Source: Patescibacteria group bacterium
GTDB taxonomy: Bacteria; Patescibacteriota; Patescibacteriia; Patescibacteriales; UBA12465
NCBI GenBank assembly: GCA_049317985.1
Contig: JBMOHF010000001.1
Coordinates: 25,605 to 89,604, forward strand
Length of the DNA stretch: 64,000 nt
Reading direction: 5' to 3'
The notes below the pieces were generated by a model. The model did not search any database and was not told the origin of the DNA. It saw only the letters and a program-made list of their open reading frames with translations. This document shows, piece after piece, positions 1 through 64,000 of this stretch; the stretch's first letter is position 1, and each line of letters starts with the position of its first letter. Both the position numbers and the translations under genes were made by a program.

Positions 1-1
1 T

Positions 2-1066
2 TCGGTATTCTCTTTTTTTGCGTTGTTTGGTTTCTTTAAGGTTGCACATGCTCCTTTTCAGGAAATTATCAAAAAATTAGCGATTCAGCGGGACGAACGG
101 GTTGTTGTCGCTAATTCTCGTTTACCAGAAGTTTCTGAGGAAAAGCCAATTGAATTTATTTTTGGTGGCGACGTAATGTTATCTCGGCAAGTAAACAAGA
201 AGATGGAAAGCTATAATAATTATGTTTGGCCATTCTTGAAAATTGCCGATTATCTGAAGAGGGCAGATCTAACAGTCGTAAACTTGGAATCCCCCTTTGT
301 TATTACTAAAGACTATTCCGTTCAGACTGGTTCATTTTTGTTCAAAGTAAACCCGAAAGCGATTACTGGATTATTGAGTGCGGGGATTGATCTGGTTTCT
401 TTGGCAAATAACCATTCTTTCAACCAGGGAAGTGAGGGGCTGGCGGACACTTTTAAAATTTTAAACGACAATGGGATAAAATATATTGGTGCGGGGAAGA
501 ATGAAGATGAAGCTCGTCGAGGGGAGGTAGTCGAGATTAATAATCAGAAATTTGGTTTTTTGGCCTATGCTTACCCGGAAGATAATTCAGTGGCAGGAGC
601 AAATACTGCCGGTATCGCGGATATGGATTTAAAAAAAATGAAGAGTGACGTTGAGAGATTAAAAAAAGAGGTAGCAACCGTGATTGTTGAAATGCACGCA
701 GGAGTAGAATACACAACAAAACCAAATGAACAACAGACTATCTTTGCGAGAGCAGCGATTGACGCTGGTGCAGCCGCGGTAATCGGTCATCATCCCCATT
801 GGCCGCAGACTTTTGAATTCTACAAAGGCCAGCCGATTATCTATTCACTTGGTAATCTGATTTTTGATCAGATGTGGTCAAAAGAAACCCAGCAGGGAAT
901 GCTGGTGAAAATGGTTTGGAATAATAATAGCTGGGAGAGGGTTGAGTTTGTGCCGATAAAAATTTATGATTACGGCCAGGCAGAACTAATGCCGGCGGGT
1001 GCAGAGAAAAATGCGATCCTGAAAAAGATTGGGGCACCGGAGGACGGAGTGATTAGGGGAAAATAA
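2..1066 (+). CDS. CapA/PGA_cap-family metallophosphatase-like protein (poly-gamma-glutamate synthesis family), 5' end outside window
   Basis: Frame is open from nt 2 (SVFSFFALFGFF, hydrophobic anchor), so the listed TTG at 23 is probably internal. Motifs GGDVMLSR, NLESPF, ANNHSFNQG and GHHPHWPQ are typical of CapA family. Confidence 0.75.
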   Translation, partial: SVFSFFALFGFFKVAHAPFQEIIKKLAIQRDERVVVANSRLPEVSEEKPIEFIFGGDVMLSRQVNKKMESYNNYVWPFLKIADYLKRADLTVVNLESPFVITKDYSVQTGSFLFKVNPKAITGLLSAGIDLVSLANNHSFNQGSEGLADTFKILNDNGIKYIGAGKNEDEARRGEVVEINNQKFGFLAYAYPEDNSVAGANTAGIADMDLKKMKSDVERLKKEVATVIVEMHAGVEYTTKPNEQQTIFARAAIDAGAAAVIGHHPHWPQTFEFYKGQPIIYSLGNLIFDQMWSKETQQGMLVKMVWNNNSWERVEFVPIKIYDYGQAELMPAGAEKNAILKKIGAPEDGVIRGK

Positions 1067-1091
1067 AAAAACAGGCTAGCCTGTTTTTTAG
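1064..1091. terminator. Bidirectional rho-independent terminator between convergent genes
   Basis: Palindrome ACAGGCT/AGCCTGT (1071-1084) flanked by an A-run and a T-run. Confidence 0.7.
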
Positions 1092-1106
1092 TTGATATTT
1101 TTAATC

Positions 1107-1556
1107 CTAGTTTGCGCAACTTTTAAGCAATGTTTCAATCGCCGATTTTGCAATTGGTGTGATTTCGGTCTGATAAAGCTTTGCAATTTCGATAAACACC
1201 GCCCCTAGTGAATCTTGGCCATCAGGCCCATTTTTTACATCTTGTAATGGAGCGGAGACTTTGTAGTATAAACCTAAGTGATGGAGTTTTCTTGGCTCTC
1301 CTGATTCATTAGTGTATTCACGGAAGTATTCCTGGTTACCAAGAAATGAATAGTTATCCAATCTTATCCCAGTTTCTTCAATAAATTCTCTTTTTAAAGC
1401 TTCTTCAATCTTTTCTCCAAATTCTATGCCTCCACCCGGGAGATCAAGCATGCCCTTGTAGGCTCCTCTAGATTTTTTTATTAGAAGAATGCGACTTTCA
1501 TTAATAAGAATGCCATAAACACCAACATGAAAAATTTCTCCCGGTAAATTAGTCAT
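1107..1556 (-). CDS. Nudix hydrolase
   Basis: Nudix box GGGIEFGEKIEEALKREFIEETGI. Confidence 0.85.
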   Translation of the reverse strand: MTNLPGEIFHVGVYGILINESRILLIKKSRGAYKGMLDLPGGGIEFGEKIEEALKREFIEETGIRLDNYSFLGNQEYFREYTNESGEPRKLHHLGLYYKVSAPLQDVKNGPDGQDSLGAVFIEIAKLYQTEITPIAKSAIETLLKSCAN

Positions 1557-1571
1557 ATTATTCCAGTTTTT

Positions 1572-2000
1572 TTAGGATTCATGAGAATCTGCTCCTAATA
1601 ATATATCTTGATAATCTATTATTTCTTGGCGCAGATTAGCTATTTTTTTGTTTAAATAATCTGCCTGCTCTTTAAATGTCGAGGACGCCTCAGGATTGCT
1701 TGATTTTAGTAAATTATTTTCAGTGGCGTTTAAATCTTTTTCATACATTCCTATTTCTTTTTCTAGTAGAGGTTTGATTTCTCCGATCTTTCTGGTTAAA
1801 GCTATTTCGAAACTTTCTTTAAACTCGGAGATCGCTTCTAATTCTTTTTGTGGTATATCATCTCTTTTCGTTGCTTCCACAAGTTTTTCGTATTCAATTT
1901 TTTCGTTTGAGATTTCCGATCTGAGCTGAATCATTCTGCTCTCTTCATTTTTTTGTTCTCTTATCGACTTCGCAGCCTCTTCAATAAAATTTTCACTCAT
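1572..2000 (-). CDS. Hypothetical coiled-coil protein
   Basis: 142-aa ORF rich in E/K/L heptad-like sequence with no recognisable family. It lies behind the promoter-like block at 2037-2065. Confidence 0.5.
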   Translation of the reverse strand: MSENFIEEAAKSIREQKNEESRMIQLRSEISNEKIEYEKLVEATKRDDIPQKELEAISEFKESFEIALTRKIGEIKPLLEKEIGMYEKDLNATENNLLKSSNPEASSTFKEQADYLNKKIANLRQEIIDYQDILLGADSHES

Positions 2001-2033
2001 AAAATTTAAGTTATGTATTTATTCTCAATTACG

Positions 2034-2217
2034 AATAATGTAGCACTTATTTGCAATTTCGTCTATTTATTTGGTCTTTATCAATTTTTGGAACAATGTG
2101 GCCGTAAACTTAGACCAGGGAGAGGGGAGGCTTATTACTTTACTGTAAATATATTTGAAATATCTCATAAAATCCAATAAAAATAGAATTTTGGCCCGTT
2201 TACTAATGCGTAGTCCT
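2034..2217. repeat. Direct repeat copy 1: promoter-like block, decayed tRNA-Glu terminator and 8-9 nt of the tRNA-Glu 3' end
   Basis: Aligns by eye at about 70-75% identity with 4286-4473. It ends in cgtagtcct, matching the tRNA-Glu 3' end cgtagtccct at 4464-4473. Confidence 0.7.
2037..2065 (-). promoter_or_regulatory. Candidate sigma70-type promoter for 1572-2000
   Basis: Minus strand reads TAGACG-17 nt-TACATT. The block is conserved with the copy at 4289-4317. Confidence 0.4.
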
Positions 2218-2265
2218 AAAATCTGAAATTTCTCAAAATTTTGAGGGAATTATTGGGGGAATGGG
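2210..2265. repeat. Direct repeat Z copy 1 (starts with a tRNA-Glu 3'-end-like GTAGTCCT)
   Basis: About 85% identical over the first ~50 nt to 3537-3592. Contains the palindrome CTCAAAATTTTGAG. Confidence 0.65.
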
Positions 2266-2364
2266 GGTAATTTATAAGATGATTACAAGAAAATTTAGTG
2301 CTATTTACAAAAATTACTTTATGTGATACTTTTAGAAAAAGTCTAATTTATTTATTTTAATGTT

Positions 2365-3471
2365 ATGAAAAACAAAGCATTGCTGTCTGTTTTATTACTA
2401 ACTTCTGTTTTATTTTTTTCAGCCTGTTCCTCTAAAAAGAATGAGGTTAAAAACGCGCAAGAAATAAAAAATAATCCCGTTCAGTCACAGGAAACAGCTA
2501 GCAGCTCTGAAAAGTCAGCGGTAAACAATTATAATCAGACAACAAAAGCATGTAATGTTGGGAAGGTGCTGTTTCGGTATCCGAACGCTTGGGGTGGGTG
2601 CGTCGAGACTAAAAATGGCGTTTCTTTTAGAACTGATGACAGTCCATATCAAGTTGATTTAGTTTTAACTTTGAACGAAACGACGGGTGAAGGGTATAAT
2701 AATAACGAAGAGCATTCTTTTAATAGTAATACCTTAATTAGCGGTAACGGAGCGTTTTTTGAAGAAGCTCAGGGGGGAGCTTTAATGGGTGGCTATATTC
2801 AGATAAATAATAATTATTACCGATATAATTTTAATATTGTAAGTAATCAACCAGCGCTAGAAGAGGGAGATGGTGTTTGGACGCCTAATAATAATGTAAG
2901 CAAAGATAATTTAATATCAATTTTAAGAAGCGCTGAATTAAACTATAAAGTTTTAACCTTAGAGAAATGCGGAAAAGAGGCGACTAAAATTTCCACTCTT
3001 AAAGTTGGTGATTTTTATAAGACTCATAAAATTAAAAAAATATCTGGGAATCTTTTAGAAAAAAATTGCGAAAATTCTTGTTCAGAATTTCCTGATGGCT
3101 TGGGTTTATCAGTTTTATTTGATGGTGAAGAAACTGTTTCTGGCACCTTGTTTTATACTGATTATGTTTTCAGCTTAGCCTTTGTTCCTGATGATAAAAC
3201 ATGGACGCCAGATATATCTATAGAGAGTAACTCTAGCGACTATGTTTTAAACGGCATATCTTGTGGAAATGGATTTTCGATTAAAAATGATCTTAACGAT
3301 TCAGTTGTCACTAAATTGCCGAATATTAAAAACTTTTTAACTAATGCAAAAAACGGCGATAAATACCCCAAAAAAGTCTCAATCACAATTAAGAACTTAA
3401 CCACAACTTTTCTCTCTGGTGGCGAGAGTGGAACAATGGCTGAATTAGTAGATGTTAAAGAAATTGAATAA
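2365..3471 (+). CDS. Hypothetical lipoprotein
   Basis: Signal peptide with lipobox LFFSAC at the N-terminus. N/S-rich mature part with no recognisable family. Confidence 0.6.
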   Translation: MKNKALLSVLLLTSVLFFSACSSKKNEVKNAQEIKNNPVQSQETASSSEKSAVNNYNQTTKACNVGKVLFRYPNAWGGCVETKNGVSFRTDDSPYQVDLVLTLNETTGEGYNNNEEHSFNSNTLISGNGAFFEEAQGGALMGGYIQINNNYYRYNFNIVSNQPALEEGDGVWTPNNNVSKDNLISILRSAELNYKVLTLEKCGKEATKISTLKVGDFYKTHKIKKISGNLLEKNCENSCSEFPDGLGLSVLFDGEETVSGTLFYTDYVFSLAFVPDDKTWTPDISIESNSSDYVLNGISCGNGFSIKNDLNDSVVTKLPNIKNFLTNAKNGDKYPKKVSITIKNLTTTFLSGGESGTMAELVDVKEIE

Positions 3472-3536
3472 CCTAATATTTTACCAATTTTACAAAACAA
3501 AAAAGCGGAGTATTTATTACTGCCGCTTTTTGTTTT

Positions 3537-3592
3537 GTAGCCTTAAAATCTAAAATTTCTCTGAATTTTGAGGAAATTAATAAGGAAATTGA
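3537..3592. repeat. Direct repeat Z copy 2 (starts GTAGCCTT)
   Basis: Homologous to 2210-2265. Lies directly after a terminator-like hairpin (AGCGG...CCGCT, 3503-3527). Confidence 0.65.
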
Positions 3593-3707
3593 GAGATGAG
3601 TGGAAGTTCTTAATTGTTGTTACCTTTTGTTGGTGGTGTTTATCGTAATCGAGGCTAGATATATTATTTATTTTTTGAAATAATGAAAGAAGTTTTGTTT
3701 ACCATTC

Positions 3708-4244
3708 CTAGATATTGAATATAACTAGAAGTAGGATTCCTATTAAAACGATAGCCAACTCTTTCCAGTTAAATTTAGCCTGCTTATAGACAACCAATGG
3801 ATTAGATTGATATTTTTTAACGTTTTTTTGAAATGTTAAAGCAGTATAAATAAAAACAAACGGGACTAGGAATACGTATCTTGCTGCTACCATAAATACG
3901 AAATACATAACACCTAATATCGCTGGCTGTATTTTCAAACCTTCGCCAGTTGTTTCTTTTTTTATTAAGCTTAGTTCCTTAAATAAAATTTCAGATGATA
4001 GTATATTTAAAAATCCCCAGGCAGTCGAGTAGATTTTTTCTCCTCGCTTTTTTTTACGTTTTTCGATGGCGTTAAAATTGCGCGCAAACCAATATACAGA
4101 ATAAAAACCATAAGATAAAATACTGAATATAACTAATCTCCACGTTGGCACAATAAAAAAACTTATAACTTCTTCACTATTTTTATTGTTTATATCCATA
4201 TCGATTTTTTCACTTTTTGAGCTTTGAACATCCATGTCTTTCAT
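3708..4244 (-). CDS. Hypothetical integral membrane protein
   Basis: 178-aa ORF with about 4 hydrophobic helices and an acidic/lysine-rich N-terminus. Lies behind the conserved promoter-like block at 4289-4317. Confidence 0.55.
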   Translation of the reverse strand: MKDMDVQSSKSEKIDMDINNKNSEEVISFFIVPTWRLVIFSILSYGFYSVYWFARNFNAIEKRKKKRGEKIYSTAWGFLNILSSEILFKELSLIKKETTGEGLKIQPAILGVMYFVFMVAARYVFLVPFVFIYTALTFQKNVKKYQSNPLVVYKQAKFNWKELAIVLIGILLLVIFNI

Positions 4245-4285
4245 AGGTTTTTGAAATTATTGTTATATTTTTATTCTTCAACACA

Positions 4286-4473
4286 AATAATTTAACACTT
4301 ATTTGGCATTTTGTCTACTTGTTTAATCTTTAGCGATTTTTAGGCACAATATGGCCACAATTTCTGAAACAGGGAATAATTTTCTATCGTTTCCAGTCCA
4401 AATCGAATCTTCTCAACCCACCAAACCCCAATAAAAAACAGGCTTTTCGCCCGTTTTATATTTCGTAGTCCCT
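4286..4473. repeat. Direct repeat copy 2: promoter-like block, tRNA-Glu terminator and tRNA-Glu 3' end
   Basis: Homologous to 2034-2217. This copy abuts the intact tRNA-Glu and retains a functional-looking terminator hairpin (minus strand ACGGGC-GAAA-GCCUGU plus a U-run). Confidence 0.7.
4289..4317 (-). promoter_or_regulatory. Candidate sigma70-type promoter for 3708-4244
   Basis: Minus strand reads TAGACA-17 nt-TAAATT, about 38 nt upstream of the ATG. Confidence 0.4.
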
Positions 4474-4537
4474 AGGGGAATCGAACCCCTGTTACCAGGA
4501 TGAGAACCTGGTGTCCTAACCGTTAGACGAAGGGACC
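4466..4537 (-). tRNA. tRNA-Glu (anticodon CTC)
   Basis: Hand-folded cloverleaf: acceptor GGTCCCT/AGGGACT, anticodon arm CCAGG-TTCTCAT-CCTGG, T arm AGGGG-TTCGATT-CCCCT. No encoded CCA. Confidence 0.9.
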
Positions 4538-4548
4538 ATTTTGTAATC

Positions 4549-4911
4549 TTATTTTGTTAGCGTTCCTTGATGAAAAAATATTCTCCAACTTCCTTCTTCT
4601 TTTTTCCAGAGTGAGCTTCTGAGAGAGATGACTTTTTCTTGATCGTTTATAACTCTCTCAACCATGAATGTTGATAATGCTAAATTTTCCGAAAGAGATT
4701 TTACCTCAAAATTACTTACTGTGTAAATAATTTTGTCGCTGTTAGTAGGTAGTCTTTCTAACACATTTCTCTTGTCATAAACCATTCCTGAGCTTCCAAA
4801 TTCTTTAAAATCATCAGCCAGTAAATTGTTTAACTGTTCGTAAGAACTCCTCACTTCTGGTTTTAGAAGTGATAATTCAAGTTCGTGGATTACATCTGTT
4901 AATTCATTCAT
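4549..4911 (-). CDS. DUF4440 / SnoaL-like (NTF2-fold) protein
   Basis: 120 aa. The C-terminal pattern LRSSLWKKEEGSWRIFFHQGT is typical of DUF4440-type NTF2-like proteins. Confidence 0.55.
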   Translation of the reverse strand: MNELTDVIHELELSLLKPEVRSSYEQLNNLLADDFKEFGSSGMVYDKRNVLERLPTNSDKIIYTVSNFEVKSLSENLALSTFMVERVINDQEKVISLRSSLWKKEEGSWRIFFHQGTLTK

Positions 4912-4927
4912 ATTTTAGAATTGAATT

Positions 4928-5872
4928 TTACTTCAAAACCTTCCCCACAAAATCCTTATGTCCAGCTAGAAACTCACCAGCCTTCAAAAACTTTCCTCCT
5001 GCCAACTGTAAGCTTTCAATTTTCAATGCGCCTTTGGTTGTCGCCACCAGCAAACTCTTTTCCTCCAGGAATAATTCACCAGGCACATGTCTCGCTTCCG
5101 AAGTAATTTCCTTGGACACTGTTCCTATTTTTATCATTTTATTATCTTCTGTCAAGGCAAAACTTCCCGGCCAAGGATTAAAGGCGCGAATTTGGCGTTC
5201 TAATTCAAGAGCACTCTTCTGAAAATCCAAATGGCCATCCTCTTTTTTGATGGTGCGTACATAAGTCGCCAGGGCATCATCTTGGATCTGTTCCGGTAAC
5301 TTGTCCTCACAATAATCTTTCAGTGACTGACAGACCACCTGGCCAGCTAGTAGGGACGCTTGGTCGTGAAGCTCGCCAATATTTTCTTGTCCGTTTAAAG
5401 AGATGGCGAATTGTTTCAAAATTGGGCCAGTATCCAAACCGGCCTCCATTTTCATGATAGTCAATCCCGTTTCCTGGTCGCCGTTCAAAATCGCTGCTTG
5501 CAAACAAGCGGCACCACGATATTTTGGGAGGAGAGAAGCGTGAATGTTGATGCAGCCAAATTTCGGAATATCTAAAATATTTTGGGGAATAATTTGGCCA
5601 TAGGCCAAGACGACAATCAAGTCGGGAGCCAATTTTTCTATTTCTGTAAAAATTTCTCTCACCTTTTTTGGTTGAAAAACTGGAATATTATTTTTTTCCG
5701 CACAAACTTTCACTGCTGGTGCACTCAAGGTCTGTGTTCTGCCGATTGGCTTGTCTTCCTGAGTGACAACCGCGGTAACCGAAAAGTCCTCACTTTTTAT
5801 TAGCGCTTCCAGAGTCGGAACGGAAAATTCTGGCGTTCCCATGAAGATGACGGAATATGGGGTATTAGACAT
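4928..5872 (-). CDS. fmt: Methionyl-tRNA formyltransferase
   Basis: N-terminus VIFMGTPEFSVPTLEALI, the core INIHASLLPKYRGAA, and the C-terminal Fmt domain. Confidence 0.9.
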   Translation of the reverse strand: MSNTPYSVIFMGTPEFSVPTLEALIKSEDFSVTAVVTQEDKPIGRTQTLSAPAVKVCAEKNNIPVFQPKKVREIFTEIEKLAPDLIVVLAYGQIIPQNILDIPKFGCINIHASLLPKYRGAACLQAAILNGDQETGLTIMKMEAGLDTGPILKQFAISLNGQENIGELHDQASLLAGQVVCQSLKDYCEDKLPEQIQDDALATYVRTIKKEDGHLDFQKSALELERQIRAFNPWPGSFALTEDNKMIKIGTVSKEITSEARHVPGELFLEEKSLLVATTKGALKIESLQLAGGKFLKAGEFLAGHKDFVGKVLK

Positions 5873-5904
5873 AAATTAGGGTTAAATGATATAGTTAGCT
5901 TACT

Positions 5905-6519
5905 ATGTTTGAAATAATCATTCAATGGGTGCTGAACCTGACTCAGGGCCTCGGTTATACCGGAATTACAATTTTAATGGCGATAGAAAGTTCTTTTTTG
6001 CCACTTCCGTCGGAGTTGGTGATTCCGCCGGCCGCTTGGTTAGCCAGTGAAGGGAAGATGAATTTATGGTTAGTAATTATTGCTGGTACTTTTGGCAGTG
6101 TTCTGGGGGCGACAATCAATTATTTTCTTTCAAGGTGGTTGGGTAGATTAATAATTTACAAACTGGCTTCCAAAAAATTCTTTCAGGTCCTAGGCATTAC
6201 TAAAATGAATTTAGACCGAGCAGAGAAGATGTTCTTGGAAGATTCAAAAAAGTCGACCTTTATTGGACGTTTAATTCCCGTTGTTCGTCATCTAATTTCT
6301 ATTCCAGCTGGTTTTTGTAAGATGCCTTATGGCTCTTTTGTCCTTTATACGGCCCTTGGCTCTTTTGTTTGGGTCTCTATTTTATCAATTTTGGGGTACT
6401 TTATTGGATCGAACCGGGAACTTTTGGAGCAGTATTACGGAGAAATTAGTTGGCTCTTACTTGGTTTTGGTGCTATCTGGTTAATAATGAAGTTCCGGAA
6501 GAAGATTTTTAAGAAATAA
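5905..6519 (+). CDS. DedA-family membrane protein
   Basis: About 200 aa and multi-pass. DedA-type motifs ESSFLPLPSE and GRLIPVVRHLISIPAG. Confidence 0.8.
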   Translation: MFEIIIQWVLNLTQGLGYTGITILMAIESSFLPLPSELVIPPAAWLASEGKMNLWLVIIAGTFGSVLGATINYFLSRWLGRLIIYKLASKKFFQVLGITKMNLDRAEKMFLEDSKKSTFIGRLIPVVRHLISIPAGFCKMPYGSFVLYTALGSFVWVSILSILGYFIGSNRELLEQYYGEISWLLLGFGAIWLIMKFRKKIFKK

Positions 6520-6535
6520 ACAGAAAAAAGCTTAG

Positions 6536-6572
6536 AAAAAAAGCCTTTAGATTTGTGGTCTAAAGGCTTTTA
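6536..6572. terminator. Rho-independent terminator (strongest for the minus-strand mini-lipoprotein gene)
   Basis: 11-bp stem AAGCCTTTAGA/TCTAAAGGCTT. The minus-strand transcript is followed by a U7 run. Confidence 0.6.
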
Positions 6573-6590
6573 CTTATGTGGGCGGTAGTT

Positions 6591-6749
6591 TTAATTCCTT
6601 GTGTAAGCTTGGTGGGCTCTCATTTTAGAGCACATTTTTCCTGGCTTATAATGTCCGTAACTGTTTCCAGAGGTGCTAGCGCAACTAGCCAATAATATAC
6701 TAATTACTAAAACTAACGCGATTCCTAAAATATTTCTTCTTGTTTTCAT
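6591..6749 (-). CDS. Small putative lipoprotein (52 aa), absent from ORF track
   Basis: Hand translation gives MKTRRNILGIALVLVISILLASCASTSGNSYGHYKPGKMCSKMRAHQAYTRN. It has the lipobox LLASC, a consensus-like promoter at 6795-6823 and a terminator at 6536-6572. Confidence 0.45.
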   Translation of the reverse strand: MKTRRNILGIALVLVISILLASCASTSGNSYGHYKPGKMCSKMRAHQAYTRN

Positions 6750-6794
6750 GTCTTATGTGGTTTTTTAATGAATGAATTGACTACTTATAAATAC

Positions 6795-6823
6795 ACTATA
6801 TCATATAAATATGATATTGTCAA
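6795..6823 (-). promoter_or_regulatory. Sigma70-type promoter of the mini-lipoprotein gene
   Basis: Minus strand reads TTGACA-17 nt-TATAGT. The leader shares ATTCATTAAAAAACC with the leader of 50497-51006. Confidence 0.55.
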
Positions 6824-6914
6824 GTCTTAATTATCTTTTCTTCAATTTTAGCCAAATTATTAATGAATTAAGAAAGCAAATTTGAATTAAATTTATCCTC
6901 TTTTCCTCCTTTCC

Positions 6915-6943
6915 TTGACAAACTATTGATATTATTATATAGT
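6915..6943 (+). promoter_or_regulatory. Sigma70-type promoter for 6999-7607
   Basis: TTGACA-17 nt-TATAGT. Confidence 0.55.
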
Positions 6944-6998
6944 TGAAAGTTAAGAAAAAATTGAACATTAAAATATTAATAACCAAATAACACATGTT

Positions 6999-7607
6999 AT
7001 GCAAAGAAACAGTCAGTTTGTCATCAGTCCTTTTGTTAAACGCAAAATGGAAATTGCTCAAGTAACAGCGAAACGAAATGGCATAAAACCATTTAACGCT
7101 ACTTTTGAAACTCTTGGAGTTTTTGAAAATGTAAAAATCAGGGTCCCTGACTTTGAAAATGAAGAATTAAAACGAGTACCAATCAAAGGAGAGTCGATAA
7201 AATTTATATCGCTCAAAAATCCTTACGTAGTAACAACTCTTCCAGCGTTTTATCGCTGTGGAATTTTCGTTGCTGGGGAGAGAGTAACGAAAAACTATTT
7301 CAACTCTTCGTTAGACAATTTTGGTAGCAAAGTTGTGGCCAGAGTGGAGGTTGTAAAGAAAATCAGTTACGATCCTAAAAATCTGGGAGAGGAAAGTGTT
7401 ATCATTGATATCCATATCAACCAAGCAATTGGCATTAAGCCACTGTTAGAATTGAAAATGGATTTACCTTTTGGAGATTTTAAAATTCCCAATACTGACA
7501 GATTCTTTTCGATCAAACCAATTGAAAAGAAAGTAAAATCAATTGATGATACTTCTGAAACTACGAAAAAGAAAAGATTTACACTCATTAAAAAAGTGTT
7601 AGTGTAA
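6999..7607 (+). CDS. Hypothetical protein
   Basis: 202-aa ORF behind a good promoter with no recognisable motifs. An alternative start is at 7047 (MEIAQ). Confidence 0.5.
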   Translation: MQRNSQFVISPFVKRKMEIAQVTAKRNGIKPFNATFETLGVFENVKIRVPDFENEELKRVPIKGESIKFISLKNPYVVTTLPAFYRCGIFVAGERVTKNYFNSSLDNFGSKVVARVEVVKKISYDPKNLGEESVIIDIHINQAIGIKPLLELKMDLPFGDFKIPNTDRFFSIKPIEKKVKSIDDTSETTKKKRFTLIKKVLV

Positions 7608-7624
7608 TATTTTCCTGAAACCAA

Positions 7625-7663
7625 TAAAAAAGCAGTTACTAAAAAGTAACTGCTTCTTTTTTT
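7625..7663. terminator. Bidirectional rho-independent terminator
   Basis: 10-bp stem AGCAGTTACT/AGTAACTGCT with an A-run before it and a T-run after it. Confidence 0.75.
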
Positions 7664-7676
7664 GTCTTGGCGCCGA

Positions 7677-8171
7677 CTATTTTTTGGGTTTTAAATAGTC
7701 AATAAATAAAATTCCGTCCAAGTGATCCACCTCATGTTGAATCGCTCGGGCCAGGAGGGCGTCTTCGGCTTGAATTTTTTTCTTTTTTCCATCAAGGCCA
7801 AAGTAAAGACAGGTTACTTTTTTATGTCTTTCAATTGGATGATAAATAATTTCGCCAGCCTCATCGATCACTGAAAGGCAGCCTTCTTGCTCGGTGTTTT
7901 TCCCCCAGGATTTTTTTGTTATTTTTGGATTAATCAAAAAGAGACTTTGATTTTCATGACGTAAAACTACCATTCGAACATTTTCTCTGACCTGTGGCGC
8001 AGCTAAGCCAGCGCCGTCTTTCTCGAGCATGGTTTTCTCTAAATCAAAAGCCAGATTCCGAATCTTCTTGCTCGTAATTTCTGTCTCCGGTATTTCTTTG
8101 GAAATTTTTCGCAGGATAGGGTCTGGGTAGTGAATTATTTCCAAAATTTTTGCTGGTTGGTTTGGTTTCAT
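7677..8171 (-). CDS. def: Peptide deformylase
   Basis: Motifs GAGLAAPQV, EGCLS and HEVDHLDG. Confidence 0.92.
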   Translation of the reverse strand: MKPNQPAKILEIIHYPDPILRKISKEIPETEITSKKIRNLAFDLEKTMLEKDGAGLAAPQVRENVRMVVLRHENQSLFLINPKITKKSWGKNTEQEGCLSVIDEAGEIIYHPIERHKKVTCLYFGLDGKKKKIQAEDALLARAIQHEVDHLDGILFIDYLKPKK

Positions 8172-8424
8172 ATTTTTTTTCGATTACTTTAAAAAAGTAT
8201 TTCCATTTTTCTCCAGATAAACAAAGTTCTTTGGTGTCGGTTATTGCTCTCCTCACTTCTTCCGGTGTTTTTTCTTTACAGATTTTAAATACCGATCCTC
8301 GCTTAAAATTTGGGATGGCGAGTTCTTTGATGACTGAAAGGGCCAGGTCTTGCCAGGGGTAAGCCGGGGCTTTGACGACTTTTTTCTTGGAAATTATCTC
8401 AGAGAATGACGAAAAATCGGTCAT
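8044..8424 (-). CDS. Hypothetical small protein whose last 42 codons overlap def out of frame
   Basis: Its start overlaps the upstream gene by ATGA. The N-terminal ~84 aa fill the def-upstream gap, and the tail runs 128 nt into def across an A8 run (8173-8180). Confidence 0.4.
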   Translation of the reverse strand: MTDFSSFSEIISKKKVVKAPAYPWQDLALSVIKELAIPNFKRGSVFKICKEKTPEEVRRAITDTKELCLSGEKWKYFFKVIEKKYETKPTSKNFGNNSLPRPYPAKNFQRNTGDRNYEQEDSESGF

Positions 8425-9227
8425 AAGTTTTCACTAGTTAAACGCATCGTTAGGTAGCCAATTCCTAATTCAGTCTGATAAGACAACCCTTGCACTTCAA
8501 TCTTTGTTTCCGACCCCTCAAGAATACCAAGGGCAATCGCAATAGATTTTAAGCCGCATTCAGAAGCATTTTTTATCAAATTTTCGTCGATAGTTAGGAT
8601 ATTTTCCGTTGGTTTCTCGCTATTTAAATATTCAATTAATTTATTATCAAACTTTGCTCCTTTTGGCGAGTAGCCCGCAGGTGAAGTTTTCTTAAGGCGA
8701 TGGGAAAGATCCCCGGACGCAATTACTGCGATTTTTGTTTCGCCATCTTTTATGATTTGTCCAATTGCTTGTCCAAAAGATATCTGTTCCTTTAGAGAGC
8801 CACTTGAATACGAGAGTTGAATAATTTTTGGATTAGCCAAATCCCTGGCCAAAATATGAAGAGGAATAGACGATGCATAATCTAGTTTTTCTGAACTTAA
8901 AAATTGAATCGGAAAATCAGGTCTCAATTTTTCTTTGAACTTTTGAAGGAGATCCAAATCATTTTTAAATTTTCGGCCATTGGCCAAAAAACCTAATTCC
9001 GAAAAATCGATCGCCATCTCCGGTGAGCTATTGAATGAGAAATTTTTCGTCACCGATTTGGCGTGGGGAGTGATGATAATAATTATTTCTGGCTGGATGG
9101 CTTTTAGCTCGGTGCTCAATTTTTCATAAGCAGCGGTCGTTTTACTTATGAGCCGATAATTATCCTTCGCTATTTCGGGAATTAATAATGGCGAATGAGG
9201 GACTAGGGCAGCAAAAAGGGTTTTCAT
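8421..9227 (-). CDS. Class III extradiol dioxygenase (LigB/DODA)-like family protein
   Basis: N-terminus ALVPHSPLLIPE and motif VIASGDLSHRL resemble LigB-family proteins. The function is unknown. Confidence 0.5.
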   Translation of the reverse strand: MKTLFAALVPHSPLLIPEIAKDNYRLISKTTAAYEKLSTELKAIQPEIIIIITPHAKSVTKNFSFNSSPEMAIDFSELGFLANGRKFKNDLDLLQKFKEKLRPDFPIQFLSSEKLDYASSIPLHILARDLANPKIIQLSYSSGSLKEQISFGQAIGQIIKDGETKIAVIASGDLSHRLKKTSPAGYSPKGAKFDNKLIEYLNSEKPTENILTIDENLIKNASECGLKSIAIALGILEGSETKIEVQGLSYQTELGIGYLTMRLTSENL

Positions 9228-9234
9228 ATAGTTG

Positions 9235-10728
9235 TTAGTTGATATTATTGCTGTTAAATTGAATTATCTCCCCCATATCATAGAAATATAAAAGTTGCGG
9301 AGTGACCGTTATGACGTTGTTTTTGCTGTAACCCATTTGAAGAAAAACGCTATCAGATGCGAATGGCCTTTTTTTCCCGTTGGCAATTATATAAATTGTC
9401 GGTGAGCTTGGAGAAGTTAGCAAACTGCCGTTATCAAACAATTCTTGGTCTTTTGTTTTGTAACGCGCTAATTCATTGCTTGTAACCTTAGTTATTTTTC
9501 GATCTTTAAACTTATAGGTCATAATTGCTTTATCAAGAATCGGAAACTTTTCTCCATTTTCCACATAAAATCGCGCACCAGTTTTATTGTCTTGCAAAAT
9601 AGCGCCAGTGGCATAAGTACTGGTCACAGTTATTTCTGTTCCAGTCTGATAATTACTTAATTCATTGGTACTAGCAGGAATTATTTCATCTTTATTGAAG
9701 CCAATTTTCTTGAAAGTTGCAGTGTTAGCAATTAAACGTTTTTCGTTATCCACTAGTAAAAAAATATTGTTGCTCGAATCACTAACTAGAGAATAATTTG
9801 GAAATTTAATATCAGCTCCTTTCTCGAAGTTATCAAGTATTTCGGTACTAGTTTTAACTATTTGGTTTTTATTAAATCGAGAAACAAAGGAGCCCCAATT
9901 TAAAAATTGTCTTTTTTGACCGTTTTCAATTAACCAAATTACCTTGTCTCCTTCTGCCTGAAGGATCGTGCTGTCCGGATAAAAAGTTTTTACTGTGGGA
10001 AAATATTTTTTCCAAAGTTTAAAAAAATTATAATTTCCATTAAATACATGCGGAGTGTAGTTGTAAAGTGCGGCAGTCGCCTTATTCTGTGGAGTAACAC
10101 TCATTGTCGCCGTACTAATTGTGCCATAAGGATTAGTGAAAGTGTAAGTTTGGCCAGCCTTATAGGAATACCGGTATTGCTCATTTATATAAGCAAGAAA
10201 TTGCAGGGAAGCGCTATTGATTTGTTTTCCAAATCCTTTGTAATAAGGATTACAAGCGATGCTATCGGGGCAACCATAACCAGCCGCCCAATCCAAGCTG
10301 CTCTGGCTTGGGTTAGCTTTTTCGATTAAACCTTGTTCTTTTTGAAGAAGAACTAAAATTAATTTCGGGCTGACCGTTGTGATTATTCTACATCTTGCCT
10401 TTTTGTCTGCTTCAGTTGGTGAATCACCAAGATCAATTCCGCTGCAATCATAATTTTGATGAGTGGCATCATAAATAATTTCTGCCGCTGATTTATCGAT
10501 GGTACCGTGGGAATTGATTGTTCGGTAATTGGCTAGGTAGCTATTTTTTTTATTCAAAAAATTTTGAATATCAGTCAGGCCCATACTGTTGTAATCTAGG
10601 AGTTCAGAGTCACTAATAATATTTTCTGGGTTAAATTCCGCGTCAATTTCTATTGCTTTTGCAGTCGGCGAACAAATAAAAAATGCTAATAACGCCAAAA
10701 AAATTGCTGACCGATATTTCTTCAACAT
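9235..10728 (-). CDS. Secreted hypothetical protein with four C-terminal ~55-aa repeats
   Basis: Signal peptide ending PTAKA, and a Cys-containing N-domain (LLQKEQGLI, DWAAGYGCPD). Four repeats have the type x(I/Y)x(L/I)xxNGxKRx(F/I). Confidence 0.6.
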   Translation of the reverse strand: MLKKYRSAIFLALLAFFICSPTAKAIEIDAEFNPENIISDSELLDYNSMGLTDIQNFLNKKNSYLANYRTINSHGTIDKSAAEIIYDATHQNYDCSGIDLGDSPTEADKKARCRIITTVSPKLILVLLQKEQGLIEKANPSQSSLDWAAGYGCPDSIACNPYYKGFGKQINSASLQFLAYINEQYRYSYKAGQTYTFTNPYGTISTATMSVTPQNKATAALYNYTPHVFNGNYNFFKLWKKYFPTVKTFYPDSTILQAEGDKVIWLIENGQKRQFLNWGSFVSRFNKNQIVKTSTEILDNFEKGADIKFPNYSLVSDSSNNIFLLVDNEKRLIANTATFKKIGFNKDEIIPASTNELSNYQTGTEITVTSTYATGAILQDNKTGARFYVENGEKFPILDKAIMTYKFKDRKITKVTSNELARYKTKDQELFDNGSLLTSPSSPTIYIIANGKKRPFASDSVFLQMGYSKNNVITVTPQLLYFYDMGEIIQFNSNNIN

Positions 10729-10800
10729 ATGAATAAGTATTAATAATTACCTTTACATTATAATATAAAAGACTAATAAGGGCAATTTGCTGCAATTTAG

Positions 10801-10827
10801 AAATAAGCTCCAACTTGGAGCTTATTT
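10801..10827 (-). terminator. Hairpin downstream of clpB
   Basis: 12-bp palindromic stem AAATAAGCTCCA/TGGAGCTTATTT. The trailing U-tract is weak. Confidence 0.45.
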
Positions 10828-10834
10828 CTGGTAG

Positions 10835-13468
10835 TTAGATCTTTTTCATTACGACTTCGTTTTTCAGCCCAAGGTCAATGCTAATTTTGTCACCTTCTTG
10901 AATTTTTCCTTCGATTATTTCCATTGCTAATTCATCAAGAATCATGGTTTGGATGAGACGTTTCAGAGGTCTTGCACCAAAGGTTGGATCGTAGCCTTTC
11001 TCCGCTAATTGTTTTTTTACTTTTTGGCCAAGCTTGAGGACAATATTTTTATTTTTTAGACGTTTTTCAACTTTAATCAGTTCAAGTTCAACAATCTTTC
11101 CTAGAGATTCTTTGCTCAAATTTTTGAAAACAACAATTTCATCAATCCGATTCAAAAATTCTAATTTAAAATTGTCTCTAAGAATTTTGTCGATTTTTTC
11201 TTTCATTTCATCACCTTTTTCTTTTTCTTGATTTTTTTGGTCGCGATCACCGAAGCCAATCGAATATTGGCGAATCACTTCATTGCCTAGATTGGAGGTC
11301 ATAATTATTACCGTGTTTTTGAAGCTAACCGTTCTTCCTTTTGAATCAGTAAGTCGGCCATCATCGAGGATTTGCAGAAGCATATTAAACATTTCTGGAT
11401 GAGCCTTCTCGATTTCATCAAACAAAATAACACTATATGGTTTTCTTCGAATTTTTTCAGTTAACTGTCCGCCTTCTTCGTGTCCGACGTAACCTGGTGG
11501 GGAACCAATTAATTTCGCCACGCTGTGTTTTTCCATGAATTCACTCATATCTAAGCGGATTAAGGAATTTTCGTCATTGAATATGAAACGCGCCAGAGCT
11601 TTAGCGAGCTCGGTTTTTCCAACACCAGTTGGGCCAACAAACAAAAAAGAGCCGATTGGTTTTTTTTCTTCGTTAATACCAGCCCGACTACGTCGAACAG
11701 CATTTGAGACAGCGGTGATTGCTTCATCTTGCCCGATTACTTCTTTTTTTAATTCCTCTTCAGTGTGCACTAATTTTTGCAAATCACTTTGAAGCATTTT
11801 TTGAACAGGGATACCAGTCCATCTCGCAACAACTTTAGCGATGTCTTCTTCATCCACTTCTTCTTTGAGAATGCGTTGTCCGTTTTTTTGTATTTTAATG
11901 AGATCTTCTTGAAATTTATGGATCGCCGCTTCTTTTTCTGGGATGATCCCGTATTTTATTTTTGCTACTTCAGTCAGGTCTTCACCGCGACGTTCGATAA
12001 TTTCTGCCTTTGCTTTTAGTTCATCAATCTCTTTTTTATTAATTCTAATTTTATCAATAATATTTTTTTCATTTTGCCAATGAAGCTCTAGTTGCGAACT
12101 TTTTTCTTTTAATTCGCTGATATTTTTATTGATGCCGCGCAATTTTGCTGATTTTGGTTCAGTGCTAATCAGTCCGGCACGAGTAATCTCTAGTCTTTTT
12201 ATCTCTCTTTTTAGACGGTCTAACTCTTCGGGCATTGAATCAATTTCCATGCGCAGGGCAGAGGTTGCTTCGTCGATCAAGTCAACGGCTTTGTCTGGCA
12301 GAAATCTGTCGGCAATATACCGGCTGGACAATTTGACGGCTGCGATTAAGGCATTGTCCGTAATTCTCACGCCGTGATGAACTTCGTATTTTTCTTTAAT
12401 TCCTCTAAGAATAGCGATTGCATCCTCGAGACTAGGTTCATTAACCATGATCGGTTGGAATCTTCTTTCCAGGGCGGCATCTCGTTCAATATATTTTTGA
12501 TACTCTTTAGTGGTGGTTGCACCAATAGTTCTTAATTCGCCGCGTGCTAAAACTGGTTTTAACATATTGCTGGCATCAATCGAACCCTCGCTAGCACCAG
12601 CGCCAATAATTGTATGAAGTTCATCGATAAATAGAATAATTTGGCCATTACTTTGGACCTCTTTCAAAACTGCTTTTAATCGATCTTCAAATTCACCGCG
12701 AAATTTTGCACCTGCAACCAGGGCTCCGAGGTCGAGGGTTAACACCTGTTTATTTTTTAAATTTTCTGGGACATCACCCGAAACTATTCTTTGCGCTAAG
12801 CCTTCAACGATTGCCGTTTTTCCGGTTCCTGGCTCGCCGATTAGGACGGGATTATTTTTAGTACGACGAAGCAGAACCTGCATGATTCTTCTTATTTCCT
12901 CGTCACGTCCAATTACGGGGTCAAGTTTTTCTTGTTTGGCAAGTTCAGTTAAGTTGGTTGTAAACTTTTCTAAGACCCGGTATTTATTTTCTGGGTCAGG
13001 ATCAGAAATGGTTTGGTTTCCGCGCAGTTCTTTAATAATCGGGGAAACACTTTCATAGGAAACTTTGAAATTTGATAAAACTGCCTGAGCCTGATTTTCG
13101 ACGCCAATCAAAGCAAGAAGAATATGCTCAGTCGAAATAAATTCATCATTCATTAAGTCAGCTTCTTTTTTTGCTCGCTCCAAAACAACTGCCGTCTCGC
13201 CATTTCCTTGAACGGTATTAACTTGCCCGTTTAGATTGGATTTAGTTTCTATCCTCGGTAATTTTTTTATTTCATTCTCGGTGTAGTCGGCGACTTCTTC
13301 GGGATTAATTCGGAGTTTTTCCAGAATTGTCTTCACCAAGCTTTCCTCCTGGTCAAGAAGAGCGAGCAAAAGATGTAGAGATTCAATATGCGGTTGGCCG
13401 TTCTCGTTGGCAATCACTTGAGCGCTAATAATTGCTTCCTGTGACTTGGTTGTAAATTTATTAAACAT
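10835..13468 (-). CDS. clpB: ClpB-type Hsp100 chaperone (full-length M-domain) carrying a ClpC-like IGF tripeptide loop
   Basis: D1 has GEPGTGKT and ILFIDELH. The ~125-aa coiled-coil M-domain aligns to the ClpB middle domain. D2 has GPTGVGKTE and [10 protein letters not shown]. The loop reads [20 protein letters not shown]. Confidence 0.9.
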
Positions 13469-13495
13469 AGAAAATTAAGTTATTTTTTGTCATTA

Positions 13496-13522
13496 TTTAG
13501 CACTCGTAATGCTAGAGTGCTA
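13496..13522. promoter_or_regulatory. CIRCE operator (HrcA binding site) upstream of clpB
   Basis: Exact consensus TTAGCACTC-N9-GAGTGCTAA, 28 nt upstream of the clpB ATG and directly after the -10 box. Confidence 0.85.
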
Positions 13523-13526
13523 AATA

Positions 13527-13555
13527 CAATATACCGCAGCAATGAGCCGCTGTCA
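13527..13555 (-). promoter_or_regulatory. Sigma70-type clpB promoter
   Basis: Minus strand reads TTGACA-17 nt-TATATT, immediately followed by CIRCE. Confidence 0.7.
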
Positions 13556-13592
13556 ACACTTTAAAATTATGTTATAATTCATTTATAATAAT

Positions 13593-13958
13593 ATGACTAA
13601 TAAAAATCCTTTCCTTGCTTTTGTCTCTGCCGCTCTCGAAGTCGGCTTTGTGGTAATTTATTTCCCTTTTTGGTGGTATTCCGTTGGTTTTATTCGTTTT
13701 TTACGTTCGCTTGGTCGGTTTCTAAAAGAAAAACAAGAGAGTCTTGCTTTATTTGTTTGGATAAAAAATATTTTTCGGCCAATGTATGGTCAAGAAGATT
13801 TCGCTGGTCGCTTGATCAGTTTCTTTATGAGAGTAATTCAGATTATTTTTAGAGGCATTGCTTTGATTTTTTTTCTTGCCCTAACAATAACTTTGGCTCT
13901 CGGTTGGCTCGCTTTGTTGCCCCTCGTTCTCGTTTTTATTGTTTTGCAATTACTCTAA
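13593..13958 (+). CDS. Small polytopic membrane protein (3-4 helices)
   Basis: 121 aa and very hydrophobic. Its stop lies 3 nt before the start of the Clp-like gene, so it is probably co-transcribed. Confidence 0.6.
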   Translation: MTNKNPFLAFVSAALEVGFVVIYFPFWWYSVGFIRFLRSLGRFLKEKQESLALFVWIKNIFRPMYGQEDFAGRLISFFMRVIQIIFRGIALIFFLALTITLALGWLALLPLVLVFIVLQLL

Positions 13959-13961
13959 TTT

Positions 13962-16637
13962 ATGAATAATCAAGAAAATAATCAAGAAACTGAAGAAAAT
14001 TGGTTTGGTGGTCGGCCGCTCGTTTTTCGTTGTGTGCCACAATTAGGGCTAATTGCTGTGAAGCGCTTAAAAAACTCGCTTCTTTCTTTTATCGATATTA
14101 TTTTTTGGTTAATTTTTGTTTCCGGTTTTTTTGCTCTTGCTCTTTGGGTCTATCAAGAGGGGGCGCCTTTTGTTGAAAAGCCTGAAAGTATTATCTTTTT
14201 TTGGAAAGAACAGCATCCTTTACTGTTATGTTTTTCTTTCGCTTTAATGGCGGGGTTATTTATTATTTATCGAAACAGTGAGAAAAAAGCTTCTCGCAAG
14301 AAAATTAATTACAACTGGTTCAAGAAAGAATTACCACGCGAAGATCTTTTGGCGCCGTTTTTTAATGGCAACCCAAAGGATTTAGAATCAAGTAAGGGGT
14401 TTAGCGATGAAAGCATGTCATGCCTTGATGACGCTTATCTTTTAGTAAGAAAATTAAAACAAGCAGAAATTCGCCCAATTCACTTATTTCGAGTTTTATT
14501 AAAAAAGAAAAAAATTCAGGCAATTTTTGTGCGCTTAAATATTAACGCCAAGGATCTTCTGCAAAAAATCGATCGACATGCAATGGAAGGAGAAGCGGTT
14601 TCTGGAAAAATTATTATTTCTCCCGCACTTTTGATTGCTTTGACTTCGGCTTTTCAAAACGCTGCTCTTGGTCATCGTGTCGCCGTGGAAATTTTAGATT
14701 TTGTGGCGCTGTTGCCTGAGAATGATCCAGTATTGTCAGAAATTTTATTTGATTTAGAAGTTCCGAAAGAAAAATTAGAGAATACGGTTGCTTGGTTTCA
14801 GATTAATGATCGTTTACGAGAAAATTATCTTCGCTTTCGCACCTTGGCTCGTTTCAAGCCAGATAGTGGTATGAACCGATCATATACGGCAATTGCGACA
14901 CCAACTTTAAATAATTTTTCTCACGATTTAACGCAAGCTGCCAAGTTTGGTTATTTGGAAATGTGTGTGGCGCGTGAAGAAGAATTTTCTCAGATTTTTG
15001 AAAATATTGGTGGCGGCCGAAATGGTGTTCTGTTGGTGGGACAGCCAGGAGTGGGAAAAAAAATGATGCTCGAAGGGCTAGCTCAATTAATGGTTCAAGA
15101 AGAAGTCCCAGATTTTTTACGAGATAAGCGCTTGGTTGAGCTTGATATTTCTCGCTTGACTGCCGGTGCTTCAGCGGCGGAAGCTGAAGAGCGATTGCTA
15201 AGTTGCATATACGAAGCAGCTTCTTCTGGAAATATTATTTTAGCAATCCAAAATATTGAAAATATTATCAGTCAAAATACTGGAGAACAGGGTGGCTTGG
15301 ATTTATCAGGAGTTTTAGCCGAAGCTCTTTCTCGTGGGCAAACAATTTGTCTGGCGACGATTAGTTCGGAAAATTATCAAGATCGCCTTGAGGGGAAAAC
15401 CTTGGATCAAGCCATGGTTAAAATAAAAATTAACGAACCAGATGAGAACCGGGCTATTTTGATTTTAGAGAGTAAGGTTGCTTTTTTGGAGCAAAAATAT
15501 CATATCTATTTTCTTTATGAGGCGATCGAAGAAGCGGTCTTAATGTCCACAAAATATCAACACGATTCTTTCTTGCCAGCCAAAGCCATTAATCTTTTGC
15601 AAGACGCAGCAGTTATTTCTGCTAAAAATCTTCGGCGCGGGTCTTCTTCTTTTTGTGGCCAGGAGGAAGTGGCGGCAGCAATCAGTGCTTTGACGGGCGT
15701 GCCGGCTAGCAAAGTTACCGAAAGCGAAGGCGAGAAGTTATTAAATTTAGAAGCAGAAATTCACCATCGCTTGATTGGGCAGGAGGAAGCTGTCTCAATG
15801 GTCGCCAATAGTTTAAGGAGGGCTCGCTTGGAGCTCAAAGATCATAACCGACCAATGGCGAGCTTCTTGTTTCTTGGTCCGACCGGTGTTGGTAAAACAG
15901 AATTAGCAAAAGCAGTATCTGAAGTTTATTTTGGTGGCGAAGAATTTATGATTCGCTTAGATATGAGTGAATATCAGCATCCAGACAGTGTAAACAAAAT
16001 GATTGGCGACGAAAACGGCGGGGTTGGTTATCTAACTGAAGCAGTTCGCAAAAAACCTTTTTCTCTTGTTCTTTTTGATGAAGTGGAAAAAGCTCATCCA
16101 GATATTTTAAATCTCTTCTTGCAGTTGATGGACGATGGTCGATTAACAGACGGACAGGGGCGTACCATTAATTTTAAAGATTCAATCGTCATCGCTACTT
16201 CTAACATTGGCGCACTATATATTCAGGAGCAACTCAGAGCGCAAACCCCGATCGAGGATATCAAAAACGGTCTTATTAATGGGCAGTTAAATCAATACAT
16301 GCGGCCGGAGCTAGTCAACCGTTTTGATGGTATTATTGTGTTTAAGCCACTTAATGAGGATAATCTTTTTCAGATCTCGAAATTGTTATTAGGGAAGATC
16401 AAGAATCAGCTAATGGAAAAGGGAATTGGTTTTAGTGTTGATAAAAGTGGTGCGCTTAAGTTAGCAAAAGATGGTTATGATCCAAAATTTGGGGCGCGAC
16501 CTCTTCGGCGTCTATTACAGGAGAGGATTGAAGATCGAATTGCTTCATTGATTTTATCAAATAATTTGAAGCGCCGCGACACTGTAGTGGTTAATGAAGA
16601 TGGAGAGATAAGCGTTGAAAAGGGGAGAAGTCTTTAA
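13962..16637 (+). CDS. Membrane-anchored ClpA/ClpC-like AAA+ ATPase with degenerate D1 Walker B
   Basis: Two N-terminal hydrophobic helices are followed by Clp_N-like repeats. D1 has Walker A GQPGVGKK, but the Walker B position reads ILAIQNIE instead of hhhhDE. D2 is intact ([20 protein letters not shown]). No M-domain and no IGF/LGF loop are seen. Confidence 0.8.
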   Translation: MNNQENNQETEENWFGGRPLVFRCVPQLGLIAVKRLKNSLLSFIDIIFWLIFVSGFFALALWVYQEGAPFVEKPESIIFFWKEQHPLLLCFSFALMAGLFIIYRNSEKKASRKKINYNWFKKELPREDLLAPFFNGNPKDLESSKGFSDESMSCLDDAYLLVRKLKQAEIRPIHLFRVLLKKKKIQAIFVRLNINAKDLLQKIDRHAMEGEAVSGKIIISPALLIALTSAFQNAALGHRVAVEILDFVALLPENDPVLSEILFDLEVPKEKLENTVAWFQINDRLRENYLRFRTLARFKPDSGMNRSYTAIATPTLNNFSHDLTQAAKFGYLEMCVAREEEFSQIFENIGGGRNGVLLVGQPGVGKKMMLEGLAQLMVQEEVPDFLRDKRLVELDISRLTAGASAAEAEERLLSCIYEAASSGNIILAIQNIENIISQNTGEQGGLDLSGVLAEALSRGQTICLATISSENYQDRLEGKTLDQAMVKIKINEPDENRAILILESKVAFLEQKYHIYFLYEAIEEAVLMSTKYQHDSFLPAKAINLLQDAAVISAKNLRRGSSSFCGQEEVAAAISALTGVPASKVTESEGEKLLNLEAEIHHRLIGQEEAVSMVANSLRRARLELKDHNRPMASFLFLGPTGVGKTELAKAVSEVYFGGEEFMIRLDMSEYQHPDSVNKMIGDENGGVGYLTEAVRKKPFSLVLFDEVEKAHPDILNLFLQLMDDGRLTDGQGRTINFKDSIVIATSNIGALYIQEQLRAQTPIEDIKNGLINGQLNQYMRPELVNRFDGIIVFKPLNEDNLFQISKLLLGKIKNQLMEKGIGFSVDKSGALKLAKDGYDPKFGARPLRRLLQERIEDRIASLILSNNLKRRDTVVVNEDGEISVEKGRSL

Positions 16638-16640
16638 AAA

Positions 16641-16670
16641 AACAAAAAAAGCCCCGAATCTTCAGGGCTT
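16641..16670 (-). terminator. Rho-independent terminator of 16684-17046
   Basis: Stem AAGCCC/GGGCTT. The minus-strand transcript is followed by a long U-run. Confidence 0.65.
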
Positions 16671-16683
16671 TATCCTTGTTAAA

Positions 16684-17046
16684 CTACAAGGTTATTTTTT
16701 TCTTTTTCTTTTTTTGTGAATTCTTTTCTTTTTGTCTTTTTTCAAGAATTTTTAAAATTTCCCCCAACTCTTTTTCTTCCTCTTCTAGGCCGCTGGTGAT
16801 TACTTTCTGTATTTCTTCTTGGTGTTGTTGAGCAGACAAGTTGTCTAGTTGTAATTTGTTAGCATTTAATCTTTTTAAACTTTCCCCTTTTTCTAAATAT
16901 CGGTTTTTAATAAAAGGAATTAAATTTCCGATATCTTGCGGTGTTAGTAATGTTAAAACCGCTTCACCGAGGAAATTTTGTTGGTACGAGCTGATTAGAA
17001 TGCCTAGATGCTTTTCCTTCTTTATTGTTTCTTGTTTTTTTGCCAT
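16684..17046 (-). CDS. Hypothetical protein with poly-lysine C-terminus
   Basis: 120-aa ORF ending in NSQKKKKKKITL. No family recognised. Confidence 0.45.
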   Translation of the reverse strand: MAKKQETIKKEKHLGILISSYQQNFLGEAVLTLLTPQDIGNLIPFIKNRYLEKGESLKRLNANKLQLDNLSAQQHQEEIQKVITSGLEEEEKELGEILKILEKRQKEKNSQKKKKKKITL

Positions 17047-17122
17047 CTTCGCCTTTTTTGTTTTATTTGTAATTATTGGTATTATTAAATAGCTTGTCTA
17101 ATTGTACATATATTATCTAAAG

Positions 17123-19483
17123 ATGTCAACTGTAACCTATCTAATATTTTTTATTCTCGCCTTTGCTTTAAGCGCCGTCTCGGTGCCTGTTTTGCGTTTT
17201 TTGGCGTTTCGTTACGGTATTCTTGACTCTCCCGGTGAAAGAAAAATTCACCATCAATCGATGCCTTTGATGGGTGGGGTGGCGATATTTTTTAGTTTTT
17301 TTCTGGTCTTATTTCTCAGTCGTTCTCATCTTTTCCCGAGCGCTCTTTCAGCGCATCATTGGTTGGGATTCTTTTTTGGGGCATTTTTTTTGATAATCGG
17401 CGGTGTTTTAGATGATAAGTATAATCTTAAGCCAAAATGGCAGATTATTTTTCCGTTGTTGGCAGTAGCCGCAGTCTTACTCGGCGGCATCGAAATTCCG
17501 AAAATTAGTAATCCCTTCGGAGGACTAGTGTATTTAAATTGGGGTCTACTTTCTGGCACCTTAATCACCTTTTGGTTATTAGGAATGATGTATACCACCA
17601 AGCTGTTAGATGGCGTAGACGGGCTTGTTTCTGGTCTTGGCTTAATCGGTTCTTTGATAATTTTTTTGTTTACCATCACTACCCGCTATTATCAGCCTGA
17701 CATCGCTTGGGCTGCTTGGATTTTTGCGGGGGCAGTAGCCGGTTTCCTCGTATTTAATTGGCATCCCGCTTCCATTTTCTTGGGAGAAGGAGGTTCATTA
17801 TTTGTCGGTTATGTTTTGGGAGTCTTAGCAATTATTTCTGGCGGAAAGATTGCGATTGCCTTGTTAATTATGGGCGTGCCAATCCTTGATGTTGCTTGGA
17901 CAATTATTCGTCGCTTAGCCAAAAAGAAAAACCCTTTTCGATTTGCCGACAAAAACCATCTCCACCACCGTCTTCTTGCCGCTGGACTTAATCAAAAACA
18001 AACCGTTTTAATTTTCTATTTATTATCTTTTTGTTTTGGTATTAGTGGCTTATTTTTGCAAAGCCGCGGGAAAACCATTGCTTTGATTCTGGTTTTTTTG
18101 TTGATGTTGTTGTTGGTTGCTCTCTTATCCCGTTTAAAAAAAGCCAAGCCAAAACTACTTTTGCATGTTTGTTGTGCACCTTGTGCCGCTTACATTACGC
18201 ACGCAAAACTAATGAGTCGCTTTAATGTTTCTTGGTATTTTTATAATTCTAATATTTACTCTCGGGAAGAATATCAAAAACGATTAGCTTCAGTCAAAGC
18301 TTTTTGTCGAAAATATGGGATAAAGTTAATCACTGAAGCTTATGACCACCAAGGGTTCTTGTCGTCAATTATTGGACGAGAAAGTGACCTAGAACGAGGG
18401 GGTCGTTGTTTAATCTGTTACCTCGATCGTTTAAAAAAGACCGCAGAGTTAGCTTCCCATAAAAAATATCACTATTTTTCCACCAGTTTACTAACCAGCC
18501 CCTACAAGAGGACCGCTGAAATATCTGAAATGTGTTTTGATTTAGCGAAGCAATTTAATATAAAGTATCTTGATGAAGATTTTCAGATTGATAATGGATA
18601 TCGACTATCTCAAGAGTTTGCAAAGAAAGAAGGCTACTATCGGCAGAAATTTTGTGGCTGTGAATTTTCAAAAAAAAGTTCAGTGGTTGTCGCTTTGGTA
18701 TTTGCGGTTTTAATTAGTTTTATTCATTCTGCAAAAGTAAGTGCGGCCGACGAATCTTTTCTTCAAGAAAGTTCTTCTAGTTCAGAAGCAGTATTAGTTC
18801 AAAATACTGTTTTAGATTCCGATAATGATGGACTAAGTGACCAAGACGAAATTAAGTACTTAAGTGATGAAAATAATTCCGACACCGATAGTGATGGCTA
18901 TCTGGATGGCGTCGAAATAAAAAATAATTATTCGCCTTTATTTGCTAATAAGAAATTATCGCAGGTTGATTCCGACAAGGATGGTTTAAGCGATTATTTG
19001 GAGATAGCTTTTAAGACGAATCTCGGAAAAAGCGATACCGATGGCGATGGCATTTCTGACTTCAAAGAGATCGACTCTGGTTTTGATCCGTTATCTCCCG
19101 TAAAAGATCAAAGATTACCTCTGCGTGTAGAAATTACCCTTAAAACTCAAAGATTATCTTTTTTGGTAGGTGGTATTAAATGGAAAGAATTTGTGGTTTC
19201 AAGTGGAAAGGCGAGCACGCCAACGCCAAAAGGGAAATTTAAAATTACCAATAAATCAGTAAAGGCTTGGTCAAAATCTTTTGGTCTCTGGATGCCTTAT
19301 TGGATGGGCTTGGGTGATGGGAAAGTTGGACTTCACGAATTACCAGTCTGGCCAAATGGTTACCGAGAGGGGCTTAATCATCTTGGAACGCCAGTCTCGC
19401 ATGGTTGTGTGCGTCTAGGTCTTAATGATGCCAAATATCTTTATGAACGCTTATCAGTTGGGACTGATGTGCTAATTAAATAA
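17123..19483 (+). CDS. Four-module fusion: MraY/WecA-like polyprenyl-phosphate sugar-1-P transferase, QueH (DUF208), TM helix with TSP3 repeats, and YkuD L,D-transpeptidase
   Basis: GT4 motifs VLDDKYNL, LLDGVDGL, FLGEGGS, VPILDVAWTIIRR and NHLHHRL. QueH pattern LLLHVCCAPC, GGRCLICY, TSLLTSPYK and YRQKFCGCEFS. Four DxDxDGxxDxxE repeats. YkuD motif GTPVSHGCVRL. The ATG at 17123 is preferred to the TTG at 17102. Confidence 0.8.
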   Translation: MSTVTYLIFFILAFALSAVSVPVLRFLAFRYGILDSPGERKIHHQSMPLMGGVAIFFSFFLVLFLSRSHLFPSALSAHHWLGFFFGAFFLIIGGVLDDKYNLKPKWQIIFPLLAVAAVLLGGIEIPKISNPFGGLVYLNWGLLSGTLITFWLLGMMYTTKLLDGVDGLVSGLGLIGSLIIFLFTITTRYYQPDIAWAAWIFAGAVAGFLVFNWHPASIFLGEGGSLFVGYVLGVLAIISGGKIAIALLIMGVPILDVAWTIIRRLAKKKNPFRFADKNHLHHRLLAAGLNQKQTVLIFYLLSFCFGISGLFLQSRGKTIALILVFLLMLLLVALLSRLKKAKPKLLLHVCCAPCAAYITHAKLMSRFNVSWYFYNSNIYSREEYQKRLASVKAFCRKYGIKLITEAYDHQGFLSSIIGRESDLERGGRCLICYLDRLKKTAELASHKKYHYFSTSLLTSPYKRTAEISEMCFDLAKQFNIKYLDEDFQIDNGYRLSQEFAKKEGYYRQKFCGCEFSKKSSVVVALVFAVLISFIHSAKVSAADESFLQESSSSSEAVLVQNTVLDSDNDGLSDQDEIKYLSDENNSDTDSDGYLDGVEIKNNYSPLFANKKLSQVDSDKDGLSDYLEIAFKTNLGKSDTDGDGISDFKEIDSGFDPLSPVKDQRLPLRVEITLKTQRLSFLVGGIKWKEFVVSSGKASTPTPKGKFKITNKSVKAWSKSFGLWMPYWMGLGDGKVGLHELPVWPNGYREGLNHLGTPVSHGCVRLGLNDAKYLYERLSVGTDVLIK

Positions 19484-19493
19484 ATTTTTTAAT

Positions 19494-20255
19494 ATGTTTT
19501 ATCTTCGTTTAAGTGTCTTACTCTTACCAATCTTAACCTTGGTTTGTTCTCAGTTTTTAATATTTTTTCCAAATATTTTTTTTCTAGTCTTAATTCTAAT
19601 TCCTGGCATGATTGCTTTTTGGTGTTTTTCCTTATTAAAAAAGAAAAAAACTAATATCAACCAGTGGTGGAAATATTCATTATTACCAGTAATTTTTCAT
19701 CTTTCTTCAATCTTGTATTTTTCGATTACCCCAAACCTTTTTGTTGGTCAGCTAGTTTTATTGTTTAATACTTGGTTTCAGTTTAATTATTTAAAAAACA
19801 TTTATTATTTATTAGCAAGCTCGGAAATCAAAGAGGAGCAACTAAAAAATATTTCTTTTTTTGGTGGGGTTGCTGTGATATTTTTTTCAGCAAGCGCTGC
19901 CTATGGTCTTAGAGTTTTCCTTGGTTATCCCATAATTCCTATTCTCTTGGGGCTCTTGGTTTTCTTGTCCGCAGCATGGTATCAGATTTTTATTTTTTCC
20001 AATCTTTCTATTAAAAAAAATCTAGATTTTTTTCTTATCGCCTTATTGATTCTTTCACAATTTGCCACCGTCCTTTTTTTCTTGCCTTTTAATTACCAAT
20101 TATTAGGGATGATTATGACAATAACTTTTTATTTTGTTGTCGGCGTTGGGCGTTTTTATTTACAAGGTGAGATTCCCGAGAAGCGTCTTCGTTATTATTT
20201 ATTGTTTTCAACTCTTGCAGTATTTCTTTTAGTTTTGACGGCTCGCTGGTTATAG
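19494..20255 (+). CDS. Hypothetical polytopic membrane protein
   Basis: 253 aa with about 7-8 hydrophobic helices. It starts 10 nt after the fusion gene. Confidence 0.6.
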   Translation: MFYLRLSVLLLPILTLVCSQFLIFFPNIFFLVLILIPGMIAFWCFSLLKKKKTNINQWWKYSLLPVIFHLSSILYFSITPNLFVGQLVLLFNTWFQFNYLKNIYYLLASSEIKEEQLKNISFFGGVAVIFFSASAAYGLRVFLGYPIIPILLGLLVFLSAAWYQIFIFSNLSIKKNLDFFLIALLILSQFATVLFFLPFNYQLLGMIMTITFYFVVGVGRFYLQGEIPEKRLRYYLLFSTLAVFLLVLTARWL

Positions 20256-20310
20256 TTTTTTGATTCCAATTTTCATGGTACAATTGTTTTAGTTGTTATA
20301 ATATAATTAT

Positions 20311-21558
20311 ATGAATAAAGATAAAAAAAATATTAGTAAAAAAGATAAAATTAACCTGCAACAAAAATTAGTTAGTGAGGAAAAATATCCAGCTTTCAGC
20401 TCTTCCTTTGTGACGATTATTTCTTCCGCATTAATTTCTCTTGTCGTTGGATCGATTGGTTGTCTCTTAGTTGTGCCGTATTTTATTAATCCCCAGTCTG
20501 GTTCAGATGTGCAGATTTCAGATTATAATTGGGGTGGGAATGGTTTAGTGATTCGCGATCCAAAAACGGTGGTTGTTAATCAGGATCTGAAAGTTGAAGA
20601 AAGCCTCAACTCCATCTCCAAGAGTATGATTAAATTTTATCCAAATCTCCAAGCTTCTTCCTCAGATTCTTTAATTAAAAAAATCGATGAAAAGAAGTAC
20701 TATTTACTAAAGGAACCATTTTCAGCGGGTTTGATTATGTCTGTTGATGGTTGGGTCTTGGCTCTGTGGCCAGCCAAACAAACAGAGGTGGATCTCAAAA
20801 AAATAATTAACAATTTCGAAGGTCTCAGTTCTGAAGGAAAAACATATCGTATTGATAAAGCTACTCTCGTTGAAAAAATACTTGATGAAAAATTGCCTTC
20901 AAACGTCACACCAGTTCTTATTCATTTATCTTCCGCTAGTAATTTACCAGTAAGGAGTTTAGCAAAACCGGCTGATTTAAAAGTTGGTCAGTCTCTATTT
21001 TCTTATAATGGTGCTCGGGGTGTTAATTTTGGTTTTTTAATTGGCCGCGAAAAGACCGAGTTGCTTCGATCTAGTGAGGACTCGTCGGAAGAGTTGAGTG
21101 TAAATTTTGAATTGACGCCAGTATCTGGATCTAGTTTCATTTTTAATCTCGCGGGAGATCTATTGGCTTGGCAAAATTCGAACGGAAAAGTTTTTCCGGT
21201 TTATGCCTTAAATGCGAGATTAAACTCCTTGTTTAAGTTGGGACGTTTTTCTACACCATTATTTGGTGTTAATTATTATAATTTATCAGATTTAAAAATA
21301 CCTGGGTTCAATCAAGATAAAGGAGCTCTTCTTTATTCTTCTGGGAAAAGCATGGCTGTCAATCTAGGTAGTCCTGCAGAGAAAGCAGGACTAAAAAATG
21401 GCGATTTAATTCTCGAGGTGAATGGAGAAGTGATCAACGGTAATAATGATCTTGGCGCAATTATTCAAAATTACCTTCCTGGGCAAGATTTATTGATTTC
21501 CTATTCTCGCTCAGGAGTAAATCTGGAAACTTCTTTACGTTTGGGTGAGCTAAAATAA
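20311..21558 (+). CDS. HtrA-like membrane-anchored PDZ protein, catalytic triad not evident
   Basis: N-terminal TM helix and C-terminal PDZ (GSPAEKAGLKNGDLILEVNGEVI). The trypsin-fold region aligns loosely, but the His and Asp motifs are absent (DGWVLALWPA, PVLIHL) and GNSGGP reads SGSSF. Confidence 0.55.
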   Translation: MNKDKKNISKKDKINLQQKLVSEEKYPAFSSSFVTIISSALISLVVGSIGCLLVVPYFINPQSGSDVQISDYNWGGNGLVIRDPKTVVVNQDLKVEESLNSISKSMIKFYPNLQASSSDSLIKKIDEKKYYLLKEPFSAGLIMSVDGWVLALWPAKQTEVDLKKIINNFEGLSSEGKTYRIDKATLVEKILDEKLPSNVTPVLIHLSSASNLPVRSLAKPADLKVGQSLFSYNGARGVNFGFLIGREKTELLRSSEDSSEELSVNFELTPVSGSSFIFNLAGDLLAWQNSNGKVFPVYALNARLNSLFKLGRFSTPLFGVNYYNLSDLKIPGFNQDKGALLYSSGKSMAVNLGSPAEKAGLKNGDLILEVNGEVINGNNDLGAIIQNYLPGQDLLISYSRSGVNLETSLRLGELK

Positions 21559-21565
21559 ATTTTTT

Positions 21566-22756
21566 ATGAAAATAAAATCAATCAGACAGATTAAAAATTT
21601 AAAGGATAAGATAGTTTTGCTCCGAGTCGATTTTAACGTCCCAATCAAGGATCGGAAGGTTAGGGAAGACTATAAGATTAAGATGTCTTTACCAACTATC
21701 GAATATTTATTAAAAAAAGGAGCAAGGGTTGTGGCGATGAGTCATTTAGGTGCCCCAAAAGGAAAAATCAACCCAGACCTTTCATTACTGCCGATCTCTA
21801 AGTGTCTACAGAAGCTGTTGACGAGCAGAGCATATAAAAGAAAAATATTTTTTGCTTCAAGTGTGGTTGGAGTAAAAGTGTGCGAAGAAATCAAGGCATT
21901 GAAGTCTGGCGAGCTGATTCTTTTGGAGAATCTTCGTTTTGAAATTGGAGAAGAGAAAAATGAAAACATTTTTGCTAAAAAATTAGCGTCTCTGGGTGAC
22001 CTCTATGTGAATGATGCCTTTGCGGTTTCTCATCGCGATCAAGCATCAGTTTCAGGAATTAAGAAATTTCTACCAAGTTACGCCGGTCTTCTTTTAGAAA
22101 ATGAAGTTTTAGCGCTCTCAAAAATAATTAAACCAAAACAACCTTTGGTCGCGGTAATGGGAGGGGCGAAAGTTGATACAAAAGCTCCATTAATTGAAAA
22201 AATGCATAAGAAGGCCGAATTTGTTTTGATTGGCGGCGCTTTGGCTAATAATTTTTTTAAAGCCCTTGGCTATGAGGTTGGCGCTTCGTTGACCGATGAC
22301 GCTAGCTTAGTTTTTGCTAAGAAGTTTATTAAGAGAGGTAAGCTTGATTCCAAGATTATCTTGCCGGTTGATGTTGTGGTCTTGAATTCCGGGAAAACTA
22401 TTGTAAAATTGGTTGCCAGTTTAAGCAAAAAAGATCGAATAGTAGATATTGGTCCAAAGACCATCGAATTATTTGCCCCGATTATCAATAAGGCCGCAAC
22501 AATTGTTTGGAATGGCCCAATGGGCTGTTTTGAGGAGAAACCCTCTTCCTTTGGTACTTTGGCAGTGGGTCGCTTAATTGCTGCTCGTTCAAAAGGATCG
22601 GCCTGGGGAGTTGTTGGCGGTGGTGAAACCGTGGAAGCAGTCAAGCTCACGAAAATGTCTGAATATATTGATTGGGTCTCCACGGCTGGAGGAGCAATGC
22701 TTTCTTATCTTGGTGGTGAAAAAATGCCTGGCTTAAGCAAACTTGTTAGCAAATAA
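21566..22756 (+). CDS. pgk: Phosphoglycerate kinase
   Basis: Motif RVDFNVP, full length of 396 aa, and C-terminal GGGETVEAV. Confidence 0.9.
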   Translation: MKIKSIRQIKNLKDKIVLLRVDFNVPIKDRKVREDYKIKMSLPTIEYLLKKGARVVAMSHLGAPKGKINPDLSLLPISKCLQKLLTSRAYKRKIFFASSVVGVKVCEEIKALKSGELILLENLRFEIGEEKNENIFAKKLASLGDLYVNDAFAVSHRDQASVSGIKKFLPSYAGLLLENEVLALSKIIKPKQPLVAVMGGAKVDTKAPLIEKMHKKAEFVLIGGALANNFFKALGYEVGASLTDDASLVFAKKFIKRGKLDSKIILPVDVVVLNSGKTIVKLVASLSKKDRIVDIGPKTIELFAPIINKAATIVWNGPMGCFEEKPSSFGTLAVGRLIAARSKGSAWGVVGGGETVEAVKLTKMSEYIDWVSTAGGAMLSYLGGEKMPGLSKLVSK

Positions 22757-22760
22757 AAAT

Positions 22761-24035
22761 ATGTCAAAAATAAAAAAAATTAGTGCTCGAGAAATTTTAG
22801 ATGGACGGGCTTATCCAAGTCTCGAGGTAAAAATCGTTTTAGATAATGGCATCGAGACAAAAGTCTCGGCACCTTCTGGGATTTATCACAACACTTTTGA
22901 ACCAAAAGAGCTATTGGATGAGATTTCTAATGATTACTTGGTTCCAGGTGTTTTGAGAGCAATTAAGATGGTTGAGACCGTGATATTTCCAGCGCTTAAG
23001 GGAATGAATCCGGCTCATCAACAAGAGATCGATGACTTGCTTTTAGCCCTTGATGGCACCGAGGACAAGAGTCATCTCGGTGTCAACACTATTTTTGCTG
23101 TTTCGGTAGCTTGCGCACGCGTCTCAGCAATAAATGAAAAAATCGAACTTTATACCTATTTGGAAAAATATTTTAAATTGTCACCAAGCAAATATTTACC
23201 GAAGCCAATTTTTACAATGTTTAATGGCGGTTTATATGCTGACACAAATTTAGATTTTCAGGAGTATCTTCTTTTGGCAAAAAGCAACGAAGTTAAAGAG
23301 AATGTTTTGTTAGGAAGAGAAATATATCACAGTCTTGGTCGGATACTTCGAGAAAATGGTTTTGATGCTGATACTGGCACGGAAGGAGGCTATGCTCCAA
23401 ATTTGGATTCAAGCATCCAGGCCCTTGAAATGATTCGAGCGGCAGCTATTAATTCTGGTTATTCAAACGGGAAAGACTTTTCTTTGGGAATTGACCTCGG
23501 GGCATCATTGTTTTTTGATAAAAATGAAGATAAATATATTTTTGCCGCCGGTCATCATTTGATTAGCAAAAATAATCTAGCCGGTCTTTATCAGGAGTGG
23601 TTTTCGGCCCAAGGCGTTGACTATCTTGAAGATCCCTTAACGGAAGATCGATTCGCAGATTGGCGAGAGTTGACGGCTTCAATGGGTGGTAAGGCAATAA
23701 TTGCCGGTGACGATCTTTTTTCTTCTCAGATTAGCCGTTTACGTCAAGGCTTGAAAGAAAAAGCCGCTAATGCTATGGTGATAAAACCAATTCAGGTCGG
23801 TACACTTAGTGAGGCGGTTGAATGTGTTAAGTTAGCGAAAAAATACGGTTATCAAATAGTTGTTTCAGCTCGTGGCGGCGAAACTAATGATGATTTTATT
23901 GTTGATTTTGCAGTTGCGGTTGGCGCCGATTGGTTAAAGTCAGGTGCTCCGGCACGTGGTGAAAGAGTTGCTAAGTATAACCGCCTTTTAGAAATTGAAA
24001 TATTATGCCAAGAGAATCATCAGTTACAAAAATAA
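22761..24035 (+). CDS. eno: Enolase-family protein (divergent active-site loops)
   Basis: N-terminus MSKIKKISAREILD. Motifs GTEGGYAPN, YLEDP, AGDDLF, VIKPIQVG and AKYNRLLEIE are present. Three loops are atypical (PSGIYHN, NGGLYAD, SARGGETND). The ATG at 22761 is preferred to the TTG at 22743. Confidence 0.8.
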   Translation: MSKIKKISAREILDGRAYPSLEVKIVLDNGIETKVSAPSGIYHNTFEPKELLDEISNDYLVPGVLRAIKMVETVIFPALKGMNPAHQQEIDDLLLALDGTEDKSHLGVNTIFAVSVACARVSAINEKIELYTYLEKYFKLSPSKYLPKPIFTMFNGGLYADTNLDFQEYLLLAKSNEVKENVLLGREIYHSLGRILRENGFDADTGTEGGYAPNLDSSIQALEMIRAAAINSGYSNGKDFSLGIDLGASLFFDKNEDKYIFAAGHHLISKNNLAGLYQEWFSAQGVDYLEDPLTEDRFADWRELTASMGGKAIIAGDDLFSSQISRLRQGLKEKAANAMVIKPIQVGTLSEAVECVKLAKKYGYQIVVSARGGETNDDFIVDFAVAVGADWLKSGAPARGERVAKYNRLLEIEILCQENHQLQK

Positions 24036-24874
24036 GCGACGAGCCTCTCAGTACAAAGCCATTGGTGGTCTTTTTGTTGTTGGATGGCTGGGGTATTGCG
24101 CCCGAAGGTGACGGTAATGCAATTGGACATAAAAACTCAAAAACTTTTTCGAGGTTGTTATCAGAATATCCAGCAGGAGTTTTAAGGGTAGGTGAATTAT
24201 CAGAAACGAGAAGATATCAAATATTAGGTGCCAATAGTCAATTTACTTCTTATCTAGCAGAACAAGGAGTTAATCAGATTTACTTAACAGAAAGTGAAAA
24301 ATCGTCAGCTGTTCTTGGTTGTTTTGTTGGTTCTCAAAATATTCACAAAGTTGAAAACAGAATTATTTCTTCGCCAGTTTGTGATTCTTATGACGTAGAA
24401 CCAGAAATGTCTCTCGATGAACTTGGGCGGGCAACGGTTAAAGTTATTAGAGAAAATAATTCCGGATTCATCTTAATCAGTATTGCTAATTTAGATCTGG
24501 TTTCTTTAAGTGGAAATTTGGAGATTGTTAAAAAAACAGTGGCCAAGGTTGATTCTTTTTTGGGAAAAATTACCGAGGAGGTGTTATTAAAAAAAGGCGT
24601 GTTATTGATTTCTGCCGCAGGTGGAAATGTTGAAAGAATGTTTGATGTTCGTACAGAATTAGTAGACAAAGAAAGTACCTCGAATCATGTACCACTACTT
24701 GTGGTTGGGGATGATTTCAAGGGGCGCTCTTTGTTTGATAATGATGCTCCGGGTGGTGATTTAAGCCTCCTTGAGCCGCAAGGAGGAATAGAAGATATCT
24801 CGGCGACACTACTTGGGTTACTGAATCTCAAAAAACCAGAAGGTTTTATTGGCAAAAATTTGTTAGAAAAATAA
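24005..24874 (+). CDS. iPGM-like phosphatase-core-only protein, predicted catalytically degenerate
   Basis: The N-terminus LLLDGWG and the C-terminal half align to cofactor-independent phosphoglycerate mutase. The ~230-aa transferase domain and MGNSEVGH are missing. NPDMVGH reads NLDLVSL and ADHGN reads AAGGN. The start is uncertain and overlaps eno by 31 nt. Confidence 0.6.
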   Translation: MPRESSVTKISDEPLSTKPLVVFLLLDGWGIAPEGDGNAIGHKNSKTFSRLLSEYPAGVLRVGELSETRRYQILGANSQFTSYLAEQGVNQIYLTESEKSSAVLGCFVGSQNIHKVENRIISSPVCDSYDVEPEMSLDELGRATVKVIRENNSGFILISIANLDLVSLSGNLEIVKKTVAKVDSFLGKITEEVLLKKGVLLISAAGGNVERMFDVRTELVDKESTSNHVPLLVVGDDFKGRSLFDNDAPGGDLSLLEPQGGIEDISATLLGLLNLKKPEGFIGKNLLEK

Positions 24875-24913
24875 ATTTAAATATTCATTCTTTAAAAACG
24901 AAGGAGGTTTTCC

Positions 24914-25111
24914 ATGGAGAAAGTAATTAAAAAACAAAAAGCGAAAAGCTTGAGTGCTATTTTAAAAAAATCACCAGGAAATGACCCTGGTATAGAAAGA
25001 GAAGGTTCTACAAGTATTGTGGAAATCAGTGATCCAGTCGAAGGAGTGTCTTTCGCTGGCAGAATTCTCAAACAAAGTAAGGTATTTTTGGATATTGCCG
25101 CTTTTTTTTAA
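24914..25111 (+). CDS. Small hypothetical protein (65 aa)
   Basis: Strong Shine-Dalgarno AAGGAGG 6 nt before the ATG. Terminator hairpins follow immediately. Confidence 0.5.
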   Translation: MEKVIKKQKAKSLSAILKKSPGNDPGIEREGSTSIVEISDPVEGVSFAGRILKQSKVFLDIAAFF

Positions 25112-25153
25112 GCGGACTTTTTTCCTGTTTTTCTTTTCTTGTTTCTACTTTGC

Positions 25154-25180
25154 CCCCTCCTGAAAATGGAGGGGTTTTTA
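25154..25180 (+). terminator. Rho-independent terminator
   Basis: Stem CCCCTCC/GGAGGGG, loop TGAAAAT, then TTTTTA. Confidence 0.75.
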
Positions 25181-25192
25181 TTAAAGATTACC

Positions 25193-25221
25193 AAAACAGA
25201 CTCGTTAAAGTCTGTTTTTTG
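25193..25221. terminator. Bidirectional rho-independent terminator
   Basis: Stem ACAGACT/AGTCTGT flanked by an A-run and a T-run. Confidence 0.65.
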
Positions 25222-25245
25222 AATTTCTTTTTAATTCCTTCTTTA

Positions 25246-25677
25246 TTAAATCAACCAGATTAGCAAACTAGTCACGAAGCCAATTAGTCCCCCAACAAAG
25301 GCTTCGAGTGGTGTGTGTCCAATATGTTCCAGTAATTGAGGATAAGAGCCTTCTTTGATGAACTCATCATTTTTTAGGTCCTTTACCAAAATATTCAGAG
25401 TCTTTCCGTGTTGGCCAAGATAGGTGCGAAGACCAACGGCGTCAGTAATCACAATTGAAGCAAGTACCGCTGAAACTGCAAATAGCGGGGAAGTTAGACC
25501 TTCCTTGAGGAAGATAATTGTTGCCAGAGCAATGGCGATTGCTGTATGCCCTGAGGGCATACTAGAATAAGCAAAAAAATCTTTTAGTTTTAATTTTTTA
25601 TGACGATTTTTCAGAAAAAATTTTAAACCTTGAGCGATAGTAAAGGCTAAAAATGGTGCTAATAAAAACTCGTACAT
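25246..25677 (-). CDS. Divergent PAP2 (DUF212/YuiD-like) membrane protein
   Basis: 143 aa with 4 helices and the motif SSMPSGHTA. Confidence 0.6.
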   Translation of the reverse strand: MYEFLLAPFLAFTIAQGLKFFLKNRHKKLKLKDFFAYSSMPSGHTAIAIALATIIFLKEGLTSPLFAVSAVLASIVITDAVGLRTYLGQHGKTLNILVKDLKNDEFIKEGSYPQLLEHIGHTPLEAFVGGLIGFVTSLLIWLI

Positions 25678-25682
25678 ATCAT

Positions 25683-27707
25683 TTAGATGTCTAAATTTTT
25701 AACTTTCTTAGCATGGGTTTGAATAAAGTTTTTTCGAGGAGCAACGTTATCACCCATTAGCATGTCAAAAATCTGATCCGCCTTGGCAGCGTCCTCCACG
25801 GTCACTTGTTTTAAAATGCGACCATCGGGATTCATTGTGGTTTCCCATAATTGATCAGCATTCATTTCTCCTAAACCTTTGTAGCGCTGAATATTAATTC
25901 TAGTATTTTTTTTCTTTTCTTCTTCTTTCGCCATTTCTTCAGTGATAACTATTTCTATCTCTTCTCCCTCATCACTTTCTTCAACGACCTCTTCTGATCC
26001 AGAGAATCCGCCGAATTCTTCGATTGTGCGATTTTTTTCTTCATCACTATAAGCATAGCGAATTGTCGTTCCTTTTTTGATTTGATAAAGAGGTGGTTGA
26101 GCAATATACATATGGCCAGCCTCAACCAATGGTTTAAAATGACGAAAGAATAAGGTTAGAAGTAAGGTGCGAATATGGGAGCCATCGACATCAGCATCGG
26201 TCATGATGATAATTCGATGATAACGAAGTTTTTCTAGGTCAAATTGATCGTCGATATTTGTCCCTAAAGCAATCACGATATTTTTGATTTCATTGTTAGC
26301 GAGCATTTTGTCTAATCTTGCGCGTTCAACGTTTAAAATCTTTCCACGTAGCGGTAGAATCGCCTGGAAGCGACGATTGCGTCCTTGTTTGGCAGATCCT
26401 CCAGCAGAATCCCCCTCAACAATATAGAGTTCACATTCTTCGGCCTTTCGGCTAGAACAATCAGATAATTTCCCAGGCAAGGTCATTCCTTCGAGTGCTC
26501 CTTTTCGTAGAATTGTCGCACGAGCTGATCTTGCTGCTAAACGAGCCTGGGCCGACAAAAAGCACTTACTAACAATCGACTCTGCTTCTTTTGGGTGTTC
26601 CTCTAAAAAGGTGGCAAATGACTCGCCGAAGCTTTGTTCAACATAACCCTTGGTCTCGGCGTTACCAAGCTTTCCTTTTGTTTGTCCTTCAAATTGTGGG
26701 TCCGGCAATTTAACGCTGATAATTGCTGTTAAACCTTCGCGAACATCCTCACCAGTCAAATTTTCATCCTTTTCTTTTAATAGATTTTTACCGCGAGCAT
26801 AGTTATTTAGAGTTCTGGTTAAAGCGGTTCGGAAGCCAACCAAGTGAGTTCCGCCTTCAGGGTTGTGGATGTTATTGGCAAAAGAAAGAACCGTGTCGTT
26901 GTATTCGTCATTGTATTGCAAGGCAACCTCAACTCGCGTGTCGTTAACATTCTTGTCTAAATAGAAAATAGTTTCGTTCTTCACACTCTTGTTACGATGC
27001 AAGGAACGAATGTACGATTTGATTCCTCCTTCAAAATGGAATTTATATCTTTTAGGGCGGTGGCCCGCACGTTCGTCAATAACATTAATGGTAATGCCCT
27101 TGGTTAAGTATGCTTGTTGACGCAAGCGGTCCAAGATTTTACCCCAATTGAATTCTAATTCTGTGAATATTGTCGCGTCAGGTTTAAAAGTGATCGTCGT
27201 GCCGCTGCCAGTAGCTGGTCCGACCAGTTTGACTGGCGCTTGTGGGATACCAATTTTATATTCTTGAGCCCAAGCTTTTCCATCACGGTGCACTTCGGCT
27301 TTTAAATAGGTACTTAGAGCATTAACGACAGATACACCGACGCCATGAAGACCGCCGGAGACTTTGTAGCCACCACCACCAAATTTTCCGCCCGCATGGA
27401 GTTTTGTGAGTACAGTTTCTAAAGCAGAAATGCCTGTCGCTTTCATTTTGTCCACCGGGATACCTCGGCCGTTGTCTTCTTCTTTAATCATTCCATCAGC
27501 AGTCATCGTGACAGTGATTTCCGTCGCAAAACCGGCCATTGCTTCGTCAATGGAGTTATCTACAACTTCCCAAATTAAGTGGTGCAGACCAGCAGCGGAA
27601 GTTGAACCGATATACATTCCCGGTCTTTTTCGGACTGGATCTAGTCCTTCTAGAACGGTGATCGAGTCAGCGCCGTAACTGTCTTTCTTGGTTTCTTCTT
27701 TAGCCAT
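25683..27707 (-). CDS. gyrB: DNA gyrase subunit B
   Basis: Motifs YGADSITVLEGLDPVRKRPGMYIG, LHGVG, EGDSAGG, PLRGKILNVE and QRYKGLGEM. An acidic insertion lies before the tail. Confidence 0.95.
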   Translation of the reverse strand: MAKEETKKDSYGADSITVLEGLDPVRKRPGMYIGSTSAAGLHHLIWEVVDNSIDEAMAGFATEITVTMTADGMIKEEDNGRGIPVDKMKATGISALETVLTKLHAGGKFGGGGYKVSGGLHGVGVSVVNALSTYLKAEVHRDGKAWAQEYKIGIPQAPVKLVGPATGSGTTITFKPDATIFTELEFNWGKILDRLRQQAYLTKGITINVIDERAGHRPKRYKFHFEGGIKSYIRSLHRNKSVKNETIFYLDKNVNDTRVEVALQYNDEYNDTVLSFANNIHNPEGGTHLVGFRTALTRTLNNYARGKNLLKEKDENLTGEDVREGLTAIISVKLPDPQFEGQTKGKLGNAETKGYVEQSFGESFATFLEEHPKEAESIVSKCFLSAQARLAARSARATILRKGALEGMTLPGKLSDCSSRKAEECELYIVEGDSAGGSAKQGRNRRFQAILPLRGKILNVERARLDKMLANNEIKNIVIALGTNIDDQFDLEKLRYHRIIIMTDADVDGSHIRTLLLTLFFRHFKPLVEAGHMYIAQPPLYQIKKGTTIRYAYSDEEKNRTIEEFGGFSGSEEVVEESDEGEEIEIVITEEMAKEEEKKKNTRINIQRYKGLGEMNADQLWETTMNPDGRILKQVTVEDAAKADQIFDMLMGDNVAPRKNFIQTHAKKVKNLDI

Positions 27708-27840
27708 ATCAAATAAAAAACGCCTGTTTTTGTTTAGGGTTTTTTCTTAACTTTTATAATATTTACTCTTGTATTTTAGCAAACAAAAAGGTTTTTGGCA
27801 AACCTTTTTTCGCTAATTTAAGCTTGACTTTATTAGATTT

Positions 27841-28725
27841 TTATAGGGATATGAGTATTGTGCCAACGACCGCTAGAATGGTCGCAATTAGTTTTTTCCA
27901 CAAATTGTTCTTCTCTTTAAAAAGAAAAAAAGCAATGATAAAAACAAAAATTGGTGTAATTTCTTTTAGAGCCATCGCGTAAGCTACTAAGCCGTTAGCT
28001 AGCGCTAAATAATTACTAAGATGAGCAATTGCCGCCGAAATACTAATTGCGAGAAGACCTAAGTAAAAATATTTTGGTAGTCGCCATTCTTTTTCGCTGA
28101 TAATTTTGTATTCTTTTCTTAAAAAGAAGGGAATAATGAAAGTTAGGGCAATTAGAAAATGAAGAATAATTGCTGTACTGGCCGCTGATGAAAGAATGAT
28201 TGCCTCTTTTCTAAGGATCGGAGTAAATGACCAGGCAAGCAATACAATTAGCAGCATCAGTTTGGCCTGCTTCTTTCCTTTCTTTTCTTTATTTTGTTTT
28301 TCCCCATAATCAATTAAAATCGCTCCGCTAATAGCCAAAATAATACCGAAAAATCCGATTATCGACACTTTTTCTCCAAAAAATATCCAAGCAGGAATAA
28401 TGACGCTTATCGAAGAAACCGCTAATAGCGGCATTAAATAACTAAGATCAGCCAATCGAAAGGCGCGAAAAAGTGCTAAAATTGCAATGACCTCTAAAAT
28501 GCAGTGAATTCCAATCATTAACCAGAATTTTCCTGATAGAGCAGAAAAATCCAAAATATTTCCTTTAAATAGGAAGTAAAATATATATAGAAAAATCGAA
28601 GCAGCAAGATAGGTGAAAAACCCAATAATACTATCTAATCTTTTGTCTTGTGCTAGTCGACTTTTCAAGGAAAATTGAATTGCCGCGAAAAGTGCGGAAA
28701 TGAGACCCAAGAATAACCAGTTCAT
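27841..28725 (-). CDS. EamA/DMT-family transporter
   Basis: 294 aa with about 10 helices arranged as two EamA-like halves. Confidence 0.65.
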   Translation of the reverse strand: MNWLFLGLISALFAAIQFSLKSRLAQDKRLDSIIGFFTYLAASIFLYIFYFLFKGNILDFSALSGKFWLMIGIHCILEVIAILALFRAFRLADLSYLMPLLAVSSISVIIPAWIFFGEKVSIIGFFGIILAISGAILIDYGEKQNKEKKGKKQAKLMLLIVLLAWSFTPILRKEAIILSSAASTAIILHFLIALTFIIPFFLRKEYKIISEKEWRLPKYFYLGLLAISISAAIAHLSNYLALANGLVAYAMALKEITPIFVFIIAFFLFKEKNNLWKKLIATILAVVGTILISL

Positions 28726-28831
28726 TCCAAAATTCTACCATTAGCAGATTTTTCTTGCAAAATTTCCAAAAAATCCTTTTAATGTTATTATAAAGGAAAC
28801 AGTTTTTCAATTTTTATCTTATCAAGAAATT

Positions 28832-29776
28832 ATGTCAAAAATTCTCGTTACCGGCGGAGCCGGGTTTATTGGTTCAAATTTAGTTGATCGTCTAGTTTCT
28901 GAGGGTCACCAAGTTTGTGTGGTTGATGATCTTTCTTCCGGTCGCAAAGACTATGTTCACCACCAGGTCGTTTTTTATAATATGGAAATTTCATCCGAGA
29001 AGTTATCCAAGATTTTTGAAATCGAAAAATTTGAATTTGTCTATCATTTGGCAGCGCAAATAGATGTTCGTCGCTCAGTTTCTTATCCAGTCTTTGATAA
29101 TCTTGTTAATATTATTGGTGGCTTGAATGTTATTAAAAATTCTCACGAACATGGGGTGAAGAAAATTATTTTCCTTTCTACGGGGGGAGCACTTTATGGT
29201 GAAACAGAAAATATCCCAACCCCTGAAGATGAACCGACTTACCCCTTGTCTCCTTATGGTATTCATAAACTCACATTAGAAAAATATCTAAATTATTATC
29301 GCGAGGTCTATGGTCAGAACTATATTGTTTTACGCCTTTCCAATGTTTATGGGCCACGACAATATAAGGGCGGAGAAGCCGGAATTATCGCAAATTTTGT
29401 TGAGGCCGCTGTTAAAAAAACTTCTTGTTTCTTAAGTGGTGATGGTCTTCAAACTCGCGACTTCCTTTTTGTTTCTGATGCGGTTGATGCTCTAGTGCAA
29501 GCCAAGGAAGTTGATTTCTATGGAGAAATTAATGTTTCAACTGGTCGTGAAGTCAATATGATGAGCGTTGTCGCAGCAATCGAGAAAGCAACTAACGAGA
29601 AGTTGAACTGCACTTCTGTGCCAGAAAGATTGGGAGAACAACGTCGTAGTTGTCTGAGCTATCAAAAAGCTCATGAAATTCTAGGGTATGAACCAAAAGT
29701 GGATCTTCAGGAAGGAATTCGTTTAACCGTTGAATGGGCTCATCTTGCTCAGTCACAAGAAATTGGTGAGAAATAA
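28832..29776 (+). CDS. NAD-dependent sugar epimerase/dehydratase (GalE-like SDR)
   Basis: Motif VTGGAGFIGSNL and catalytic SPYGIHK (YxxxK). Confidence 0.8.
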   Translation: MSKILVTGGAGFIGSNLVDRLVSEGHQVCVVDDLSSGRKDYVHHQVVFYNMEISSEKLSKIFEIEKFEFVYHLAAQIDVRRSVSYPVFDNLVNIIGGLNVIKNSHEHGVKKIIFLSTGGALYGETENIPTPEDEPTYPLSPYGIHKLTLEKYLNYYREVYGQNYIVLRLSNVYGPRQYKGGEAGIIANFVEAAVKKTSCFLSGDGLQTRDFLFVSDAVDALVQAKEVDFYGEINVSTGREVNMMSVVAAIEKATNEKLNCTSVPERLGEQRRSCLSYQKAHEILGYEPKVDLQEGIRLTVEWAHLAQSQEIGEK

Positions 29777-29787
29777 TTTAAAATAAT

Positions 29788-30513
29788 ATGAAAAAAATTA
29801 TTATTGCGAATTGGAAAGCGAAGTTGGGCCCAAGAGAGGCAATCTCTTTGGCGAAAAAATATTCTTTTTTAAACTCAAAGTATTCACTAGTTGTTTGTCC
29901 GGATTTTTCTGTGATTTATCCAATTTCCGAGTTATTAAAAAAAACAAAAATCTTTTTTGGTTCTCAAGACTGTTCAGCTTTTCCTTCAGGCGCTCATACG
30001 GGAGAGGTCAGTGCTTCTTCGCTAAAAACATTAGGGGCAAAATATGTAATTATTGGTCATAGTGAACGACGAGCAAATGGAGAGGGGATTGACTTAATTT
30101 TGCAAAAAGTTCAAAAAGTTTTAGCAGAAAAAATGATTCCGGTGGTTTGTGTTGGAGAGAGCGCAAAGGAGCGCCTTCAGAAAAAAACAATGACTATCCT
30201 AACTAAGCAATTATCTCAAGTCTTTAATAAATTATCACCAGAACAAAAATCGCAAAAAATTTTTGTTGCCTACGAACCGGTTTGGGCGGTTGGCTCAGGT
30301 CAAGCTCTTGCGCCTGAGGAATCTGAGTTTATTTGTGGTTTTATTAAAAAAAACACCAACTCTCTTGGGGCTTCAAAAGTTGAGGTCCTCTATGGCGGAA
30401 GTGTTAGCGCAAATAATGCCAAAGAGTATCTTAACCAAGACAATGTTTCGGGCTTGTTAATTGGTGGCGCTAGTTTGGACTTTTCCGTTTTTAGAAAAAT
30501 TATTAATTGTTAA
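29788..30513 (+). CDS. tpiA: Triosephosphate isomerase
   Basis: Motifs IIANWKA, IIGHSERR, YEPVWAVGSG and IGGASL. Confidence 0.9.
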   Translation: MKKIIIANWKAKLGPREAISLAKKYSFLNSKYSLVVCPDFSVIYPISELLKKTKIFFGSQDCSAFPSGAHTGEVSASSLKTLGAKYVIIGHSERRANGEGIDLILQKVQKVLAEKMIPVVCVGESAKERLQKKTMTILTKQLSQVFNKLSPEQKSQKIFVAYEPVWAVGSGQALAPEESEFICGFIKKNTNSLGASKVEVLYGGSVSANNAKEYLNQDNVSGLLIGGASLDFSVFRKIINC

Positions 30514-30519
30514 TAGTTT

Positions 30520-31332
30520 ATGTTTGTTTATTTATCCCTTTTTCTAGTTGCGCTTTGTGTTGTTTGGATTTTTTTGATTGTGTCTAAAAAGTTTACAACC
30601 CTTGCTTTGCTGGATCTTGACCATTTACCTGGTCATCGGGAGGCAAAATTCAAAAAACAGATTATTACTAAACGTTTAGATCGAGATTTGGAAAAACTTT
30701 CGGGGCTTTTGGGCCGTTGGCGTTTATTTTTAGAGCGACGGACTGGTTCTTTCTTGCACCAACTTCACCTACGCCTTGAGCACTCAAAAGAATATTATCT
30801 TCAAACCAAAAAATTGACGCTGGGAGAGCGGCAAGCAAAAATATCAGCTTGGTTTAGCGAAGCCAAGGAGGCTGCAAAAAAAAGTGATTACGAGAAAGCA
30901 GAAGAACTTCTGATTGCCATAATTACTCTCGATCATCGTTATCTTCCGGCTTTTGTCGAATTGGGGGATGTCTATTTTGAACTCAGAAAATATTTAGAGT
31001 CAAAACAAACTTTTGCTCATGTCCTAAAAGTTTTATCAAAAAAAACTGTTAATGATTTTTCTGGTTATCGTACCAAAAAGGAGCTTTATTTTTCCTTAGC
31101 ACAAGCGAATCAGCAATTAGGAAATTTTGATGAAGCAATTGATAATTTACACGAGGCCCTTGAAATAGAAGCAAATAATCCGCGTTATCTTGATTTAATT
31201 TTGGAATTAAGTATAATAAAAAAAGATTGCGCCCTCGCCGAGAGTGTTTTATCTCGTCTAGAAGAGTCAAACCCAGAGAACCAGAAAATTAACGACTTTC
31301 GTGCTCGTCTCAGAAAAATTACTGGTCTTTAA
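30520..31332 (+). CDS. Membrane-anchored TPR-repeat protein
   Basis: N-terminal TM helix and at least two TPR-like units (YEKAEELLIAIITLD, GNFDEAIDNLHEALEIEANNP). Confidence 0.6.
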   Translation: MFVYLSLFLVALCVVWIFLIVSKKFTTLALLDLDHLPGHREAKFKKQIITKRLDRDLEKLSGLLGRWRLFLERRTGSFLHQLHLRLEHSKEYYLQTKKLTLGERQAKISAWFSEAKEAAKKSDYEKAEELLIAIITLDHRYLPAFVELGDVYFELRKYLESKQTFAHVLKVLSKKTVNDFSGYRTKKELYFSLAQANQQLGNFDEAIDNLHEALEIEANNPRYLDLILELSIIKKDCALAESVLSRLEESNPENQKINDFRARLRKITGL

Positions 31333-31343
31333 GTTTTGTATTT

Positions 31344-31416
31344 GCCGTTTTAGCTCAGCTGGTAGAGCACTTCCATGGTAAGGAAGAGGTCTCGGGTCCG
31401 ATCCCCGAAAACGGCT
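31344..31416 (+). tRNA. tRNA-Thr (anticodon GGT)
   Basis: Acceptor GCCGTTT/AAACGGC, anticodon arm CTTCC-ATGGTAA-GGAAG, T arm TCGGG-TCCGATC-CCCGA. Position 55 is unusually C. No encoded CCA. Confidence 0.85.
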
Positions 31417-31428
31417 CAATGAAAAAAA

Positions 31429-31449
31429 ACACCGAAGAGGTGTTTTTTA
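31429..31449 (+). terminator. Rho-independent terminator after tRNA-Thr
   Basis: Stem ACACC/GGTGT followed by a T-run. Confidence 0.6.
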
Positions 31450-31490
31450 ATAAAAAAACCGTCACTTTTCAGGGCGACGGTATGGTTTTT

Positions 31491-32156
31491 TTATAAACCA
31501 AGTTCTTTTTTTCTTTGGTCAATCTCTTTTTTACACTGGAATTCGATTATTTTCACATTATTTTGATGCTCCTGATCGATCGCGTTGATTGTATTTTCGT
31601 ATTTTCTTTGCGCATCTTCTTTGGTTTTAGCACAAATATTTTTTGCTTTTTCCTCAGTATTTAGGAAGATTTTGACCGCCGGTCTTTTTTCTAATGTTCG
31701 TATTTCCTCGGTAAACATGATGCAGTCATATTTGCGGTATAGTGAGGTGGCAGCTATTTTTTGAAAACCCTCCGGGTCACTTTTTTCTAATTGTTTTAGA
31801 GCTGCAATGACTTTAACGTTTGCATCTTCGTCGGCTTCTTCATTGATTATTTGTTTTCTGTGTCCTGCCTCTTCTTTGAGCAAATATTTCTTATCAATTA
31901 GTGATTGAATTATTTGGTCAACTCTTTGATAACAGTCTAATTCGTAAGTGTGAATCTTCTGAAGTTTTAACTTTTGATTAATTGTCGTTGTGTCACAAAG
32001 ACTTTCTGCTTTGGTAATCAACAATTCATTTAATTCGAGGTTTCTACTTTCTAGCTCGGCATTTTTTTTCTGAGCAATTTTAATTTCGCTTTTTCCGCAA
32101 GAAACGGCGGTTAAAATGAAAATCAAGACGGTTAATGTGACAGTTAATTTTTTCAT
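31491..32156 (-). CDS. Hypothetical coiled-coil lipoprotein
   Basis: Signal peptide with lipobox LTAVSC. The remainder is charged and helical. Confidence 0.55.
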   Translation of the reverse strand: MKKLTVTLTVLIFILTAVSCGKSEIKIAQKKNAELESRNLELNELLITKAESLCDTTTINQKLKLQKIHTYELDCYQRVDQIIQSLIDKKYLLKEEAGHRKQIINEEADEDANVKVIAALKQLEKSDPEGFQKIAATSLYRKYDCIMFTEEIRTLEKRPAVKIFLNTEEKAKNICAKTKEDAQRKYENTINAIDQEHQNNVKIIEFQCKKEIDQRKKELGL

Positions 32157-32367
32157 GGTTTGTTTCCTTTTTTCGTTTATTTTATTGTTAAATAATTAGT
32201 TTTTACGCTAACTAGCAAAATTACCATAAATACGTAGAATGTCAAATATATTAACTTTATCCACCGAATATCTGCAAAAATTATGGCTTATATTAAATAA
32301 ATTTTAACCATAGCATTGACAAGCAGTTAAAATTATGATATAATAATGTTAATCAAATGAGCATTGG

Positions 32368-33474
32368 ATGCTGAGGCAAAAAATGTTATTTAACAATAAA
32401 ATAAACGAAAAAAAACATAAGATCATGAAAAAGAAAAATAGTTTGCTGTGGATAAAGTTTTTTGTCATCAGCGCTTTCAGTATTGCAATAATTGCGCTTA
32501 TTCTTTCAATATTTTTGAAAGGGTATATGCCGATTATTTGGTTAGCGAGCGGAGCATTTTACATCCTCCTTAGTGCCGGTGTTTATTATCGAACTTGGCA
32601 ATTTTGGAGAAATAAAAAAAAGGCTGGGTTTGTAAGTGGGTATGTTGCCCTCTTAGAGTATGTCGGAAATTATAATGGAGATTTGAGAAACTCATTAGAA
32701 GAAGATACGGACGGAGTCATTTATCCTGGTCCTCACTGTTTCTTTAATCTATTCCAAACCTTTGAAGTTCATCAAGAAAAAGGAGAGGATATGTACTATT
32801 CTTTAGAACTAGACTATGTCGACCTGTTTCAGGGGGAGGCGGATTATGTAGAATTTAAAGGTGGGCAAGAAGTAAAGTTTCTGAATGCCAGTCTCCGATT
32901 TAGAATCGTAGATCCACGTAAGGTGGCGTATAAAATTGAAGATTACACCAAATATCTCATTGGTGAATCTGAAGACGCTATTACGTTGTACTGTAAAACT
33001 ATTGAATTTGAAAAAACGGCCGAAACTGATTTTCCGGTAAAAGTGATGAATTTAATGGATAAGGATCAAATCAAAGCTGATTATGGTTTAGAACTTGTAA
33101 ATTTTTCTTTTTCTCGTTTTCAATTTTCTGCAAAAACCAGAGAGATGGAAGATTTAAAAGAGAAGGCTGAATACGAGATTAAAGTAGAAGATGATGCTTT
33201 TAAAAAAGCAGAAAAAGAGCAAAAAAGAGTGATCGTTGAAGCCGCAACGCAAATTATCAGAAATGGTCCAGAATTGGATAGACTTGAAAAGTTAAAGGAA
33301 AGCTGGCTAACACCAGAAATTTTATTAGCGAATGAAGATTCGCAAAGAAAGTGGACAGCAATCGGTAAAAATCAAAATGTTACCGTTATCCTTGATGATA
33401 GCAATAATAGTCTAACGTCTCTTGGTGCTAAATTTGGTATTGGGACGGAGGCTGCAAAAAAAGAAAAGAAATAA
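32368..33474 (+). CDS. SPFH/band-7-like membrane protein (tentative)
   Basis: Two N-terminal TM helices. The segment PGPHCFF...ASLRFRIVDPRKVAYKIEDY resembles the SPFH core, and the C-terminus is coiled-coil. The start is uncertain (an alternative MKKKNSLLW lies 19 codons in). Confidence 0.4.
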   Translation: MLRQKMLFNNKINEKKHKIMKKKNSLLWIKFFVISAFSIAIIALILSIFLKGYMPIIWLASGAFYILLSAGVYYRTWQFWRNKKKAGFVSGYVALLEYVGNYNGDLRNSLEEDTDGVIYPGPHCFFNLFQTFEVHQEKGEDMYYSLELDYVDLFQGEADYVEFKGGQEVKFLNASLRFRIVDPRKVAYKIEDYTKYLIGESEDAITLYCKTIEFEKTAETDFPVKVMNLMDKDQIKADYGLELVNFSFSRFQFSAKTREMEDLKEKAEYEIKVEDDAFKKAEKEQKRVIVEAATQIIRNGPELDRLEKLKESWLTPEILLANEDSQRKWTAIGKNQNVTVILDDSNNSLTSLGAKFGIGTEAAKKEKK

Positions 33475-33500
33475 AAATACAAAAATTGGAGGATTAAAAA

Positions 33501-34199
33501 ATGGCAAGATCAACAGATCTAGGGAAAACAACCCCTGGGGCAAAGAAAGTAGAAGAAATATTAGATAACAAAGAAGTGGGAGAAAAATCAACAAAAGAAA
33601 AACTGATTGAAGAAAAGAAAAATTTGCCTTCAGTTGCTGATTTATTTAAAATTGTTCTTTCCTTCGCTATTTCTCTCGGAGTATTTATGCTCTTCAGAGA
33701 TGTATTGTTAAAAGAAATCGGAATGTATTTGCTAAGAAGTTTAGCTGCGTTGTTTGTTTCATTCCTAGCACTTGGCGCTATCAGTTTGGCAATTAGTAAG
33801 CCAACCACAATTGGGGTTCCGGTGGTAGTATGGTTGTTCTTCTGGTTTTTTCTGGGAATATTCATTCACCAAGAACCAAAAAAGGATGAGCCAGCGCCCA
33901 CACCAATAGAAAATGTTTCTGTCAGAAATCCAGAAATTCAAACTCTAGATGTCGGTAGTCACTCTTTCTTCTTAAAAAGCGGGGAAGAGCTTGGACCACT
34001 AAAAGCGATTGATGACCTAAAATTTACCTGGTCTATTCGATCATCATTAGATAAGAATTACTGGACAATAAGTTTAAATAACGGCACGCCACTTGATGGT
34101 TTAACCATGAAAGTGTTGCCTTTGCTCGACGGATCTACTTCTTTTGTAGTGAAAGCTACAAAAGATCAAACAGTAACAATAGATATTGTTCCTGAATAA
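33501..34199 (+). CDS. Hypothetical membrane protein (3 TM helices plus a C-terminal beta-rich domain)
   Basis: 232-aa ORF starting 26 nt after the SPFH-like gene. A terminator follows at 34208-34238. Confidence 0.55.
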   Translation: MARSTDLGKTTPGAKKVEEILDNKEVGEKSTKEKLIEEKKNLPSVADLFKIVLSFAISLGVFMLFRDVLLKEIGMYLLRSLAALFVSFLALGAISLAISKPTTIGVPVVVWLFFWFFLGIFIHQEPKKDEPAPTPIENVSVRNPEIQTLDVGSHSFFLKSGEELGPLKAIDDLKFTWSIRSSLDKNYWTISLNNGTPLDGLTMKVLPLLDGSTSFVVKATKDQTVTIDIVPE

Positions 34200-34207
34200 A
34201 ATAATGA

Positions 34208-34238
34208 GGCTCGCAAAAACAAATGCGAGCCTTTTTTC
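34208..34238 (+). terminator. Rho-independent terminator
   Basis: Stem GGCTCGCA/TGCGAGCC followed by T6. Confidence 0.8.
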
Positions 34239-34283
34239 TTTTTTATTTTTATGTTATTATAGAAATATAATTGGTAATTATCT

Positions 34284-34709
34284 ATGAAAAATTTTTTTCT
34301 CTCAATCTCTTTTGTGTGTCTGCTTCTTGCGCTCACCTTATCTCCAGGTTTATCAGTCCAAGCTGCTTCGGTAAGCGGTCCAGGAAATACTAATGGCGGG
34401 TCAACTGCTATTTCCGGTCCAGGAAACACGACTTGTTCTCCTAATAGTTCCACTCTTTGTAATCCACTGGGTCAAAATACAACGGTATATTCATTAGTTG
34501 GCCGAATCATTTCTGTTATTCTCGGTCTGGTTGGGTCTATTGCCCTGGTGATGTTTATATATGGCGGTCTCCTTTGGATGACCTCTGCTGGAGCCGCTGA
34601 TCGCGTCAAGAAGGGGCGGGAAGCAATTCTTTGGTCAGTTATTGGAATGGCAGTTATTTTTGCTTCCTATGGCCTAACAAAGTTCTTAATCGAAAATATT
34701 ACCACTTAA
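34284..34709 (+). CDS. TrbC/VirB2-type (T4SS-pilin-like) small membrane protein
   Basis: Signal peptide, then CNPL...two hydrophobic helices with the MFIYGGLLWMTSAGAADRVKKGREAILWSVIG pattern typical of this small-protein family. Confidence 0.5.
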   Translation: MKNFFLSISFVCLLLALTLSPGLSVQAASVSGPGNTNGGSTAISGPGNTTCSPNSSTLCNPLGQNTTVYSLVGRIISVILGLVGSIALVMFIYGGLLWMTSAGAADRVKKGREAILWSVIGMAVIFASYGLTKFLIENITT

Positions 34710-34783
34710 ATACACTATTCCGGTTATTCTGTCGCTATTAAACAATATTTTTAAAGTCATTCGCTATCGAATGGCTTTTTTAT

Positions 34784-34812
34784 TTGACAAGCGTGATGAT
34801 ATTTTTTATGAT
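34784..34812 (+). promoter_or_regulatory. Near-consensus sigma70 promoter driving the tRNA-Tyr locus
   Basis: TTGACA-17 nt-TATGAT. The predicted start lies a few nt before 34824. Confidence 0.65.
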
Positions 34813-34823
34813 GTTGTGGTATT

Positions 34824-34912
34824 GGGTCGATACCGAACCCGCCTTATGAGGGCGAGGGCGGTCAACCGGGGCAGACTGTAAACCTGCCTGCCGGCAGGCA
34901 GGTCTGCTGGCT
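34824..34912 (+). pseudogene. tRNA-Tyr 5' fragment (nt 1-49) interrupted by two exact 20-nt GC-rich hairpin insertions
   Basis: 49/49 identity to 34952-35000 once CCCGCCTTATGAGGGCGAGG (34838-34857, D-loop) and the perfect palindrome CCTGCCTGCCGGCAGGCAGG (34883-34902, after anticodon-loop nt 38) are removed. No T arm or 3' acceptor strand follows. Confidence 0.8.
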
Positions 34913-34951
34913 ATCAATACAAAGTTCGTTGTTCAGGTAAATAAACATAAA

Positions 34952-35034
34952 GGGTCGATACCGAAGCGGTCAACCGGGGCAGACTGTAAATCTGCTGGCT
35001 TACGCCTTCGTAGGTTCGAATCCTACTCGGCCCA
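34952..35034 (+). tRNA. tRNA-Tyr (anticodon GTA), class II long variable arm
   Basis: Acceptor GGGTCGA/TCGGCCC, anticodon arm GCAGA-CTGTAAA-TCTGC, variable arm TGGCTTACGCCTTC, T arm GTAGG-TTCGAAT-CCTAC. No encoded CCA. Confidence 0.92.
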
Positions 35035-35044
35035 CAAATAAAAA

Positions 35045-35067
35045 ACAAGCGAAAGCTTGTTTTTTTG
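35045..35067 (+). terminator. Rho-independent terminator after tRNA-Tyr
   Basis: Stem ACAAGC/GCTTGT, loop GAAA, then T7. Confidence 0.75.
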
Positions 35068-35085
35068 TTTGTGGATTAAAAATGA

Positions 35086-35217
35086 GGATTCGAAAGCCGG
35101 ACCCGCTCTGGGCGGGGAGGCCGGGCTGGGGTGCTTGCTTTTCTATTTCTTCGCCAACTGGCAAAGAAATAGAAAAGCTTAGCAACCGGAGCAGAATCCT
35201 ACTCGGCCCACAAATAA
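35086..35217 (+). pseudogene. Scrambled tRNA-Tyr-derived, GC-rich structured segment ending in a perfect copy of the tRNA 3' end
   Basis: It starts GGATTCGAAAGCCGGA-CCCGCTCTGGGCGGGGAGG, related to the 5' end plus insertion 1 of 34824-34857. It contains a 15-bp hairpin at 35137-35178 and the sequence CAACCGGAGCAGA, which matches the D/anticodon-stem. The stretch 35194-35217 is 24/24 identical to 35018-35041. A terminator-like hairpin follows at 35220-35245. Confidence 0.55.
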
Positions 35218-35390
35218 TAATCCTGTCTTTTTGGCGGGATTTTTGTTATAATTTCTGTACTATTATTTTACTATTTTTATATTATGCAGCTAATTAATCA
35301 CGATAAAATTGGTCGTAGCTTTCTGAAGATTTTTGCGGGTGAGTTCGTTTTAATAATCATTATTCTTTTTGTTTTAATTTTGATGTAAAT

Positions 35391-36263
35391 ATGCCAGAAT
35401 TGCCAGAAGTAGAGACCGTGCGCGCTGACTTAGCGGTTCTCTTGAAAAACAAGAAGGTTCTTGGTGTTGAAATTTTATCATCAAGATCAGCCCAGCCTTC
35501 GCCCGAGTTCATCCAAAAAAGTTTAGTTGGTCGCTCTTTTTTAGGGGCGGATCGTTTGGGAAAACTTCTTATTTTCCCCCTTGATAAAAAGCTATTTTTG
35601 TTGGTTCATTTAAGAATGACCGGGCAATTAATTTATCTTGATCAGTCTGGATTACATGCCGGAGGACATTCTGATCAAAATAAGAAAGAAGATTTTTCCG
35701 CGAAAGATCTACCTAATCGGCATACAAGAATAATTCTTAATCTTTCTGGAAAATCCGTTTTGTATTTTAATGATTTAAGAAAATTTGGTTTTCTTCGCTT
35801 GGTTGATCAAACTGGTTTGGCGCAAGCCAAAAAATCATTTGGGGTTGAACCATTATCATCTGAATTTACTGCTTCTGTATTTGATAAAATGCTCCAAGGA
35901 AAAAAACAGAAAATTAAACCATTCTTATTGGACCAAAAATTTATTGCTGGTTTGGGTAATATTTATGTTGATGAATCATTGTTTGCCGCAAAAATTCGAC
36001 CAGATCGTTTAGCCGGGTCATTGTCTCACTTGGAGATACAAAAGTTGCACGATGTTATTCAAGAAATCATTAAAATGGCAATCAAGTTACGTGGGACTAC
36101 TTTTTCCAATTATCTCGATAGTCGAGGGAAAAAGGGAAATTTTTCCTCCAAACTTCAGGTTTATGGTCGCGGGGGGAAGGACTGTTTGGTTTGTGGTAGT
36201 AAAATTCGTAAGGTCCGTTTATTTGGACGGGGAACTCATTTTTGCGAAGATTGCCAGAAATAA
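35391..36263 (+). CDS. mutM: Formamidopyrimidine-DNA glycosylase
   Basis: N-terminus MPELPEVETVR and C-terminal zinc finger CLVCGSKI...HFCEDCQ. Confidence 0.9.
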   Translation: MPELPEVETVRADLAVLLKNKKVLGVEILSSRSAQPSPEFIQKSLVGRSFLGADRLGKLLIFPLDKKLFLLVHLRMTGQLIYLDQSGLHAGGHSDQNKKEDFSAKDLPNRHTRIILNLSGKSVLYFNDLRKFGFLRLVDQTGLAQAKKSFGVEPLSSEFTASVFDKMLQGKKQKIKPFLLDQKFIAGLGNIYVDESLFAAKIRPDRLAGSLSHLEIQKLHDVIQEIIKMAIKLRGTTFSNYLDSRGKKGNFSSKLQVYGRGGKDCLVCGSKIRKVRLFGRGTHFCEDCQK

Positions 36264-36366
36264 ATTTAATATTAAGAACTTTGTAACCTTAATAATATCA
36301 AATAATTTGACTTTTACTCCCCGATGTTATATTTTAATATTGTAATATTTAAAGGAAAAAACCAAT

Positions 36367-36522
36367 ATGTCCCAAGATAACATGATCAAGCTTGAGTGTA
36401 CGGAGTGTAAGACCGTTAACTATTTTTCCCACAAAAATAAGAAAACTCTCAAGGAAAGGTTAGAAATGAAAAAGTTCTGCCCAAAATGTGGCACTCACAC
36501 CATGCATAAAGAAACGAAATAG
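36367..36522 (+). CDS. rpmG: 50S ribosomal protein L33 (51 aa), absent from ORF track
   Basis: Hand translation gives [51 protein letters not shown]. This matches the L33 pattern (CxxC...CPKCxxHTxHKExK). Confidence 0.85.
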
Positions 36523-36535
36523 TCGTTTGTTCTAG

Positions 36536-36563
36536 ACCCGCCCGTACGGCGGGTTTGGTTTTG
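36536..36563 (+). terminator. Rho-independent terminator after rpmG
   Basis: Stem ACCCGCC/GGCGGGT followed by TTGGTTTT. Confidence 0.7.
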
Positions 36564-36599
36564 TCTAAAACTTAAAACTTAAAATTAGCTAAAATCCCC

Positions 36600-37718
36600 A
36601 TGCCAAAAAATTTTGCTAAACCATTCTTAGTCTCTTTAGTTCTTTTAACTATTGTGGCTTGTTATTTTGTTTTTAGGCCGTTTTTAATTGAGATTGTCAT
36701 TGCAGCAATTCTTTCAACAATATTTTATCGCCCCTATGTAAAATTGGCGAAGTTTTTGGGTAACAAAAAGAATCTAGCTGCTCTTTTGATGTGCCTTCTG
36801 TTAGTGGCGATAATTATTTTGCCCACAGTTAAAGGGCTTATTTATGCCGGAAATAAATCAGTCGATGCTTATGCAGATGCAGTAAGTTATTTTTCTAATC
36901 ACAACGCTTCAGATTTACTTCAAACTCCACTAGCGCAAAGGCTTCAGCTTAGCAATCTTAATCTGGTAAATTTTAGCAAAGGAACCTTTGGAAATGTTCT
37001 CTTGGGTTTCTTTGAAAAATCTAGTAATTGGCTGATTTCTGGCGCAACTTCCACTTTAATCCAGACCACCAATTTTATTGCCTCGCTCTTCATAATTATT
37101 ATCACCATGTTTTTCTTCTTTGTTGATGGTAAAAAAATGCTAGAGAGTCTTATGCATCTATCTCCCTTACCAGATAAATATGATCGAGAAATATTTCAGA
37201 AATTTAAAGAGGTAAGCTACACCACGATGGTTTCCACTTTTGTGGTGGCGATTGCTCAAGGGATAGTGGGGGCAATTGGTTTTGCTGTCGTTGGTTTTCC
37301 GGCTTTTTTGGCGGGGGTATTAGTAGCTCTTTTATCGCTCTTGCCTTATCTTGGTTCAATGATTTTTTATATTCCCGTCGGACTGTACTATTTGTTGATG
37401 GGAGAAATTTGGCAAGGAGTCTTTGTTCTCGCTTGGGGATTTTTAATAATTGGTACTATCGATAATGTCATTAGAGCTTGGATGCTCAAGGATAAGGCTC
37501 AGATTAATCCTATCTTTGTGGTCTTTTCCGTGTTAGGAGGTATTATTTTATTCGGTTTTTGGGGAGTTGTTCTAGGCCCCCTAATTGTTTCGATTGCGGC
37601 AACTATTTTACATATTTATGCATTAGAGTTTTGCGAGGAGTATGACGCCTCAGAAGACAGCCTTGGCACACTACTGGATGGGAAGAAGGGAATCAAAAAA
37701 CACAAACATAATAATTAA
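36600..37718 (+). CDS. AI-2E (PerM/UPF0118) family transporter
   Basis: 372 aa with about 8 helices and a family-typical layout (…LSLLPYLGSMIFYIPVGLY…, GPLIVSIA). Confidence 0.75.
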   Translation: MPKNFAKPFLVSLVLLTIVACYFVFRPFLIEIVIAAILSTIFYRPYVKLAKFLGNKKNLAALLMCLLLVAIIILPTVKGLIYAGNKSVDAYADAVSYFSNHNASDLLQTPLAQRLQLSNLNLVNFSKGTFGNVLLGFFEKSSNWLISGATSTLIQTTNFIASLFIIIITMFFFFVDGKKMLESLMHLSPLPDKYDREIFQKFKEVSYTTMVSTFVVAIAQGIVGAIGFAVVGFPAFLAGVLVALLSLLPYLGSMIFYIPVGLYYLLMGEIWQGVFVLAWGFLIIGTIDNVIRAWMLKDKAQINPIFVVFSVLGGIILFGFWGVVLGPLIVSIAATILHIYALEFCEEYDASEDSLGTLLDGKKGIKKHKHNN

Positions 37719-37729
37719 TACTCATACTT

Positions 37730-38260
37730 ATGTTAGGAGAAAAAACTAAAAAAAATTTAGAAGCGGCCTTTGCTGGCGAATCAATGGCGAGAAATAAATA
37801 TGATTATTTCGCGAGCATTGCTTTGAAAGCCGGTTATGTCCAGATTGCTAATATTTTTGAAGAAAGTGCTCGCAATGAAAAAGAACACGCCAAGCTTTGG
37901 GCTAAACAACTAGATATTATTAGCGAAGACGTCGTCTCCAATCTTAAAAAGGCAATTGAGGGGGAATTGTTTGAAACTAATGAAATGTATCCAAAAATGG
38001 CTGAAGAAGCAGCCGCAGAAGGGCACAACGACATTGCAAAGTTATTTAAGGGGGTTGCTTTAGCCGAAAGAGCGCATGCTACTCGTTACCAAAAATTATT
38101 AGAAAACTTGGAAAAGGGCGAAGTCTTTAAAAAACCAACGCCAGTCCGTTGGAAATGTAATAATTGTGGATATATTCATGAGAGCAATGAAGCCCCAATG
38201 ATTTGTCCTTCTTGTTTACATCCTCAGGCTCATTTTGAAATTTTTATCGAAACCTATTAA
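37730..38260 (+). CDS. rbr: Rubrerythrin
   Basis: Diiron ferritin-like N-domain (NLEAAFAGESMARNKY, EKEHAKLW, ERAHATRY) and a C-terminal rubredoxin-like CNNCGY...CPSC. Confidence 0.88.
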   Translation: MLGEKTKKNLEAAFAGESMARNKYDYFASIALKAGYVQIANIFEESARNEKEHAKLWAKQLDIISEDVVSNLKKAIEGELFETNEMYPKMAEEAAAEGHNDIAKLFKGVALAERAHATRYQKLLENLEKGEVFKKPTPVRWKCNNCGYIHESNEAPMICPSCLHPQAHFEIFIETY

Positions 38261-38271
38261 ATTAAAATATT

Positions 38272-38412
38272 ATGAGTAATCGAATAAATAAAACCTATTT
38301 TTGTCGTCATTGCGGTAATGAAGTCTCCTTCGTTAAAGATGGTGGTGGAAAGTTAATTTGTTGCGGTGAAGAGATGATGGTCAAAAAAGAAGGTTTTAAC
38401 GGGGAAGAATAG
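38272..38412 (+). CDS. Desulforedoxin-like mini-protein (46 aa), absent from ORF track
   Basis: Hand translation gives MSNRINKTYFCRHCGNEVSFVKDGGGKLICCGEEMMVKKEGFNGEE. This matches the CxxCGN...GGGxLxCCGExM pattern of desulforedoxin and the Dfx N-domain. Confidence 0.7.
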   Translation: MSNRINKTYFCRHCGNEVSFVKDGGGKLICCGEEMMVKKEGFNGEE

Positions 38413-38440
38413 GAAAATATCCAAAAAAGGATTTTTTGAA

Positions 38441-38468
38441 AAAGAAGCACAAATTTGTGCTTCTTTTC
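38441..38468 (+). terminator. Rho-independent terminator
   Basis: Stem GAAGCACA/TGTGCTTC followed by TTTTC. Confidence 0.7.
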
Positions 38469-38494
38469 TAATTTTAGCAAAATTATGTCAGCTA

Positions 38495-38523
38495 TTGACA
38501 AGTTTCTGTATTTATTATACAAT
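38495..38523 (+). promoter_or_regulatory. Sigma70-type promoter for 38547-38828
   Basis: TTGACA-17 nt-TACAAT. Confidence 0.55.
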
Positions 38524-38546
38524 ATAATAACAAAAACCAGAAAGCC

Positions 38547-38828
38547 ATGAAAGAAAACTCCAAAACTGATGAATCCCCAAATAGGGGAAACAAAAGAACT
38601 GAAGCAATTATTTCCTGGGACTTCCTGGGAAATATAATCTCAGTGCAAAACTGGGAAGAAGAAAAAAAAATAAATTACCACGGAGTAGTTTTAAGAGGTC
38701 CAAAAGACCGAATAAAGCTTCGAGGTAATCTCAAGGAGCTCATCAAACGAGCGACTATGGAATGGGAGGAATTAACTCCCGCACAAAAGAAAAGAAATTC
38801 GATGAAAATTCTTTTGTGCAAAAACTAA
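38547..38828 (+). CDS. Hypothetical protein (93 aa)
   Basis: ORF bracketed by a good promoter and a terminator hairpin (CTCTAATC/GATTAGAG). No family recognised. Confidence 0.5.
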   Translation: MKENSKTDESPNRGNKRTEAIISWDFLGNIISVQNWEEEKKINYHGVVLRGPKDRIKLRGNLKELIKRATMEWEELTPAQKKRNSMKILLCKN

Positions 38829-38875
38829 CGGGTCTCTAATCTCTCAATTGCGATTAGAGGCTTTTTTATTTGCCC

Positions 38876-38904
38876 TTGAATATTTTTATTGGAGATAGTA
38901 AGAT
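38876..38904 (+). promoter_or_regulatory. Candidate promoter for tRNA-Trp
   Basis: TTGAAT-17 nt-TAAGAT, about 27 nt upstream of the tRNA. Confidence 0.4.
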
Positions 38905-38930
38905 GTTTTATACAAGAGAAGCAACAATTT

Positions 38931-39001
38931 GCGGGCGTAGTATAGTGGTAGTACAAAGGTCTCCAAAACCTTTGGTGTGGGTTCGATTCCTACCGCCCGC
39001 G
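38931..39001 (+). tRNA. tRNA-Trp (anticodon CCA)
   Basis: Acceptor GCGGGCG/CGCCCGC, anticodon arm AAGGT-CTCCAAA-ACCTT, T arm GTGGG-TTCGATT-CCTAC. A terminator hairpin follows. Confidence 0.9.
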
Positions 39002-39150
39002 CATTATTAGATAAAAGGAACAGAGTAAATTCTGTTTTTTTGTTATCAAATCGACAATAATTATTGACAGCTATTATTCAAAAAATCTATAATTATCATC
39101 TAAAAAATGGTATAATAATATAGAATAATAATTAAAATAAACATTTATTT

Positions 39151-39444
39151 ATGTCAGAACGTTTTCAGTTACTTGCTCTTTTGTGTGGATTTTTTGTAAT
39201 CAATTTTTTGGCATTCATTTTAATGCTTATTGATAAAATAAAGTCAGTAAAATCAAGATCTGAGAGAATTTCTGAGGGAATGTTATTTTTCTTAGCGACC
39301 GCGTTTGGTAGTTTAGGGGTGTATGCTGGGATGTTTTTATTTCGCCACAAGACTCACAAATGGTATTTTTTAATTGGTATTCCCTTGTTAATAATTCAGA
39401 ACGCAGTAACAGTATATTTGTTTTATCTCTTGTTTGTTAAATAA
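39151..39444 (+). CDS. DUF1294 membrane protein
   Basis: Pattern IDKIKSVKSRSERISEGMLF...GSLGVYAGMFLFRHKTHKWYF is typical of DUF1294. Confidence 0.7.
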   Translation: MSERFQLLALLCGFFVINFLAFILMLIDKIKSVKSRSERISEGMLFFLATAFGSLGVYAGMFLFRHKTHKWYFLIGIPLLIIQNAVTVYLFYLLFVK

Positions 39445-39580
39445 AAAAAATGTTTCTGCTTGGCATTATTTTTTCGGATATATTTATTATAAAGCCCGAA
39501 ATCTGTTAAATGTCAACATTATTACTGTTTCATTGAATAATTATGGGCATTATAGTATATTGAATTGGTAATATTTCTTT

Positions 39581-42019
39581 ATGGAAAACAAAAACGGTCA
39601 TTATGACCCACAGACAATAGAAAAAAAATGGCAAACTAATTGGGCTAATTCTGGTTTGTATGAATTCGATAACTCAGAGGATAAAGAGAAATTCTATGTT
39701 TTGGATATGTTTCCCTATATCTCTGGCTCCGGTCTTCACGTTGGTCATCCAAAAGGCTATATTGCCACAGATATCGTCGCGAGACAAAAGATGCTCCAAG
39801 GTTTTTCCGTTCTTCATCCAATGGGTTGGGATGCTTTTGGGTTACCGGCTGAGAATTATGCCATTAAAAACAAAATTAATCCGAATATTTTTGTGAGTGA
39901 ACACATCAAACGTTTCAAAAAACAATTAGAAATGTTTGGTTTTACTTATGACTGGGATAAAGAGATAAACACAATTGATCCTGATTATTATCGCTGGACG
40001 CAGTGGATTTTTCTTAAAATGTTTGAAAAAGGTTTAGCCTATGAGTCCGACGAGCCAGTTAATTGGTGTCCGGGGTGCAAAACCGTTCTCGCGAACGAGG
40101 ACTTGGAGGCAGGAAAATGTGAGCGTTGTGGTTCTGAAGTAATTCAAAGAAAGTTGCGACAGTGGGTTTTACGGATGACCGATTACGCGGATCGCTTGCT
40201 TTATGATTTAGATACTGAAGATTTAGAATGGGAAGATTTTATTAAGGAACAACAGCGGAATTGGATCGGTCGGAGCGAAGGGGCAGAATTCAAGCTGTCA
40301 CTTGAAAATATTGATGAGGATCTAAAAGTCTATACTACTAGGCTCGACACGGTTTTTGGGGTGACATATGTCGTGGTGGCCCCGGAGCATCCACTAATTG
40401 AAAAACTAAAAATTAAAATTGAAAATTACGAGGAAGTTTTTGAATATGTTGAACGTGCAAAAAATAAGACTGAGTTGGAAAGAACTGATTTGCAAAAAGA
40501 TAAAAAAGGCCTTGAGCTAAAAAACATCAAGGCAATCAACCCATTTACCCAGGAAGTAATTCCGGTTTTTGTAGCGGATTATGTTTTAGGTTTCTATGGA
40601 ACTGGCGCTGTTATGGCTGTCCCAGCCCACGATGAAAGAGATTTTGAATTTGCAAAAAAATACAATTTACCGATTAAAAAAGTTATTCAGGGGATAGAAG
40701 ATGAAGACGGTGAGGGTGAAATAGTTACGACTAACGACGGTGTTTTAATTGACTCTGGGGAATATTCTGGGCTGCGATCAGTTTTAGCGAGAGAAAGAAT
40801 GGTTAAGTGGTTATCAGAAAATGGGATCGGTCAAAAAAAGGTTAATTACAAAATGAGAGATTGGGTATTTTCTCGTCAAAGATATTGGGGTGAGCCAATT
40901 CCGATTATTCATTGTAAGGCTTGTGGCACGGTTGGCGTTCCCGAAAATGAGTTGCCGCTTAAACTCCCTGTTGTGGAAAACTACGAGCCGTCAGGTACTG
41001 GAGAATCACCGCTCGCCAACATCTCTGAATGGGTTAATACAAAATGTCCAAAGTGTGGTGGCCCAGCAAAGAGAGAAACGAATACGATGCCTCAGTGGGC
41101 AGGATCAAGTTGGTATTATCTAAGATATATTGATCCCAAAAATCAAGAAAAATTAATTGATCCGGAACTGGAAAAGCGCTGGATGCCCGTTGATTTGTAT
41201 GTTGGAGGAGCTGAGCATGCAACTAGACATCTTTTGTATGCACGTTTTTGGCATAAATTTTTATTTGATCTTGGGGTCGTTACAACAAAAGAGCCATTCA
41301 AGAGGTTAGTTCATGTCGGTTTGATATTGGCGGAAGATGGCCGAAAAATGAGTAAACGCTGGGGAAATGTCGTTAATCCTGAGGATATCATAAACAATTT
41401 TGGAGTTGATGCTCTGCGAGTTTATGAGATGTTTATGGGTCCATTTTCACAAAGCATTGCTTGGAACACAAAAGGAGTTGTTGGTACAAAAAGATTTTTG
41501 GATAAAATTTGGAAATTGCAATTCAAAATCACCGAAGCCGCGCAAAAAAATCAAAAAATTGATCGACTTATCAGCAAGACCATCAAGAAGGTTGCCGATG
41601 ATATTGATAACTTTAAATTTAATACCGCAATTAGCGCGTTAATGATTTTGGTTAACGATTTAGAGCGAGAAGAGAAAATAGAGATAGATAATTATCAAAA
41701 GCTACTCACTATTTTTTCGCCGTTTGCGCCTCATTTGTGTGAAGAAATTTGGGCTATTATCGGGAATAAACAGTCAATCTTTTTGCAAGAATGGCCTAGT
41801 TTTGATGAAGAGTTATTAAATTTTGATGACCAGGAAATGACTCTCGTTATTCAAATTAATGGTAAAATTCGGGATGAAATTTCTGTTTCTTCAGAAATTA
41901 GTCAAGAAATGATTGAAAAAATATCAATAGAACGAGAAAAGATTTCAGCCTTAATAAATAATCAAAAGGTAAAGAGAATTATTTATGTTCCAAAGAAATT
42001 AATTAATATTGTTATTTAG
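39581..42019 (+). CDS. leuS: Leucyl-tRNA synthetase
   Basis: Motifs HVGHPKGY (HIGH-like), KMSKRWGN (KMSKS) and the CP1 editing domain. 812 aa. Confidence 0.95.
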   Translation: MENKNGHYDPQTIEKKWQTNWANSGLYEFDNSEDKEKFYVLDMFPYISGSGLHVGHPKGYIATDIVARQKMLQGFSVLHPMGWDAFGLPAENYAIKNKINPNIFVSEHIKRFKKQLEMFGFTYDWDKEINTIDPDYYRWTQWIFLKMFEKGLAYESDEPVNWCPGCKTVLANEDLEAGKCERCGSEVIQRKLRQWVLRMTDYADRLLYDLDTEDLEWEDFIKEQQRNWIGRSEGAEFKLSLENIDEDLKVYTTRLDTVFGVTYVVVAPEHPLIEKLKIKIENYEEVFEYVERAKNKTELERTDLQKDKKGLELKNIKAINPFTQEVIPVFVADYVLGFYGTGAVMAVPAHDERDFEFAKKYNLPIKKVIQGIEDEDGEGEIVTTNDGVLIDSGEYSGLRSVLARERMVKWLSENGIGQKKVNYKMRDWVFSRQRYWGEPIPIIHCKACGTVGVPENELPLKLPVVENYEPSGTGESPLANISEWVNTKCPKCGGPAKRETNTMPQWAGSSWYYLRYIDPKNQEKLIDPELEKRWMPVDLYVGGAEHATRHLLYARFWHKFLFDLGVVTTKEPFKRLVHVGLILAEDGRKMSKRWGNVVNPEDIINNFGVDALRVYEMFMGPFSQSIAWNTKGVVGTKRFLDKIWKLQFKITEAAQKNQKIDRLISKTIKKVADDIDNFKFNTAISALMILVNDLEREEKIEIDNYQKLLTIFSPFAPHLCEEIWAIIGNKQSIFLQEWPSFDEELLNFDDQEMTLVIQINGKIRDEISVSSEISQEMIEKISIEREKISALINNQKVKRIIYVPKKLINIVI

Positions 42020-42039
42020 AATCAAAAAACTCAATTTTA

Positions 42040-42071
42040 AAAAAGACTTTCAATTTCTGAAAGTCTTTTTT
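42040..42071. terminator. Bidirectional rho-independent terminator
   Basis: Stem AGACTTTCA/TGAAAGTCT flanked by an A-run and a T-run. Confidence 0.8.
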
Positions 42072-42084
42072 GAAACAGAGAATT

Positions 42085-42894
42085 TTAAAACACATCGAGG
42101 AGTATTATCAGCAGATAAGTTAATATTAAGGAAGTGAAAATTATCGATCCGCCGAACAATTTCTCCTCAGCATATCGGCTTTCCTTAAAAAATTCTGATA
42201 TAAAAGGATAACGCCTATTTAGTTTTTTAAACCATTGGTAGGAACTTACTGCTTCAGTGAATTTGACACTATTAATCCTGAAGCTATCAATAACATTTTG
42301 TCCATGTTTTTTTGTGAGCCAATAAATCAAAACAGTGATTAGAGTAATAATTAAAATGATACTCAAGCGCCCAGACCATTTTTTAAAAATTAAACCAATT
42401 AAAGTCCCGGAAAAATAACCTAGAAAAACATTGAGAATTGCCCAAGCGATTGCACTTATGATATTCCAGAAAATAAATGGTCGTTGCTCCATTTTTGCTA
42501 AACCGGCAATAAATGGGATAACCGCTCTTACTGGTCCAAAAAAACGACCAAAGAAAACGCTTTTATTCCCATATTCTGCAAAAAAATCTTCTCCATGTTT
42601 AAGAAGTTTTTGATTTATTATTTTTTTATTTTTAATCCAGTTACCACCCCAAAGTCCGAGAAAATAACTAAAAAGATCACCAAAAATTGCTCCTACTGTG
42701 GCAAATATTATAATATCCCAGGCATTCAAAAGCCCCTGAGCCGCTAAAAAACCGCCAACAGAAATAAGAGTAGCACCAGGAATAAAAAGTCCAACAAAGG
42801 GCGCAGATTCAGTAAAGGCTAAAATAAAAAATAGCCAGTTGCCAAGCCAGGAAAATTTTGTTAGAAGGTCAAATAATAAGTTTAAATCAGGCAT
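42085..42894 (-). CDS. DedA-family membrane protein with extra C-terminal helices
   Basis: Motifs FTESAPFVGLFIPG and GRFFGPVRAVIPFIAG. The ATG at 42894 (MPDLNLL) is preferred to the listed start. Confidence 0.75.
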   Translation of the reverse strand: MPDLNLLFDLLTKFSWLGNWLFFILAFTESAPFVGLFIPGATLISVGGFLAAQGLLNAWDIIIFATVGAIFGDLFSYFLGLWGGNWIKNKKIINQKLLKHGEDFFAEYGNKSVFFGRFFGPVRAVIPFIAGLAKMEQRPFIFWNIISAIAWAILNVFLGYFSGTLIGLIFKKWSGRLSIILIITLITVLIYWLTKKHGQNVIDSFRINSVKFTEAVSSYQWFKKLNRRYPFISEFFKESRYAEEKLFGGSIIFTSLILTYLLIILLDVF

Positions 42895-43179
42895 AGAAAA
42901 ATGAAAATTATGCAGATAGCATTTGCTAAGGTGATTATACCACAAAACATGTGCTATTAGGTGACACTCTTTTTATTGGTAAATTTGCGGTAGTATTAGA
43001 AAAGTATTTTTAATCAATCAAGCAATTATTTAGATTCATTATTGTGACCAGTTTATCAAAAGAGTGCCCTTGTCTTTCTGGTTTCTTTGTGTTTAAATAT
43101 AGTGTCCTCGCCCTCAATTTATTACTTGGTCGAGAAACCTGGCTCCGGGAAGGGCAGATTCTTTAAAAAATTTAACAAA

Positions 43180-44079
43180 ATGGAAAATAACCAAAGAACA
43201 CTAAACAATGGGGAACTAGAAAAACTAATCGCCAAACTTGGCGGGATAGCTCAAGTCAGAAAAGTCTTAGAAAATAAGCTGACTGTAAAAATCAAGGATC
43301 TGGTTCTGTTAGATGAAAATGGTTGCTTCTTACCCCAAGAAGGTTCAATTTCAAAAGGGTATGAGCAAGACTACTTGGATATGCAACCGCTTGTGGATTG
43401 TGAAATCCAGCTTAAGCGTTTAACGAGATCTTTTCCTAACTTAGAATTTCCAAGCATTAGCGAGTTTAGGGATCAGAGCCATAAGTTGCTAATTCAATTA
43501 CGTGAAAATTCAGCCTACGCGGGATTGCTAAAGGGTTTCTATATGCTAGTCTGCTATCCAAAATTAAAAATAAACTTTGATTTTCAATCAGGCTGTGACC
43601 CAGAAGCAATAGATTATGGTACAGTTATTCAGGACATGCTCTTCCCGGTCGTCAAAAAAACCTATCAAAAAGTCACCGGGCAAGGTTTTATGGATTCAGG
43701 AAATATTAAAGGAGTTACCACTGTTATTGATGATAGCCATCGGCGAATTTTTTCTCGAATGTTTTCCGGCCCGCTAGTCGGAATACAATTTTACCCATTC
43801 AGAGGTATCCCATTTTTTGAAGCTCAGAGCATTGTTCGTCAGCTTGAAGATGCTTTTGCGCTTTCTAGTCCTCTCGGCCTGATGATGGCACTCATCTCAG
43901 CACCCAGGACTCTCCTTAAAAGTAATGTTATATTTAGAACTGGAGCGGCCGTTTCAACGTCTCAGTCTCGCTACACAATGTGTGTCTATGTTGACCACAC
44001 GGGATATTTACATTACGTTAAATCTGACATCAATAGTTTCGATGCCAGAGATTGTATCGGTTTAACCTATATTGGCTAA
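43180..44079 (+). CDS. Hypothetical protein (orphan, ~300 aa)
   Basis: Long ORF with no recognisable motif. The first ATG is at 43180, and the track's upstream alternative start at 43087 is not excluded. Confidence 0.5.
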   Translation: MENNQRTLNNGELEKLIAKLGGIAQVRKVLENKLTVKIKDLVLLDENGCFLPQEGSISKGYEQDYLDMQPLVDCEIQLKRLTRSFPNLEFPSISEFRDQSHKLLIQLRENSAYAGLLKGFYMLVCYPKLKINFDFQSGCDPEAIDYGTVIQDMLFPVVKKTYQKVTGQGFMDSGNIKGVTTVIDDSHRRIFSRMFSGPLVGIQFYPFRGIPFFEAQSIVRQLEDAFALSSPLGLMMALISAPRTLLKSNVIFRTGAAVSTSQSRYTMCVYVDHTGYLHYVKSDINSFDARDCIGLTYIG

Positions 44080-44166
44080 ACCGCTAACCACATTTTAAAG
44101 CGTAATTTATTACGCTTTTTTTAAAATTTCGCTTTTATGATAAAATATAGAATATAAAATAAAAAT

Positions 44167-44553
44167 ATGTCAGATATCATTATTGCCTCCGGGCCAGTTA
44201 TTATTGAAAACAAAAAAGTTCTTCTCGTAAAGCACGGGGAAGATAGCTTTTGGAAATTCTGTGGTGGTAGAGTGGAGGATGGTGAACGTAATTTAAAAGA
44301 AGTGGCTAGACGGGAAGCAAGTGAAGAATTAGGCATCAAAATTAATGTTCTAAATGAGCCTCCTTATTTTTTCTATACCGAGAAGGGAGAAGAAAAAAGA
44401 AGTGTTGTGCTTGTTCATTTTCTAGCTACTTACCATGGTGAAGTAAATCCGGGAGTTGATATTCGAGACTTTCGCTGGCTTAGTAAAGAAGATTTAAGTA
44501 CAGAAGATTTAGCGCCGAATATTTTACCAACCTTGGAACATTTTGGTTTTTAA
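44167..44553 (+). CDS. Nudix hydrolase
   Basis: Nudix box GGRVEDGERNLKEVARREASEELGI. Confidence 0.85.
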   Translation: MSDIIIASGPVIIENKKVLLVKHGEDSFWKFCGGRVEDGERNLKEVARREASEELGIKINVLNEPPYFFYTEKGEEKRSVVLVHFLATYHGEVNPGVDIRDFRWLSKEDLSTEDLAPNILPTLEHFGF

Positions 44554-44564
44554 GAAACAGATAC

Positions 44565-44595
44565 AAAAAACCGGCCAGTTTGGCCGGTTTTTTTA
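44565..44595. terminator. Bidirectional rho-independent terminator
   Basis: Stem ACCGGCCA/TGGCCGGT flanked by A6 and T7. Confidence 0.85.
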
Positions 44596-44596
44596 G

Positions 44597-45214
44597 TTAG
44601 CTAATTTTGATTAATGTTTCTTTGCTAAACCTTGCTTTCGGTCGAACGTTTTCACTTTCTGCTCGGTAACCAATTGGTAGAACCACAGAGACCTCAAGAT
44701 TATTTGCGATCTTGAGAATTTTAGCAAATTGTTCGTGATCAAACCCTTCCATTGGGCAGCTGTCTATTTGCAATTCAGCGGTAGCGGCAAGAGCAAATCC
44801 CAAGGTGATGTAAGTTTGTTTTTTTGACCACTCTACTGTCATTCTCGGTAAGGAGCCTTTAACCAAATCTTCATAGCCAGCCAGTTTCTCTCTTTTTTCC
44901 TGATCTCCTCCCGAGAGCATTGTGAAGAATTCATCAATTGCTTCTGGGAAGTCAGTTCTCGCGCAGAAAACTAAAAGATGTGAACAGCTGTCAATTTGGG
45001 CTTGGTCCCAGGCGGCGGCTTTTAGTTCACTTAGTTTGCTTGTATTTTCTGGTTTATTTTCTATTACCTCTAAACGAAATGGTTGTAAGCCGTAAGATGT
45101 TGGAGCTAAGCGCACAGCTTCTAAAATTTTATTTAAATTTTCTGTTGAAACTTTCTTTTGTGAGTCGAATTTTTTTGTGGCATAGCGCCACTCTAGATTG
45201 TCGATAAATGACAT
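44597..45214 (-). CDS. Nitroreductase-family NAD(P)H oxidoreductase
   Basis: N-terminus RYATKKFD and LAPTSYGLQPF, about 205 aa, NfsB-like layout. Confidence 0.75.
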   Translation of the reverse strand: MSFIDNLEWRYATKKFDSQKKVSTENLNKILEAVRLAPTSYGLQPFRLEVIENKPENTSKLSELKAAAWDQAQIDSCSHLLVFCARTDFPEAIDEFFTMLSGGDQEKREKLAGYEDLVKGSLPRMTVEWSKKQTYITLGFALAATAELQIDSCPMEGFDHEQFAKILKIANNLEVSVVLPIGYRAESENVRPKARFSKETLIKIS

Positions 45215-45275
45215 AGTTTTTTATAATTAATAATTTAGATTATTTTATCAGCGAAGATTCAACAAATTTTTCCTA

Positions 45276-45304
45276 TTGAGCCTTTCCACTACATATTGTA
45301 TAAT
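45276..45304 (+). promoter_or_regulatory. nrdAB promoter
   Basis: TTGAGC-17 nt-TATAAT with an extended TG. Confidence 0.55.
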
Positions 45305-45333
45305 AAAAACAAATAAACCACAATATGTATTAA
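45286..45333 (+). promoter_or_regulatory. Two NrdR-box-like near-palindromes 32 bp apart
   Basis: CCACTACATATTGTAT (45286-45301) matches 12/16 and CCACAATATGTATTAA (45318-45333) matches 11/16 of the acaCwAtATaTwGtgt consensus. The first overlaps the -10. The cores TACATATTGT and ACAATATGTA are mutually inverted. Confidence 0.35.
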
Positions 45334-45352
45334 TTTTAAATTTAGAAAAAAT

Positions 45353-47788
45353 ATGGAAAATGTTTTAAAAACTGATTCTGGAGAGCTAATTAATAACGAT
45401 TTTTTGGCTAATATCTTGCGTCCGGTGCTTGCCGGAGTGTTGAATAGCGAAGAAATCCTTGAAAAATTGAGCAAAGAAGTGAGTCTCGCCTTCTACGACG
45501 GAATGACTACTGGGGACATTGAAAAAGCTTTAATAAATACCGCTGCCCAAAGTATTAAGGATGAACCGATTTACGATGGAATCGCTACTCGGTTGTTACT
45601 TTTTTCTTTGTATCGAGAGTTTTTTGGCAATGAATTTGAGGCGAATAATTTAGATAATCTTTATCGCTCGTCTTTTATTGAGGGAATCAAAACTTCGGTC
45701 GCGAAAGAATGGTTAAATAAAAAAATATTGGGGTTTGATCTCGAAATACTATCAAAAGCTTTGGCACCAAACTTAGATTTAGAATTCACTTATACTGGAC
45801 TTTCTACTCTAATGCGGCGTTATTTAAGACGTGACCCGGAACAGAAAATTTTAGAACTTCCTCAGCATGCCTGGCTGCGGGTTGCGATGGGTTTGTCTTG
45901 GAACGAAGAAAAAAAAGAAGAGGTTGCCATTAATTTCTATCAAAGGATGAGTTCTCTGGAATATCTTCCTGGCGGGTCTACCATTATTAATGCTGGAGCG
46001 AAAGAACCTCGTCTTTCCAATTGTTTCTTAATGGAGATGGAAGATAATATCTCTCATATTGGAAAAACCGTTTCTGATGTCTTAAAACTTTCCAAGGCTA
46101 CTGGCGGTATCGGCTTGTCTGTCACAAAACTACGAGCGAGCGGTTCGCCAATTTCTACTAATAATACTTTTTCTTCTGGACCTGTTCCGTTTCTTCATAT
46201 CATTGATTCAGCAATTCGTGCAATTTCACGTGCTGGTAAAAAAATGGGGGCACTCTGTTTCTTTATGGAGAATTGGCATTATGATTTTGCTGAATTTATT
46301 GACCTCAAACAAAATGCTGGCGATGACTATCGTCGCACGAGAACTGCTAACATTGCCGTTTATCTTTCAGATGAGTTTATGAAGCGAGTAAAGAATGATG
46401 AGTATTGGTATTTGTTCGATCCCAAAGAAGTTGGAGACTTGATTGATCTTTATGGTCAGAATTTTTCTAGTCGTTATCAGAAGTATTGTGAATTAGCAGA
46501 GAAGGGGGAGATAAGGCTTTTTAAAAAGATGAAGGCACGTGACCAGTTCCGCAGTATTATTGTTTCTCTTCAAGCAACTTCTCATCCTTGGTTGACTTTC
46601 AAGGACGCGGTTAATGTTCGTGCTTTAAATAATAATACTGGGACAATTTATGGTTCAAATCTCTGCACGGAAATTACTTTGCCGACTAATGAAAATAATA
46701 TAGCGGTTTGTAATATTATGTCGGTCAATTTAGCGAAGCATTTGGTAAATGGAAAGATTGATTATCCTCGTTTGGAAAAAAGTGTACGTTTAGCAATTAG
46801 GCAATTAGATAACTTAGTTGATATAAATGAACCACCGGTAATTGAAGCGAAAAACTTTGATGAAGCCAATCGAGCGGTCGGTTTGGGCGTAATGGGGCTT
46901 GCAGAAATTTTTGAAAATCTCAATCTATCCTATAACAGCGAAGAAGCTTTTGACCTTGTTGACGAAATCATGGAGTTCATTAGTTTTCACGCAATTGATG
47001 CTTCTAGCGATTTAGCACTTAGTCGCGGTATTTATCGAAATTTTCCTGGTTCTCGCTGGTCGCAAGGAATTGTGCCGGTAGATACTATGCAGCTATTAGA
47101 AGCTAGTCGCGGTGAAACGGTAAAAGTTATTGGACGCACTCGATTAGACTGGGGATACTTGCGCGAAAAAGTAAAAAAGGGAATGCGAAATTCGACTCTT
47201 CTCGCCATCGCACCGACGGCAAATATTGGATTAGTGGCAGGAACTTCCACTGGCATCGATCCGCGTTTCGCTCAAATTTTTAGTAGGAATACTCTTGGTG
47301 GAAAATATTTGGAATTAAATTATAACTTAGTAAAAAAACTACAAGAGCTTGGTCTCTGGGAGAAAGCCAAGGATGATCTATTAACCTCATATGGTGATTT
47401 AACGGACCTCGATTATCTACCAGCTGAGCTCAGAAGTATTTATCAGGATTCTTTCTCGGTAGGACCGCAGGCTTTCCTGGAGGTAGCTGCGCGAGCGCAA
47501 AAATGGGTTGATCAAGCAATTAGTAGAAATATGTATTTAACAACTCGCGACCCAGAAGAGGTAATGGATGTTTATTTGAGCGCTTGGGAGAAGGGGCTTA
47601 AAACAACGTACTACCTGCACATGAAACCAAGACACAGCGCTGAGCAGTCAACAACCAAAGTTAATAAATCAACAGCTCTTGGAAAACGTGGTTTTGGTGC
47701 TGTTAGCGCTCCTACTGTCGAGTTGGTGGCAGGACAAGCTTGCCCGCTTGATCCGCAAGAGCGTTTGAATTGTGAAAGCTGTCAATAA
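45353..47788 (+). CDS. nrdA: Ribonucleotide reductase large (alpha) subunit, class I
   Basis: 811 aa with the motifs NLCTEI and GGIGLSVT, and a C-terminal Cys pair (CESCQ). No obvious ATP-cone at the N-terminus. Confidence 0.9.
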   Translation: MENVLKTDSGELINNDFLANILRPVLAGVLNSEEILEKLSKEVSLAFYDGMTTGDIEKALINTAAQSIKDEPIYDGIATRLLLFSLYREFFGNEFEANNLDNLYRSSFIEGIKTSVAKEWLNKKILGFDLEILSKALAPNLDLEFTYTGLSTLMRRYLRRDPEQKILELPQHAWLRVAMGLSWNEEKKEEVAINFYQRMSSLEYLPGGSTIINAGAKEPRLSNCFLMEMEDNISHIGKTVSDVLKLSKATGGIGLSVTKLRASGSPISTNNTFSSGPVPFLHIIDSAIRAISRAGKKMGALCFFMENWHYDFAEFIDLKQNAGDDYRRTRTANIAVYLSDEFMKRVKNDEYWYLFDPKEVGDLIDLYGQNFSSRYQKYCELAEKGEIRLFKKMKARDQFRSIIVSLQATSHPWLTFKDAVNVRALNNNTGTIYGSNLCTEITLPTNENNIAVCNIMSVNLAKHLVNGKIDYPRLEKSVRLAIRQLDNLVDINEPPVIEAKNFDEANRAVGLGVMGLAEIFENLNLSYNSEEAFDLVDEIMEFISFHAIDASSDLALSRGIYRNFPGSRWSQGIVPVDTMQLLEASRGETVKVIGRTRLDWGYLREKVKKGMRNSTLLAIAPTANIGLVAGTSTGIDPRFAQIFSRNTLGGKYLELNYNLVKKLQELGLWEKAKDDLLTSYGDLTDLDYLPAELRSIYQDSFSVGPQAFLEVAARAQKWVDQAISRNMYLTTRDPEEVMDVYLSAWEKGLKTTYYLHMKPRHSAEQSTTKVNKSTALGKRGFGAVSAPTVELVAGQACPLDPQERLNCESCQ

Positions 47789-47811
47789 ATTAATAAAATA
47801 AAAATAAATAT

Positions 47812-48792
47812 ATGATTTTAGGAAAACCATTAAATGAAGATTTAAGATTAAGACCAATTAGATATCAATGGGCGTATGATCTCTATAATCAAGCGGTGGC
47901 CAACACTTGGTTTCCTCATGAAATTGCACTCGGGGAAGATTTGGAGGATTTTAAAAAAATGAGTGAAGATGAAAAACATGCCGTTTCTTTCTTGATGAGT
48001 TTTTTTAATCCAAGCGAATTAATTGTGAATCGTTCTCTCGCCCTTGGTGTCTATCCTTACTTAAAAGCGCCAGAAACCCATTTATATTTAGCCAAACAAA
48101 TGTGGGAGGAAGCAAACCATTCGATGGCCTTTGAATATGTTTTGGAAACCTTCCCACTTGATCGAGAAAAGATTTTCGAAAATCATTTGAACGCTCCGTC
48201 GATTAAAGCGAAGGAAGATTTTATTTTAAATTACGTTGGGAGAATGGCTGAAGGAGCTTTAGATGTAGATTCAAATGAAGGAAAAAAAGACTTTGTTCGC
48301 AATTTGATCGCCTATAATATTGTGATGGAAGGAATCTGGTTCTATAGCGGGTTTATGGTTGCTCTGTCTTTCCGCCAGAAACAGCAATTGAAAAATTTTG
48401 GTTCAATGATCGACTGGGTGGTTCGTGACGAAAGTTTACATTTGAAATTTGGAATTAATTTAATTTTAACTATTTTAGAAGAGAATCCAGATATTGCGAC
48501 GCCAGAATTTGCGAATGAAATTAAAGAATTAATCATTAAGGGTGCTGAAATGGAAACTGATTACAATCGCGATCTTTTTCCAAAAGGAATTTTGAATATT
48601 AATGCCGAGTATACCAATCAATATGTTCAATATGTCACTGATAGACGCCTGGAAGAGTTAGGTTTTGAGCCACATTACAACACTGTTAATCCAGCTCAAT
48701 GGATGGCAGTGGAAACTGATACTTTGGAATTAGTTAATTTTTTTGAAGTGCAAAATACTAACTACGAAGTTGATAATCGTGCCCATAAATAA
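47812..48792 (+). CDS. nrdB: Ribonucleotide reductase small (beta) subunit, class Ic-like (Phe at radical-Tyr position)
   Basis: Metal motifs SELIV (Glu as first ligand), EEANHSMAF (ExxH then Phe at +4), MEGIWFYSGF and RDESLH. Confidence 0.85.
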   Translation: MILGKPLNEDLRLRPIRYQWAYDLYNQAVANTWFPHEIALGEDLEDFKKMSEDEKHAVSFLMSFFNPSELIVNRSLALGVYPYLKAPETHLYLAKQMWEEANHSMAFEYVLETFPLDREKIFENHLNAPSIKAKEDFILNYVGRMAEGALDVDSNEGKKDFVRNLIAYNIVMEGIWFYSGFMVALSFRQKQQLKNFGSMIDWVVRDESLHLKFGINLILTILEENPDIATPEFANEIKELIIKGAEMETDYNRDLFPKGILNINAEYTNQYVQYVTDRRLEELGFEPHYNTVNPAQWMAVETDTLELVNFFEVQNTNYEVDNRAHK

Positions 48793-48872
48793 TTTAGATT
48801 TATTTATAAAACTAGAACCGCTCCAAAAACGGGCGGTTTTATGTTATAATCACTAGGAAATAACTATATTTT

Positions 48873-49619
48873 ATGACGACACAAATCATTATTTTAGCTG
48901 CTGGAAAAGGCAAGCGAATGGGCTCCGATTTACCAAAAGCACTTGTTCTCTTAAATGGAAGGCCGATGATTGATTATTTGGCCCAGGCGGTAGTTAAATC
49001 TCAGGTCTGTGAAAAACCAATTGTTGTTGTCGCGCCGGATAATGGAAAATTAATTAGAGAAGAGTTAAAGGAATACGGCTTTACTTATGCAGTTCAAGAT
49101 GAACAGTTGGGAAGTGGACATGCAGTTTCTTGTGCTCTTGGTTTGTTATCACCGAATATTGATCGAATTATTGTTCTATATTGTGATCATCCGTTTTTTA
49201 GTGCTGGCTTGATAAAAAATCTTTCAACCATAAAAACTGATTCCTTGATTTTAGTGCCAACAATTTTATCTGATTTTGAAAACTGGCATCGCAGTTTTTT
49301 TCATTGGGGGAGAGTATTAAGAATAAATGGCAAGCTTGAAAAAATAGTTGAATTCAGAGATGCCTCGCCACAGGAAATAGAAGTGAAAGAATTAAATTCC
49401 GGAGTAATGGCTTTTGATACTAAATGGTTGATTAAAAATATTAGATTGTTAAATAATAGTAATAATCAAGGGGAATATTATCTCACCTCCTTGGTTGAAA
49501 TTGCTTTTCACGAAAAGAGAAAAATCCCATCGATTATTGTTGAACCACGAGAAGCTTTGGGTATAAATAGTCCAGAGGAACTATTTTTGGCTGAAAATAT
49601 AATTAATAAAAATTTATGA
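48873..49619 (+). CDS. Sugar-1-phosphate nucleotidylyltransferase (GlmU N-terminal-domain-like, no acetyltransferase domain)
   Basis: Motif IILAAGKGKRMGSDLPKAL. 248 aa. Confidence 0.65.
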   Translation: MTTQIIILAAGKGKRMGSDLPKALVLLNGRPMIDYLAQAVVKSQVCEKPIVVVAPDNGKLIREELKEYGFTYAVQDEQLGSGHAVSCALGLLSPNIDRIIVLYCDHPFFSAGLIKNLSTIKTDSLILVPTILSDFENWHRSFFHWGRVLRINGKLEKIVEFRDASPQEIEVKELNSGVMAFDTKWLIKNIRLLNNSNNQGEYYLTSLVEIAFHEKRKIPSIIVEPREALGINSPEELFLAENIINKNL

Positions 49620-50086
49620 AAACATTAATCGTTTATTATTCTCGCACTGGCGTGACGAGAAAGTTGGCAACCGAGTTGGCGAATCTTTTAGGCGCTGACT
49701 TGGAAGAAATCAAAGATCCAACAAGTCGTATTGGTGTGATGGGTTACTTAAATAGTGGTAAAGAGGCGGCCTTAAAAAAACTAGCACCAATTGAAGAATT
49801 AGTGCACAGATTGAAAGATTATGATTTAATTTTGGTTGGTACCCCCGTTTGGGCTTTTACAATTTCTAGTCCAGTGCGTTCATTCTTAGAAAAATATAAA
49901 AAAGATTTAAATTCTTGGGCTCTGTTCTGCACTCAAGGAGGAGAAGGGGAGCAGAAAACCCTTGCTAGCGCAGAAAAAATAGTTGGCAGTCCGGCGAAAG
50001 CTTTTTTGCGTTTATTGACAAAGCAGGTTTTAAGAAGAGAATTTTTATCGGAAATCTCGGCATTTAAAGAAAAGTTGGGGAAGTAG
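49616..50086 (+). CDS. Flavodoxin-family protein
   Basis: Motifs MKTLIVYYSRTGVTRKLA and LILVGTPVWAF. Its start overlaps the upstream stop (ATGA). Confidence 0.65.
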   Translation: MKTLIVYYSRTGVTRKLATELANLLGADLEEIKDPTSRIGVMGYLNSGKEAALKKLAPIEELVHRLKDYDLILVGTPVWAFTISSPVRSFLEKYKKDLNSWALFCTQGGEGEQKTLASAEKIVGSPAKAFLRLLTKQVLRREFLSEISAFKEKLGK

Positions 50087-50087
50087 A

Positions 50088-50324
50088 CTAATTTCTGAAA
50101 GAATTCATCACTTTTAGGGTAATAGTTTTTATTTTATGTTGTTTCGCGTAGGTCTCAGCTTTCTTTTTCACGGACGGACGAACACCAGCCGGCACTCTCG
50201 CGAGCATTCGCTTAGCTTCAGCTGTCCAAATAAAGCCAGTTGTTGCCGCTTTCACTGGTAAGCCAATTAGCATTAAACTGAATAAAGTAAAACTAATTAT
50301 TAGGATTTTTGAGTATTTTTTCAT
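50088..50324 (-). CDS. Small secreted/anchored protein with a PCP_red-like domain
   Basis: N-terminal hydrophobic signal, then WTAEAKRMLARVPAGVRPSVKKKAETYAKQHKIKTITLKVM. This resembles the C-terminal domain of protochlorophyllide reductase subunit B. Confidence 0.45.
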   Translation of the reverse strand: MKKYSKILIISFTLFSLMLIGLPVKAATTGFIWTAEAKRMLARVPAGVRPSVKKKAETYAKQHKIKTITLKVMNSFRN

Positions 50325-50496
50325 TTTTGATATTTATAAAAAATTTCTTAGACTAATTACTACATTTTATACCTTTTCGTGCTTTTAACAAGTCAATTCT
50401 CAATCTTTTCATTAAAATAATTTAAAATTAGCAAAAATAAAAAAGCCGGTCAAATTGTGTTTTGATCGGCTTTGTGACGGATAAAGAGATAATTTT

Positions 50497-51006
50497 TTAC
50501 TTTTTTGAGATGATGAGCTTCATGCTCATAAATTTAAGTGGTGGTTCTGGCGACTCCATACCATTAGAAGAAATTGTTATCGTAGTATCAGTTTCTAATA
50601 CGCCAATTTCCGAATTTTGGCAGGTGCCATTCCAGACTTGGTGTGCTCCGCTTGGCCAAACTTTCATGGCAAAAACGCTGGTTTTTTGTGCGTTTAAAAT
50701 TACGGACACAATTGGTCCACCAATTTCTAAGCCAGACTGCATAGACACCCCTCCACCACACTCGCCGTTTATCTCAATAGCGTAAGCTTCGCCTTCCATT
50801 TTCTGGATGTCGTTGACGTGGCTTTCCCAAGTTCCCTTGGTTCCGTCGCTGACTTCCCAAAAAATACTTACTTTATGACCAATGAGGTCTGTGGTCGAAA
50901 TTGATTTACTTGCTGGTATTAGATAATACTTGGGCACAATCAATTCATCCTTTTTGCAACTAGCAATAATAATTGCAAATGTTGCTAAAATTAGCAATTT
51001 TTTCAT
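50497..51006 (-). CDS. Hypothetical lipoprotein
   Basis: Signal peptide with lipobox IIASC. A consensus promoter lies at 51048-51076. Confidence 0.6.
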   Translation of the reverse strand: MKKLLILATFAIIIASCKKDELIVPKYYLIPASKSISTTDLIGHKVSIFWEVSDGTKGTWESHVNDIQKMEGEAYAIEINGECGGGVSMQSGLEIGGPIVSVILNAQKTSVFAMKVWPSGAHQVWNGTCQNSEIGVLETDTTITISSNGMESPEPPLKFMSMKLIISKK

Positions 51007-51047
51007 GATTATCGGTTTTTTTAATGAATATTTTCTTCTGTTTTTTA

Positions 51048-51076
51048 ATTATACTATATATTTAGTAAAATGTCAA
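51048..51076 (-). promoter_or_regulatory. Consensus sigma70 promoter of lipoprotein gene 50497-51006
   Basis: Minus strand reads TTGACA-17 nt-TATAAT. Confidence 0.7.
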
Positions 51077-51159
51077 GTATTAGGTCTCGATTCATTTCAC
51101 TATTATTGACTTTTTCGGTAGATTATCCTATAGTTTTTAGATAACTAATACTTTAACAA

Positions 51160-51453
51160 ATGAGAAAAAAAGGAAATGGAAACGGATGCGAGTGCCTCGG
51201 CCAAGAGTCATGCATTATTAAGTGTAAAAAAATTGGTTTAAAAAAAGATGAAAAACTTCCAATTCATGAAAATGTTGGCAGAAAAAATTTAAGATTTTGC
51301 CAGGCGTCAGACTTTCCAGACCCAACTGAGGAGGAGAGTAACGGGAGGTTTCATTTTGTAACGCCAGAAGAGATTGTTGATCCAGATGCGACAAACTTTG
51401 CTGATCTTGAAATTAACTCTAATGTTGAGGAGGAAGATCAAGGTCAAGACTAA
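51160..51453 (+). CDS. Hypothetical protein (97 aa, Cys-rich N-terminus, acidic C-terminus)
   Basis: ORF only. No family recognised. Confidence 0.4.
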   Translation: MRKKGNGNGCECLGQESCIIKCKKIGLKKDEKLPIHENVGRKNLRFCQASDFPDPTEEESNGRFHFVTPEEIVDPDATNFADLEINSNVEEEDQGQD

Positions 51454-51655
51454 GGAAAATTGAACCAATTATCAACTCAGAGGCCATTGAGGTTTTGACT
51501 AAGGAAGAAGCATTGCTTCATGGAAAGGTAGTTAAAGTTCCTCGTCGAAGAACTAGAGAAAAACGCACTCAAAAAGGAATGAAAGTAAATATCTTTCAGG
51601 GTAGCTAAGCGTTTTAAAATAAACAAAAAAGCCTTTATCATCAGATAGAGGCTTT

Positions 51656-53416
51656 TTAATTTGCTTCGTGTTCGGCGCTCAATTTTATCCACTCCTCTTC
51701 GTCTCTCCAAATCTCTTCTTTAATATTTTCTAGCTCTAGATTTTTTTCCTGGTCATAACTAGAATAATTTTCGAGAAAATATTCCATCAAAACTTTTTTC
51801 CTTTTTTGTAATTTTTCTAATTCTTTTTCTAATTGGCGGATTCTTTTTTGGCGATCTTTAATAATTTGATATCTAATTGAAGCGCTATTTTTTATCTCTT
51901 CTGGTATAAAAATTTCTGGTTTCTTTAATAATTCTTTCTCGAGATGCGCAACATACTCTTCATATTCTTCGTAACGTTTTTTAGCGTGACCATTCTTTAT
52001 TTCAATAATATCGGTGGCGATTAAGCTACAAAAAGTGCGATCGTGACTAGCGAATAAAACGCTGCCATTATATTTATTTAGAGCCAATCCAAGCGCTTCT
52101 GTTGTTTCAAAATCAAGGTGGCAAGTTGGTTCATCAAGAATTAGAACATCCGGCTTTGATAATAATATTCCAGCCAAGAGGAGTCGCGATTTTTCGCCGC
52201 CTGATAAAACGCTAATCGGTTTTTTTAATTCCTCATCTTTAAATAAAAAATCGCCCGCCATCTTTAAAACGGCCTCAGTCTTAACATCACCAGAAGCAAC
52301 TTTTCTAAGATAATCTCCCGCCTGGTCTTTGCCTGATAATTTTTCCATTTCTTCTTGCGAGTGATAAGCAATTCGGCTGTCGCTCATCCAATGGAAAGAA
52401 CCGGCTAGTGGTTTTATTTGGTGGTTTAAGGTTTTAATTAATGTACTTTTCCCCTGGCCGTTAAGACCAAGGAGGGCAACCTTTTCGCCCGCCTGACAAT
52501 CAATATTAATTCCTTTAACAATTGTTTTATCGCTATAACCAATGCTCAAATTTTTCATTTTGAGAACGGTATTTTTTTTCTTAGCAACGGTCGGTATATT
52601 AATTCTCGTTATCCCCGCTTGATGTTCAATAGTAATTCTCTTGTTTTCTAGTTTACCTATTTTGCGAATTACGGCTTGAGCCTGTTTTGCTTTTGAGGCT
52701 TTGGAACGAAAACGATCAACAAATTCTTGCAGATGTTGTTGTTGGCGATCGAGACTTTCGTTTGCTTTTACTAGAGTTGAAAGCTTCTGTTCTTTGAATG
52801 AAAGATATGACTCAATGTTTCCAGGATAATGGTAACAACCTGTACTAGAAATTTCTAAAGTTTCTTCGCAGGTTTGTTTGAGAAATTCTCGGTCGTGGGA
52901 AATAATCATAAAACTGCCTCGGTAGGAACGCAAAAAATCTTCGAGCAATAATATAGTGCTGAGATCAAGATAGTTACTTGGTTCGTCAAGGAGAAAAAGG
53001 TTTGGTTCTTTTAAAAGCATTCCCGTGAGCTTTAAGCGCATCCGCCAGCCGCCCGAAAGAGCTTCAGCTAGCAAACTTAGTTTTTCATTATCTAATTCAA
53101 ACTTGGAGGCCAATTTTTTAATTTGCCACTCTGGCTTGCCGCTTTGTCTTTCTAAATATTCAAAAGCGGTTTCCTCTTGCTCAAATTCTTCATTTTGTTT
53201 TAAATAGCCAATATGTGTCTCCTTACCAATTATCAACTCTCCATCGTCAGCCTCTTCTTGCCCGCAAATAATTTTAAAAAGAGTAGATTTGCCGGCACCG
53301 TTACGACCAATCACGCCAATCTTTTGTTTTTCAGATACTGCAAAAGAGAGACCAGAAAAAATTTTCTGTCCGCCGTATTCTTTTTTTAAGTTGTTTACTT
53401 GAAGGAGAATCGCCAT
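51656..53416 (-). CDS. ABC-F family ATPase (translation-associated, no TM domains)
   Basis: Two ABC cassettes (GRNGAGKST and LSGGWRMR; GLNGQGKST and LSGGEKSR), an inter-domain linker and a C-terminal coiled coil. Confidence 0.88.
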   Translation of the reverse strand: MAILLQVNNLKKEYGGQKIFSGLSFAVSEKQKIGVIGRNGAGKSTLFKIICGQEEADDGELIIGKETHIGYLKQNEEFEQEETAFEYLERQSGKPEWQIKKLASKFELDNEKLSLLAEALSGGWRMRLKLTGMLLKEPNLFLLDEPSNYLDLSTILLLEDFLRSYRGSFMIISHDREFLKQTCEETLEISSTGCYHYPGNIESYLSFKEQKLSTLVKANESLDRQQQHLQEFVDRFRSKASKAKQAQAVIRKIGKLENKRITIEHQAGITRINIPTVAKKKNTVLKMKNLSIGYSDKTIVKGINIDCQAGEKVALLGLNGQGKSTLIKTLNHQIKPLAGSFHWMSDSRIAYHSQEEMEKLSGKDQAGDYLRKVASGDVKTEAVLKMAGDFLFKDEELKKPISVLSGGEKSRLLLAGILLSKPDVLILDEPTCHLDFETTEALGLALNKYNGSVLFASHDRTFCSLIATDIIEIKNGHAKKRYEEYEEYVAHLEKELLKKPEIFIPEEIKNSASIRYQIIKDRQKRIRQLEKELEKLQKRKKVLMEYFLENYSSYDQEKNLELENIKEEIWRDEEEWIKLSAEHEAN

Positions 53417-53917
53417 TTATTCGATGCTGATAACTTTATATTCAATAGTTCTTTCCTCTAAAATAACTTGAACTTGATCATTAACTTTTTTCCCCAGTAG
53501 AGCGTTACCAAGCGGTGAATTATGGGAGATTACACCATTTTGCGGATCGGTTTCCGCAGAACCAAGCAATCGATATTTTTTTTGTTTACCAGCTCGCTCA
53601 AGAGTAATTAAATTTCCGAGTTCAATTATCCCAGAAGTATTGCTTGGGTTAATTATTTCCGCTCTCTTTAATAAGTCTGAAATATCATCAATTCTTTTGT
53701 TGATGCCACGCAAACGAGATTTGGCCATTTGGTAGCCAGCATTTTCTGAAAAATCACCCATTTCAGCTAGACGCTTAACTTCTGAAGCTTCTCTCGGCCT
53801 TTTTACTTCTAATAGGTTCTTTAAGGTAGCAGAAAGTTCCTGGAATTTTTCCGGGGTTAGACTTGGATCTGGTTTCTGGCGTGGCAGTTTGTCAGCGCGT
53901 CTAGTTGGCACTCGCAT
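53417..53917 (-). CDS. greA: Transcription elongation factor GreA
   Basis: N-terminal coiled coil (DFSENAGYQMAKSRLRGINKRI) and a C-terminal FKBP-like domain. Its stop abuts the ABC-F start. Confidence 0.85.
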   Translation of the reverse strand: MRVPTRRADKLPRQKPDPSLTPEKFQELSATLKNLLEVKRPREASEVKRLAEMGDFSENAGYQMAKSRLRGINKRIDDISDLLKRAEIINPSNTSGIIELGNLITLERAGKQKKYRLLGSAETDPQNGVISHNSPLGNALLGKKVNDQVQVILEERTIEYKVISIE

Positions 53918-54127
53918 AATTTAATAACTGATTTTTAAGGTTATGTTTAGATTATCATTGTTTTTGCATGATAAGGCAAGAGCACAAATAATAAATGATA
54001 TTGATAAAATTTTTTAGACGTTTGTGCGTAATAATGTTTGGAGGGCCCGTTCCATAATTAACTTATTAATTTAACAATTATTCCGATTTTCTTGATTTTT
54101 TAGAAAAATACGGATTTATCAAATAAT

Positions 54128-54580
54128 ATGAAAAAGAAATCTATCGTTTTTGGAGCCCTTGCAATGCTGACTTTGGTTGCAGTAGCAGGTGCGTCATTGC
54201 CAGTTTTAGCCGCCACAGACAGCAGCGCAACCGCTAATGCTTCTTCGCGGGTTAATAAATTAAAAAACAGATTAGATAATTTTAAGAGAGGAAAAACTCT
54301 CACAGCTGCCCAAAAGGTAGATAATCAGAGCAAGATGGAAGCTAGAAAAGCCGAAATGGTAACAGAAAGAGCTGATATGCAAACAGCATTGAATTCTGGA
54401 AGCTTCGATACTTGGGTTCTCGCGGTCAAAAAATATAAAGGTGACAATGCGCCAATCCTTAAACAAGTGACTAGAGATAATTTTGCAAAGTTTGTTGAAG
54501 CTCAGGGGTACTTAGTAAAAGGAAAAACAATGATGGAAGAGATGGGAGTTAAAGGTGGAATATCCGGAATGCATAAATAA
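54128..54580 (+). CDS. Secreted hypothetical helical protein
   Basis: Signal peptide (…LPVLAATD), then a charged helical sequence. Confidence 0.5.
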   Translation: MKKKSIVFGALAMLTLVAVAGASLPVLAATDSSATANASSRVNKLKNRLDNFKRGKTLTAAQKVDNQSKMEARKAEMVTERADMQTALNSGSFDTWVLAVKKYKGDNAPILKQVTRDNFAKFVEAQGYLVKGKTMMEEMGVKGGISGMHK

Positions 54581-54592
54581 AAAATAATTATC

Positions 54593-54626
54593 AAAAAACC
54601 GTCGTTTAAATAACGACGGTTTTTTT
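54593..54626. terminator. Bidirectional rho-independent terminator
   Basis: Stem ACCGTCGTT/AACGACGGT flanked by A6 and T7. Confidence 0.85.
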
Positions 54627-54632
54627 AGTAAA

Positions 54633-55202
54633 CTATTTTTCAATTTCTTTGCAGATAATTTCAAATATTTCTTCGATGGTTTTTCCGCCGTCGATTTCAA
54701 TTAATTTTCCAGCTTGGCGATAATAATCTAAAACGGCAATCGATTCCTTGTCAAAAATTTTCAATCTAGTTCTCACGACTTCTGGATTTTTGTCATCTTC
54801 ACGTCCACCAATTTCGGCTCTTTTTTGAATGCGAGAGATTGCCTCATCCGTGGAAACATTTAGATAAAACATTGCATCTAATTCTGAGCTGCTTTCTTTT
54901 AGTGCGATTTCCATCATTTTCGCTTGGCCAATCATTCGTGGGAATCCTTCCAGCATTAGCCCACTTTCTTTTGTTTCTACAAAAACATTGCCTAGTACTT
55001 TTTCCATCAGTTCGTCTGGGATAAGAACCCCCTTGTCAACGAAAGGTTGTATTTTTTGGCCAAGTTCTGAACCTGATTCGATTTCATCTCTGAGACGATC
55101 GCCCATCCCAAATTGATGAAAACCGTATTTTGTTTCCAATAAGTCGGCTTGAGTGGTTTTTCCGGAAGCAGCACGACCGTAAATGCTAATAATTTTTTTC
55201 AT
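54633..55202 (-). CDS. adk: Adenylate kinase (short LID type)
   Basis: P-loop GRAASGKTTQ, plus MGDRLRDE, LEGFPRMIGQA and GREDDKNPEVVRTRLKIF. Confidence 0.8.
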   Translation of the reverse strand: MKKIISIYGRAASGKTTQADLLETKYGFHQFGMGDRLRDEIESGSELGQKIQPFVDKGVLIPDELMEKVLGNVFVETKESGLMLEGFPRMIGQAKMMEIALKESSSELDAMFYLNVSTDEAISRIQKRAEIGGREDDKNPEVVRTRLKIFDKESIAVLDYYRQAGKLIEIDGGKTIEEIFEIICKEIEK

Positions 55203-55323
55203 AGATATATTTTAAGTAAAAAAATATTGTAGCTAAAAAAATGATTAGTGGCAAGGTGGGATCTCAAATAGCCATTTTTGAAATAAAAAAACATCACTTT
55301 TTGGGTGATGTTTTGTCTGATAA

Positions 55324-56808
55324 TTATATGTCCAGTATCTTTTTGTAAAGAAAATTTTCATTCTTCAATAAAAATTCCGGACTAAACAATTTTTTCCATT
55401 CCTTAACTACTTCGTATTTAGTGAACAGTTGATTTAAAGCCAAATTGTACTGATCAATTTTTCCCTGTTCTATGTCAAGAGCGGGGGATATCCGAAGTTG
55501 GGCCATAGGGATAAAATGTTGGATTGAAATGACTTTGTTTTTTTGAGTTTTTGCCAGTCTTTCAAGCTCATCCTCCGCCGCCTGGAATGAAGGTTTTGAC
55601 TGAATATTGTCTTCTGCCGTTTGAACATCCTGTGGTTCAAAAACATTAAAACAGGCGATTTGAACAATGCGGTAGGCATCTTCGTAATCCAGCCCATTGC
55701 CAGAAAATTTTGTTTTTAGAAATTCTTTTACTTCGCTTGAGGCATAAACGCCGCGCGATTCATGAATTTCTTTCAGCATATTTTCCGGATAAACAGTTAG
55801 ATTACTCAAAACGCCATTCAGCACCTTAAGGGCTTGAGCGGTCACATGAAATAAATCAGGCCAAGCGACTCTTTCGACACAAGACTGTTCAATGGCTCTT
55901 TCTTCCCAGGTCTTGATATTGTCGGTTAATGACAACATATAGCCCTTAGCCATTCTCGCCATACCTTCCAGTTGTTCTGTCCGGATGGTGTTCTTTTTGT
56001 GTGGCATTGCTGACGATCCCTTCTGTTTCTTTTTGAAAGGTTCTTGCAATAGCGGTCGCCCACTACGCGATGCTAATCTAATGTCGTGGCCGATTTTATC
56101 AATCACAATCACCAGGTTACATAGGTTTTGGGCAAGCGGGGCGTAAAGAATTCTGGGCATAATTTGGGTTGCTCCATACAACGGAGAAAATCCCATTAAA
56201 TCAAGAGCCCTTTCTTCAATGCGGGGGTCTAAACTTCCGTATTTTCCGATTGCTCCGGATAATTTGGAATAATTTAAGCATTCCGCGGCATGTTCAAAAT
56301 TATCATCTGCTAATCTCAATTCTACCAACCAAGTAAGAATGCGAGCGCCGAACGATTGCATTTCTGCTTCCTGTCCGTGTGTTCGGCCGTTCATAATTGT
56401 GTAGCGATATTTTACCGCTAATCTGGTTAAGGTTTCTTCTAAGTCAAAAATCAAAGGGAAAATAACATTAACCGCTTCGGTTAGTGTTTTTGCGAATGCT
56501 GGTTCCTCGGTATCATAAGAAGTAATATTCTTATGAAAGTACTGGTGGTATACAGCTGGTAAATGCCTGACTCGTTCGTCCAAAAAGGCATTCAAATCAT
56601 GATGAATCTCTTCGTCACGCTTTTTCCACCACTGAATATCAATTGGTGTTTTGAGGTAGTCGCAGATTTCCTCATGTATTCCTACTGGCATGAGGTGTAA
56701 GTCTTCCATCGCAGCAATCACTGAAAGTTCAGTCTCCTGCCATAATTTGAGTTTTTGCTCATCACTGAAAATGTCAGTGATTTTTTTATTTTGGTATCTT
56801 TCTATCAT
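55324..56808 (-). CDS. purB: Adenylosuccinate lyase
   Basis: Fumarate-lyase signature GSSAMPHKKN. 494 aa with a PurB-type layout. Confidence 0.88.
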   Translation of the reverse strand: MIERYQNKKITDIFSDEQKLKLWQETELSVIAAMEDLHLMPVGIHEEICDYLKTPIDIQWWKKRDEEIHHDLNAFLDERVRHLPAVYHQYFHKNITSYDTEEPAFAKTLTEAVNVIFPLIFDLEETLTRLAVKYRYTIMNGRTHGQEAEMQSFGARILTWLVELRLADDNFEHAAECLNYSKLSGAIGKYGSLDPRIEERALDLMGFSPLYGATQIMPRILYAPLAQNLCNLVIVIDKIGHDIRLASRSGRPLLQEPFKKKQKGSSAMPHKKNTIRTEQLEGMARMAKGYMLSLTDNIKTWEERAIEQSCVERVAWPDLFHVTAQALKVLNGVLSNLTVYPENMLKEIHESRGVYASSEVKEFLKTKFSGNGLDYEDAYRIVQIACFNVFEPQDVQTAEDNIQSKPSFQAAEDELERLAKTQKNKVISIQHFIPMAQLRISPALDIEQGKIDQYNLALNQLFTKYEVVKEWKKLFSPEFLLKNENFLYKKILDI

Positions 56809-56879
56809 TCGGTCCTCCTATTTTAAAAGATTGATTTATATGATTTGTTAAAGTCCAATCATGTTGTGATCGTTACGAA

Positions 56880-56908
56880 ATATTATGTTTTTATGGTGAT
56901 TTTGTCAA
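56880..56908 (-). promoter_or_regulatory. purB promoter (mirror half of a divergent pair)
   Basis: Minus strand reads TTGACA-17 nt-TAATAT. Confidence 0.6.
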
Positions 56909-56909
56909 G

Positions 56910-56938
56910 TTGACATATTTTTTGTATTATTTTAATAT
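56910..56938 (+). promoter_or_regulatory. Promoter of the PurM-like gene (mirror half)
   Basis: TTGACA-17 nt-TAATAT. The two -35 boxes form the palindrome TGTCAA-G-TTGACA. Confidence 0.6.
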
Positions 56939-56985
56939 TTGTCCATACTTTAAAAATTTATTAACCAGTAAAATAGGAGGCAATC

Positions 56986-58170
56986 ATGTCAAATAGCATG
57001 TATGAAAAGTTGGGTGTTGATCCGACCAAAAGTAGTGTGAAAGAAATTTTCCACGCCATTATTGATAACGAATACCCTGGGGCATTTGTTAATATTATTA
57101 CAGATCCTTTCTGTCCGGAAAGAGTTTTAACCCAGCATCAGGACGGTGATGGGAGCAAATTTGTCCAACGCGTTTTACATTATTTTGAAAACAATGATCC
57201 GGCGGTGTTTGCTGGCATGGTTGATGATGCTTTGTCAATGAACACAGGCGATATTGCCGCCAGCGGTTTTGTAGCTGGCCCGATATTGGTCACTAATGTC
57301 TTGAACCTCAATTTTCCTAAAGAGATTAAGAAAATAATCATGAAAGTAATCGCTCTTAGGATGCTGGAACTAAAAGAAATTTATCGGGGGCATGGTTTTG
57401 ATCTCCGCTTATTGGGCGGGGAAACCGCTGACTTGCCCGATCAAGTTCGTACCGGCGTTTTTGATATTGCCGTGACTGCCTGGGCCAATAGATCCCAGCT
57501 CATCAAAGGAAATGTAGAGAGTGGTGATTTAATCTTCGGCTTTCCCAGTGACGAGCAAGCGGCCTGGGAAACCAAGTCTAATTCTGGCATCATGTCTAAC
57601 GGTCTAACCTTAGCTCGAAGCTCATTAATGCACAGTAGCTATAATAAGACCTACGGGCATCTTAAAAGAGGTGGAGACTATTATAACGGAAAATTTTTCT
57701 ACAATGACTGTTCCGTTCCCCTGGGAATGTCAGTGGGAGACGCCCTGATTTCTCCGACTCGCCAATGGGCAATAGTTATCAAGGAAATCATCAGTGCCTT
57801 AGAAAAAGAAGATGCCCTTTTTATGCTTCATGGGATCAGCATGAATACTGGTGGTGGTGCGACTAAAATTAGCAATATCGGTCAGGGCAATATTTTGTAT
57901 ATAAAAAATATGCCACCCCCGCCGCCGCTATTTCGTTTGATTCAATGCGAAAGTAATGAGTCATGGGAGAATATGTACCAAATTTTAAATTGTGGCATCG
58001 GCATTGATGTCGTCGGGAAAAACCATCCAGTATTTAAGGACGCCTTAAAAGAAGCGGCGCTAAAATGTGATTTACCTCTTTATCAATTAGGAGTCTGCGA
58101 GAAGATGCCCAGGGAGCCAAAGAATAATCAGGTTCTTCTGAGTACTCCTTTCGGCGAATTTCGCTATTAA
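56986..58170 (+). CDS. AIR-synthase-related (PurM-like) protein, divergent
   Basis: Strong SD (AGGAGG). PurM-family landmarks LLGGETADLP, MSNGLTLAR, SPTR, NTGGG and NCGIGI, with a non-canonical N-terminus. Confidence 0.55.
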   Translation: MSNSMYEKLGVDPTKSSVKEIFHAIIDNEYPGAFVNIITDPFCPERVLTQHQDGDGSKFVQRVLHYFENNDPAVFAGMVDDALSMNTGDIAASGFVAGPILVTNVLNLNFPKEIKKIIMKVIALRMLELKEIYRGHGFDLRLLGGETADLPDQVRTGVFDIAVTAWANRSQLIKGNVESGDLIFGFPSDEQAAWETKSNSGIMSNGLTLARSSLMHSSYNKTYGHLKRGGDYYNGKFFYNDCSVPLGMSVGDALISPTRQWAIVIKEIISALEKEDALFMLHGISMNTGGGATKISNIGQGNILYIKNMPPPPPLFRLIQCESNESWENMYQILNCGIGIDVVGKNHPVFKDALKEAALKCDLPLYQLGVCEKMPREPKNNQVLLSTPFGEFRY

Positions 58171-58176
58171 TTTCTA

Positions 58177-58206
58177 AAAGCCCTTTTTCAAAAGGGCTTT
58201 TTTTAT
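58177..58206 (+). terminator. Rho-independent terminator
   Basis: Stem AAGCCCTTT/AAAGGGCTT followed by T7. Confidence 0.85.
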
Positions 58207-58207
58207 C

Positions 58208-58236
58208 TTGACTTTACTTTATTTTTGTGATATTAT
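58208..58236 (+). promoter_or_regulatory. Promoter of the DEAD-box helicase gene
   Basis: TTGACT-17 nt-TATTAT with an extended TG. The leader is about 70 nt. Confidence 0.55.
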
Positions 58237-58311
58237 GGCCTTGTTACAAACTTTTGATTCTTTTTTCGTAGATAGCACCTAGCGGCCGGAAATTGGGTCG
58301 CTTATTTTTTT

Positions 58312-59937
58312 ATGTCTGAAGATTTCAATAAATTCTCAACTCTTGGGCTGAGCGCTGACTTAATGACAGTCATTGCTGGTCTAAAACTCACAACGCCAAC
58401 GCCAATTCAAGAAAAAGCTATTCCGCCAGCATTAACGGGAACTGACTTAATAGGTATCGCTCAAACCGGTACCGGAAAAACTTTTGCTTTTGGTGTGCCA
58501 ATCTTAGAAAGGCTTGTCAAAGATAATGATAGCCAAGCGGTTATTCTATTGCCAACCCGTGAATTAGCGATTCAGGTTGAAGAAAACATCCGCAAACTAA
58601 ATACTATTGCTCATCTTCCAATCGCTGTGCTGATTGGTGGTGAAAATATTGATCGTCAACTTTATCTTATCCGAAGAGGTTTGCGAATTGTTGTGGCAAC
58701 CCCTGGCCGCTTAGCGGACCACCTAAAAAGAAAGTCCTTAAAATTAGATAAGACTTGCATTCTTGTTCTTGATGAAGGAGATATGATGTTAGATATGGGA
58801 TTTCTGCCTCAAGTAGAAGAAATCATGGCCTATTTACCAAAAGAACGTCAGACAATGCTTTTCTCGGCGACTATGCCAAACGGAATCGTTAAATTAGCAG
58901 CTAAACACTTAAAGACTCCAGTTAGAATTGAAGTGGCACCAGCTGGTACCTCTGCTGAACAAGTCGACCAGGAAATTTATTTAGTAAAAGCAGAAGACAA
59001 ACTAAGGCATTTGGAGAAAGTTTTAGCAGAATACAAAGGCTCGGTCTTAGTTTTTATGCGTACCAAATACGGTGCAAAGGGAATCGTTAGCAAACTAAAA
59101 GTTCTAGGTTTTTCCGCTGCGGAAATTCATTCGAACTTATCTCTCAATCAAAGAAAAGATGCGTTAGCCGGTTTCAAGTCCGGTAAATATCGGATTTTAG
59201 TTGGCACAGACATCGCTGCTCGTGGATTGGATGTGAGTGGGATTGAGTTGGTTGTTAACTATAACTTGCCTGATAATCTTGAAGATTATGTTCACCGGAT
59301 TGGCCGCACGGGTCGGGCGGGGAAGTCAGGTAAAGCTATCTCTTTTGCGGCGATAACTGAACGTAGACAAATTAAGGAGATCGAAAAGTTAATTAAAAAA
59401 AATCTCCCCCTGAAAGAATTAACAGGTATGAAATTCCCTGAAAGAAAATTGGTTGTGCCAGTAGAGCGAGAGATTGGGCGTGCTGATTTTTCTTCTCGTC
59501 GTGACGGGGCTCGTCGTTTCGATTCTCCTCGCCCTGGATTTGGAGGAGCAAGCTCGGCTCGCAATTTCGGGGAGAGAGAACCATTTAAGAAAAAAACATT
59601 TGGAGATAGTAGAAAGCCATTTGGTCGTGGAGATAAGCCGTTTAGTAGAGGCGAAGGATATTCTCGCACGCGTTCTAGTGAAACTGCTAATAAATTATTT
59701 AGCGAAAGAAGTTTCTCGAGTAATGGTGAAAGATTCGGAGCGAAAAAGCCATTTTCCGCACCGAGAAAAACGGATGGAAGAGAGTCTTCAATAAATAATT
59801 TATTTGGTTTTGAAAAAGACTTGTTGCCAGAGAGAAGTATTAAACTGGCATCTCATCGTTCGATGGGTGGTAATATTTCAAAAAATAACTCAACTCGACC
59901 TCCGAGAAAACCTCAAACCAAAAAACGTTTCAAATAA
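58312..59937 (+). CDS. DEAD-box RNA helicase with basic low-complexity C-terminal tail
   Basis: Q motif, AQTGTGKT, PTRELA, motif II reading DEGD (not DEAD), SAT and HRIGRTGRAG. The tail is about 170 aa and rich in R/G/F/K/S. Confidence 0.9.
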   Translation: MSEDFNKFSTLGLSADLMTVIAGLKLTTPTPIQEKAIPPALTGTDLIGIAQTGTGKTFAFGVPILERLVKDNDSQAVILLPTRELAIQVEENIRKLNTIAHLPIAVLIGGENIDRQLYLIRRGLRIVVATPGRLADHLKRKSLKLDKTCILVLDEGDMMLDMGFLPQVEEIMAYLPKERQTMLFSATMPNGIVKLAAKHLKTPVRIEVAPAGTSAEQVDQEIYLVKAEDKLRHLEKVLAEYKGSVLVFMRTKYGAKGIVSKLKVLGFSAAEIHSNLSLNQRKDALAGFKSGKYRILVGTDIAARGLDVSGIELVVNYNLPDNLEDYVHRIGRTGRAGKSGKAISFAAITERRQIKEIEKLIKKNLPLKELTGMKFPERKLVVPVEREIGRADFSSRRDGARRFDSPRPGFGGASSARNFGEREPFKKKTFGDSRKPFGRGDKPFSRGEGYSRTRSSETANKLFSERSFSSNGERFGAKKPFSAPRKTDGRESSINNLFGFEKDLLPERSIKLASHRSMGGNISKNNSTRPPRKPQTKKRFK

Positions 59938-59944
59938 AACAAAA

Positions 59945-59972
59945 GCCGGGACTCTCCCGGTTTTTATTTTTT
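59945..59972 (+). terminator. Rho-independent terminator
   Basis: Stem CCGGGA/TCCCGG followed by a T-run. Confidence 0.75.
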
Positions 59973-59995
59973 TGTGCTAAAATAATTTTAGTATT

Positions 59996-60550
59996 ATGAA
60001 AAAAATTATTTTAATTATTCTTGGATCATTTCTTCTTCTGGTTTTTGCGGCAGCCTTTTACTATGGTCTTTTTTCTTCAGAAAATATTGTGGAAAAAAGT
60101 GTTGGAGGGGAAACATTAATTTATCAGGAGAGAATTGGTGACTACAATAAATCTAATCTAACAATGGATGTTGTTTCCGCAGAATTAAAAAATAATTTTG
60201 GTATCGAATGTTCGATTGGTTTTGGAGTTTATTATGACAACCCACAACAAGTAACGACGGAAAAACTTCGCAGTGAAGTGGGTTGCATTTTACCAAAAGA
60301 AGCGTCCGAAAGACTCGATGAAATTCAAGCTTCTTCAGTTGTTAAAGTGCGTCGCAATCCGGTCGTTAAAAGTGTTATCAGTGAGTTCCCCTATCGAAAT
60401 AAAATCTCTTATGTCTTGGGAGTTCTGAAAATCTATCCCCTATTAACGAAATATTTGAAAGAACATAATTATCAACCAGCTCCTTCGATGGAAATTTATG
60501 ATCTTAATAATCATAATATCGAATACCGAATGGTAGTTGTTGAAAACTAA
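59996..60550 (+). CDS. Membrane-anchored GyrI-like/SOUL-like domain protein (tentative)
   Basis: N-terminal TM helix. The pattern GDY...GFGVYYDNPQQV...LRSEVGCIL resembles the GyrI-like fold. Confidence 0.4.
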   Translation: MKKIILIILGSFLLLVFAAAFYYGLFSSENIVEKSVGGETLIYQERIGDYNKSNLTMDVVSAELKNNFGIECSIGFGVYYDNPQQVTTEKLRSEVGCILPKEASERLDEIQASSVVKVRRNPVVKSVISEFPYRNKISYVLGVLKIYPLLTKYLKEHNYQPAPSMEIYDLNNHNIEYRMVVVEN

Positions 60551-60554
60551 AAAT

Positions 60555-61052
60555 ATGCAAGACGTCAATCGCACCTGGCGCTTAATAGCCTCACTCGGTT
60601 TAGTTTTATTTGCGGGTTTTCTTGGATCTCTCGCCAACATGACATCTCTCTCAACGTGGTATCCAGGCCTTGTTAAACCGGCATTTAACCCGCCAAATTG
60701 GATTTTTGGTCCTGTTTGGACGGTTCTGTTTGTGATGATGGGTATTTCATTTTTTTTGATTTGGAATCAGTGCGCAAAAAAGAAAAAAAATAAAGATCGA
60801 GTCTATCTCCAGTCGTCAATGATTTTTTTCTCCGTTCAACTGGCGGCAAATGTTTTATGGTCTTTTCTTTTCTTCTTTTTTCAAAGTCCAAAATTTGCTT
60901 TCTTTGAAATTATTTTACTTTGGCTAACTATTGCTTTGACTATTTATTATTTTCAGAGTCTTAGCCGTCGAGCGGCCTGGCTGTTAATACCTTATCTTTT
61001 CTGGGTAAGTTTCGCAACGGTTCTAAATTTCGCTATTTGGCAGTTAAACTAG
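60555..61052 (+). CDS. TspO/MBR family tryptophan-rich sensory protein
   Basis: Motif WYPGLVKPAFNPPNWIFGPVWTVLF and five helices. The ATG at 60555 is preferred to the TTG at 60537. Confidence 0.85.
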   Translation: MQDVNRTWRLIASLGLVLFAGFLGSLANMTSLSTWYPGLVKPAFNPPNWIFGPVWTVLFVMMGISFFLIWNQCAKKKKNKDRVYLQSSMIFFSVQLAANVLWSFLFFFFQSPKFAFFEIILLWLTIALTIYYFQSLSRRAAWLLIPYLFWVSFATVLNFAIWQLN

Positions 61053-61182
61053 AACTTTAATTTAAAGATTTAAAAAAATAGGTTTTCACCTGTTTTTTTG
61101 TGGCGTTATCTCGGGAAACCTCAACTTGACAACAGTCTGAAAACCTACTACAATATTTCCTGTAATTTAAAAATTTAAAGGA

Positions 61183-61476
61183 ATGAAAAAAGAAGACATT
61201 TTTAGCAAGTTATGTGAAATATTAGCAAACCTAATGCTAGTTGACCATAACCACGGTGAATATACTTTATCAAATCCAAATCTTGGAAACGAAAAAGTTA
61301 CTATTGAGACAAGTCTTAAATTTGATTTGGTTCTAGACTCATTAGATGAAGCGGATTTTATTAATGAAATCGAAAAGGCTTTTTTATTAAATGATGGAGA
61401 CTTGCCGATGGATGGAACGCTTGACACATTGGGAAAAATTGTTGACACAATCTATTCGCTAAAAAATCCGAATTAG
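61183..61476 (+). CDS. Acyl/peptidyl carrier protein-like (PP-binding) protein
   Basis: DLVLDSLDEADFINEIEKAF matches the carrier-protein DSLD Ser-attachment motif and helix II. Confidence 0.55.
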   Translation: MKKEDIFSKLCEILANLMLVDHNHGEYTLSNPNLGNEKVTIETSLKFDLVLDSLDEADFINEIEKAFLLNDGDLPMDGTLDTLGKIVDTIYSLKNPN

Positions 61477-61499
61477 TAGTTGGTTCCATTTTTAAGGTG

Positions 61500-61526
61500 G
61501 CCCTTATCGATATAAGGGCTTTTTTA
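61500..61526 (+). terminator. Rho-independent terminator
   Basis: Stem GCCCTTAT/ATAAGGGC followed by T6. Confidence 0.8.
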
Positions 61527-61555
61527 ATATATTTTCCTCTGGTACAATATCAAAT

Positions 61556-62683
61556 ATGAGAACATTCATGCGCCGAGCGCTTAAAATTATTTTATCCTTG
61601 GTTTTAGCTTTTTTATTACTGCTTGCCGCTGGTTTTTTTGCTGTACGTTTTGGTTGGACAAATGTGGCCGGGGAAGAAAATATCGATTCTTTTGAATATA
61701 ATAAGGAAGTAAATCAAGATAAAATTTTAATCACGGAAATTAAAGCGAGTTTACCCGATATTAACTCTATTTATGGTCCGCATGAAAAAATAAATCGTTG
61801 TAAGATTGCCGTGGCCGCAAGATACAATGATTATAATGCCGCAGCGATCCTAAAGGCTTATCTGAATTCTCGTTCCGAAGTTTTACTTGACCGCATGCTT
61901 TTAGCGATGAAGTTGCGTTTACCAGCGCGTGAAGCATTTACCTCTGAATTGCTTCTCTGTGGAAATACTAACGCCGAAGTGCCGTCCCTAGAAGATTTAT
62001 CCGTGATTCTGGCTAATCCTAAAAATGTAAATTTGTTTGTTTGGCAAAATAGCGAGCATTGGAAGATTATCAAAGAAGCGATAATTAAGGATCAGAAAAA
62101 TATTAAAGATGCGGCGCTGAAGGCGGGGGTCCAACCGCGGCTTTTATTATCGGTCGCGATTGTTGAACAACTCAGATTGTATTACACACAAAGAGAATTA
62201 TTTGAAAAAGTATTTAAGCCTTTGAAGATTCTGGCAAATGCTAATAAAATGGCCTGGGGCGTGATGTCTATTAAGGAAAAAATGGCCATCACGACTGAAG
62301 AAAATTTAAAAGACAAACAATCAGCCTTTTATCCTGGTGATACTTATAAAAATTTATTAGACTTTCCGGTTGGTGTGGACACCAATAAAGAGCGATACAA
62401 TAGGCTAACCAATGAAAAGAACCATTTTTACTCCTACTTATACGGTGGTCTTATTATCAAAGAGATTCAGGCTCAATGGTCAGCGGCGGGTTATAGTATT
62501 GACTATCGCCCAGAAATTATCGCCACTCTCTTTAATATTGGATTTAATCACTCTTCGCCGAAAGAAAACCCCACTGTTGGTGGGTCAACCATCGAAATTG
62601 AAGGAGAAAAATATTTTTTTGGTTCATTAGCTTATGAATTTTACTACTCCGACGAGTTGTCCACTGAATTCCCGTTTAATTGA
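61556..62683 (+). CDS. Membrane-anchored hypothetical protein
   Basis: N-terminal TM helix and a ~340-aa extracytoplasmic domain. No family recognised. Confidence 0.55.
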   Translation: MRTFMRRALKIILSLVLAFLLLLAAGFFAVRFGWTNVAGEENIDSFEYNKEVNQDKILITEIKASLPDINSIYGPHEKINRCKIAVAARYNDYNAAAILKAYLNSRSEVLLDRMLLAMKLRLPAREAFTSELLLCGNTNAEVPSLEDLSVILANPKNVNLFVWQNSEHWKIIKEAIIKDQKNIKDAALKAGVQPRLLLSVAIVEQLRLYYTQRELFEKVFKPLKILANANKMAWGVMSIKEKMAITTEENLKDKQSAFYPGDTYKNLLDFPVGVDTNKERYNRLTNEKNHFYSYLYGGLIIKEIQAQWSAAGYSIDYRPEIIATLFNIGFNHSSPKENPTVGGSTIEIEGEKYFFGSLAYEFYYSDELSTEFPFN

Positions 62684-62714
62684 CGATAAACTAGTTTATT
62701 GATAAACTAGTTTT

Positions 62715-63215
62715 ATGAATATTGAAGAATGCAGTCTTTCAATGAAAGAGCAGGGAATTCCAAGTTTATTGATATTAACTTCTTTTCGGTTGGAGTTAGT
62801 TCTAGAAAAGTTGGTTTTTAAGCCTTTGGGAATTACTTCAGCAAGTTTCCGTATTTTATTTATTCTCGACCACCTTGGACCGGTCTCTCCAGTTGAGATT
62901 GTTGACTTGATCGGCGCTACGAAATCTAATTTAACTCAACGTTTAAATTTTTTGAGTCGTTCTGGTTTTATTAAAAAAGAAATCGGAAACTTGAAGGACC
63001 GGCGAAAGATTATTCTACACCTGACCCCTGTTGGCAAAAATAAGGTCAAAGAAACATTAGAAATATTTAAAATAGTGAATAAGCATATAGAGAGCCATTT
63101 TACTAAAACGGAGAAAAAAGAGTTTCTTCGATTGATAGGAAAAATAAATACCGCAGTTGAATCTCATCTATCGTTAGTCTCTTGTAATCTTGCTAGTATC
63201 AGAATAACAAAATAA
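62715..63215 (+). CDS. MarR-family transcriptional regulator
   Basis: Winged-helix segment SPVEIVDLIGATKSNLTQRLNFLSRSGFIKKE...DRRKIILHLTPVG. Confidence 0.8.
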   Translation: MNIEECSLSMKEQGIPSLLILTSFRLELVLEKLVFKPLGITSASFRILFILDHLGPVSPVEIVDLIGATKSNLTQRLNFLSRSGFIKKEIGNLKDRRKIILHLTPVGKNKVKETLEIFKIVNKHIESHFTKTEKKEFLRLIGKINTAVESHLSLVSCNLASIRITK

Positions 63216-63231
63216 TTAGTCAAAATATCAT

Positions 63232-64000
63232 ATGAAAAAGAAAATCTTATTAAATTTTACTTTGTTGCTTCTTGCCATTTCTCTGTCTGCCTGTGGCAAA
63301 AAAGTGGAACCAGTTATTACTCCGGTGCCTGAGGCAATAAAAGTCAGGGTGCAAGAAATCTCTCAGAGTTTTTCGGCTAGCCGTGAATTGCAATATTCTG
63401 GGTTGGTTGTTTCAGAGTCCGAGGCAAAAATAGTTGCAAAAACTTCAGGAACAATCTCAAATTTTCAACTAAATGTTGGTGATAAGGTTACTCTTGGACA
63501 AGAATTAGCGAAAATTGATGATATAAACTCGGCTTCTTATAATCCGGCAAATTTTAATTCTTCCCAAATCAAACAAGCCAAATTGGGTGTTAACCAAGCG
63601 CAGTCGGCTTATCAATTAGCAAGAACTAGTTATAATAATTTGTTAATATCTTCAGTTAAAGATTTAAAGGCGGCAGAAATAACTCGTGATCAAGCAGCAA
63701 AAGGTCAAGAAAACTTAGCGCTGACCACTGTAGAAAGTTTAAAAAGTGCTACTCTGGCTTATGAAACCTCTAAAATTGCCACCGAGCAAGCACGTTTAAC
63801 GTTAGAGAACCGAAAAAAACTCAGCGTTCAAGGAGCTAGTGATGTTTCTGATAATGCTGAAATTGCTGCTGATTCTTCGGCAAATCTTTGCGGTACTGTT
63901 ATTTCAAGTGTTAACGCGGTGGCTGGTTTTGATGAAGACAATACCGTTTCAGTGACGTACAAAACAAATCTTGGGGCGCTTGATTCGTCCACTTACAGTA
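63232..64000 (+). CDS. Efflux-pump periplasmic adaptor (HlyD/MFP family) lipoprotein, 3' end outside window
   Basis: Hand translation is open to the window edge. Lipobox LSLSAC, lipoyl-like GTISNFQLNVGDKVTLGQELAKID, then a coiled-coil hairpin. It follows MarR. Confidence 0.7.
   Translation, partial: MKKKILLNFTLLLLAISLSACGKKVEPVITPVPEAIKVRVQEISQSFSASRELQYSGLVVSESEAKIVAKTSGTISNFQLNVGDKVTLGQELAKIDDINSASYNPANFNSSQIKQAKLGVNQAQSAYQLARTSYNNLLISSVKDLKAAEITRDQAAKGQENLALTTVESLKSATLAYETSKIATEQARLTLENRKKLSVQGASDVSDNAEIAADSSANLCGTVISSVNAVAGFDEDNTVSVTYKTNLGALDSSTYS

Follow-up and report, generated by a model that had tools for sequence, protein, structure and literature searches.

Hsp100 proteins are classically soluble threading motors. 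Among AAA+ proteins of other clades, the D2 module of NSF forms a ring that binds nucleotide without hydrolysing it and keeps the hexamer assembled, and Bcs1, an N-terminally anchored AAA protein, moves its client by large conformational changes and not by threading. For processive unfolding, Clp/Hsp100 proteins depend critically on aromatic pore loops, which are absent from Torsins, AAA+ proteins related to Clp/Hsp100 D2 with an N-terminal hydrophobic segment at the membrane and the membrane-spanning partners LAP1 and LULL1 (PMC5425593). According to two further sources, the anchor of YME1L is reported to drive hexamerisation (PMC5095350) and Msp1 extracts membrane proteins (PMC12793716). The literature searched held no description of a membrane-anchored Hsp100 with a small membrane partner, in line with the original prediction, which could name no described system of this type.

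Such a pair is encoded in 64,000 nt of DNA from a Patescibacteria group bacterium (GCA_049317985.1, contig JBMOHF010000001.1, positions 25,605-89,604), the whole of which is hereafter called the window and provides the coordinates below.

13593-13958, plus strand: gene of the small partner, 121 aa (ORF listing)
13962-16637, plus strand: gene of the membrane-anchored Hsp100 ATPase, 891 aa (ORF listing, domain and profile matches, AF2 model)
13550-13578, plus strand: operon promoter-like site, CTGTCA-17-TATAAT with a TG extended -10
16648-16691, no strand assigned: terminator-like hairpins directly 3' of the ATPase stop codon

Both reading frames and the 3-nt gap between them (small-gene TAA, then TTT, then the ATPase ATG) agree exactly with what had been predicted, as does the divergent orientation relative to clpB (10835-13468, minus strand). 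The promoter-like site ends 14 nt 5' of the small-gene ATG and lies back-to-back with the clpB promoter; TGnTAnAAT extended -10 boxes are likewise found 10-15 nt before the small-gene start in the distant loci L081-L090. Judged from these signals, the pair is a predicted two-gene operon, terminated in the window genome by the terminator-like hairpins after the ATPase stop codon. Chance reading frames are excluded by the match of the ATPase D2 to AAA_2 (5.6e-52) and by homologues of either protein numbering in the hundreds.

The ATPase family occurs in 172 species-level genomes, nearly all of them Patescibacteria (Falkowbacteria, Uhrbacteria), and its reading frame is intact in 75 of 80 species loci, the remaining loci being truncated at contig ends. 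In all 77 informative loci the small gene immediately precedes the ATPase gene in the same orientation, with gaps mostly of 1-16 nt or overlaps, and it retains this place in 7/7 distinct distant loci in which the other neighbours differ. Stop and start codons of the two genes often overlap, and in one merged ORF (P0288) the small protein is joined to the ATPase hairpin. The two genes are inherited strictly together, often with coupled translation, and the functional pairing suggested at the outset is thus borne out by synteny. The chromosomal position of the pair is stable, among housekeeping genes.

The intergenic region towards clpB and the DNA downstream of the pair contain two further features:

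13497-13523, no strand assigned: perfect CIRCE (HrcA operator), TTAGCACTC-N9-GAGTGCTAA
17102-19483, plus strand: gene for a WecA/TagO-like GT4 polyprenyl-phosphate sugar-phosphate transferase; of the other neighbours, the one most persistently kept

Relative to the -10 of the clpB promoter (minus strand, 13556-13528), the CIRCE is placed 4 nt downstream; it is kept in 53 of 77 loci, and none was found upstream of the pair in 10 loci without an adjacent clpB. The operator in the shared intergenic region is that of clpB and not of the pair. Membership of the pair in the HrcA/CIRCE regulon was rejected, the operator not being located in the pair's own promoter, and the link to clpB and heat shock implied by the original prediction is consequently weak. 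Queuosine genes also flank the pair.

The small protein had been described as polytopic, but is predicted to fold as a single long two-helix hairpin (AF2 helices 6-51 and 70-120, pLDDT 93.2) and is not obviously polytopic. From the charge distribution, the outer halves of the hairpin are predicted to be hydrophobic and its cytoplasmic stalk basic. Between the two helices of the AF2 model lies:

13746-13799, plus strand: aa 52-69 of the small protein, a conserved cytoplasmic loop, LFVWIKNIFRPMYGQEDF (alignment, AF2)

Within this loop, N59, P63 and M64 are invariant among the aligned homologues and W56, K58, I60, F61, Y65 and D69 nearly so. None of 127 close homologues carries a Pfam domain, searches of the small protein against Pfam, NCBIfam, PADLOC and PDB folds gave no match, and an exhaustive search returned 589 clusters at 50% identity.

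The N-terminal half of the ATPase comprises the membrane anchor, an N-domain and a linker to the first AAA+ module:

14067-14279, plus strand: N-terminal TM hairpin, aa 36-106 (hydropathy, AF2, charges)
14406-14855, plus strand: Clp_N-type N-domain, aa 149-298, eight helices (AF2, profile matches)
14856-14966, plus strand: N-domain/D1 linker, aa 299-335, KPxxGMNRxYTAIATPTLxxFSHDLT (invariant alignment columns)

Kyte-Doolittle analysis places hydrophobic segments at aa 36-65 and 84-105, and the AF2 model (pLDDT 82.8 for the ATPase) shows residues 28-111 as a helical hairpin (helices 28-72, 74-82 and 86-111), so that both agree with the two N-terminal hydrophobic helices seen originally. Hydropathy, charge bias and AF2 together predict TM1 at ~40-63 and TM2 at ~86-104, separated by a loop (64-85) on the external side that carries a conserved P...FFW motif. 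The flanks of the hairpin are basic and its loop is neutral to acidic, consistent with the positive-inside rule; the predicted topology is N-in/C-in, with a cytoplasmic ATPase body. The hairpin is kept in 120/120 homologues, which together with the positive-inside flanks argues for the proposed membrane tethering. An Asp in TM2 (position 98) is found in 68 of 76 species sequences and is Gly in the window protein. A cleaved signal peptide was considered and discarded, because TM1 begins ~40 residues into a conserved N-terminus and a second helix follows it. Further downstream, the presence of a Clp_N-like region holds at the level of the family profile, which matches the solved N-domains of HSP101 (E = 1e-7) and ClpC (2e-4), whereas Pfam Clp_N finds no significant match on the single ATPase sequence; the alignment to the ClpA model TIGR02639 starts at residue 152 and runs in one stretch (152-877). 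The linker is the best-conserved stretch of the N-terminal half (mean conservation 0.82), is predicted to be disordered at 299-310 (AF2 pLDDT <50), and in its TPTL..DLT part is equivalent to the N-domain/D1 junction in the alignment with ClpC.

The first AAA+ module retains the fold and lacks most of the catalytic residues:

14967-15641, plus strand: D1 pseudo-ATPase module, aa 336-560 (motif comparison, conservation 0.79)
15039-15062, plus strand: D1 Walker A, GQPGVGKK (motif location)
15237-15260, plus strand: degenerate D1 Walker B, ILAIQNIE (motif location, alignments)

The Walker A motif was found at exactly the predicted position, and ILAIQNIE falls inside the approximate range given originally. 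D1 aligns with the D1 of ClpB and ClpC at 34% identity and matches PF17871 (AAA_lid_9) at 3e-09. Its Walker A keeps the Lys, with the Mg-binding Ser/Thr changed to Lys, and its Walker B reads ILAIQN, with Gln-Asn for Asp-Glu. Because ILAIQN stands opposite ILFIDE with no shift in both the BLASTP alignment to the neighbouring ClpB and the HMMER alignment to S. aureus ClpC, the Asp-Glu pair is truly replaced, as had been suspected. The catalytic Glu is Asn in 75 of 76 D1 sequences. The losses of the two Mg ligands are coupled (odds ratio 85): both ligands are gone in the clade of the window protein, and they are kept in some D1 states of the family. The arginine fingers and the pore-loop aromatic, which the original prediction had singled out for checking, have disappeared as well: ALERRF has become TLDQAM in the window protein, none of 76 sequences has Arg at either finger position, and the pore loop reads AGAS-AAEAEE without an aromatic at the KYR position, none being present at this position among about 200 sequences. 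With a conservation of 0.79 compared to 0.88 for D2, D1 is nearly as conserved as the active module and under purifying selection; it is a conserved, maintained pseudo-ATPase, catalytically dead throughout the family.

The second module is organised as follows:

15762-16601, plus strand: D2 active AAA+ module with D2-small domain, aa 601-880 (AAA_2, 5.6e-52)
15876-15899, plus strand: D2 Walker A, GPTGVGKT (motif location)
16005-16031, plus strand: truncated D2 pore loop, GDENGGVGY, aa 682-690 (alignments)
16065-16088, plus strand: D2 Walker B, LVLFDEVE (motif location)

Pfam assigns PF07724 (AAA_2, 5.6e-52) and PF10431 (ClpB_D2-small, 8.5e-21) to this region. The description of D2 as canonical is accurate for catalysis, as 74-75 of 76 species sequences keep K645/T646, D706/E707, the sensor-1 N748, the Arg finger R787 (74/76) and the sensor-2 R846, and with D1 dead family-wide the idea of a single motor is retained. 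The description fails for the pore loop, which is shorter by 5 residues than those of ClpB and ClpC and has lost the GYVG tyrosine; Tyr690 is a helix-capping residue before LTE, the AF2 helix beginning at 690. This alignment is fixed by the intermediate relative L087, which keeps GAPPGYSGASEGGYLTE, including the pore tyrosine, and for that reason the ancestral machine was probably a threader. Both the Falkowbacteria and the Uhrbacteria clades, the window protein included, have lost the tip of this loop. A Leu conserved in 65 of 76 sequences remains in the shortened loop and, from its conservation, might still grip.

M-domain and ClpP-docking loop are absent from all family members. The D1-D2 linker measures ~20 aa compared to ~150 in ClpB, which confirms the reported lack of a ClpB-type M-domain. 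Regarding the proposed absence of an IGF/LGF ClpP-docking tripeptide, the docking-loop tip between D2 sensor-1 and Arg finger is indeed deleted relative to S. aureus ClpC and the neighbouring ClpB; an IGF tripeptide does occur at aa 822-824, in a D2-small beta-strand, and is unconserved.

We propose, with about even chances of being right, that the small hairpin protein and the ClpC-derived, TM-hairpin-anchored Hsp100 form an obligate membrane complex that works without ClpP and has D2 as its only drive. The ATPase would assemble into an Hsp100-type ring, in which D1 would serve as static assembly ring and D2 as sole motor. Since the anchor is N-terminal, the N-domain/D1 entry face would point towards the membrane, and the basic two-helix stalk of the partner would raise its invariant loop towards the N-domain/D1 layer. 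Such a machine would act independently of a protease and of M-domain-mediated DnaK coupling. Its D2 ATP cycle would perform short-range remodelling of, or pulling on, a membrane-embedded client or the partner itself, in a Torsin-like or Bcs1-like manner; this appears likelier than processive unfolding because both pore-1 loops lack the gripping aromatic in the clade of the window protein. Envelope biogenesis, or quality control of polytopic envelope enzymes, is the arena most favoured by the dcw-cluster context and by the persistence of the WecA/TagO-like neighbour. In this clade, the ATPase is probably not a classical processive unfoldase. Being membrane-built, partner-linked, equipped with one engine and deprived of its gripping residues, it probably performs membrane-linked work unlike that of any described Clp machine.

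Several other explanations have to be weighed against this obligate membrane complex. A classical extractor or unfoldase, in which a D2-powered hexamer threads membrane or membrane-proximal polypeptides from the D1 to the D2 face and releases them into the cytoplasm, would profit from an anchor that sets the entry face at the membrane, from the complete D2 catalytic set, from the kept Clp_N substrate or adaptor domain, and from both the D2 pore tyrosine of L087 and the conserved Leu left in the shortened loop. The lack of a D1 aromatic in all of about 200 sequences and the deletion of the D2 tip in both clades nevertheless make processive threading doubtful, because aromatic loops are critical for it (PMC5425593). 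We regard this mechanism, which would resemble that of Msp1 or of the AAA ring of FtsH without the protease, as unlikely in spite of its merits. The original label of unfoldase or extractor is likewise unsupported in that form, given two features that the original prediction had not noticed, a D1 lacking its pore aromatic and a D2 loop 5 residues shorter and without the GYVG Tyr. Partnership with ClpP or another peptidase through a non-canonical docking surface, yielding a membrane Clp protease that replaces or complements FtsH, would be in keeping with descent from ClpC-like proteins and with membrane AAA+ machines usually being proteases (FtsH, YME1L), as stated in the source. The docking loop is deleted in every member, though, and none of the loci examined has a peptidase gene linked to the pair; since the neighbouring ClpB orthologues keep a conserved IGF loop (59/59), any ClpP docking in these genomes is more plausibly theirs, and a peptidase partner seems very improbable.

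The genomic context might suggest a dedicated ATP-driven accessory factor of GT4 or of the division and cell-wall machinery, which would assemble, activate or recycle a component of a lipid-linked glycan pathway and would not serve general quality control. In 62 of 66 loci GT4 follows the pair in the same orientation, often at a distance of no more than 60 nt, in Uhrbacteria-type loci the start of GT4 overlaps with the stop of the ATPase gene, mraZ-rsmH-ftsL lies upstream in several distant loci, and the L087 locus is surrounded by glycan-synthesis genes. Set against this are the presence of an adjacent GT4 in only 5 of 7 distant loci (missing in 2), the separation of the window pair from GT4 by the terminator-like hairpins and an opposite-strand ORF, and the lack of a precedent. 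Moreover, 44 of 62 loci have GT4 fused to QueH, which is unrelated (in the window the fusion also takes in TSP3 repeats and a YkuD L,D-transpeptidase), so that neighbouring genes need not share a function here. These genomes generally keep their gene order well, with unrelated neighbours retained in about 50 loci, and as the queuosine genes flank the pair too, the closeness of GT4 may reflect inheritance and not function; an accessory role of this kind is improbable. Several degenerate catalytic motifs and the generic AAA matches to PADLOC models could raise the suspicion of a paralogue that is decaying or without function, or of a mobile defence gene, in either case lacking a conserved cellular role. 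High conservation of every domain, D1 included, largely refutes this reading, as do the intact reading frames and the stable position amid housekeeping genes; the PADLOC matches of the ATPase are limited to the generic D2 core, the partner has none, and decay or defence is scarcely credible.

Carried to its principle, the obligate membrane complex may tentatively be viewed as a bacterial counterpart of Torsin or Bcs1: a non-threading Hsp100-fold ring whose D2 cycle moves its own TM hairpins and the partner ring. A single D2 ring held by a locked D1 pseudo-ATPase ring and by membrane anchoring is an equally tentative element, and it is conceivable to the same modest degree that the machine does mechanical work within the membrane or across it, one example being lipid-linked glycan or cell-wall biogenesis with the WecA/TagO-like neighbour. 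If true, this would be both the first Hsp100 integral to the membrane and the first to serve as a membrane mechanotransducer. The known roles of the Hsp100 fold would be widened by a conserved, membrane-integral member with an obligatory small subunit in the membrane, and equally by a selected-for pseudo-ATPase D1 ring and lost gripping pore loops. The conservation of a 3-kb operon in the very small genomes of Patescibacteria implies an important function, of a distinct machine that the pipeline labels 'ClpC' and 'AAA family ATPase' have hidden. The family further offers a natural evolutionary series, from the L087 type with its D2 tyrosine through D1 with Mg ligands to the doubly degenerate window protein, in which one can ask how an AAA+ double ring gets rewired, and the size of both proteins brings them within reach of heterologous expression and cryo-EM.

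Compared with membrane AAA+ proteins, the ATPase resembles FtsH/YME1L and Msp1 in that an N-terminal anchor puts the pore entry at the membrane. These, however, belong to the classic clade of AAA proteins, with a single ring, aromatic pore loops and, in FtsH and YME1L, a protease domain, in contrast to a double-ring Hsp100 type without protease or pore aromatics; identity with FtsH was rejected in view of two Hsp100-type AAA modules and no M41 peptidase domain, despite the TM helices. With Torsins it shares relationship to Hsp100 D2, missing aromatic pore loops, membrane association and a membrane partner, a likeness of working principle only; it has two AAA modules and Clp_N, and no close relationship emerged. 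In contrast to Torsins, D2 keeps its own Arg finger R787 and the partner is a 121-aa helical hairpin without an AAA-like fold; with R787 in 74/76 and a two-helix partner, supply of the Arg finger by the membrane cofactor was dismissed. NSF D2 and Bcs1, from other AAA+ clades and without specific sequence relationship to the ATPase, serve as mechanistic analogies only.

Among Clp/Hsp100 proteins, the class I features of an AAA_2-type D2 with D2-small, a D1 with AAA_lid_9 and Clp_N are all present, whereas a competent D1 and the aromatic pore-1 loops of D1 (KYR) and D2 (GYVG) are absent, as is the [ILV]G[FL] docking loop of ClpP partners of the ClpC/ClpA/ClpX type. The ATPase resembles ClpB/Hsp104 in its D2-small domain and in a D2 40% identical to that of the neighbouring ClpB, and differs by its membrane anchor and by lacking pore tyrosines and an M-domain, which speaks against Hsp70 coupling by the M-domain route; it scores 532 bits against a TIGR03346 cutoff of 1232, and identity with ClpB was rejected on this score and the missing M-domain. 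ClpA has the same order of N-domain, D1 and D2 without M-domain, but an active D1, where that of the membrane-anchored ATPase is dead and the IGL loop is missing; ClpA identity was rejected at 442 bits against a TIGR02639 cutoff of 993. The closest relative by sequence is ClpC (445 bits to S. aureus ClpC, the best match), and ClpC hexamer subunits are also the closest solved structures to the ATPase model (target-normalised TM-score up to 0.84 over D1-D2). Both have Clp_N, the TPTLD..DLT junction motif, the D1 plus D2 layout and the D2-small domain in common; unlike ClpC, the ATPase lacks the M-domain, the ClpP-docking loop and, in D1, the Walker B Glu, Arg fingers and pore tyrosine, and it combines a truncated D2 pore loop with a TM hairpin and an obligate small membrane partner.

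The ORF calls resolve the locus into a gene for a 121-aa small membrane protein (hereafter the partner) followed by that of an 891-aa ATPase, the TAA stop codon of the former being separated from the latter by 3 nt. Both ORFs, their divergent orientation relative to clpB and the motif coordinates agree with the original prediction of a membrane-anchored Hsp100 with an inactive first AAA+ module (D1) and a small membrane partner.

Features of the gene pair and its upstream region (window positions)
10835-13468, minus strand: clpB, divergent and upstream of the pair
13497-13523: perfect CIRCE/HrcA operator, TTAGCACTCGTAATGCTAGAGTGCTAA, 4 nt downstream of the -10 element of the clpB promoter
13593-13958, plus strand: small partner ORF, 121 aa (ORF call)
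13962-16637, plus strand: Hsp100 ATPase ORF, 891 aa (ORF call)

The ATPase matches AAA_2 (5.6e-52), ClpB_D2-small and AAA_lid_9, D1 scoring weakly, and its NCBIfam scores lie well under the respective cutoffs (ClpB, 532 versus 1232; ClpA, 442 versus 993). Its N-domain is of the Clp_N type, as indicated by comparison of the family profile with the solved N-domains of HSP101 (1e-7) and ClpC (2e-4). An AlphaFold2 (AF2) model built from a 113-sequence alignment (pLDDT 82.8, pTM 0.72) is composed of helices at residues 28-72, 74-82 and 86-111, an eight-helix N-domain, D1 and the second AAA+ module (D2), and its nearest solved folds are subunits of ClpC hexamers (target-normalised TM-score up to 0.84). 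Its fold and domain content thus place the protein in the Clp/Hsp100 superfamily, with ClpC as its nearest relative; public annotations label it 'ClpC' or 'AAA family ATPase', and the literature searches turned up no account of this family or of any other membrane-anchored bacterial Hsp100. The most conserved stretch of the N-terminal half is a linker that is predicted to be disordered (KPxxGMNRxYTAIATPTL, aa 299-316).

Motor motifs were evaluated in two alignments, one of 120 database homologues and one of 75 complete orthologues taken from species-level genomes. The suspected loss of the Walker B Asp-Glu in D1 was borne out, as ILAIQN stands unshifted opposite ILFIDE both in BLASTP alignment with the neighbouring ClpB and in HMMER alignment with S. 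aureus ClpC. At the species level, the Walker A lysine of D1 is retained (72 Lys, 4 Arg), the catalytic glutamate is replaced by asparagine in 75 of the 76 sequences, and arginine never occurs at either of the two Arg-finger positions. The D1 pore loop reads (D)ASQAEE, carrying a one-residue deletion and no aromatic residue, where the neighbouring ClpB has KFRGEFE. Walker A, Walker B, sensor-1, Arg finger and sensor-2 of D2 are intact in 74-75 of the 76 sequences, and the mean majority-residue frequency amounts to 0.79 for D1 versus 0.88 for D2. D1 occurs in two states, one combining a GK[S/T] Walker A with a Walker B Asp-Asn, and a second, devoid of both Mg ligands, that pairs GK[K/R/N] with [Q/N/S/A]-Asn. 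The losses of these ligands are strongly coupled (counts 117, 11, 6 and 48; odds ratio 85, uncorrected for phylogeny), and the window protein (Lys, Gln) represents the doubly degenerate state. Judged by its motifs, D1 is a maintained pseudo-ATPase whose conservation nearly equals that of D2.

The D2 pore loop is five residues shorter than that of ClpB. A divergent relative (L087) retains the full loop, GAPPGYSGASEGGYLTE, which identifies the window protein's conserved Tyr690 as the second tyrosine, capping the next helix, and implies that both the Falkowbacteria and the Uhrbacteria clade have lost the loop tip by deletion, and with it the canonical gripping tyrosine. Accordingly, Tyr690 could be ruled out as a shifted pore tyrosine, given that both tyrosines are present in L087 and that the AF2 helix begins at residue 690. 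Taken together, the alignments show a D1 that is conserved but, by its residues, catalytically dead, a D2 that by the same measure is catalytically complete, and the absence of pore-1 aromatics in this clade.

The two anticipated N-terminal hydrophobic segments were recovered by hydropathy at aa 36-65 and 84-105. Both are found in 109 of the 120 homologues, the second being weaker in the remaining 11. Basic flanks (mean net charge +3.4 and +4.2) and a neutral connecting loop (-0.2) predict an N-in/C-in hairpin with a cytoplasmic AAA+ body. A cleaved signal peptide was ruled out by the conserved cytoplasmic segment of ~35 aa preceding TM1 and by the presence of two helices. The homologue set thus shows a predicted N-terminal membrane hairpin carrying a cytoplasmic double-AAA+ body. 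Within TM2, an aspartate (consensus SLWFDLF) is present in 68 of 76 species sequences at the position of aa 98 (window 14253-14255), which is glycine in the window protein; an acidic side chain in the membrane is suggestive of a polar or ionic contact formed inside the bilayer. The mutual information of this aspartate with charged partner residues largely reflected phylogeny, with no interpretable contact.

The partner has 127 close homologues, all of ~120 aa and none with a Pfam domain, and an exhaustive profile search returned almost exclusively stand-alone proteins, in 589 clusters (50% identity). It had no match in Pfam (queried with the single sequence or with 76 members), NCBIfam or PADLOC, and its best PDB fold match was not significant (E ~2). 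AF2 predicts a single long hairpin (pLDDT 93) with helices at residues 6-51 and 70-120. Each helix is hydrophobic in its outer half and basic in its inner half (+2.3 and an invariant +3.0), and the inner halves are joined by KNIFRPMYGQ, a loop with almost no variation. Such a hairpin would cross the membrane and expose a cytoplasmic stalk of ~20 residues, capped by the conserved loop. Mutual information over column pairs of the partner and the ATPase N-terminus was again phylogeny-dominated and yielded no interpretable contact.

A one-genome-per-species scan with a family-specific N-terminal profile identified 172 genomes, from which 80 loci were fetched. The expected synteny of the small gene held in every informative case: it immediately precedes the ATPase gene, in the same orientation, in all 77 loci with upstream sequence, the other three beginning at a contig edge. 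Divergent small-protein matches led to seven distinct, more distant loci in Uhrbacteria and other Patescibacteria (31-64% GC). In each of these, the small gene is followed at once by that of an Hsp100 of 856-925 aa whose N-terminus is hydrophobic, the two genes frequently overlapping by 4 nt. Here the upstream neighbours are tgt, mraZ-rsmH-ftsL or hrcA-grpE-dnaK-dnaJ, not clpB. In addition, the small protein and the ATPase hairpin share a single database ORF (P0288; N-terminal profile match 3.6e-11). Persistence of the pairing despite differing neighbours, along with this merger, means that it is more than inherited gene order, and these results show the partner to be obligate and co-inherited with the ATPase. 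Titles that look like placeholders or misassignments ('uncultured Gammaproteobacteria bacterium', 'Bacillota bacterium', 'Saccharimonadales') head many of the MAG records with this Patescibacteria-specific, syntenic locus (L002, L003, L006 and others; L032, L058).

The near-consensus clpB promoter (TTGACA-17-TATATT) lies on the minus strand, and its CIRCE, the sole one in the 64-kb window, has been retained by 53 of the 77 related loci. Since this CIRCE belongs to clpB and none occurs 5' of the pair in 10 loci lacking an adjacent clpB, co-regulation of the pair by heat shock was rejected; the two genes are preceded by a separate predicted promoter and are not placed in the HrcA regulon. An extended -10 box (TGnTAnAAT; window 13570-13578) is located 10-15 nt before the small gene start in all lineages examined, including the more distant loci L081-L090, and this proximity implies that the mRNA has almost no leader, or a very short one.

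Several neighbouring genes have features of their own. The ClpB encoded next to the pair has a full-length M-domain and an insertion (QYSIGFGD...) between D2 sensor-1 and Arg finger, where ClpX, ClpA and ClpC carry their ClpP-docking IGF/IGL loop, with IGF in 59 of 59 orthologues from the species-level loci (L001-L080); it may be a natural BAP-like disaggregase docking to ClpP. Adjoining clpB, in the window and in 53 related loci, is a 497-aa protein (9235-10728, minus strand) that starts with a signal-like segment and matches neither Pfam nor NCBIfam. A 120-aa Lys/Glu-rich ORF (16684-17046, minus strand), situated after the ATPase terminator and before the downstream GT4 gene, has homologues in just 2 of 80 related loci and no domain match, and may be lineage-specific or no gene. 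The GT4 ORF itself (793 aa; 17102-19483, plus strand) joins a membrane transferase to a cytoplasmic epoxyqueuosine reductase (QueH), bacterial TSP3 repeats and a YkuD L,D-transpeptidase, an odd mix of envelope and tRNA-modification domains; the GT4-QueH fusion is found in 44 of 62 related loci, six of which also have the YkuD part. In both lineages the pair is bordered by queuosine genes, tgt upstream in the Uhrbacteria type and fused queH downstream in the Falkowbacteria type, probably as an old gene-order block.

Mechanistically, the ATPase would form an Hsp100-type ring in which D1 serves as a static assembly layer, in parallel to D2 of NSF, which has that role. Given the N-terminal anchor, the entry face would point towards the membrane, and the stalk and loop of the partner could touch the N-domain/D1 layer. 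Anchoring may also help ring assembly, as it is reported to do for YME1L (PMC5095350). According to a review on Torsins, aromatic pore loops are critical for processive unfolding by Clp/Hsp100 proteins, and Torsins, which have none, act with membrane cofactors (PMC5425593). On this basis we favour, at roughly even chances, a ClpP-independent, non-processive remodelling or pulling machine for membrane or envelope clients, and rank a classical extractor below it as possible but distinctly less probable.

Rather unlikely is a dedicated accessory of GT4 or the cell wall. Apart from the partner gene, the neighbour kept most often is the GT4 gene, WecA/TagO-like and scoring under NCBIfam cutoffs, which follows the pair in the same orientation in 62 of 66 loci and in 5 of the 7 distant ones. 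Background synteny is high, however, with unrelated neighbours retained in ~50 loci, and GT4 is frequently fused to QueH, a protein unrelated to it. A non-canonical ClpP partnership appears very improbable. The tip of the ClpP-docking loop is missing from all family members compared, so that the original prediction of no docking tripeptide stood; an IGF does occur at aa 822-824, on a strand of the D2-small domain, and is not conserved. Among the twenty other window ORFs, all housekeeping, none encodes ClpP, ClpX, FtsH, Lon or HrcA, a result that holds for the window alone. Hardly credible, finally, is a relic or defence gene, the defence reading having been rejected because the PADLOC matches (DolB, PDC-M37B, TRIP13, IetA) are generic AAA hits.

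In several defining features the protein departs from known Clp/Hsp100 types. Compared to ClpB, the ATPase lacks the M-domain, as originally proposed, its D1-D2 linker spanning just ~20 aa versus ~150 aa in ClpB; compared to ClpA and ClpC, it lacks the docking loop, and compared to active class I Hsp100s, D1 catalysis and the pore tyrosines. With FtsH and Msp1 it shares anchoring as the sole resemblance, and its likeness to Torsin is one of principle only, as the ATPase possesses its own Arg finger and the partner is without an AAA fold.

Follow-up and report, generated by a model that had tools for sequence, protein, structure and literature searches.

A transferase–QueH–L,D-transpeptidase open reading frame of Patescibacteria is probably a concatenation of three operon genes

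Introduction

Why does one open reading frame of a Patescibacteria group bacterium encode a polyprenyl-phosphate transferase, a complete epoxyqueuosine reductase QueH, and an L,D-transpeptidase, three enzymes that belong to different processes and to different sides of the membrane? The reading frame is located in a 64,000-nucleotide stretch of DNA, which is referred to here as the window. A first-pass annotation of the window regarded the encoded chain as an integrated inside-to-outside envelope machine with a recruited Fe–S module, and not as accidental read-through. Here the modules of the chain, the corresponding loci of related genomes, and the alternative explanations of the fusion are described.

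Results

Evidence that the fused reading frame is genuine

The fused reading frame occupies positions 17123..19483 of the plus strand, starts with the ATG at 17123, and encodes 786 residues followed by a stop codon. The same frame is open from either this ATG or a TTG at 17102 through to 19483 with zero internal stops; the in-frame TTG is the less likely start. The 786-residue product of the ATG form is the database protein P0001, which carries the NCBI name [quoted passage not shown] and is thus named after just one of its three enzymes. The Logan assembly of run SRR30676220 is identical to positions 16123–20483 of the window (100% identity, 0 mismatches in 4361 nucleotides). Proteins P0002–P0015, which originate from other samples, are 52–79% identical to P0001 and have the same four-module architecture, and the triple fusion is common to about 15 protein clusters. 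The independent identical assembly and the recurrence of the architecture therefore indicate that the fused reading frame is not an artefact. The initial description of a single real reading frame with five parts is borne out by its uninterrupted, recurrent, and independently assembled sequence, and every motif that had been quoted was found in its place.

A false link between separate genes, created by a sequencing or assembly indel in runs of seven or eight adenines or by a chimeric contig, would be compatible with the presence of A-runs at both junctions (18135–18141 and about 18669–18676) and with the stop codon that close relatives have exactly at the junction. However, the two independent assemblies agree across all 4361 nucleotides, and the frame is continuous in seven clusters from other samples at 71–79% identity and in seven at 52–55%, even though the nucleotide sequences of their junctions differ. 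The triple fusion is also present in the GTDB representative genomes L010, L019, and L027. An artefact is extremely improbable, and this explanation is essentially refuted.

The transferase module

The profiles Glycos_transf_4, QueH, TSP3_bac, and YkuD all match the chain above their Pfam curated cut-offs, and the modules predicted by AF2 match solved folds in Foldseek searches of the PDB. The N-terminal part (17123..18133, plus strand) is a WecA/TagO-like polyprenyl-phosphate HexNAc-1-P transferase module, here called GT4, as identified by Pfam, NCBIfam, hydropathy, AF2, and Foldseek. Glycos_transf_4 (PF00953) covers residues 80–239 with a score of 99.9 bits against a cut-off of 27, and Foldseek matches the module to MraY and DPAGT1 with a probability of 1.0. 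The best NCBIfam match is WecA (TIGR02380), with 116 bits against an equivalog cut-off of 326, and the MraY model (TIGR00445) reaches 79.5 bits against 192. Because the scores are far below both equivalog cut-offs, the module is a member of the PNPT superfamily that cannot be filed as either WecA or MraY. The original label "MraY/WecA-like" is therefore correct as to the transferase family, whereas its MraY side is not upheld by the WecA-like best score.

The module resembles E. coli WecA and B. subtilis TagO, which belong to the PNPT superfamily together with MraY and DPAGT1, in its Glycos_transf_4 domain, its DD and DxxD Mg/phosphate motifs, and the H-L-H-H sequence of its last cytoplasmic loop. 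A motif search located these on the plus strand as VLDDKYNL (DD, 17405–17428), LLDGVDGL (DxxD, 17603–17626), and NHLHHRL (HLHH, 17954–17974). Residues D97, D98, D163, D166, H279, and H281 are invariant among 41 homologues, and the catalytic motifs do not vary in alignments A2 and A4. Hydropathy, the positive-inside rule, and AF2 show 11 transmembrane helices, which corrects an earlier count of about 10, with the N-terminus outside and the C-terminus inside. Eleven helices and a cytoplasmic C-terminus constitute the topology of WecA, whereas MraY has 10 transmembrane helices. To our knowledge, no characterised PNPT has a C-terminal QueH.

The QueH module

The last helix of the transferase, TM11, is separated from QueH by the seven-residue Lys/Arg-rich cytoplasmic linker LKKAKPK (18134..18154, plus strand), which contains the A7 run at 18135–18141; the claim that QueH follows with no linker does not hold. 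In two-module relatives the linker reaches about 20 residues (alignment A2). The following segment (18155..18676, plus strand) was identified by Pfam, phmmer, and fold as a full-length cytoplasmic QueH, the epoxyqueuosine reductase family also known as DUF208. The profile PF02677 matches residues 345–518 over profile positions 1–174 of 175 (179 bits, E-value 1e-52). The motif search found, on the plus strand, LLLHVCCAPC (18155–18184, with CCxxC at 18170–18184), GGRCLICY (CxxC, 18398–18421), TSLLTSPYK (18482–18508), and YRQKFCGCEFS (CGC, 18638–18670). The conserved metal-ligand positions of the family (CCxx[C/D], CxxC, and CxC) are kept as C350, C351, C354, C429, C432, C511, and C513, and the family-conserved Glu, Arg, Asn, and Lys residues are also retained, as are 28 of the 29 invariant or near-invariant positions. 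The third position of CCxxC is occupied by Cys in 134 and by Asp in 11 of 150 representatives, so that CCAPC is the majority form.

QueH of Thermotoga maritima is a cobalamin-independent epoxyqueuosine reductase. The fused module is a full-length domain with the same fold and all six Cys positions of this enzyme (PDB 7lc5, 7lc7, 9deu), but the identity of the two is just 28–29%. In comparison with 7lc5, the phmmer E-value is 2e-19 and the fold superimposes with a TM-score of 0.86 (normalised to the target) and an rmsd of 2.1 Å (AF2 and Foldseek); the pLDDT of the module is about 90. The family-majority Cys takes the place of Asp13 of the T. maritima enzyme; the assessment of that Asp is based on the titles of PDB entries (D13N and C9S mutants) and on family statistics. 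Whereas T. maritima QueH is a soluble enzyme of approximately 190 residues, the module described here is part of a membrane protein, in which TM11 precedes and TM12 follows it. The fused QueH most likely keeps the job of its family, the conversion of epoxyqueuosine to queuosine by means of a [4Fe–4S] cluster, for which tRNA would be the substrate.

The internal signal peptide and the exported module

The segment designated TM12 (18677..18745, plus strand) is identified as the former Sec signal peptide of a YkuD gene by comparison with split relatives, motif conservation, and AF2. It has the charged n-region (KK), the h-region within the 10–16-residue range (the 14-residue VVVALVFAVLISFI), and the small residues at positions −3 and −1 that characterise Sec signal peptides, the latter in the c-region HSAKVSA. 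QueH is joined to it at the A8 run (about 18669–18676), the helix predicted by AF2 is limited to residues 520–533, and the predicted signal peptidase I site, VSA↓AD, lies between nucleotides 18745 and 18746. The h-region has a length of 12–16 residues and the small-x-small motif is preserved in 15 of 15 fused proteins, while the helix sequences have diverged; the motif is also present in the separate YkuD genes, and those of L001, L003, and L006 open with a typical signal peptide. Proteins P0006–P0008 retain the old start methionine at the junction (CGCEFS-MKK...). The short h-region and the conservation of the small-x-small site make it probable that TM12 is cut by signal peptidase I and that the outer module is cleaved off at VSA↓A. 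This prediction from sequence would imply cleavage of an internal signal sequence that follows a folded Fe–S domain.

The extracytoplasmic part begins with a Ser-rich disordered linker (18746..18814, plus strand; AF2 pLDDT below 50 for residues 534–564). It is followed by four Ca-binding TSP3 repeats (18815..19069, plus strand), which match the pattern DxDxDGxxDxxE exactly in a regular-expression search and the Pfam profile TSP3_bac (PF18884) with 38.7 bits, over its cut-off. The YkuD L,D-transpeptidase domain (19124..19477, plus strand; PF03734, residues 668–785, 68.6 bits against a cut-off of 23.4) contains the His motif GLHELP (19328–19345, plus strand) and the catalytic motif SHGCVRL (19397–19417, plus strand). 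Foldseek matches it to the YkuD/Ldt structures 1y7m, 4jmn, and 5bmq, and its identity to YkuD that relatives encode in stand-alone genes is 55–63%. The domain is predicted to be extracytoplasmic since it follows an in-to-out helix of signal-peptide origin. It shares the catalytic fold, the H...SHGC(V/I)R motif, and a position outside the cytoplasm with B. subtilis YkuD and mycobacterial Ldt enzymes. Unlike in those proteins, four TSP3 repeats are present where LysM or PG_binding would sit, and the domain is the tail of a polytopic precursor instead of the product of its own gene.

The predicted topology of the whole chain is thus an outer N-terminus, 11 transmembrane helices, QueH inside, TM12, and the TSP3 repeats and YkuD outside. 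The cytoplasmic loops are rich in Lys and Arg, and a Lys/Arg linker precedes QueH. Hydropathy, the positive-inside rule, and AF2 agree with the proposal that the topology is self-consistent, with QueH inside and the transpeptidase outside. The pTM of the full-chain AF2 model is 0.41, at which inter-domain geometry is unreliable and the chain may contain a conserved GT4–QueH interface.

Split and fused forms of the locus

The syntenic locus of relatives occurs as GT4 / VanZ / QueH, as GT4 / QueH / YkuD, and, most commonly, as GT4–QueH / YkuD. Four loci that are syntenic with the window throughout, L001, L003 (complete genome CP066698.1), L006, and L007, encode a 519–535-residue GT4–QueH, and 0–3 nucleotides downstream of it a separate gene encodes a 195–229-residue TSP3 and YkuD protein that opens with a signal peptide. 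L013, L034, L035, and L049 have QueH as a separate gene that starts at an ATG of its own; GT4, VanZ, and QueH are three genes in L039, L043, L046, and L062; and VanZ–QueH is a single gene in L047. Fifty-two of the 80 retrieved GT4 loci lack a QueH within 4 kb, which is a majority over the whole retrieved set of positional orthologues in Patescibacteria. Both states are therefore found in related genomes: the fusion recurs as a continuous reading frame in about 15 clusters, but adjacent split genes are also common and close relatives have a stop exactly at the junction.

In the GT4 tree, the GT4-only genes branch at the base, and a derived clade comprises 29 loci, of which 24 are fused, 4 are split, and 1 lacks QueH, so that QueH is fused to or abuts GT4 in 28 of them, and the splits are nested among the fusions. 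The triple fusion occupies three separate positions of the tree (the window with L010, L019 with L027, and L005), which match three different junction types; it arose at least three times. Each of the best 120 of 644 matches has the two-module GT4–QueH architecture, which is shared by hundreds of 90%-identity clusters. A putative fusion of GT4 to ribosomal protein L21 in L029 was rejected as a false join created by a masked run of N. In many GT4-only genomes, rplU is the next gene after GT4.

Upstream of the fused gene, on the same strand, are two conserved partners, a 121-residue small membrane protein (13593–13958) and an 891-residue membrane-anchored Clp-like AAA+ ATPase (13962–16637). Positional orthologues of the GT4 gene are defined throughout Patescibacteria by the triad of small protein, Clp-like ATPase, and GT4. 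The conserved downstream neighbours (19494..21558, plus strand) are a 253-residue polytopic membrane protein with a weak DUF5656 match and a 415-residue PDZ protein with an HtrA-like C-terminal part, in which no protease family was detectable by profile search. The designation of the region as an envelope-assembly locus is supported by the conservation of YkuD, the polytopic membrane protein, and the PDZ protein as neighbours; however, the conserved block is shared with two Clp ATPases, PGK, enolase, and phosphoglycerate mutase.

Fusion partners of QueH

In small-genome lineages and in metagenomic ones, QueH is often found fused to other proteins. Among 150 close QueH representatives, its partners include MiaA, the CCA-adding enzyme, RNase HII, UDG, methyltransferases, CoaE, and Amidase_3. 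A transmembrane segment is present in 22 of the 150, VanZ–QueH accounts for 17, and QueH–TM–Amidase_3 for one (P0155). The VanZ–QueH representatives (44–47% identity) rank straight after the representative of the fusion itself and a truncated GT4–QueH fragment. The idea that VanZ–QueH always lies beside GT4 was rejected, since L094 has it elsewhere. GT4–QueH is restricted to a single clade, and just two of the best 150 representatives at 50% identity are full-length proteins of this type. It differs from the VanZ-, MiaA-, CCA-adding enzyme-, and RNase HII–QueH, QueH–UDG, and QueH–TM–Amidase_3 fusions in being the sole case seen to which a third gene has been added. No description of GT4–QueH or VanZ–QueH fusions, or of QueH in Patescibacteria, was found in the literature searched.

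Discussion

The chain is probably a genuine fusion in which compaction of a conserved operon joined three successive genes for independent enzymes; the host lineage is Falkowbacteria-type Patescibacteria. Because three genes that are normally separate and adjacent have been joined end to end, a product of compaction is likelier than a new envelope machine. The path may have begun with QueH, first associated with VanZ, settling downstream of the GT4 gene and then fusing to the cytoplasmic C-terminus of the transferase. Loss of the QueH stop codon would have joined the YkuD gene, independently in several sublineages, and the YkuD signal peptide would have become TM12 with the required in-to-out orientation. 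In the present-day chain, the WecA/TagO-like transferase would begin the synthesis, at the cytoplasmic face, of a lipid-linked envelope glycan, the canonical QueH would be held at the membrane by its seven-residue linker, and the third enzyme would be a Sec-exported TSP3–YkuD L,D-transpeptidase, the mature form of which would be released by signal peptidase I in the same way as in split genomes. Given this predicted release, the modules would work side by side and not as one mechanism. The separate syntenic genes, the three origins of the fusion, and the nested splits argue against the integrated inside-to-outside machine of the first-pass annotation, and its exclusion of read-through is reversed by the comparison of genomes, which shows a read-through-type concatenation of consecutive genes.

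The independence of the modules, inferred here, has to be weighed against the high stability of the GT4–QueH link within its clade, which by Rosetta-stone logic speaks for functional coupling, as do the repeated tethering of QueH to membranes and the lack of tgt and queA matches both in the window and in the sequences flanking the fused loci. Taken together with the tight TM11–QueH linker and the presence of GT4–QueH in every one of the best 120 of 644 matches, these observations could mean that a QueH-like Fe–S module was recruited to envelope biogenesis, where it might serve the transferase as a sensor or regulator responsive to redox state or iron, or might reduce, at the membrane, a substrate that is either lipid-linked or imported, and that the chain is a true inside-to-outside machine. 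Yet most of the retrieved positional orthologues of GT4 have no nearby QueH, splits are nested among the fusions, and QueH is canonical both in its conserved positions and in its fold. The family also fuses promiscuously, with cytoplasmic tRNA- and DNA-related enzymes among its partners, VanZ–QueH occurs away from GT4 too, and we know of no chemistry that links epoxide reduction to the initiation of polyprenyl-phosphate glycans. Such coupling is improbable. There is a similarly small chance that the retention of QueH at the membrane, with VanZ first, then with GT4, and elsewhere with a wall amidase, serves a function; possible roles are an Fe–S redox or iron-status switch on glycan initiation and a reductase of an imported queuosine precursor. 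In that case, the role of the QueH family in tRNA modification would be joined by a second one, which either does not involve tRNA or is coupled to the membrane.

The enzymes could also be independent and yet remain one chain, with TM12 as a stable anchor that holds the L,D-transpeptidase beside the transferase, which would spatially couple glycan initiation and wall cross-linking. Triple fusions arose repeatedly and persist down to 52–57% identity, so that the covalent link is at least tolerated, and a tethered YkuD would be able to extend to the wall by way of the disordered Ser-rich linker of roughly 25 residues and the TSP3 spacer. By contrast, the hydrophobic core of 12–16 residues (AF2 helix 520–533) has the length of a signal peptide, the −3/−1 site conserved in 15 of 15 proteins would have no purpose in an uncleaved anchor, and YkuD is exported as a free protein in most relatives. 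A permanently intact chain therefore seems rather unlikely.

Concatenation followed by cleavage has a counterpart in FbcH of Bradyrhizobium japonicum, a cytochrome b/c1 polyprotein that is processed at an internal signal peptide. In both cases, an internal helix resembling a signal peptide connects a polytopic membrane protein with the exported domain that follows, and one gene gives rise to two products that other organisms encode separately. However, the partners in FbcH are subunits of one complex, whereas no functional link is implied here, and the cleavage of the fused protein described here is a prediction. As a series from separate to two-module to three-module genes, the locus provides a stepwise example of how compact operons of Patescibacteria collapse into multi-enzyme reading frames and of the recycling of a signal peptide as an internal membrane-crossing segment. 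It cautions against taking such fusions as Rosetta-stone proof of shared function, and raises the questions of whether a membrane-tethered tRNA-modifying Fe–S enzyme is active and whether fused precursors are processed by signal peptidase.

The DUF1730 family (PF08331) is presumably the N-terminal domain of QueG, which would make QueH and QueG two alternative ways of performing the same function. The phyletic distributions of QueH and this family are anticorrelated (PMC6822775), and a co-localised QueA–QueH–Tgt module is retained by DPANN archaea (PMC8204110). An approximate query, E. coli QueA, gave no match near GT4 loci, which is a weak negative. Tgt is widespread in Patescibacteria, and its gene lies directly upstream of the block of small protein, Clp-like ATPase, and GT4 in four GT4-only genomes (L054, L067, L079, and L091); the matches in L054, L067, and L079, first obtained with an approximate Z. 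mobilis query, were confirmed with Tgt sequences from Patescibacteria.

The fusion ORF and the topology of its product

The fusion ORF (window 17123–19483, forward strand) encodes 786 residues without interruption. The ORF is real: a second assembly, the Logan assembly of run SRR30676220, is identical across window 16123–20483, which confirms the single frame noticed in the first-pass annotation. All the motifs quoted in that annotation are found where it had placed them, and the profile searches that it proposed identify four Pfam families, each above its curated cut-off: Glycos_transf_4 (residues 80–239, 99.9 bits), QueH (residues 345–518, profile positions 1–174 of 175, 179 bits), TSP3_bac (the repeats, 38.7 bits), and YkuD (residues 668–785, 68.6 bits). 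The NCBIfam scores of the transferase module, GT4, are higher for WecA (116 bits) than for MraY (79.5 bits), both far under the equivalog cut-offs. At the domain level every module is a bona fide family member; the transferase is not an equivalog of WecA or MraY. In the AF2 model, which was computed with 41 homologues in the input and has a mean pLDDT of 76, the QueH and YkuD modules are predicted to be folded with confidence. Foldseek matches the modelled QueH module to T. maritima QueH (7lc5) with a TM-score of 0.86 and 2.1 Å, and the other modelled modules to MraY and DPAGT1 and to YkuD and Ldt structures. The fusion architecture is already present in public databases under the name of one enzyme: a protein identical to the ORF product (P0001), encoded on a 108-kb contig, is named by NCBI [quoted passage not shown]. 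No description of the architecture was found in the searchable literature.

The transferase has 11 transmembrane helices, on which hydropathy, charge distribution, and AF2 helices concur. One membrane face carries the Lys/Arg-rich loops together with the catalytic DD, DxxD, and HLHH motifs. WecA has eleven helices and a cytoplasmic C-terminus, whereas the 10-helix MraY has both of its ends outside; the transferase of the fusion shares the arrangement of WecA. Helix TM11 is followed by a seven-residue Lys/Arg-rich linker, and QueH is therefore cytoplasmic. A twelfth hydrophobic segment ("TM12", residues 519–541) leads the chain outward into a disordered Ser-rich linker, four TSP3 repeats, and the YkuD domain. 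The predicted topology is coherent, and the logic by which the first-pass annotation placed QueH inside and the transpeptidase outside is correct.

Relatives carry the modules as separate genes

A search of 5.8 billion proteins yielded 644 matches. GT4 and QueH are present in every one of the best 120, but the TSP3-YkuD tail occurs in only 15 clusters (P0001–P0015). The neighbourhood is strongly syntenic, in the order LigB, a 494–497-residue protein, ClpB, a small protein of about 121 residues, a Clp-like protein of about 890 residues, GT4-QueH, and, further on, a DUF5656-like protein, a PDZ protein, PGK, enolase, and mutase. The relatives include both 14 further fused proteins (P0002–P0015) and adjacent split genes: in the loci L001, L003 (complete genome CP066698.1), L006, and L007, a separate gene for a 195–229-residue TSP3-YkuD protein directly follows that of a 519–535-residue GT4-QueH protein and abuts or overlaps its stop codon. 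Because syntenic relatives carry the modules as separate genes, the single integrated inside-to-outside machine proposed earlier is not borne out. The separate gene opens with a textbook Sec signal peptide, such as MLNKIAVGLILFLLFRAAPSLA/AAP, and the corresponding segment of the window protein is KKSSVVVALVFAVLISFIHSAKVSA/ADES. By this correspondence, "TM12" is the signal peptide that formerly belonged to the YkuD gene.

The most economical explanation of the fusion ORF is operon compaction. By this account, three consecutive genes, each functional on its own, would have been joined end to end, which would have been permitted by the compatible topologies of their products: a cytoplasmic C-terminus, a cytoplasmic enzyme, and an in-to-out signal peptide. 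The exported TSP3-YkuD part is probably still set free.

Both module junctions lie in A-runs of Lys codons (window 18135–18141 and about 18669–18676). In the split relative L001 (about 9550–9566), the YkuD ATG follows the QueH stop codon TAA after three nucleotides and in the same frame, so that one substitution in the stop codon would make the fusion. It is plausible that this single-substitution route is the reason for the recurrence of the QueH-YkuD fusion.

Arrangements of the locus and the GT4 tree

A scan of species-representative genomes provided 80 loci, which were classified locally and checked with Pfam. GT4, QueH, and YkuD form a single ORF in L010, L019, and L027. In 16 loci GT4 and QueH are fused with YkuD not in that ORF, and a separate downstream YkuD gene was detected in 11 of them. 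GT4 and QueH are adjacent but separate in L013, L034, L035, and L049, where QueH has its own ATG 0–20 nucleotides past the stop codon. Three abutting genes encode GT4, VanZ (118–122 residues), and QueH (183–191 residues) in L039, L043, L046, and L062, and in L047 GT4 is followed by a small TSP3 protein and a VanZ-QueH fusion. The remaining 52 loci have GT4 alone, often with rplU next to it. An apparent 477-residue fusion of GT4 to ribosomal protein L21 in L029 (about 5005–5105) is an artefact of a masked N run bridging GT4 and rplU, and represents a trap for automated architecture surveys.

Of the 93 stretches searched (retrieved loci plus the window), 51 have the small protein of about 121 residues and the Clp-like gene ahead of GT4, which makes such GT4 genes positional orthologues. 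In the GT4-domain tree, the GT4-only genes branch at the base, a middle clade has the VanZ/QueH arrangement, and a derived clade of 29 loci contains 24 fused, four split, and one without QueH. The triple fusion occurs at three separate positions (the window with L010; L019 with L027; and L005), which correspond to three junction types in the proteins. The old initiator Met is still visible in P0006–P0008 (CGCEFS-MKK...). Fusion and fission are thus frequent at both joints, and the covalent link is not essential.

QueH module and probable release of the outer module

With only the QueH module as query, an exhaustive HMMER search retrieved 1825 representatives at E ≤ 1e-10, and column conservation and fusion partners were counted among the 150 best. 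Six QueH columns are invariant, and a further 23 reach at least 90% conservation; the window protein matches 28 of these 29, the sole difference being G471C. We rejected the reading of its CCAPC motif as a divergence from CCAPD of TmQueH (Asp13), because Cys is the common form at this position (134 of the 150, with Asp in 11). QueH is a promiscuous fusion partner: it is joined to VanZ (17 representatives), RNase HII, CCA-adding enzyme, UDG, methyltransferases, MiaA, CoaE, Amidase_3, and others, several of which are tRNA-acting enzymes. Metagenomic examples (P0246, P0168, P0140, P0155, and P0122 to P0136) include MiaA-QueH, RNase HII-QueH, QueH-UDG, QueH-TM-Amidase_3, and a large VanZ-QueH group; the QueH-TM-Amidase_3 gene (P0155, L008 6001–7878) adjoins a DAG kinase and a two-component system.

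We take PF08331 to be the N-terminal domain of QueG, which would make PF02677 (QueH) and PF08331 two ways of serving the same function. Two published findings are relevant to the canonical role of QueH: the phyletic distribution of PF02677 is anticorrelated with that of PF08331, a DUF1730 family (PMC6822775), and small-genome DPANN archaea retain a co-localised QueA-QueH-Tgt module (PMC8204110). Tgt is common in Patescibacteria, and tgt lies directly upstream of the block of small, Clp-like, and GT4 genes in L054, L067, L079, and L091, the last from a named Falkowbacteria genome. Neither the window nor the flanks of the fused loci yielded a tgt, queA, or second queH.

That the membrane tethering of QueH is itself functional is an improbable, minority reading. 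A real residual signal for coupling exists, in that 28 of the 29 loci of the derived clade have QueH next to GT4 or fused with it, and about 15% of the 150 best QueH representatives are membrane-tethered, one of them as the QueH-TM-amidase. However, VanZ-QueH is also found far from GT4, and the majority of GT4 orthologues lack QueH in their vicinity.

For the outer module, release by signal peptidase is the preferred reading, and an uncleaved fusion chain is kept as a rival. A positive n-region, a hydrophobic core of 12–16 residues, and a small-x-small motif (VSA/A, VFA/A, VRA/E, ARA/E, AQA/Q, ISA/Q, and other variants) are kept in all 15 fused proteins, and the helix sequences have diverged although the motif is retained. 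The AF2 model limits the helix to residues 520–533. The predicted geometry of "TM12" is thus that of a signal peptide, not an anchor. Given the short core and the conserved motif, cleavage by signal peptidase I after A541 is probable and would free the same mature TSP3-YkuD as in the split genomes.

Genomic neighbourhood

The conserved downstream neighbours are a 253-residue membrane protein with a weak DUF5656 match and a 415-residue PDZ protein, whose alignment with DegP-type proteases is confined to the final part of the protease domain plus one PDZ domain; profile searches detected no protease family in it. The envelope-assembly locus suggested by the first-pass annotation holds in so far as these two neighbours are conserved, but the block runs on into PGK, enolase, and phosphoglycerate mutase. 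The locus is therefore a stretch of conserved housekeeping character and does not form an island devoted to the envelope.

Many Patescibacteria lineages share a triad (window 13593–17046; L010–L091) of the membrane protein of about 121 residues, a membrane-anchored Clp-like AAA+ ATPase of about 890–920 residues, and GT4; relatives of the ATPase begin with a CxxC...CxxC zinc-ribbon and transmembrane helices. The window has two divergent neighbouring Clp/Hsp100-type ATPases, a canonical ClpB-like protein of 877 residues (10835–13468, reverse strand) and a membrane-anchored paralogue of 891 residues (13962–16637, forward strand) with weaker Clp_N and first-AAA signals. Between the paralogue and the fusion gene lies an antisense ORF for 120 Lys/Glu-rich residues with a KKKKKKITL tail (16684–17046, reverse strand), which the Logan annotation calls as a gene (L093) and which matches no family; L003 has a 60-residue reverse-strand ORF at the matching spot. 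Relatives hold a gene for 750–775 residues between YkuD and the DUF5656-like gene (L003 10353–12611, L006 10371–12695, L005 10296–12596), with a Pfam Beta_propel match in L003, L004, L006, and L007 but no recorded match in L005. In the window this interval is just 10 nucleotides (19483–19494), so the gene is missing in its lineage.

Six ORFs of the window encoding 330–497 residues have no Pfam match at E ≤ 1e-4 (2365–3471, 9235–10728 on the reverse strand, 32368–33474, 43087–44079, 56986–58170, and 61556–62683); the 497-residue one is conserved in the syntenic block of L001, L003, and L006. This syntenic locus, typical of Patescibacteria, also occurs in many MAG records with the title "uncultured Gammaproteobacteria bacterium", in one titled "Planctomycetota", and in one titled "Bacillota" (among them L010, L011, L013, L015, L017, and L023); the taxonomic labels of these records look wrong.

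Follow-up and report, generated by a model that had tools for sequence, protein, structure and literature searches.

Partial copies of a tRNA-Tyr gene with GC-rich hairpin insertions in a Patescibacteria bacterium, and a 20-bp palindrome common to unrelated genomes

Results

A working tRNA-Tyr gene lies between two incomplete copies

The sequence studied was a 64-kb window, by which we mean the whole stretch of DNA that was analyzed, from an uncultivated CPR (Patescibacteria) bacterium. Its tRNA-Tyr locus consists of one working copy (copy B) placed between two dead partial copies (copies A and C), which carry GC-rich hairpin insertions of ~20 bases (Table 1). The context fits a bacterial genome, with a tRNA-Tyr that has a long variable arm, MutM, a T4SS pilin and a sigma-70-type promoter. 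Copy B was called as tRNA-Tyr(GTA) by ARAGORN at 34952–35034/35 and scored 55.2 bits with Rfam RF00005 (gathering score 29). It has a complete cloverleaf, does not encode CCA, and is the only complete tRNA gene at the locus. Apart from tRNA, no Rfam family gave a match there. The original prediction had located the intact gene correctly, but the spacer that separates it from copy A is 39 nt long rather than 40 nt.

Scanning of the plus strand from 34650 to 35420 gave a single strong promoter-like site, which is the TTGACA-17-TATGAT sequence proposed in the original prediction. The accompanying statement that no comparable promoter directly precedes the intact gene was also correct, and the scan is consistent with the proposal that copy A forms the 5′ leader of that gene. 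The +1 position of the mature tRNA lies 11 nt past the −10 box, both in copy A and in the relatives described below.

Table 1. Features of the tRNA-Tyr locus (positions in the 64-kb window)
Feature	Position	Strand	Description
Promoter TTGACA-17-TATGAT	34784..34812	+	11/12 matches; sigma-70-type, ancestral promoter of the tRNA-Tyr unit
Copy A	34824..34912	+	tRNA-Tyr nt 1–49 with two 20-nt inserts; not a tRNA gene
Insert 1, CCCGCCTTATGAGGGCGAGG	34838..34857	+	GC-rich D-loop hairpin, −8.7 kcal/mol
Insert 2 (“PAL”), CCTGCCTGCCGGCAGGCAGG	34883..34902	.	Perfect 20-bp palindrome, −13.9 kcal/mol
A–B filler	34913..34951	+	39 nt, AT-rich, promoter-like site absent
Copy B, tRNA-Tyr(GTA)	34952..35034	+	Intact class II gene; ARAGORN, Rfam
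Terminator T1	35040..35072	+	11-bp stem followed by T run, directly 3′ of copy B
Copy C	35044..35217	+	Diverged paralogue of the promoter/leader and tRNA unit
Hairpin 3, CCCGCTCTGGGCGGGGAGG	35102..35120	+	Part of copy C; aligns with the nt 14/15 site
15-bp (+3) hairpin	35137..35178	+	AT-rich, inside copy C
24-nt repeat of tRNA 3′ end, GAATCCTACTCGGCCCACAAATAA	35194..35217	+	T-loop to 3′ end plus 7-nt trailer, exact
Terminator T2, AATCCTGTCTTTTTGGCGGGATT and T run	35219..35247	+	Ancestral; next comes the TATAAT of the small ORF and mutM downstream

Copy A is free of substitutions but carries two insertions

When both inserts are left out, copy A is identical to nt 1–49 of copy B (49/49), as had been predicted. 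It ends within the variable-arm loop and lacks nt 50–83. Insert 1 follows nt 14 (14/15) in the D-loop, and insert 2 separates the last base of the anticodon loop from the 3′ strand of the stem, a predicted position that the structure line bears out. The placement of both inserts is unambiguous, and target-site duplication is absent at both. ARAGORN and Rfam were silent on copy A, even after excision of both inserts. In the rest of the 64-kb window, neither 20-mer recurs when up to 4 mismatches are allowed, and no comparable GC-rich hairpin insertion was found. Copy A shows no substitution in 49 nt and yet has two rare insertions, which suggests either that the hairpins came in with the rearrangement or that the site is a strong hotspot.

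Patescibacteria tRNA genes are known to carry group I introns (PMC13011429). Like these, the inserts occur in the same phylum and interrupt tRNA sequence in loops. However, they are only 20 nt in length, fit no intron model (no match to RF00028 at E ≤ 10 in 34700–35350), and reside in an incomplete gene copy; thus, they are not introns. Insert 1 was also considered as a dispersed element, but its one exact match in viral contigs falls in an ORF that by inspection reads as phage structural (capsid-like), and it was treated as a chance match. JGI metagenome contigs were also searched for copies of this tRNA-Tyr with an interrupted D-loop; all seven matches were due to chance and lay in GC-rich coding DNA.

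Copy C is a decayed paralogue that ends in an exact tRNA 3′ end

The downstream block is GC-rich as predicted, with a GC content of 0.51–0.56 compared with 0.37 for the whole window. In order, copy C comprises a leader-like part (35044–35085), the tRNA 5′-like sequence GGATTCGAAAGCCGGA, the hairpin at the D-loop site, the long hairpin, CAACCGGAGCAGA, a deletion, and the tRNA 3′ end. CAACCGGAGCAGA corresponds to tRNA nt 20–32 (12/13), and the deletion extends from the end of the anticodon stem to the T-loop, at a GA microhomology. The original prediction that the block starts like the tRNA 5′ end followed by a related hairpin was borne out by a collinear alignment of 34786–34870 with 35044–35125, whose score of 50 was reached by none of 1000 shuffles (27 ± 5.4). 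The match of the leader alone (34786–34823) with the B–C spacer is weak, being reached by 16 of 1000 shuffles and by 2.4% of window segments. Hairpin 3 has its ends (CCCGC...GGGCG..AGG) in common with insert 1. The 15-bp hairpin and the terminator-like hairpin (35219–35241) directly after the block are both present as described; the former, at 35137–35178, has no further copies in the window. Copy C folds with z = −5.6, and it drew no tRNA or Rfam call; the anticodon loop through the T-stem is missing. By these sequence comparisons, copy C is a decayed, diverged paralogue of the local promoter-leader-tRNA unit.

The predicted copy of the tRNA 3′ end is exact, with 35194–35217 identical to 35018–35041 (24/24); the identity extends on neither side, and the copies are 152 nt apart. 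Because the 5′ part of copy C is ~30% diverged while these 24 nt are perfect, a mosaic history or gene conversion is required. The filler, T1, the GC block, and the long hairpin could be traced to no source in the window or among the loci retrieved. The filler at 34913–34951 has no significant similarity to the leader or to other window sequence, and the A–B and B–C spacers are not similar to each other.

Independent assemblies reproduce the arrangement

Independent Logan assemblies of runs SRR30676220 and SRR30676216 reproduced 33351–35005 and 33906–34908 with 100% identity, and a third Logan contig reproduced 34981–39263. Thus, three Logan contigs from two runs and the MAG contig agree at 100% over copy A, the filler, and the start of copy B, and over the end of copy B, T1, copy C, T2, and mutM. 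An assembly artefact, in which the repeats were mis-joined, is hardly credible. It would account for the break of the short-read contigs inside copy B, which is typical of repeats (L001 ends at 35005 and L003 starts at 34981), but the contigs overlap by 25 nt of unique order, the inserts lie within uniquely anchored sequence, and the independent contigs agree completely.

Relatives retain a single tRNA-Tyr gene

Relatives were found as contigs that encode matching neighbor proteins, giving five sampled relatives with the same gene order. In the window, the protein encoded at 35391–36263 is NCBI MFZ4648072.1. A scan of genome contigs with MutM was dominated by the universal MPELPEVE motif, with a best match of 47% identity and no close relatives. 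The order T4SS pilin, tRNA-Tyr, small ORF, and mutM is kept in L004/L005/L006, L007, L008, and L263, and the gene order of the window is unbroken on both sides in comparison with the relatives. In L004, L007, L008, and L263, a single clean tRNA-Tyr gene directly follows the same TTGACA-17-TATGAT promoter; copy B matches the tRNA-Tyr of L004 and of L008 at every base, and it differs from that of L007, and from that of L263, at one base. Fragments A and C are absent from all five sampled relatives. With a single clean gene in the five relatives, the arrangement in the window is therefore a lineage-specific rearrangement, and the ancestral unit can be reconstructed as promoter, tRNA-Tyr, and terminator(s), which every sampled relative keeps.

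The same comparison explains the distal end of the locus. T2 is orthologous to ATCCTGTCTTTTTGGCAGGATTTTTGTTATAAT, which directly follows the tRNA in L004 and of which L007 keeps a remnant, and the position of the 24-nt fragment relative to T2 matches that of the tRNA in L004. The 24-nt fragment is the original tRNA 3′ end still joined to its ancestral terminator T2. A T1-type terminator is also found after the tRNA in L007 and L261, and T1 may be orthologous to the terminator of L007. This possible orthology and the weak similarity of the leaders make the exact unit of duplication uncertain. Two points go beyond the original prediction: in the ancestral state, the promoter and the last terminator flanked a single gene, and the palindrome is common to unrelated genomes, as described below.

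The 24-nt repeat bears on the proposal that elements targeting tRNA-Tyr left direct repeats at the locus and were then mostly deleted. Integrase core sites are typically of such a size and position in tRNA-gene integration, and the repeat, which like att duplications runs from the T-loop to a few nucleotides (here 7) past the 3′ end, flanks 152 nt of foreign-looking DNA. In addition, a provirus contig described below (L128) has a large serine recombinase and provirus genes immediately beside a tRNA with a palindrome-bearing duplicate. We nevertheless consider this origin unlikely. Unlike att duplications, the locus contains no element, and no integrase or other mobile-element domain was detected among the 10 ORFs scanned from 30520 to 38828; the gene order is intact, and the 152 nt are a decayed local promoter-tRNA copy instead of element DNA. 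A displaced 5′ fragment beside the promoter is not produced by 3′-end integration, and the tRNA-Tyr 3′ end had no matches in viral contigs. The att-type duplication proposed originally fits only the 24-nt 3′ repeat.

Folding of the transcript

With a single promoter available, copies A and B must share one transcript, and the tRNA parts of copy A are perfectly preserved. In the predicted equilibrium fold, the 5′ strand of copy A competes for the acceptor 3′ strand (p = 0.96); therefore, the arrangement could affect tRNA maturation. The region also folds far better than shuffles (z = −7.6), as would be expected anyway of DNA with a tRNA, terminators, and palindromes. These features are what copy A and/or copy C would show if they were kept as a processing decoy, a competitor for RNase P, or a regulator of tRNA-Tyr maturation, but we regard such a role as very unlikely. 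The absence of the fragments from all five sampled relatives had been named beforehand as speaking against a functional leader or trailer RNA, and it means that there is neither conservation nor covariation to test. The JGI metagenome scan gave only chance matches, the locus matches no Rfam family other than tRNA, copy C is degenerate and lies behind a terminator, and in silico removal of the hairpins leaves the predicted competition unchanged. The originally suggested role is thus unsupported. The hairpins were also considered as folding insulators that prevent copy A from pairing with the 3′ strand of copy B, and this idea was rejected with a pairing probability of 0.96–0.97 irrespective of their presence.

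The inserted palindrome occurs in many unrelated contigs

In IMG/VR contigs, CCTGCCTGCCGGCAGGCAGG was found at 42 exact sites, which represent 39 distinct contexts. The same 8-nt arms with any other 4-nt center occur in only 9 distinct contexts, and two composition- and period-matched control palindromes gave no matches. Insert 2 is not local to this locus but belongs to a palindrome family dispersed across genomes. Degenerate and multi-copy variants, as expected of a repeat family, exist in some contigs, with many copies in L119 and L130. Exact matches were sought in the cultured phages of INPHARED and the plasmids of PLSDB, which gave only partial or mismatched ones; in the literature, neither the sequence nor, under related terms, a description of such inserts was found.

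The sites lie between genes and within tRNA genes, on many unrelated contigs of uncultivated phages and proviruses; these contigs represent different phage types and range from 38 to 68% in GC content. Wherever it is found, the palindrome has exact boundaries, no shared flanks, and no target duplication. Across the 39 distinct sites, the flanks contain no conserved tetranucleotide and show a purine bias at −1 only; a GTAG tag beside the palindrome was seen only in L117. In a phage tRNA-Met (L121, L098), it forms a precise 20-nt insertion in the variable loop, and the insert is missing from 94 other viral tRNA-Met genes that share the anticodon arm. In L128, tRNA-Thr exon 1 has a promoter-proximal duplicate whose D-loop contains the palindrome as a precise insertion, and an uninterrupted copy follows 330 nt downstream. 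The tRNA-Thr gene holds a group I intron (RF00028, 86 bits), and the duplicate starts at +1 (within 1 nt), while its end coincides with the group I 5′ splice site. This duplicated 5′ exon near a promoter parallels copy A of the window.

Genes neighboring the palindrome were surveyed as 135 ORFs within 3 kb at 47 loci; among the 25 listed of 42 Pfam families, there was neither Y1_Tnp or another transposase nor any family that recurs near the palindrome. Clustering of the neighbors by blastp in search of a linked mobilizing gene returned nothing beyond a DNA methylase and phage proteins that the loci share (portal, capsid). A long parent element bounded by TIRs was rejected as well, every “solo” half-site being a degenerate full copy.

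Discussion

We consider it probable that the locus is a non-functional, lineage-specific rearrangement scar of a single-copy tRNA-Tyr unit, with REP-like miniature palindromes. In the order of events that we infer, a single unit composed of promoter, tRNA-Tyr, and terminator(s) was partly duplicated at least twice in the lineage of the window, so that the ancestral promoter now abuts the truncated 5′ copy A, and T2 abuts the 3′ end of the older, decayed copy C. The dead copies carry GC-rich palindromes, two in copy A and one in copy C, and copy C also a longer AT-rich hairpin. The insert sites, the truncation point, the deletion ends, and the start of the duplicated segment at tRNA +1 all map to single-stranded cloverleaf positions or to helix ends. 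Insert 2 is a copy of a discrete 20-bp palindromic module, which we class as REP-like miniature palindromic DNA. Transcription would start from the sole promoter and give copy A as a ~130-nt 5′ leader, which RNase P must remove from copy B. T1 would end most transcripts, so copy C would be transcribed at most by read-through. We regard both the fragments and the hairpins as probably lacking a function of their own. Of the explanations offered originally, decayed tandem copies colonized by palindromes comes closest to the evidence and is supported in part, by the single-gene relatives, the paralogy of copy C, and the dispersal of insert 2; the att-scar and regulatory-RNA explanations are weaker. 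Some facts sit less comfortably with a scar of this kind. Slow neutral colonization does not predict a substitution-free copy A with two rare insertions, copy C needs a mosaic history or gene conversion, the predicted pairing of copy A with the acceptor 3′ strand could affect tRNA maturation, and no mobilizing enzyme was found near the palindrome sites, with a single copy in the window.

An alternative is an origin coupled to repair, in which the tRNA gene or RNA was broken at exposed loops and repaired with capture of nuclease-resistant hairpin DNA, the 5′ part being resynthesized from processed tRNA, all in one episode. If processed tRNA served as the template, the duplicated segment should start exactly at mature +1, as it does in the window and, within 1 nt, in L128. 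The window has seven breakpoints, namely, 0/1, 14/15 twice, the junction of anticodon loop and 3′ stem, the variable-arm loop at 49/50, ~32/33, and the T-loop, and all of them are in cloverleaf loops or at helix ends; by our own count, ~54% of junctions would be so placed by chance, and all seven with a probability of roughly 0.01. The lack of substitutions in copy A despite its two rare insertions and the exact boundaries of the palindrome at all sites, with no flanks or target duplication, would also be accounted for. Against this stands the promoter-like sequence in copy C, because of which copy C cannot derive from processed RNA. Moreover, the sample consists of only two loci, the need for a complete copy B constrains where a duplicate could start, and no reverse transcriptase or nuclease gene was found among the same 10 ORFs at 30520–38828. 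We also know of no pathway that inserts a fixed 20-mer. We therefore judge a repair-coupled origin of the whole arrangement to be improbable. A broader conjecture, to which we give somewhat more credence while still doubting it, is that CCTGCCTGCCGGCAGGCAGG and its looser relatives, insert 1 and hairpin 3, are the smallest known DNA to be mobilized in trans or captured by repair, entering single-stranded loops of structured DNA or of RNA-templated intermediates (tRNA D, anticodon, and variable loops, or phage intergenic hairpins) without target duplication and spreading among CPR bacteria and unrelated phages; the A–B arrangement and L128 would then be repair products whose 5′ part came from processed tRNA.

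The class to which we compare the palindrome comprises the REP/REPIN sequences, which are repetitive extragenic palindromes mobilized by RAYT Y1 transposases (PMC3733652, PMC3116915, PMC2817692). Like these sequences of 20–40 bp, CCTGCCTGCCGGCAGGCAGG is short, GC-rich, and mostly located between genes, has degenerate copies (many in L119 and L130), and occasionally carries a GTAG tag (L117). Unlike REP, however, it is identical across contigs of 38–68% GC and is not a genome-specific family, its flanks at the 39 distinct sites have no conserved GTAG/CGTC, the Pfam families listed for the 47 loci include no RAYT, and the window holds one copy even at 4 mismatches, inserted precisely within tRNA-derived sequence. 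Cyanobacterial SDR elements and fungal mitochondrial GC clusters/byp-like elements are hairpin modules of ~20–50 nt that are lineage-confined and present in multiple copies per genome; the GC clusters make target duplications. By description, the window inserts resemble these elements as clean hairpin insertions, also in genes or repeats, that form GC-rich islands in AT-rich DNA. To our knowledge, no such family has been reported to be base-identical across unrelated hosts or to prefer tRNA loops. For the duplication itself, a parallel is the tyrT locus of E. coli, with three distal units of 178 bp that each have the last ~19 nt of tRNA-Tyr and are explained by unequal recombination or duplication. 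By description, the window likewise has a tRNA-Tyr gene followed by a unit (35044–35217) that ends in an exact tRNA 3′ end. In contrast with tyrT, there is a single unit, which contains a decayed promoter and tRNA with hairpins and an internal deletion, and an extra promoter-proximal 5′ fragment.

The locus is an example of how rearrangement can affect an essential tRNA gene in a reduced CPR genome; the surviving working copy sits downstream of a long tRNA-like leader with the potential to disturb processing by RNase P. A perfect palindrome of only 20 bp behaves as a discrete module that inserts into unrelated phage, provirus, and CPR sequences, repeatedly in tRNA loops. Enzymatic spread would make it a minimal mobile DNA and a marker that links CPR hosts with their phages; capture during repair would make it an indicator of a repair pathway in organisms that resist cultivation. 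Such inserts and partial duplicates also matter for annotation, where they can hide or mimic tRNA genes. A generic D-loop insert pattern, tried on viral contigs, matched ordinary tRNAs with a further GAGCG downstream in nearly every case; the exceptions were three giant-virus-like tRNAs.

The rearranged tRNA-Tyr locus

The window is AT-rich (GC 37%) and belongs to a Patescibacteria (CPR) MAG (NCBI protein MFZ4648072.1), whose closest named relative, judged from MutM homologues, is a Candidatus Falkowbacteria MAG. A promoter scan located the consensus promoter claimed in the original prediction, behind which lie, also as claimed, a truncated tRNA copy (copy A), the intact tRNA-Tyr(GTA) gene (copy B), a terminator (T1), a GC-rich block that closes with a 24/24 copy of the tRNA 3' end and trailer, and a second terminator (T2). 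Copy A, separated from copy B by 39 nt, retains the promoter and is identical to tRNA nt 1-49 except for two additional 20-mers: insert 1, a hairpin in the D-loop, and insert 2, the perfect palindrome CCTGCCTGCCGGCAGGCAGG, at the junction of the anticodon loop and the 3' stem. Both inserts are placed unambiguously without target duplication, and neither is an intron, as no intron model matched. T1 comes directly after the complete copy B. No tRNA was recognized in copy A or in the GC-rich region (copy C), even with the inserts excised, and sequence comparison did not trace the filler, T1, the GC block or the long hairpin to any source in the window or the retrieved loci. Contigs from independent assemblies of two sequencing runs match at 100%; therefore, the arrangement is not a misassembly.

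Coordinates of the features at the tRNA-Tyr locus and on the contigs compared with it
Sequence	Position	Feature	Detail
Window	34784-34812	Promoter	TTGACA-17-TATGAT
Window	34819-35072	Predicted primary transcript	
Window	34824-34912	Copy A	89 nt
Window	34952-35034	Copy B	
Window	35040-35072	T1	CAAGCGAAAGCTTG
Window	35044-35217	Copy C	35044-35125 aligns with 34786-34870
Window	35219-35247	T2	
Window	35284-35388	Small ORF	MQLINHDKIGRSFLKIFAGEFVLIIIILFVLILM
L007	3795-3830	Post-tRNA terminator	CAGGCATTAAGCCTG
L261	28-60	Post-tRNA terminator	CAGGCTTTTGCCTG
L008	3270-3740	Extra ORF	
L263	2208-2762	Extra ORF	
L089	1-435	Extra ORF	
L097	10590-11760	Intergenic palindromes	
L130	3926-4125	Tandem array	CCATGCCTACCGGCAGGCAGG
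L121	2239-2330	tRNA-Met with palindrome	
L098	8570-8650	tRNA-Met copy with palindrome	
L128	480-1465	tRNA-Thr(CGT) locus	IMGVR_UViG_3300035537_000177
L157	10779-10860	tRNA-Tyr-like gene	
L241	3289-3370	tRNA-Tyr-like gene	
L173		tRNA-Tyr-like gene	minus strand

The first part of the GC-rich region aligns collinearly with the promoter/leader, the tRNA 5' part, the D-loop hairpin and CCGGG (score 50 against a shuffle mean of 27 +/- 5.4, reached by 0/1000 shuffles), and CAACCGGAGCAGA, further along the block, matches tRNA nt 20-32 at 12 of 13 positions and is fused at a GA microhomology to the T-loop, which runs on into the exact 3' end. The block is thus not random GC-rich DNA but makes up, together with the 24-mer, a third copy, which has a decayed leader, a hairpin at the D-loop site that insert 1 occupies in copy A, a further hairpin (AT-rich, 15 bp) and an internal deletion. 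We take the 3' repeat unit to recall, by analogy, the distal repeats of E. coli tyrT.

Ancestral state of the locus

The homologous locus was retrieved via MutM proteins (60-80% identity) from five related lineages (L004/L005/L006, L007, L008, L263 and partial L261), in all of which the genes run T4SS pilin - tRNA-Tyr - small ORF - mutM. Each has a single uninterrupted tRNA-Tyr, identical to that of the window or different by one base, that begins 11 nt past the same promoter, and the tRNA fragments of copies A and C are not conserved among these relatives. In L004, ATCCTGTCTTTTTGGCAGGATTTTTGTTATAAT comes directly after the tRNA, whereas the window has this terminator behind the 24-nt fragment. 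The window promoter and the last terminator therefore once flanked a single ancestral gene, and everything between them is a lineage-specific rearrangement. A terminator similar to T1 follows the tRNA in L007 and L261, with differences that look like compensatory stem changes. L004 is without a T1-type terminator and uses the second one alone.

Only 2 nt separate the end of the conserved, hydrophobic small ORF (34 aa) from the mutM start; a TATAAT box of its own overlaps T2, and L008, L264-L266 and others have the ORF at the same place and of equal length. In some relatives an additional ORF (144-184 aa) that matched no Pfam family lies between tRNA-Tyr and the small ORF/mutM, and the intergenic region from tRNA-Tyr to mutM is therefore a recurrent gain/loss site.

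Origin of the rearrangement

The window locus itself is an unconserved scar. All sequence statements of the original prediction hold, and its interpretation, which offered decayed tandem copies with palindromes, att duplications or a functional leader/trailer, stands in part: the locus is probably a non-functional product of partial promoter-tRNA duplications, truncation and deletion in the outer copies and REP-like miniature palindrome insertions, with copy B as the sole gene. Copy A would be transcribed as a ~130-nt leader and taken off by RNase P, and T1 would insulate copy C. That the locus is an att scar seems unlikely, because the 24-nt repeat fits but nothing else does: the gene order is intact, no element genes were found among the 10 ORFs scanned between 30520 and 38828, and the intervening DNA is of local origin. 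A regulatory leader/trailer is more improbable still, given that it shows neither conservation nor a family match and that the hairpins in silico leave the predicted competition between the 5' strands of copies A and B for the acceptor 3' strand unchanged (0.96-0.97 favoring A). When the predicted primary transcript is folded at equilibrium, the acceptor 3' strand of copy B pairs with the 5' strand of copy A (mean pair probability 0.96) instead of its own (0.02), so the arrangement may interfere with tRNA maturation.

The scar reading explains poorly why copy A is without substitutions yet holds two insertions of a type that the rest of the 64 kb lacks. This feature, the restriction of breakpoints to loops and the duplicate boundary at +1 keep viable a repair-coupled, structure-directed origin, in which capture of the hairpins and duplication of the 5' part, possibly with a processed tRNA as template, took place in one episode; we nevertheless hold such an origin to be doubtful, and the promoter-like leader of copy C speaks against a purely RNA-based route. 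According to structure and folding, all seven breakpoints (+1, where the duplicated segment starts; 14/15, used twice; the junction of anticodon loop and stem; 49/50, within the loop of the variable arm; and both deletion ends) fall in unpaired cloverleaf positions or at helix ends. By our own count ~54% of junctions would qualify by chance, which gives a probability of roughly 0.01, and the pattern is suggestive, not decisive.

The palindrome in other genomes

IMG/VR contigs contain CCTGCCTGCCGGCAGGCAGG at 42 exact sites in 39 distinct contexts, on contigs whose GC ranges from 38% to 68%. The same 8-nt arms with any other 4-nt centre occur in 9 distinct contexts only, and two control palindromes of equal composition and period (CCGTCCGTCCGGACGGACGG and the swapped halves GGCAGGCAGGCCTGCCTGCC) gave 0 hits. 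Collections of cultured phages and of plasmids do not contain the exact 20-mer, and its sequence had no match in the literature searched. Its flanks show no target duplication and are unconserved except for a purine bias at -1, and several copies lie shortly 5' of start codons, between phage genes. In some contigs degenerate copies are numerous or form a tandem array: L119 has 8 full or degenerate copies (1 exact) within 10 kb, and L130 carries, at a contig end, about ten 21-nt tandem units of a degenerate form. In the GC-rich phage contig L097, the palindrome or a variant occupies every intergenic gap, nested in longer hairpins of GGTGAGA/GGTTAGA-type short repeats just 5' of the next start codon.

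The window inserts behave like REP and other very small palindromic repeats, but several traits of REP are missing: the conserved GTAG/CGTC tag was not found, insert 2 has no second copy in the window, and the palindrome is identical across unrelated hosts instead of forming a genome-specific family. The 25 Pfam families listed, of 42 hit by 135 neighboring ORFs, include no RAYT or transposase. By whichever mechanism it enters, we class the palindrome among the miniature palindromic repeats.

Three palindrome contexts derive from tRNA, namely the window, a phage tRNA-Met and L128; we found no description, in the literature searched, of a cross-genome 20-bp palindrome recurring precisely in tRNA loops or displaced tRNA duplicates. 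In the related phage contigs L121 and L098, it separates GAGG from TC in the variable loop, with nothing else added, and forms an artificial long variable arm of tRNA-Met; the 94 other viral tRNA-Met genes that share this anticodon arm lack the insert. ARAGORN still calls the L121 tRNA; the L098 copy has lost the T-arm 5' strand and loop right after the palindrome and is thus a pseudogene. In L128, a TATAAT box precedes a copy of tRNA-Thr(CGT) exon 1 (nt 1-33) with the palindrome in its D-loop, followed by a GIY-YIG ORF (PF01541), an uninterrupted exon 1, a group I intron (RF00028, 86 bits), in which by eye we read an HNH-type ORF, and exon 2. This array is preceded by a fragment of a RecR gene and followed immediately by a large serine recombinase and provirus-like genes. 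The exon 1 duplicate runs from tRNA +1 (within 1 nt) to the 5' splice site. In both the window and L128, the palindrome marks a promoter-proximal, redundant 5' duplicate that ends at an RNA-processing or loop position.

On giant-virus-like contigs (L157, L241 and L173, of which one bears the label GVMAG), the D-loop of tRNA-Tyr-like genes is interrupted between TAGCTCAGTTGGTA and GAGCG by an AT-rich hairpin of 20-21 nt (e.g. CAGTTTAATTACTGCAACAAA), and these genes appear to bear an intron after the anticodon.
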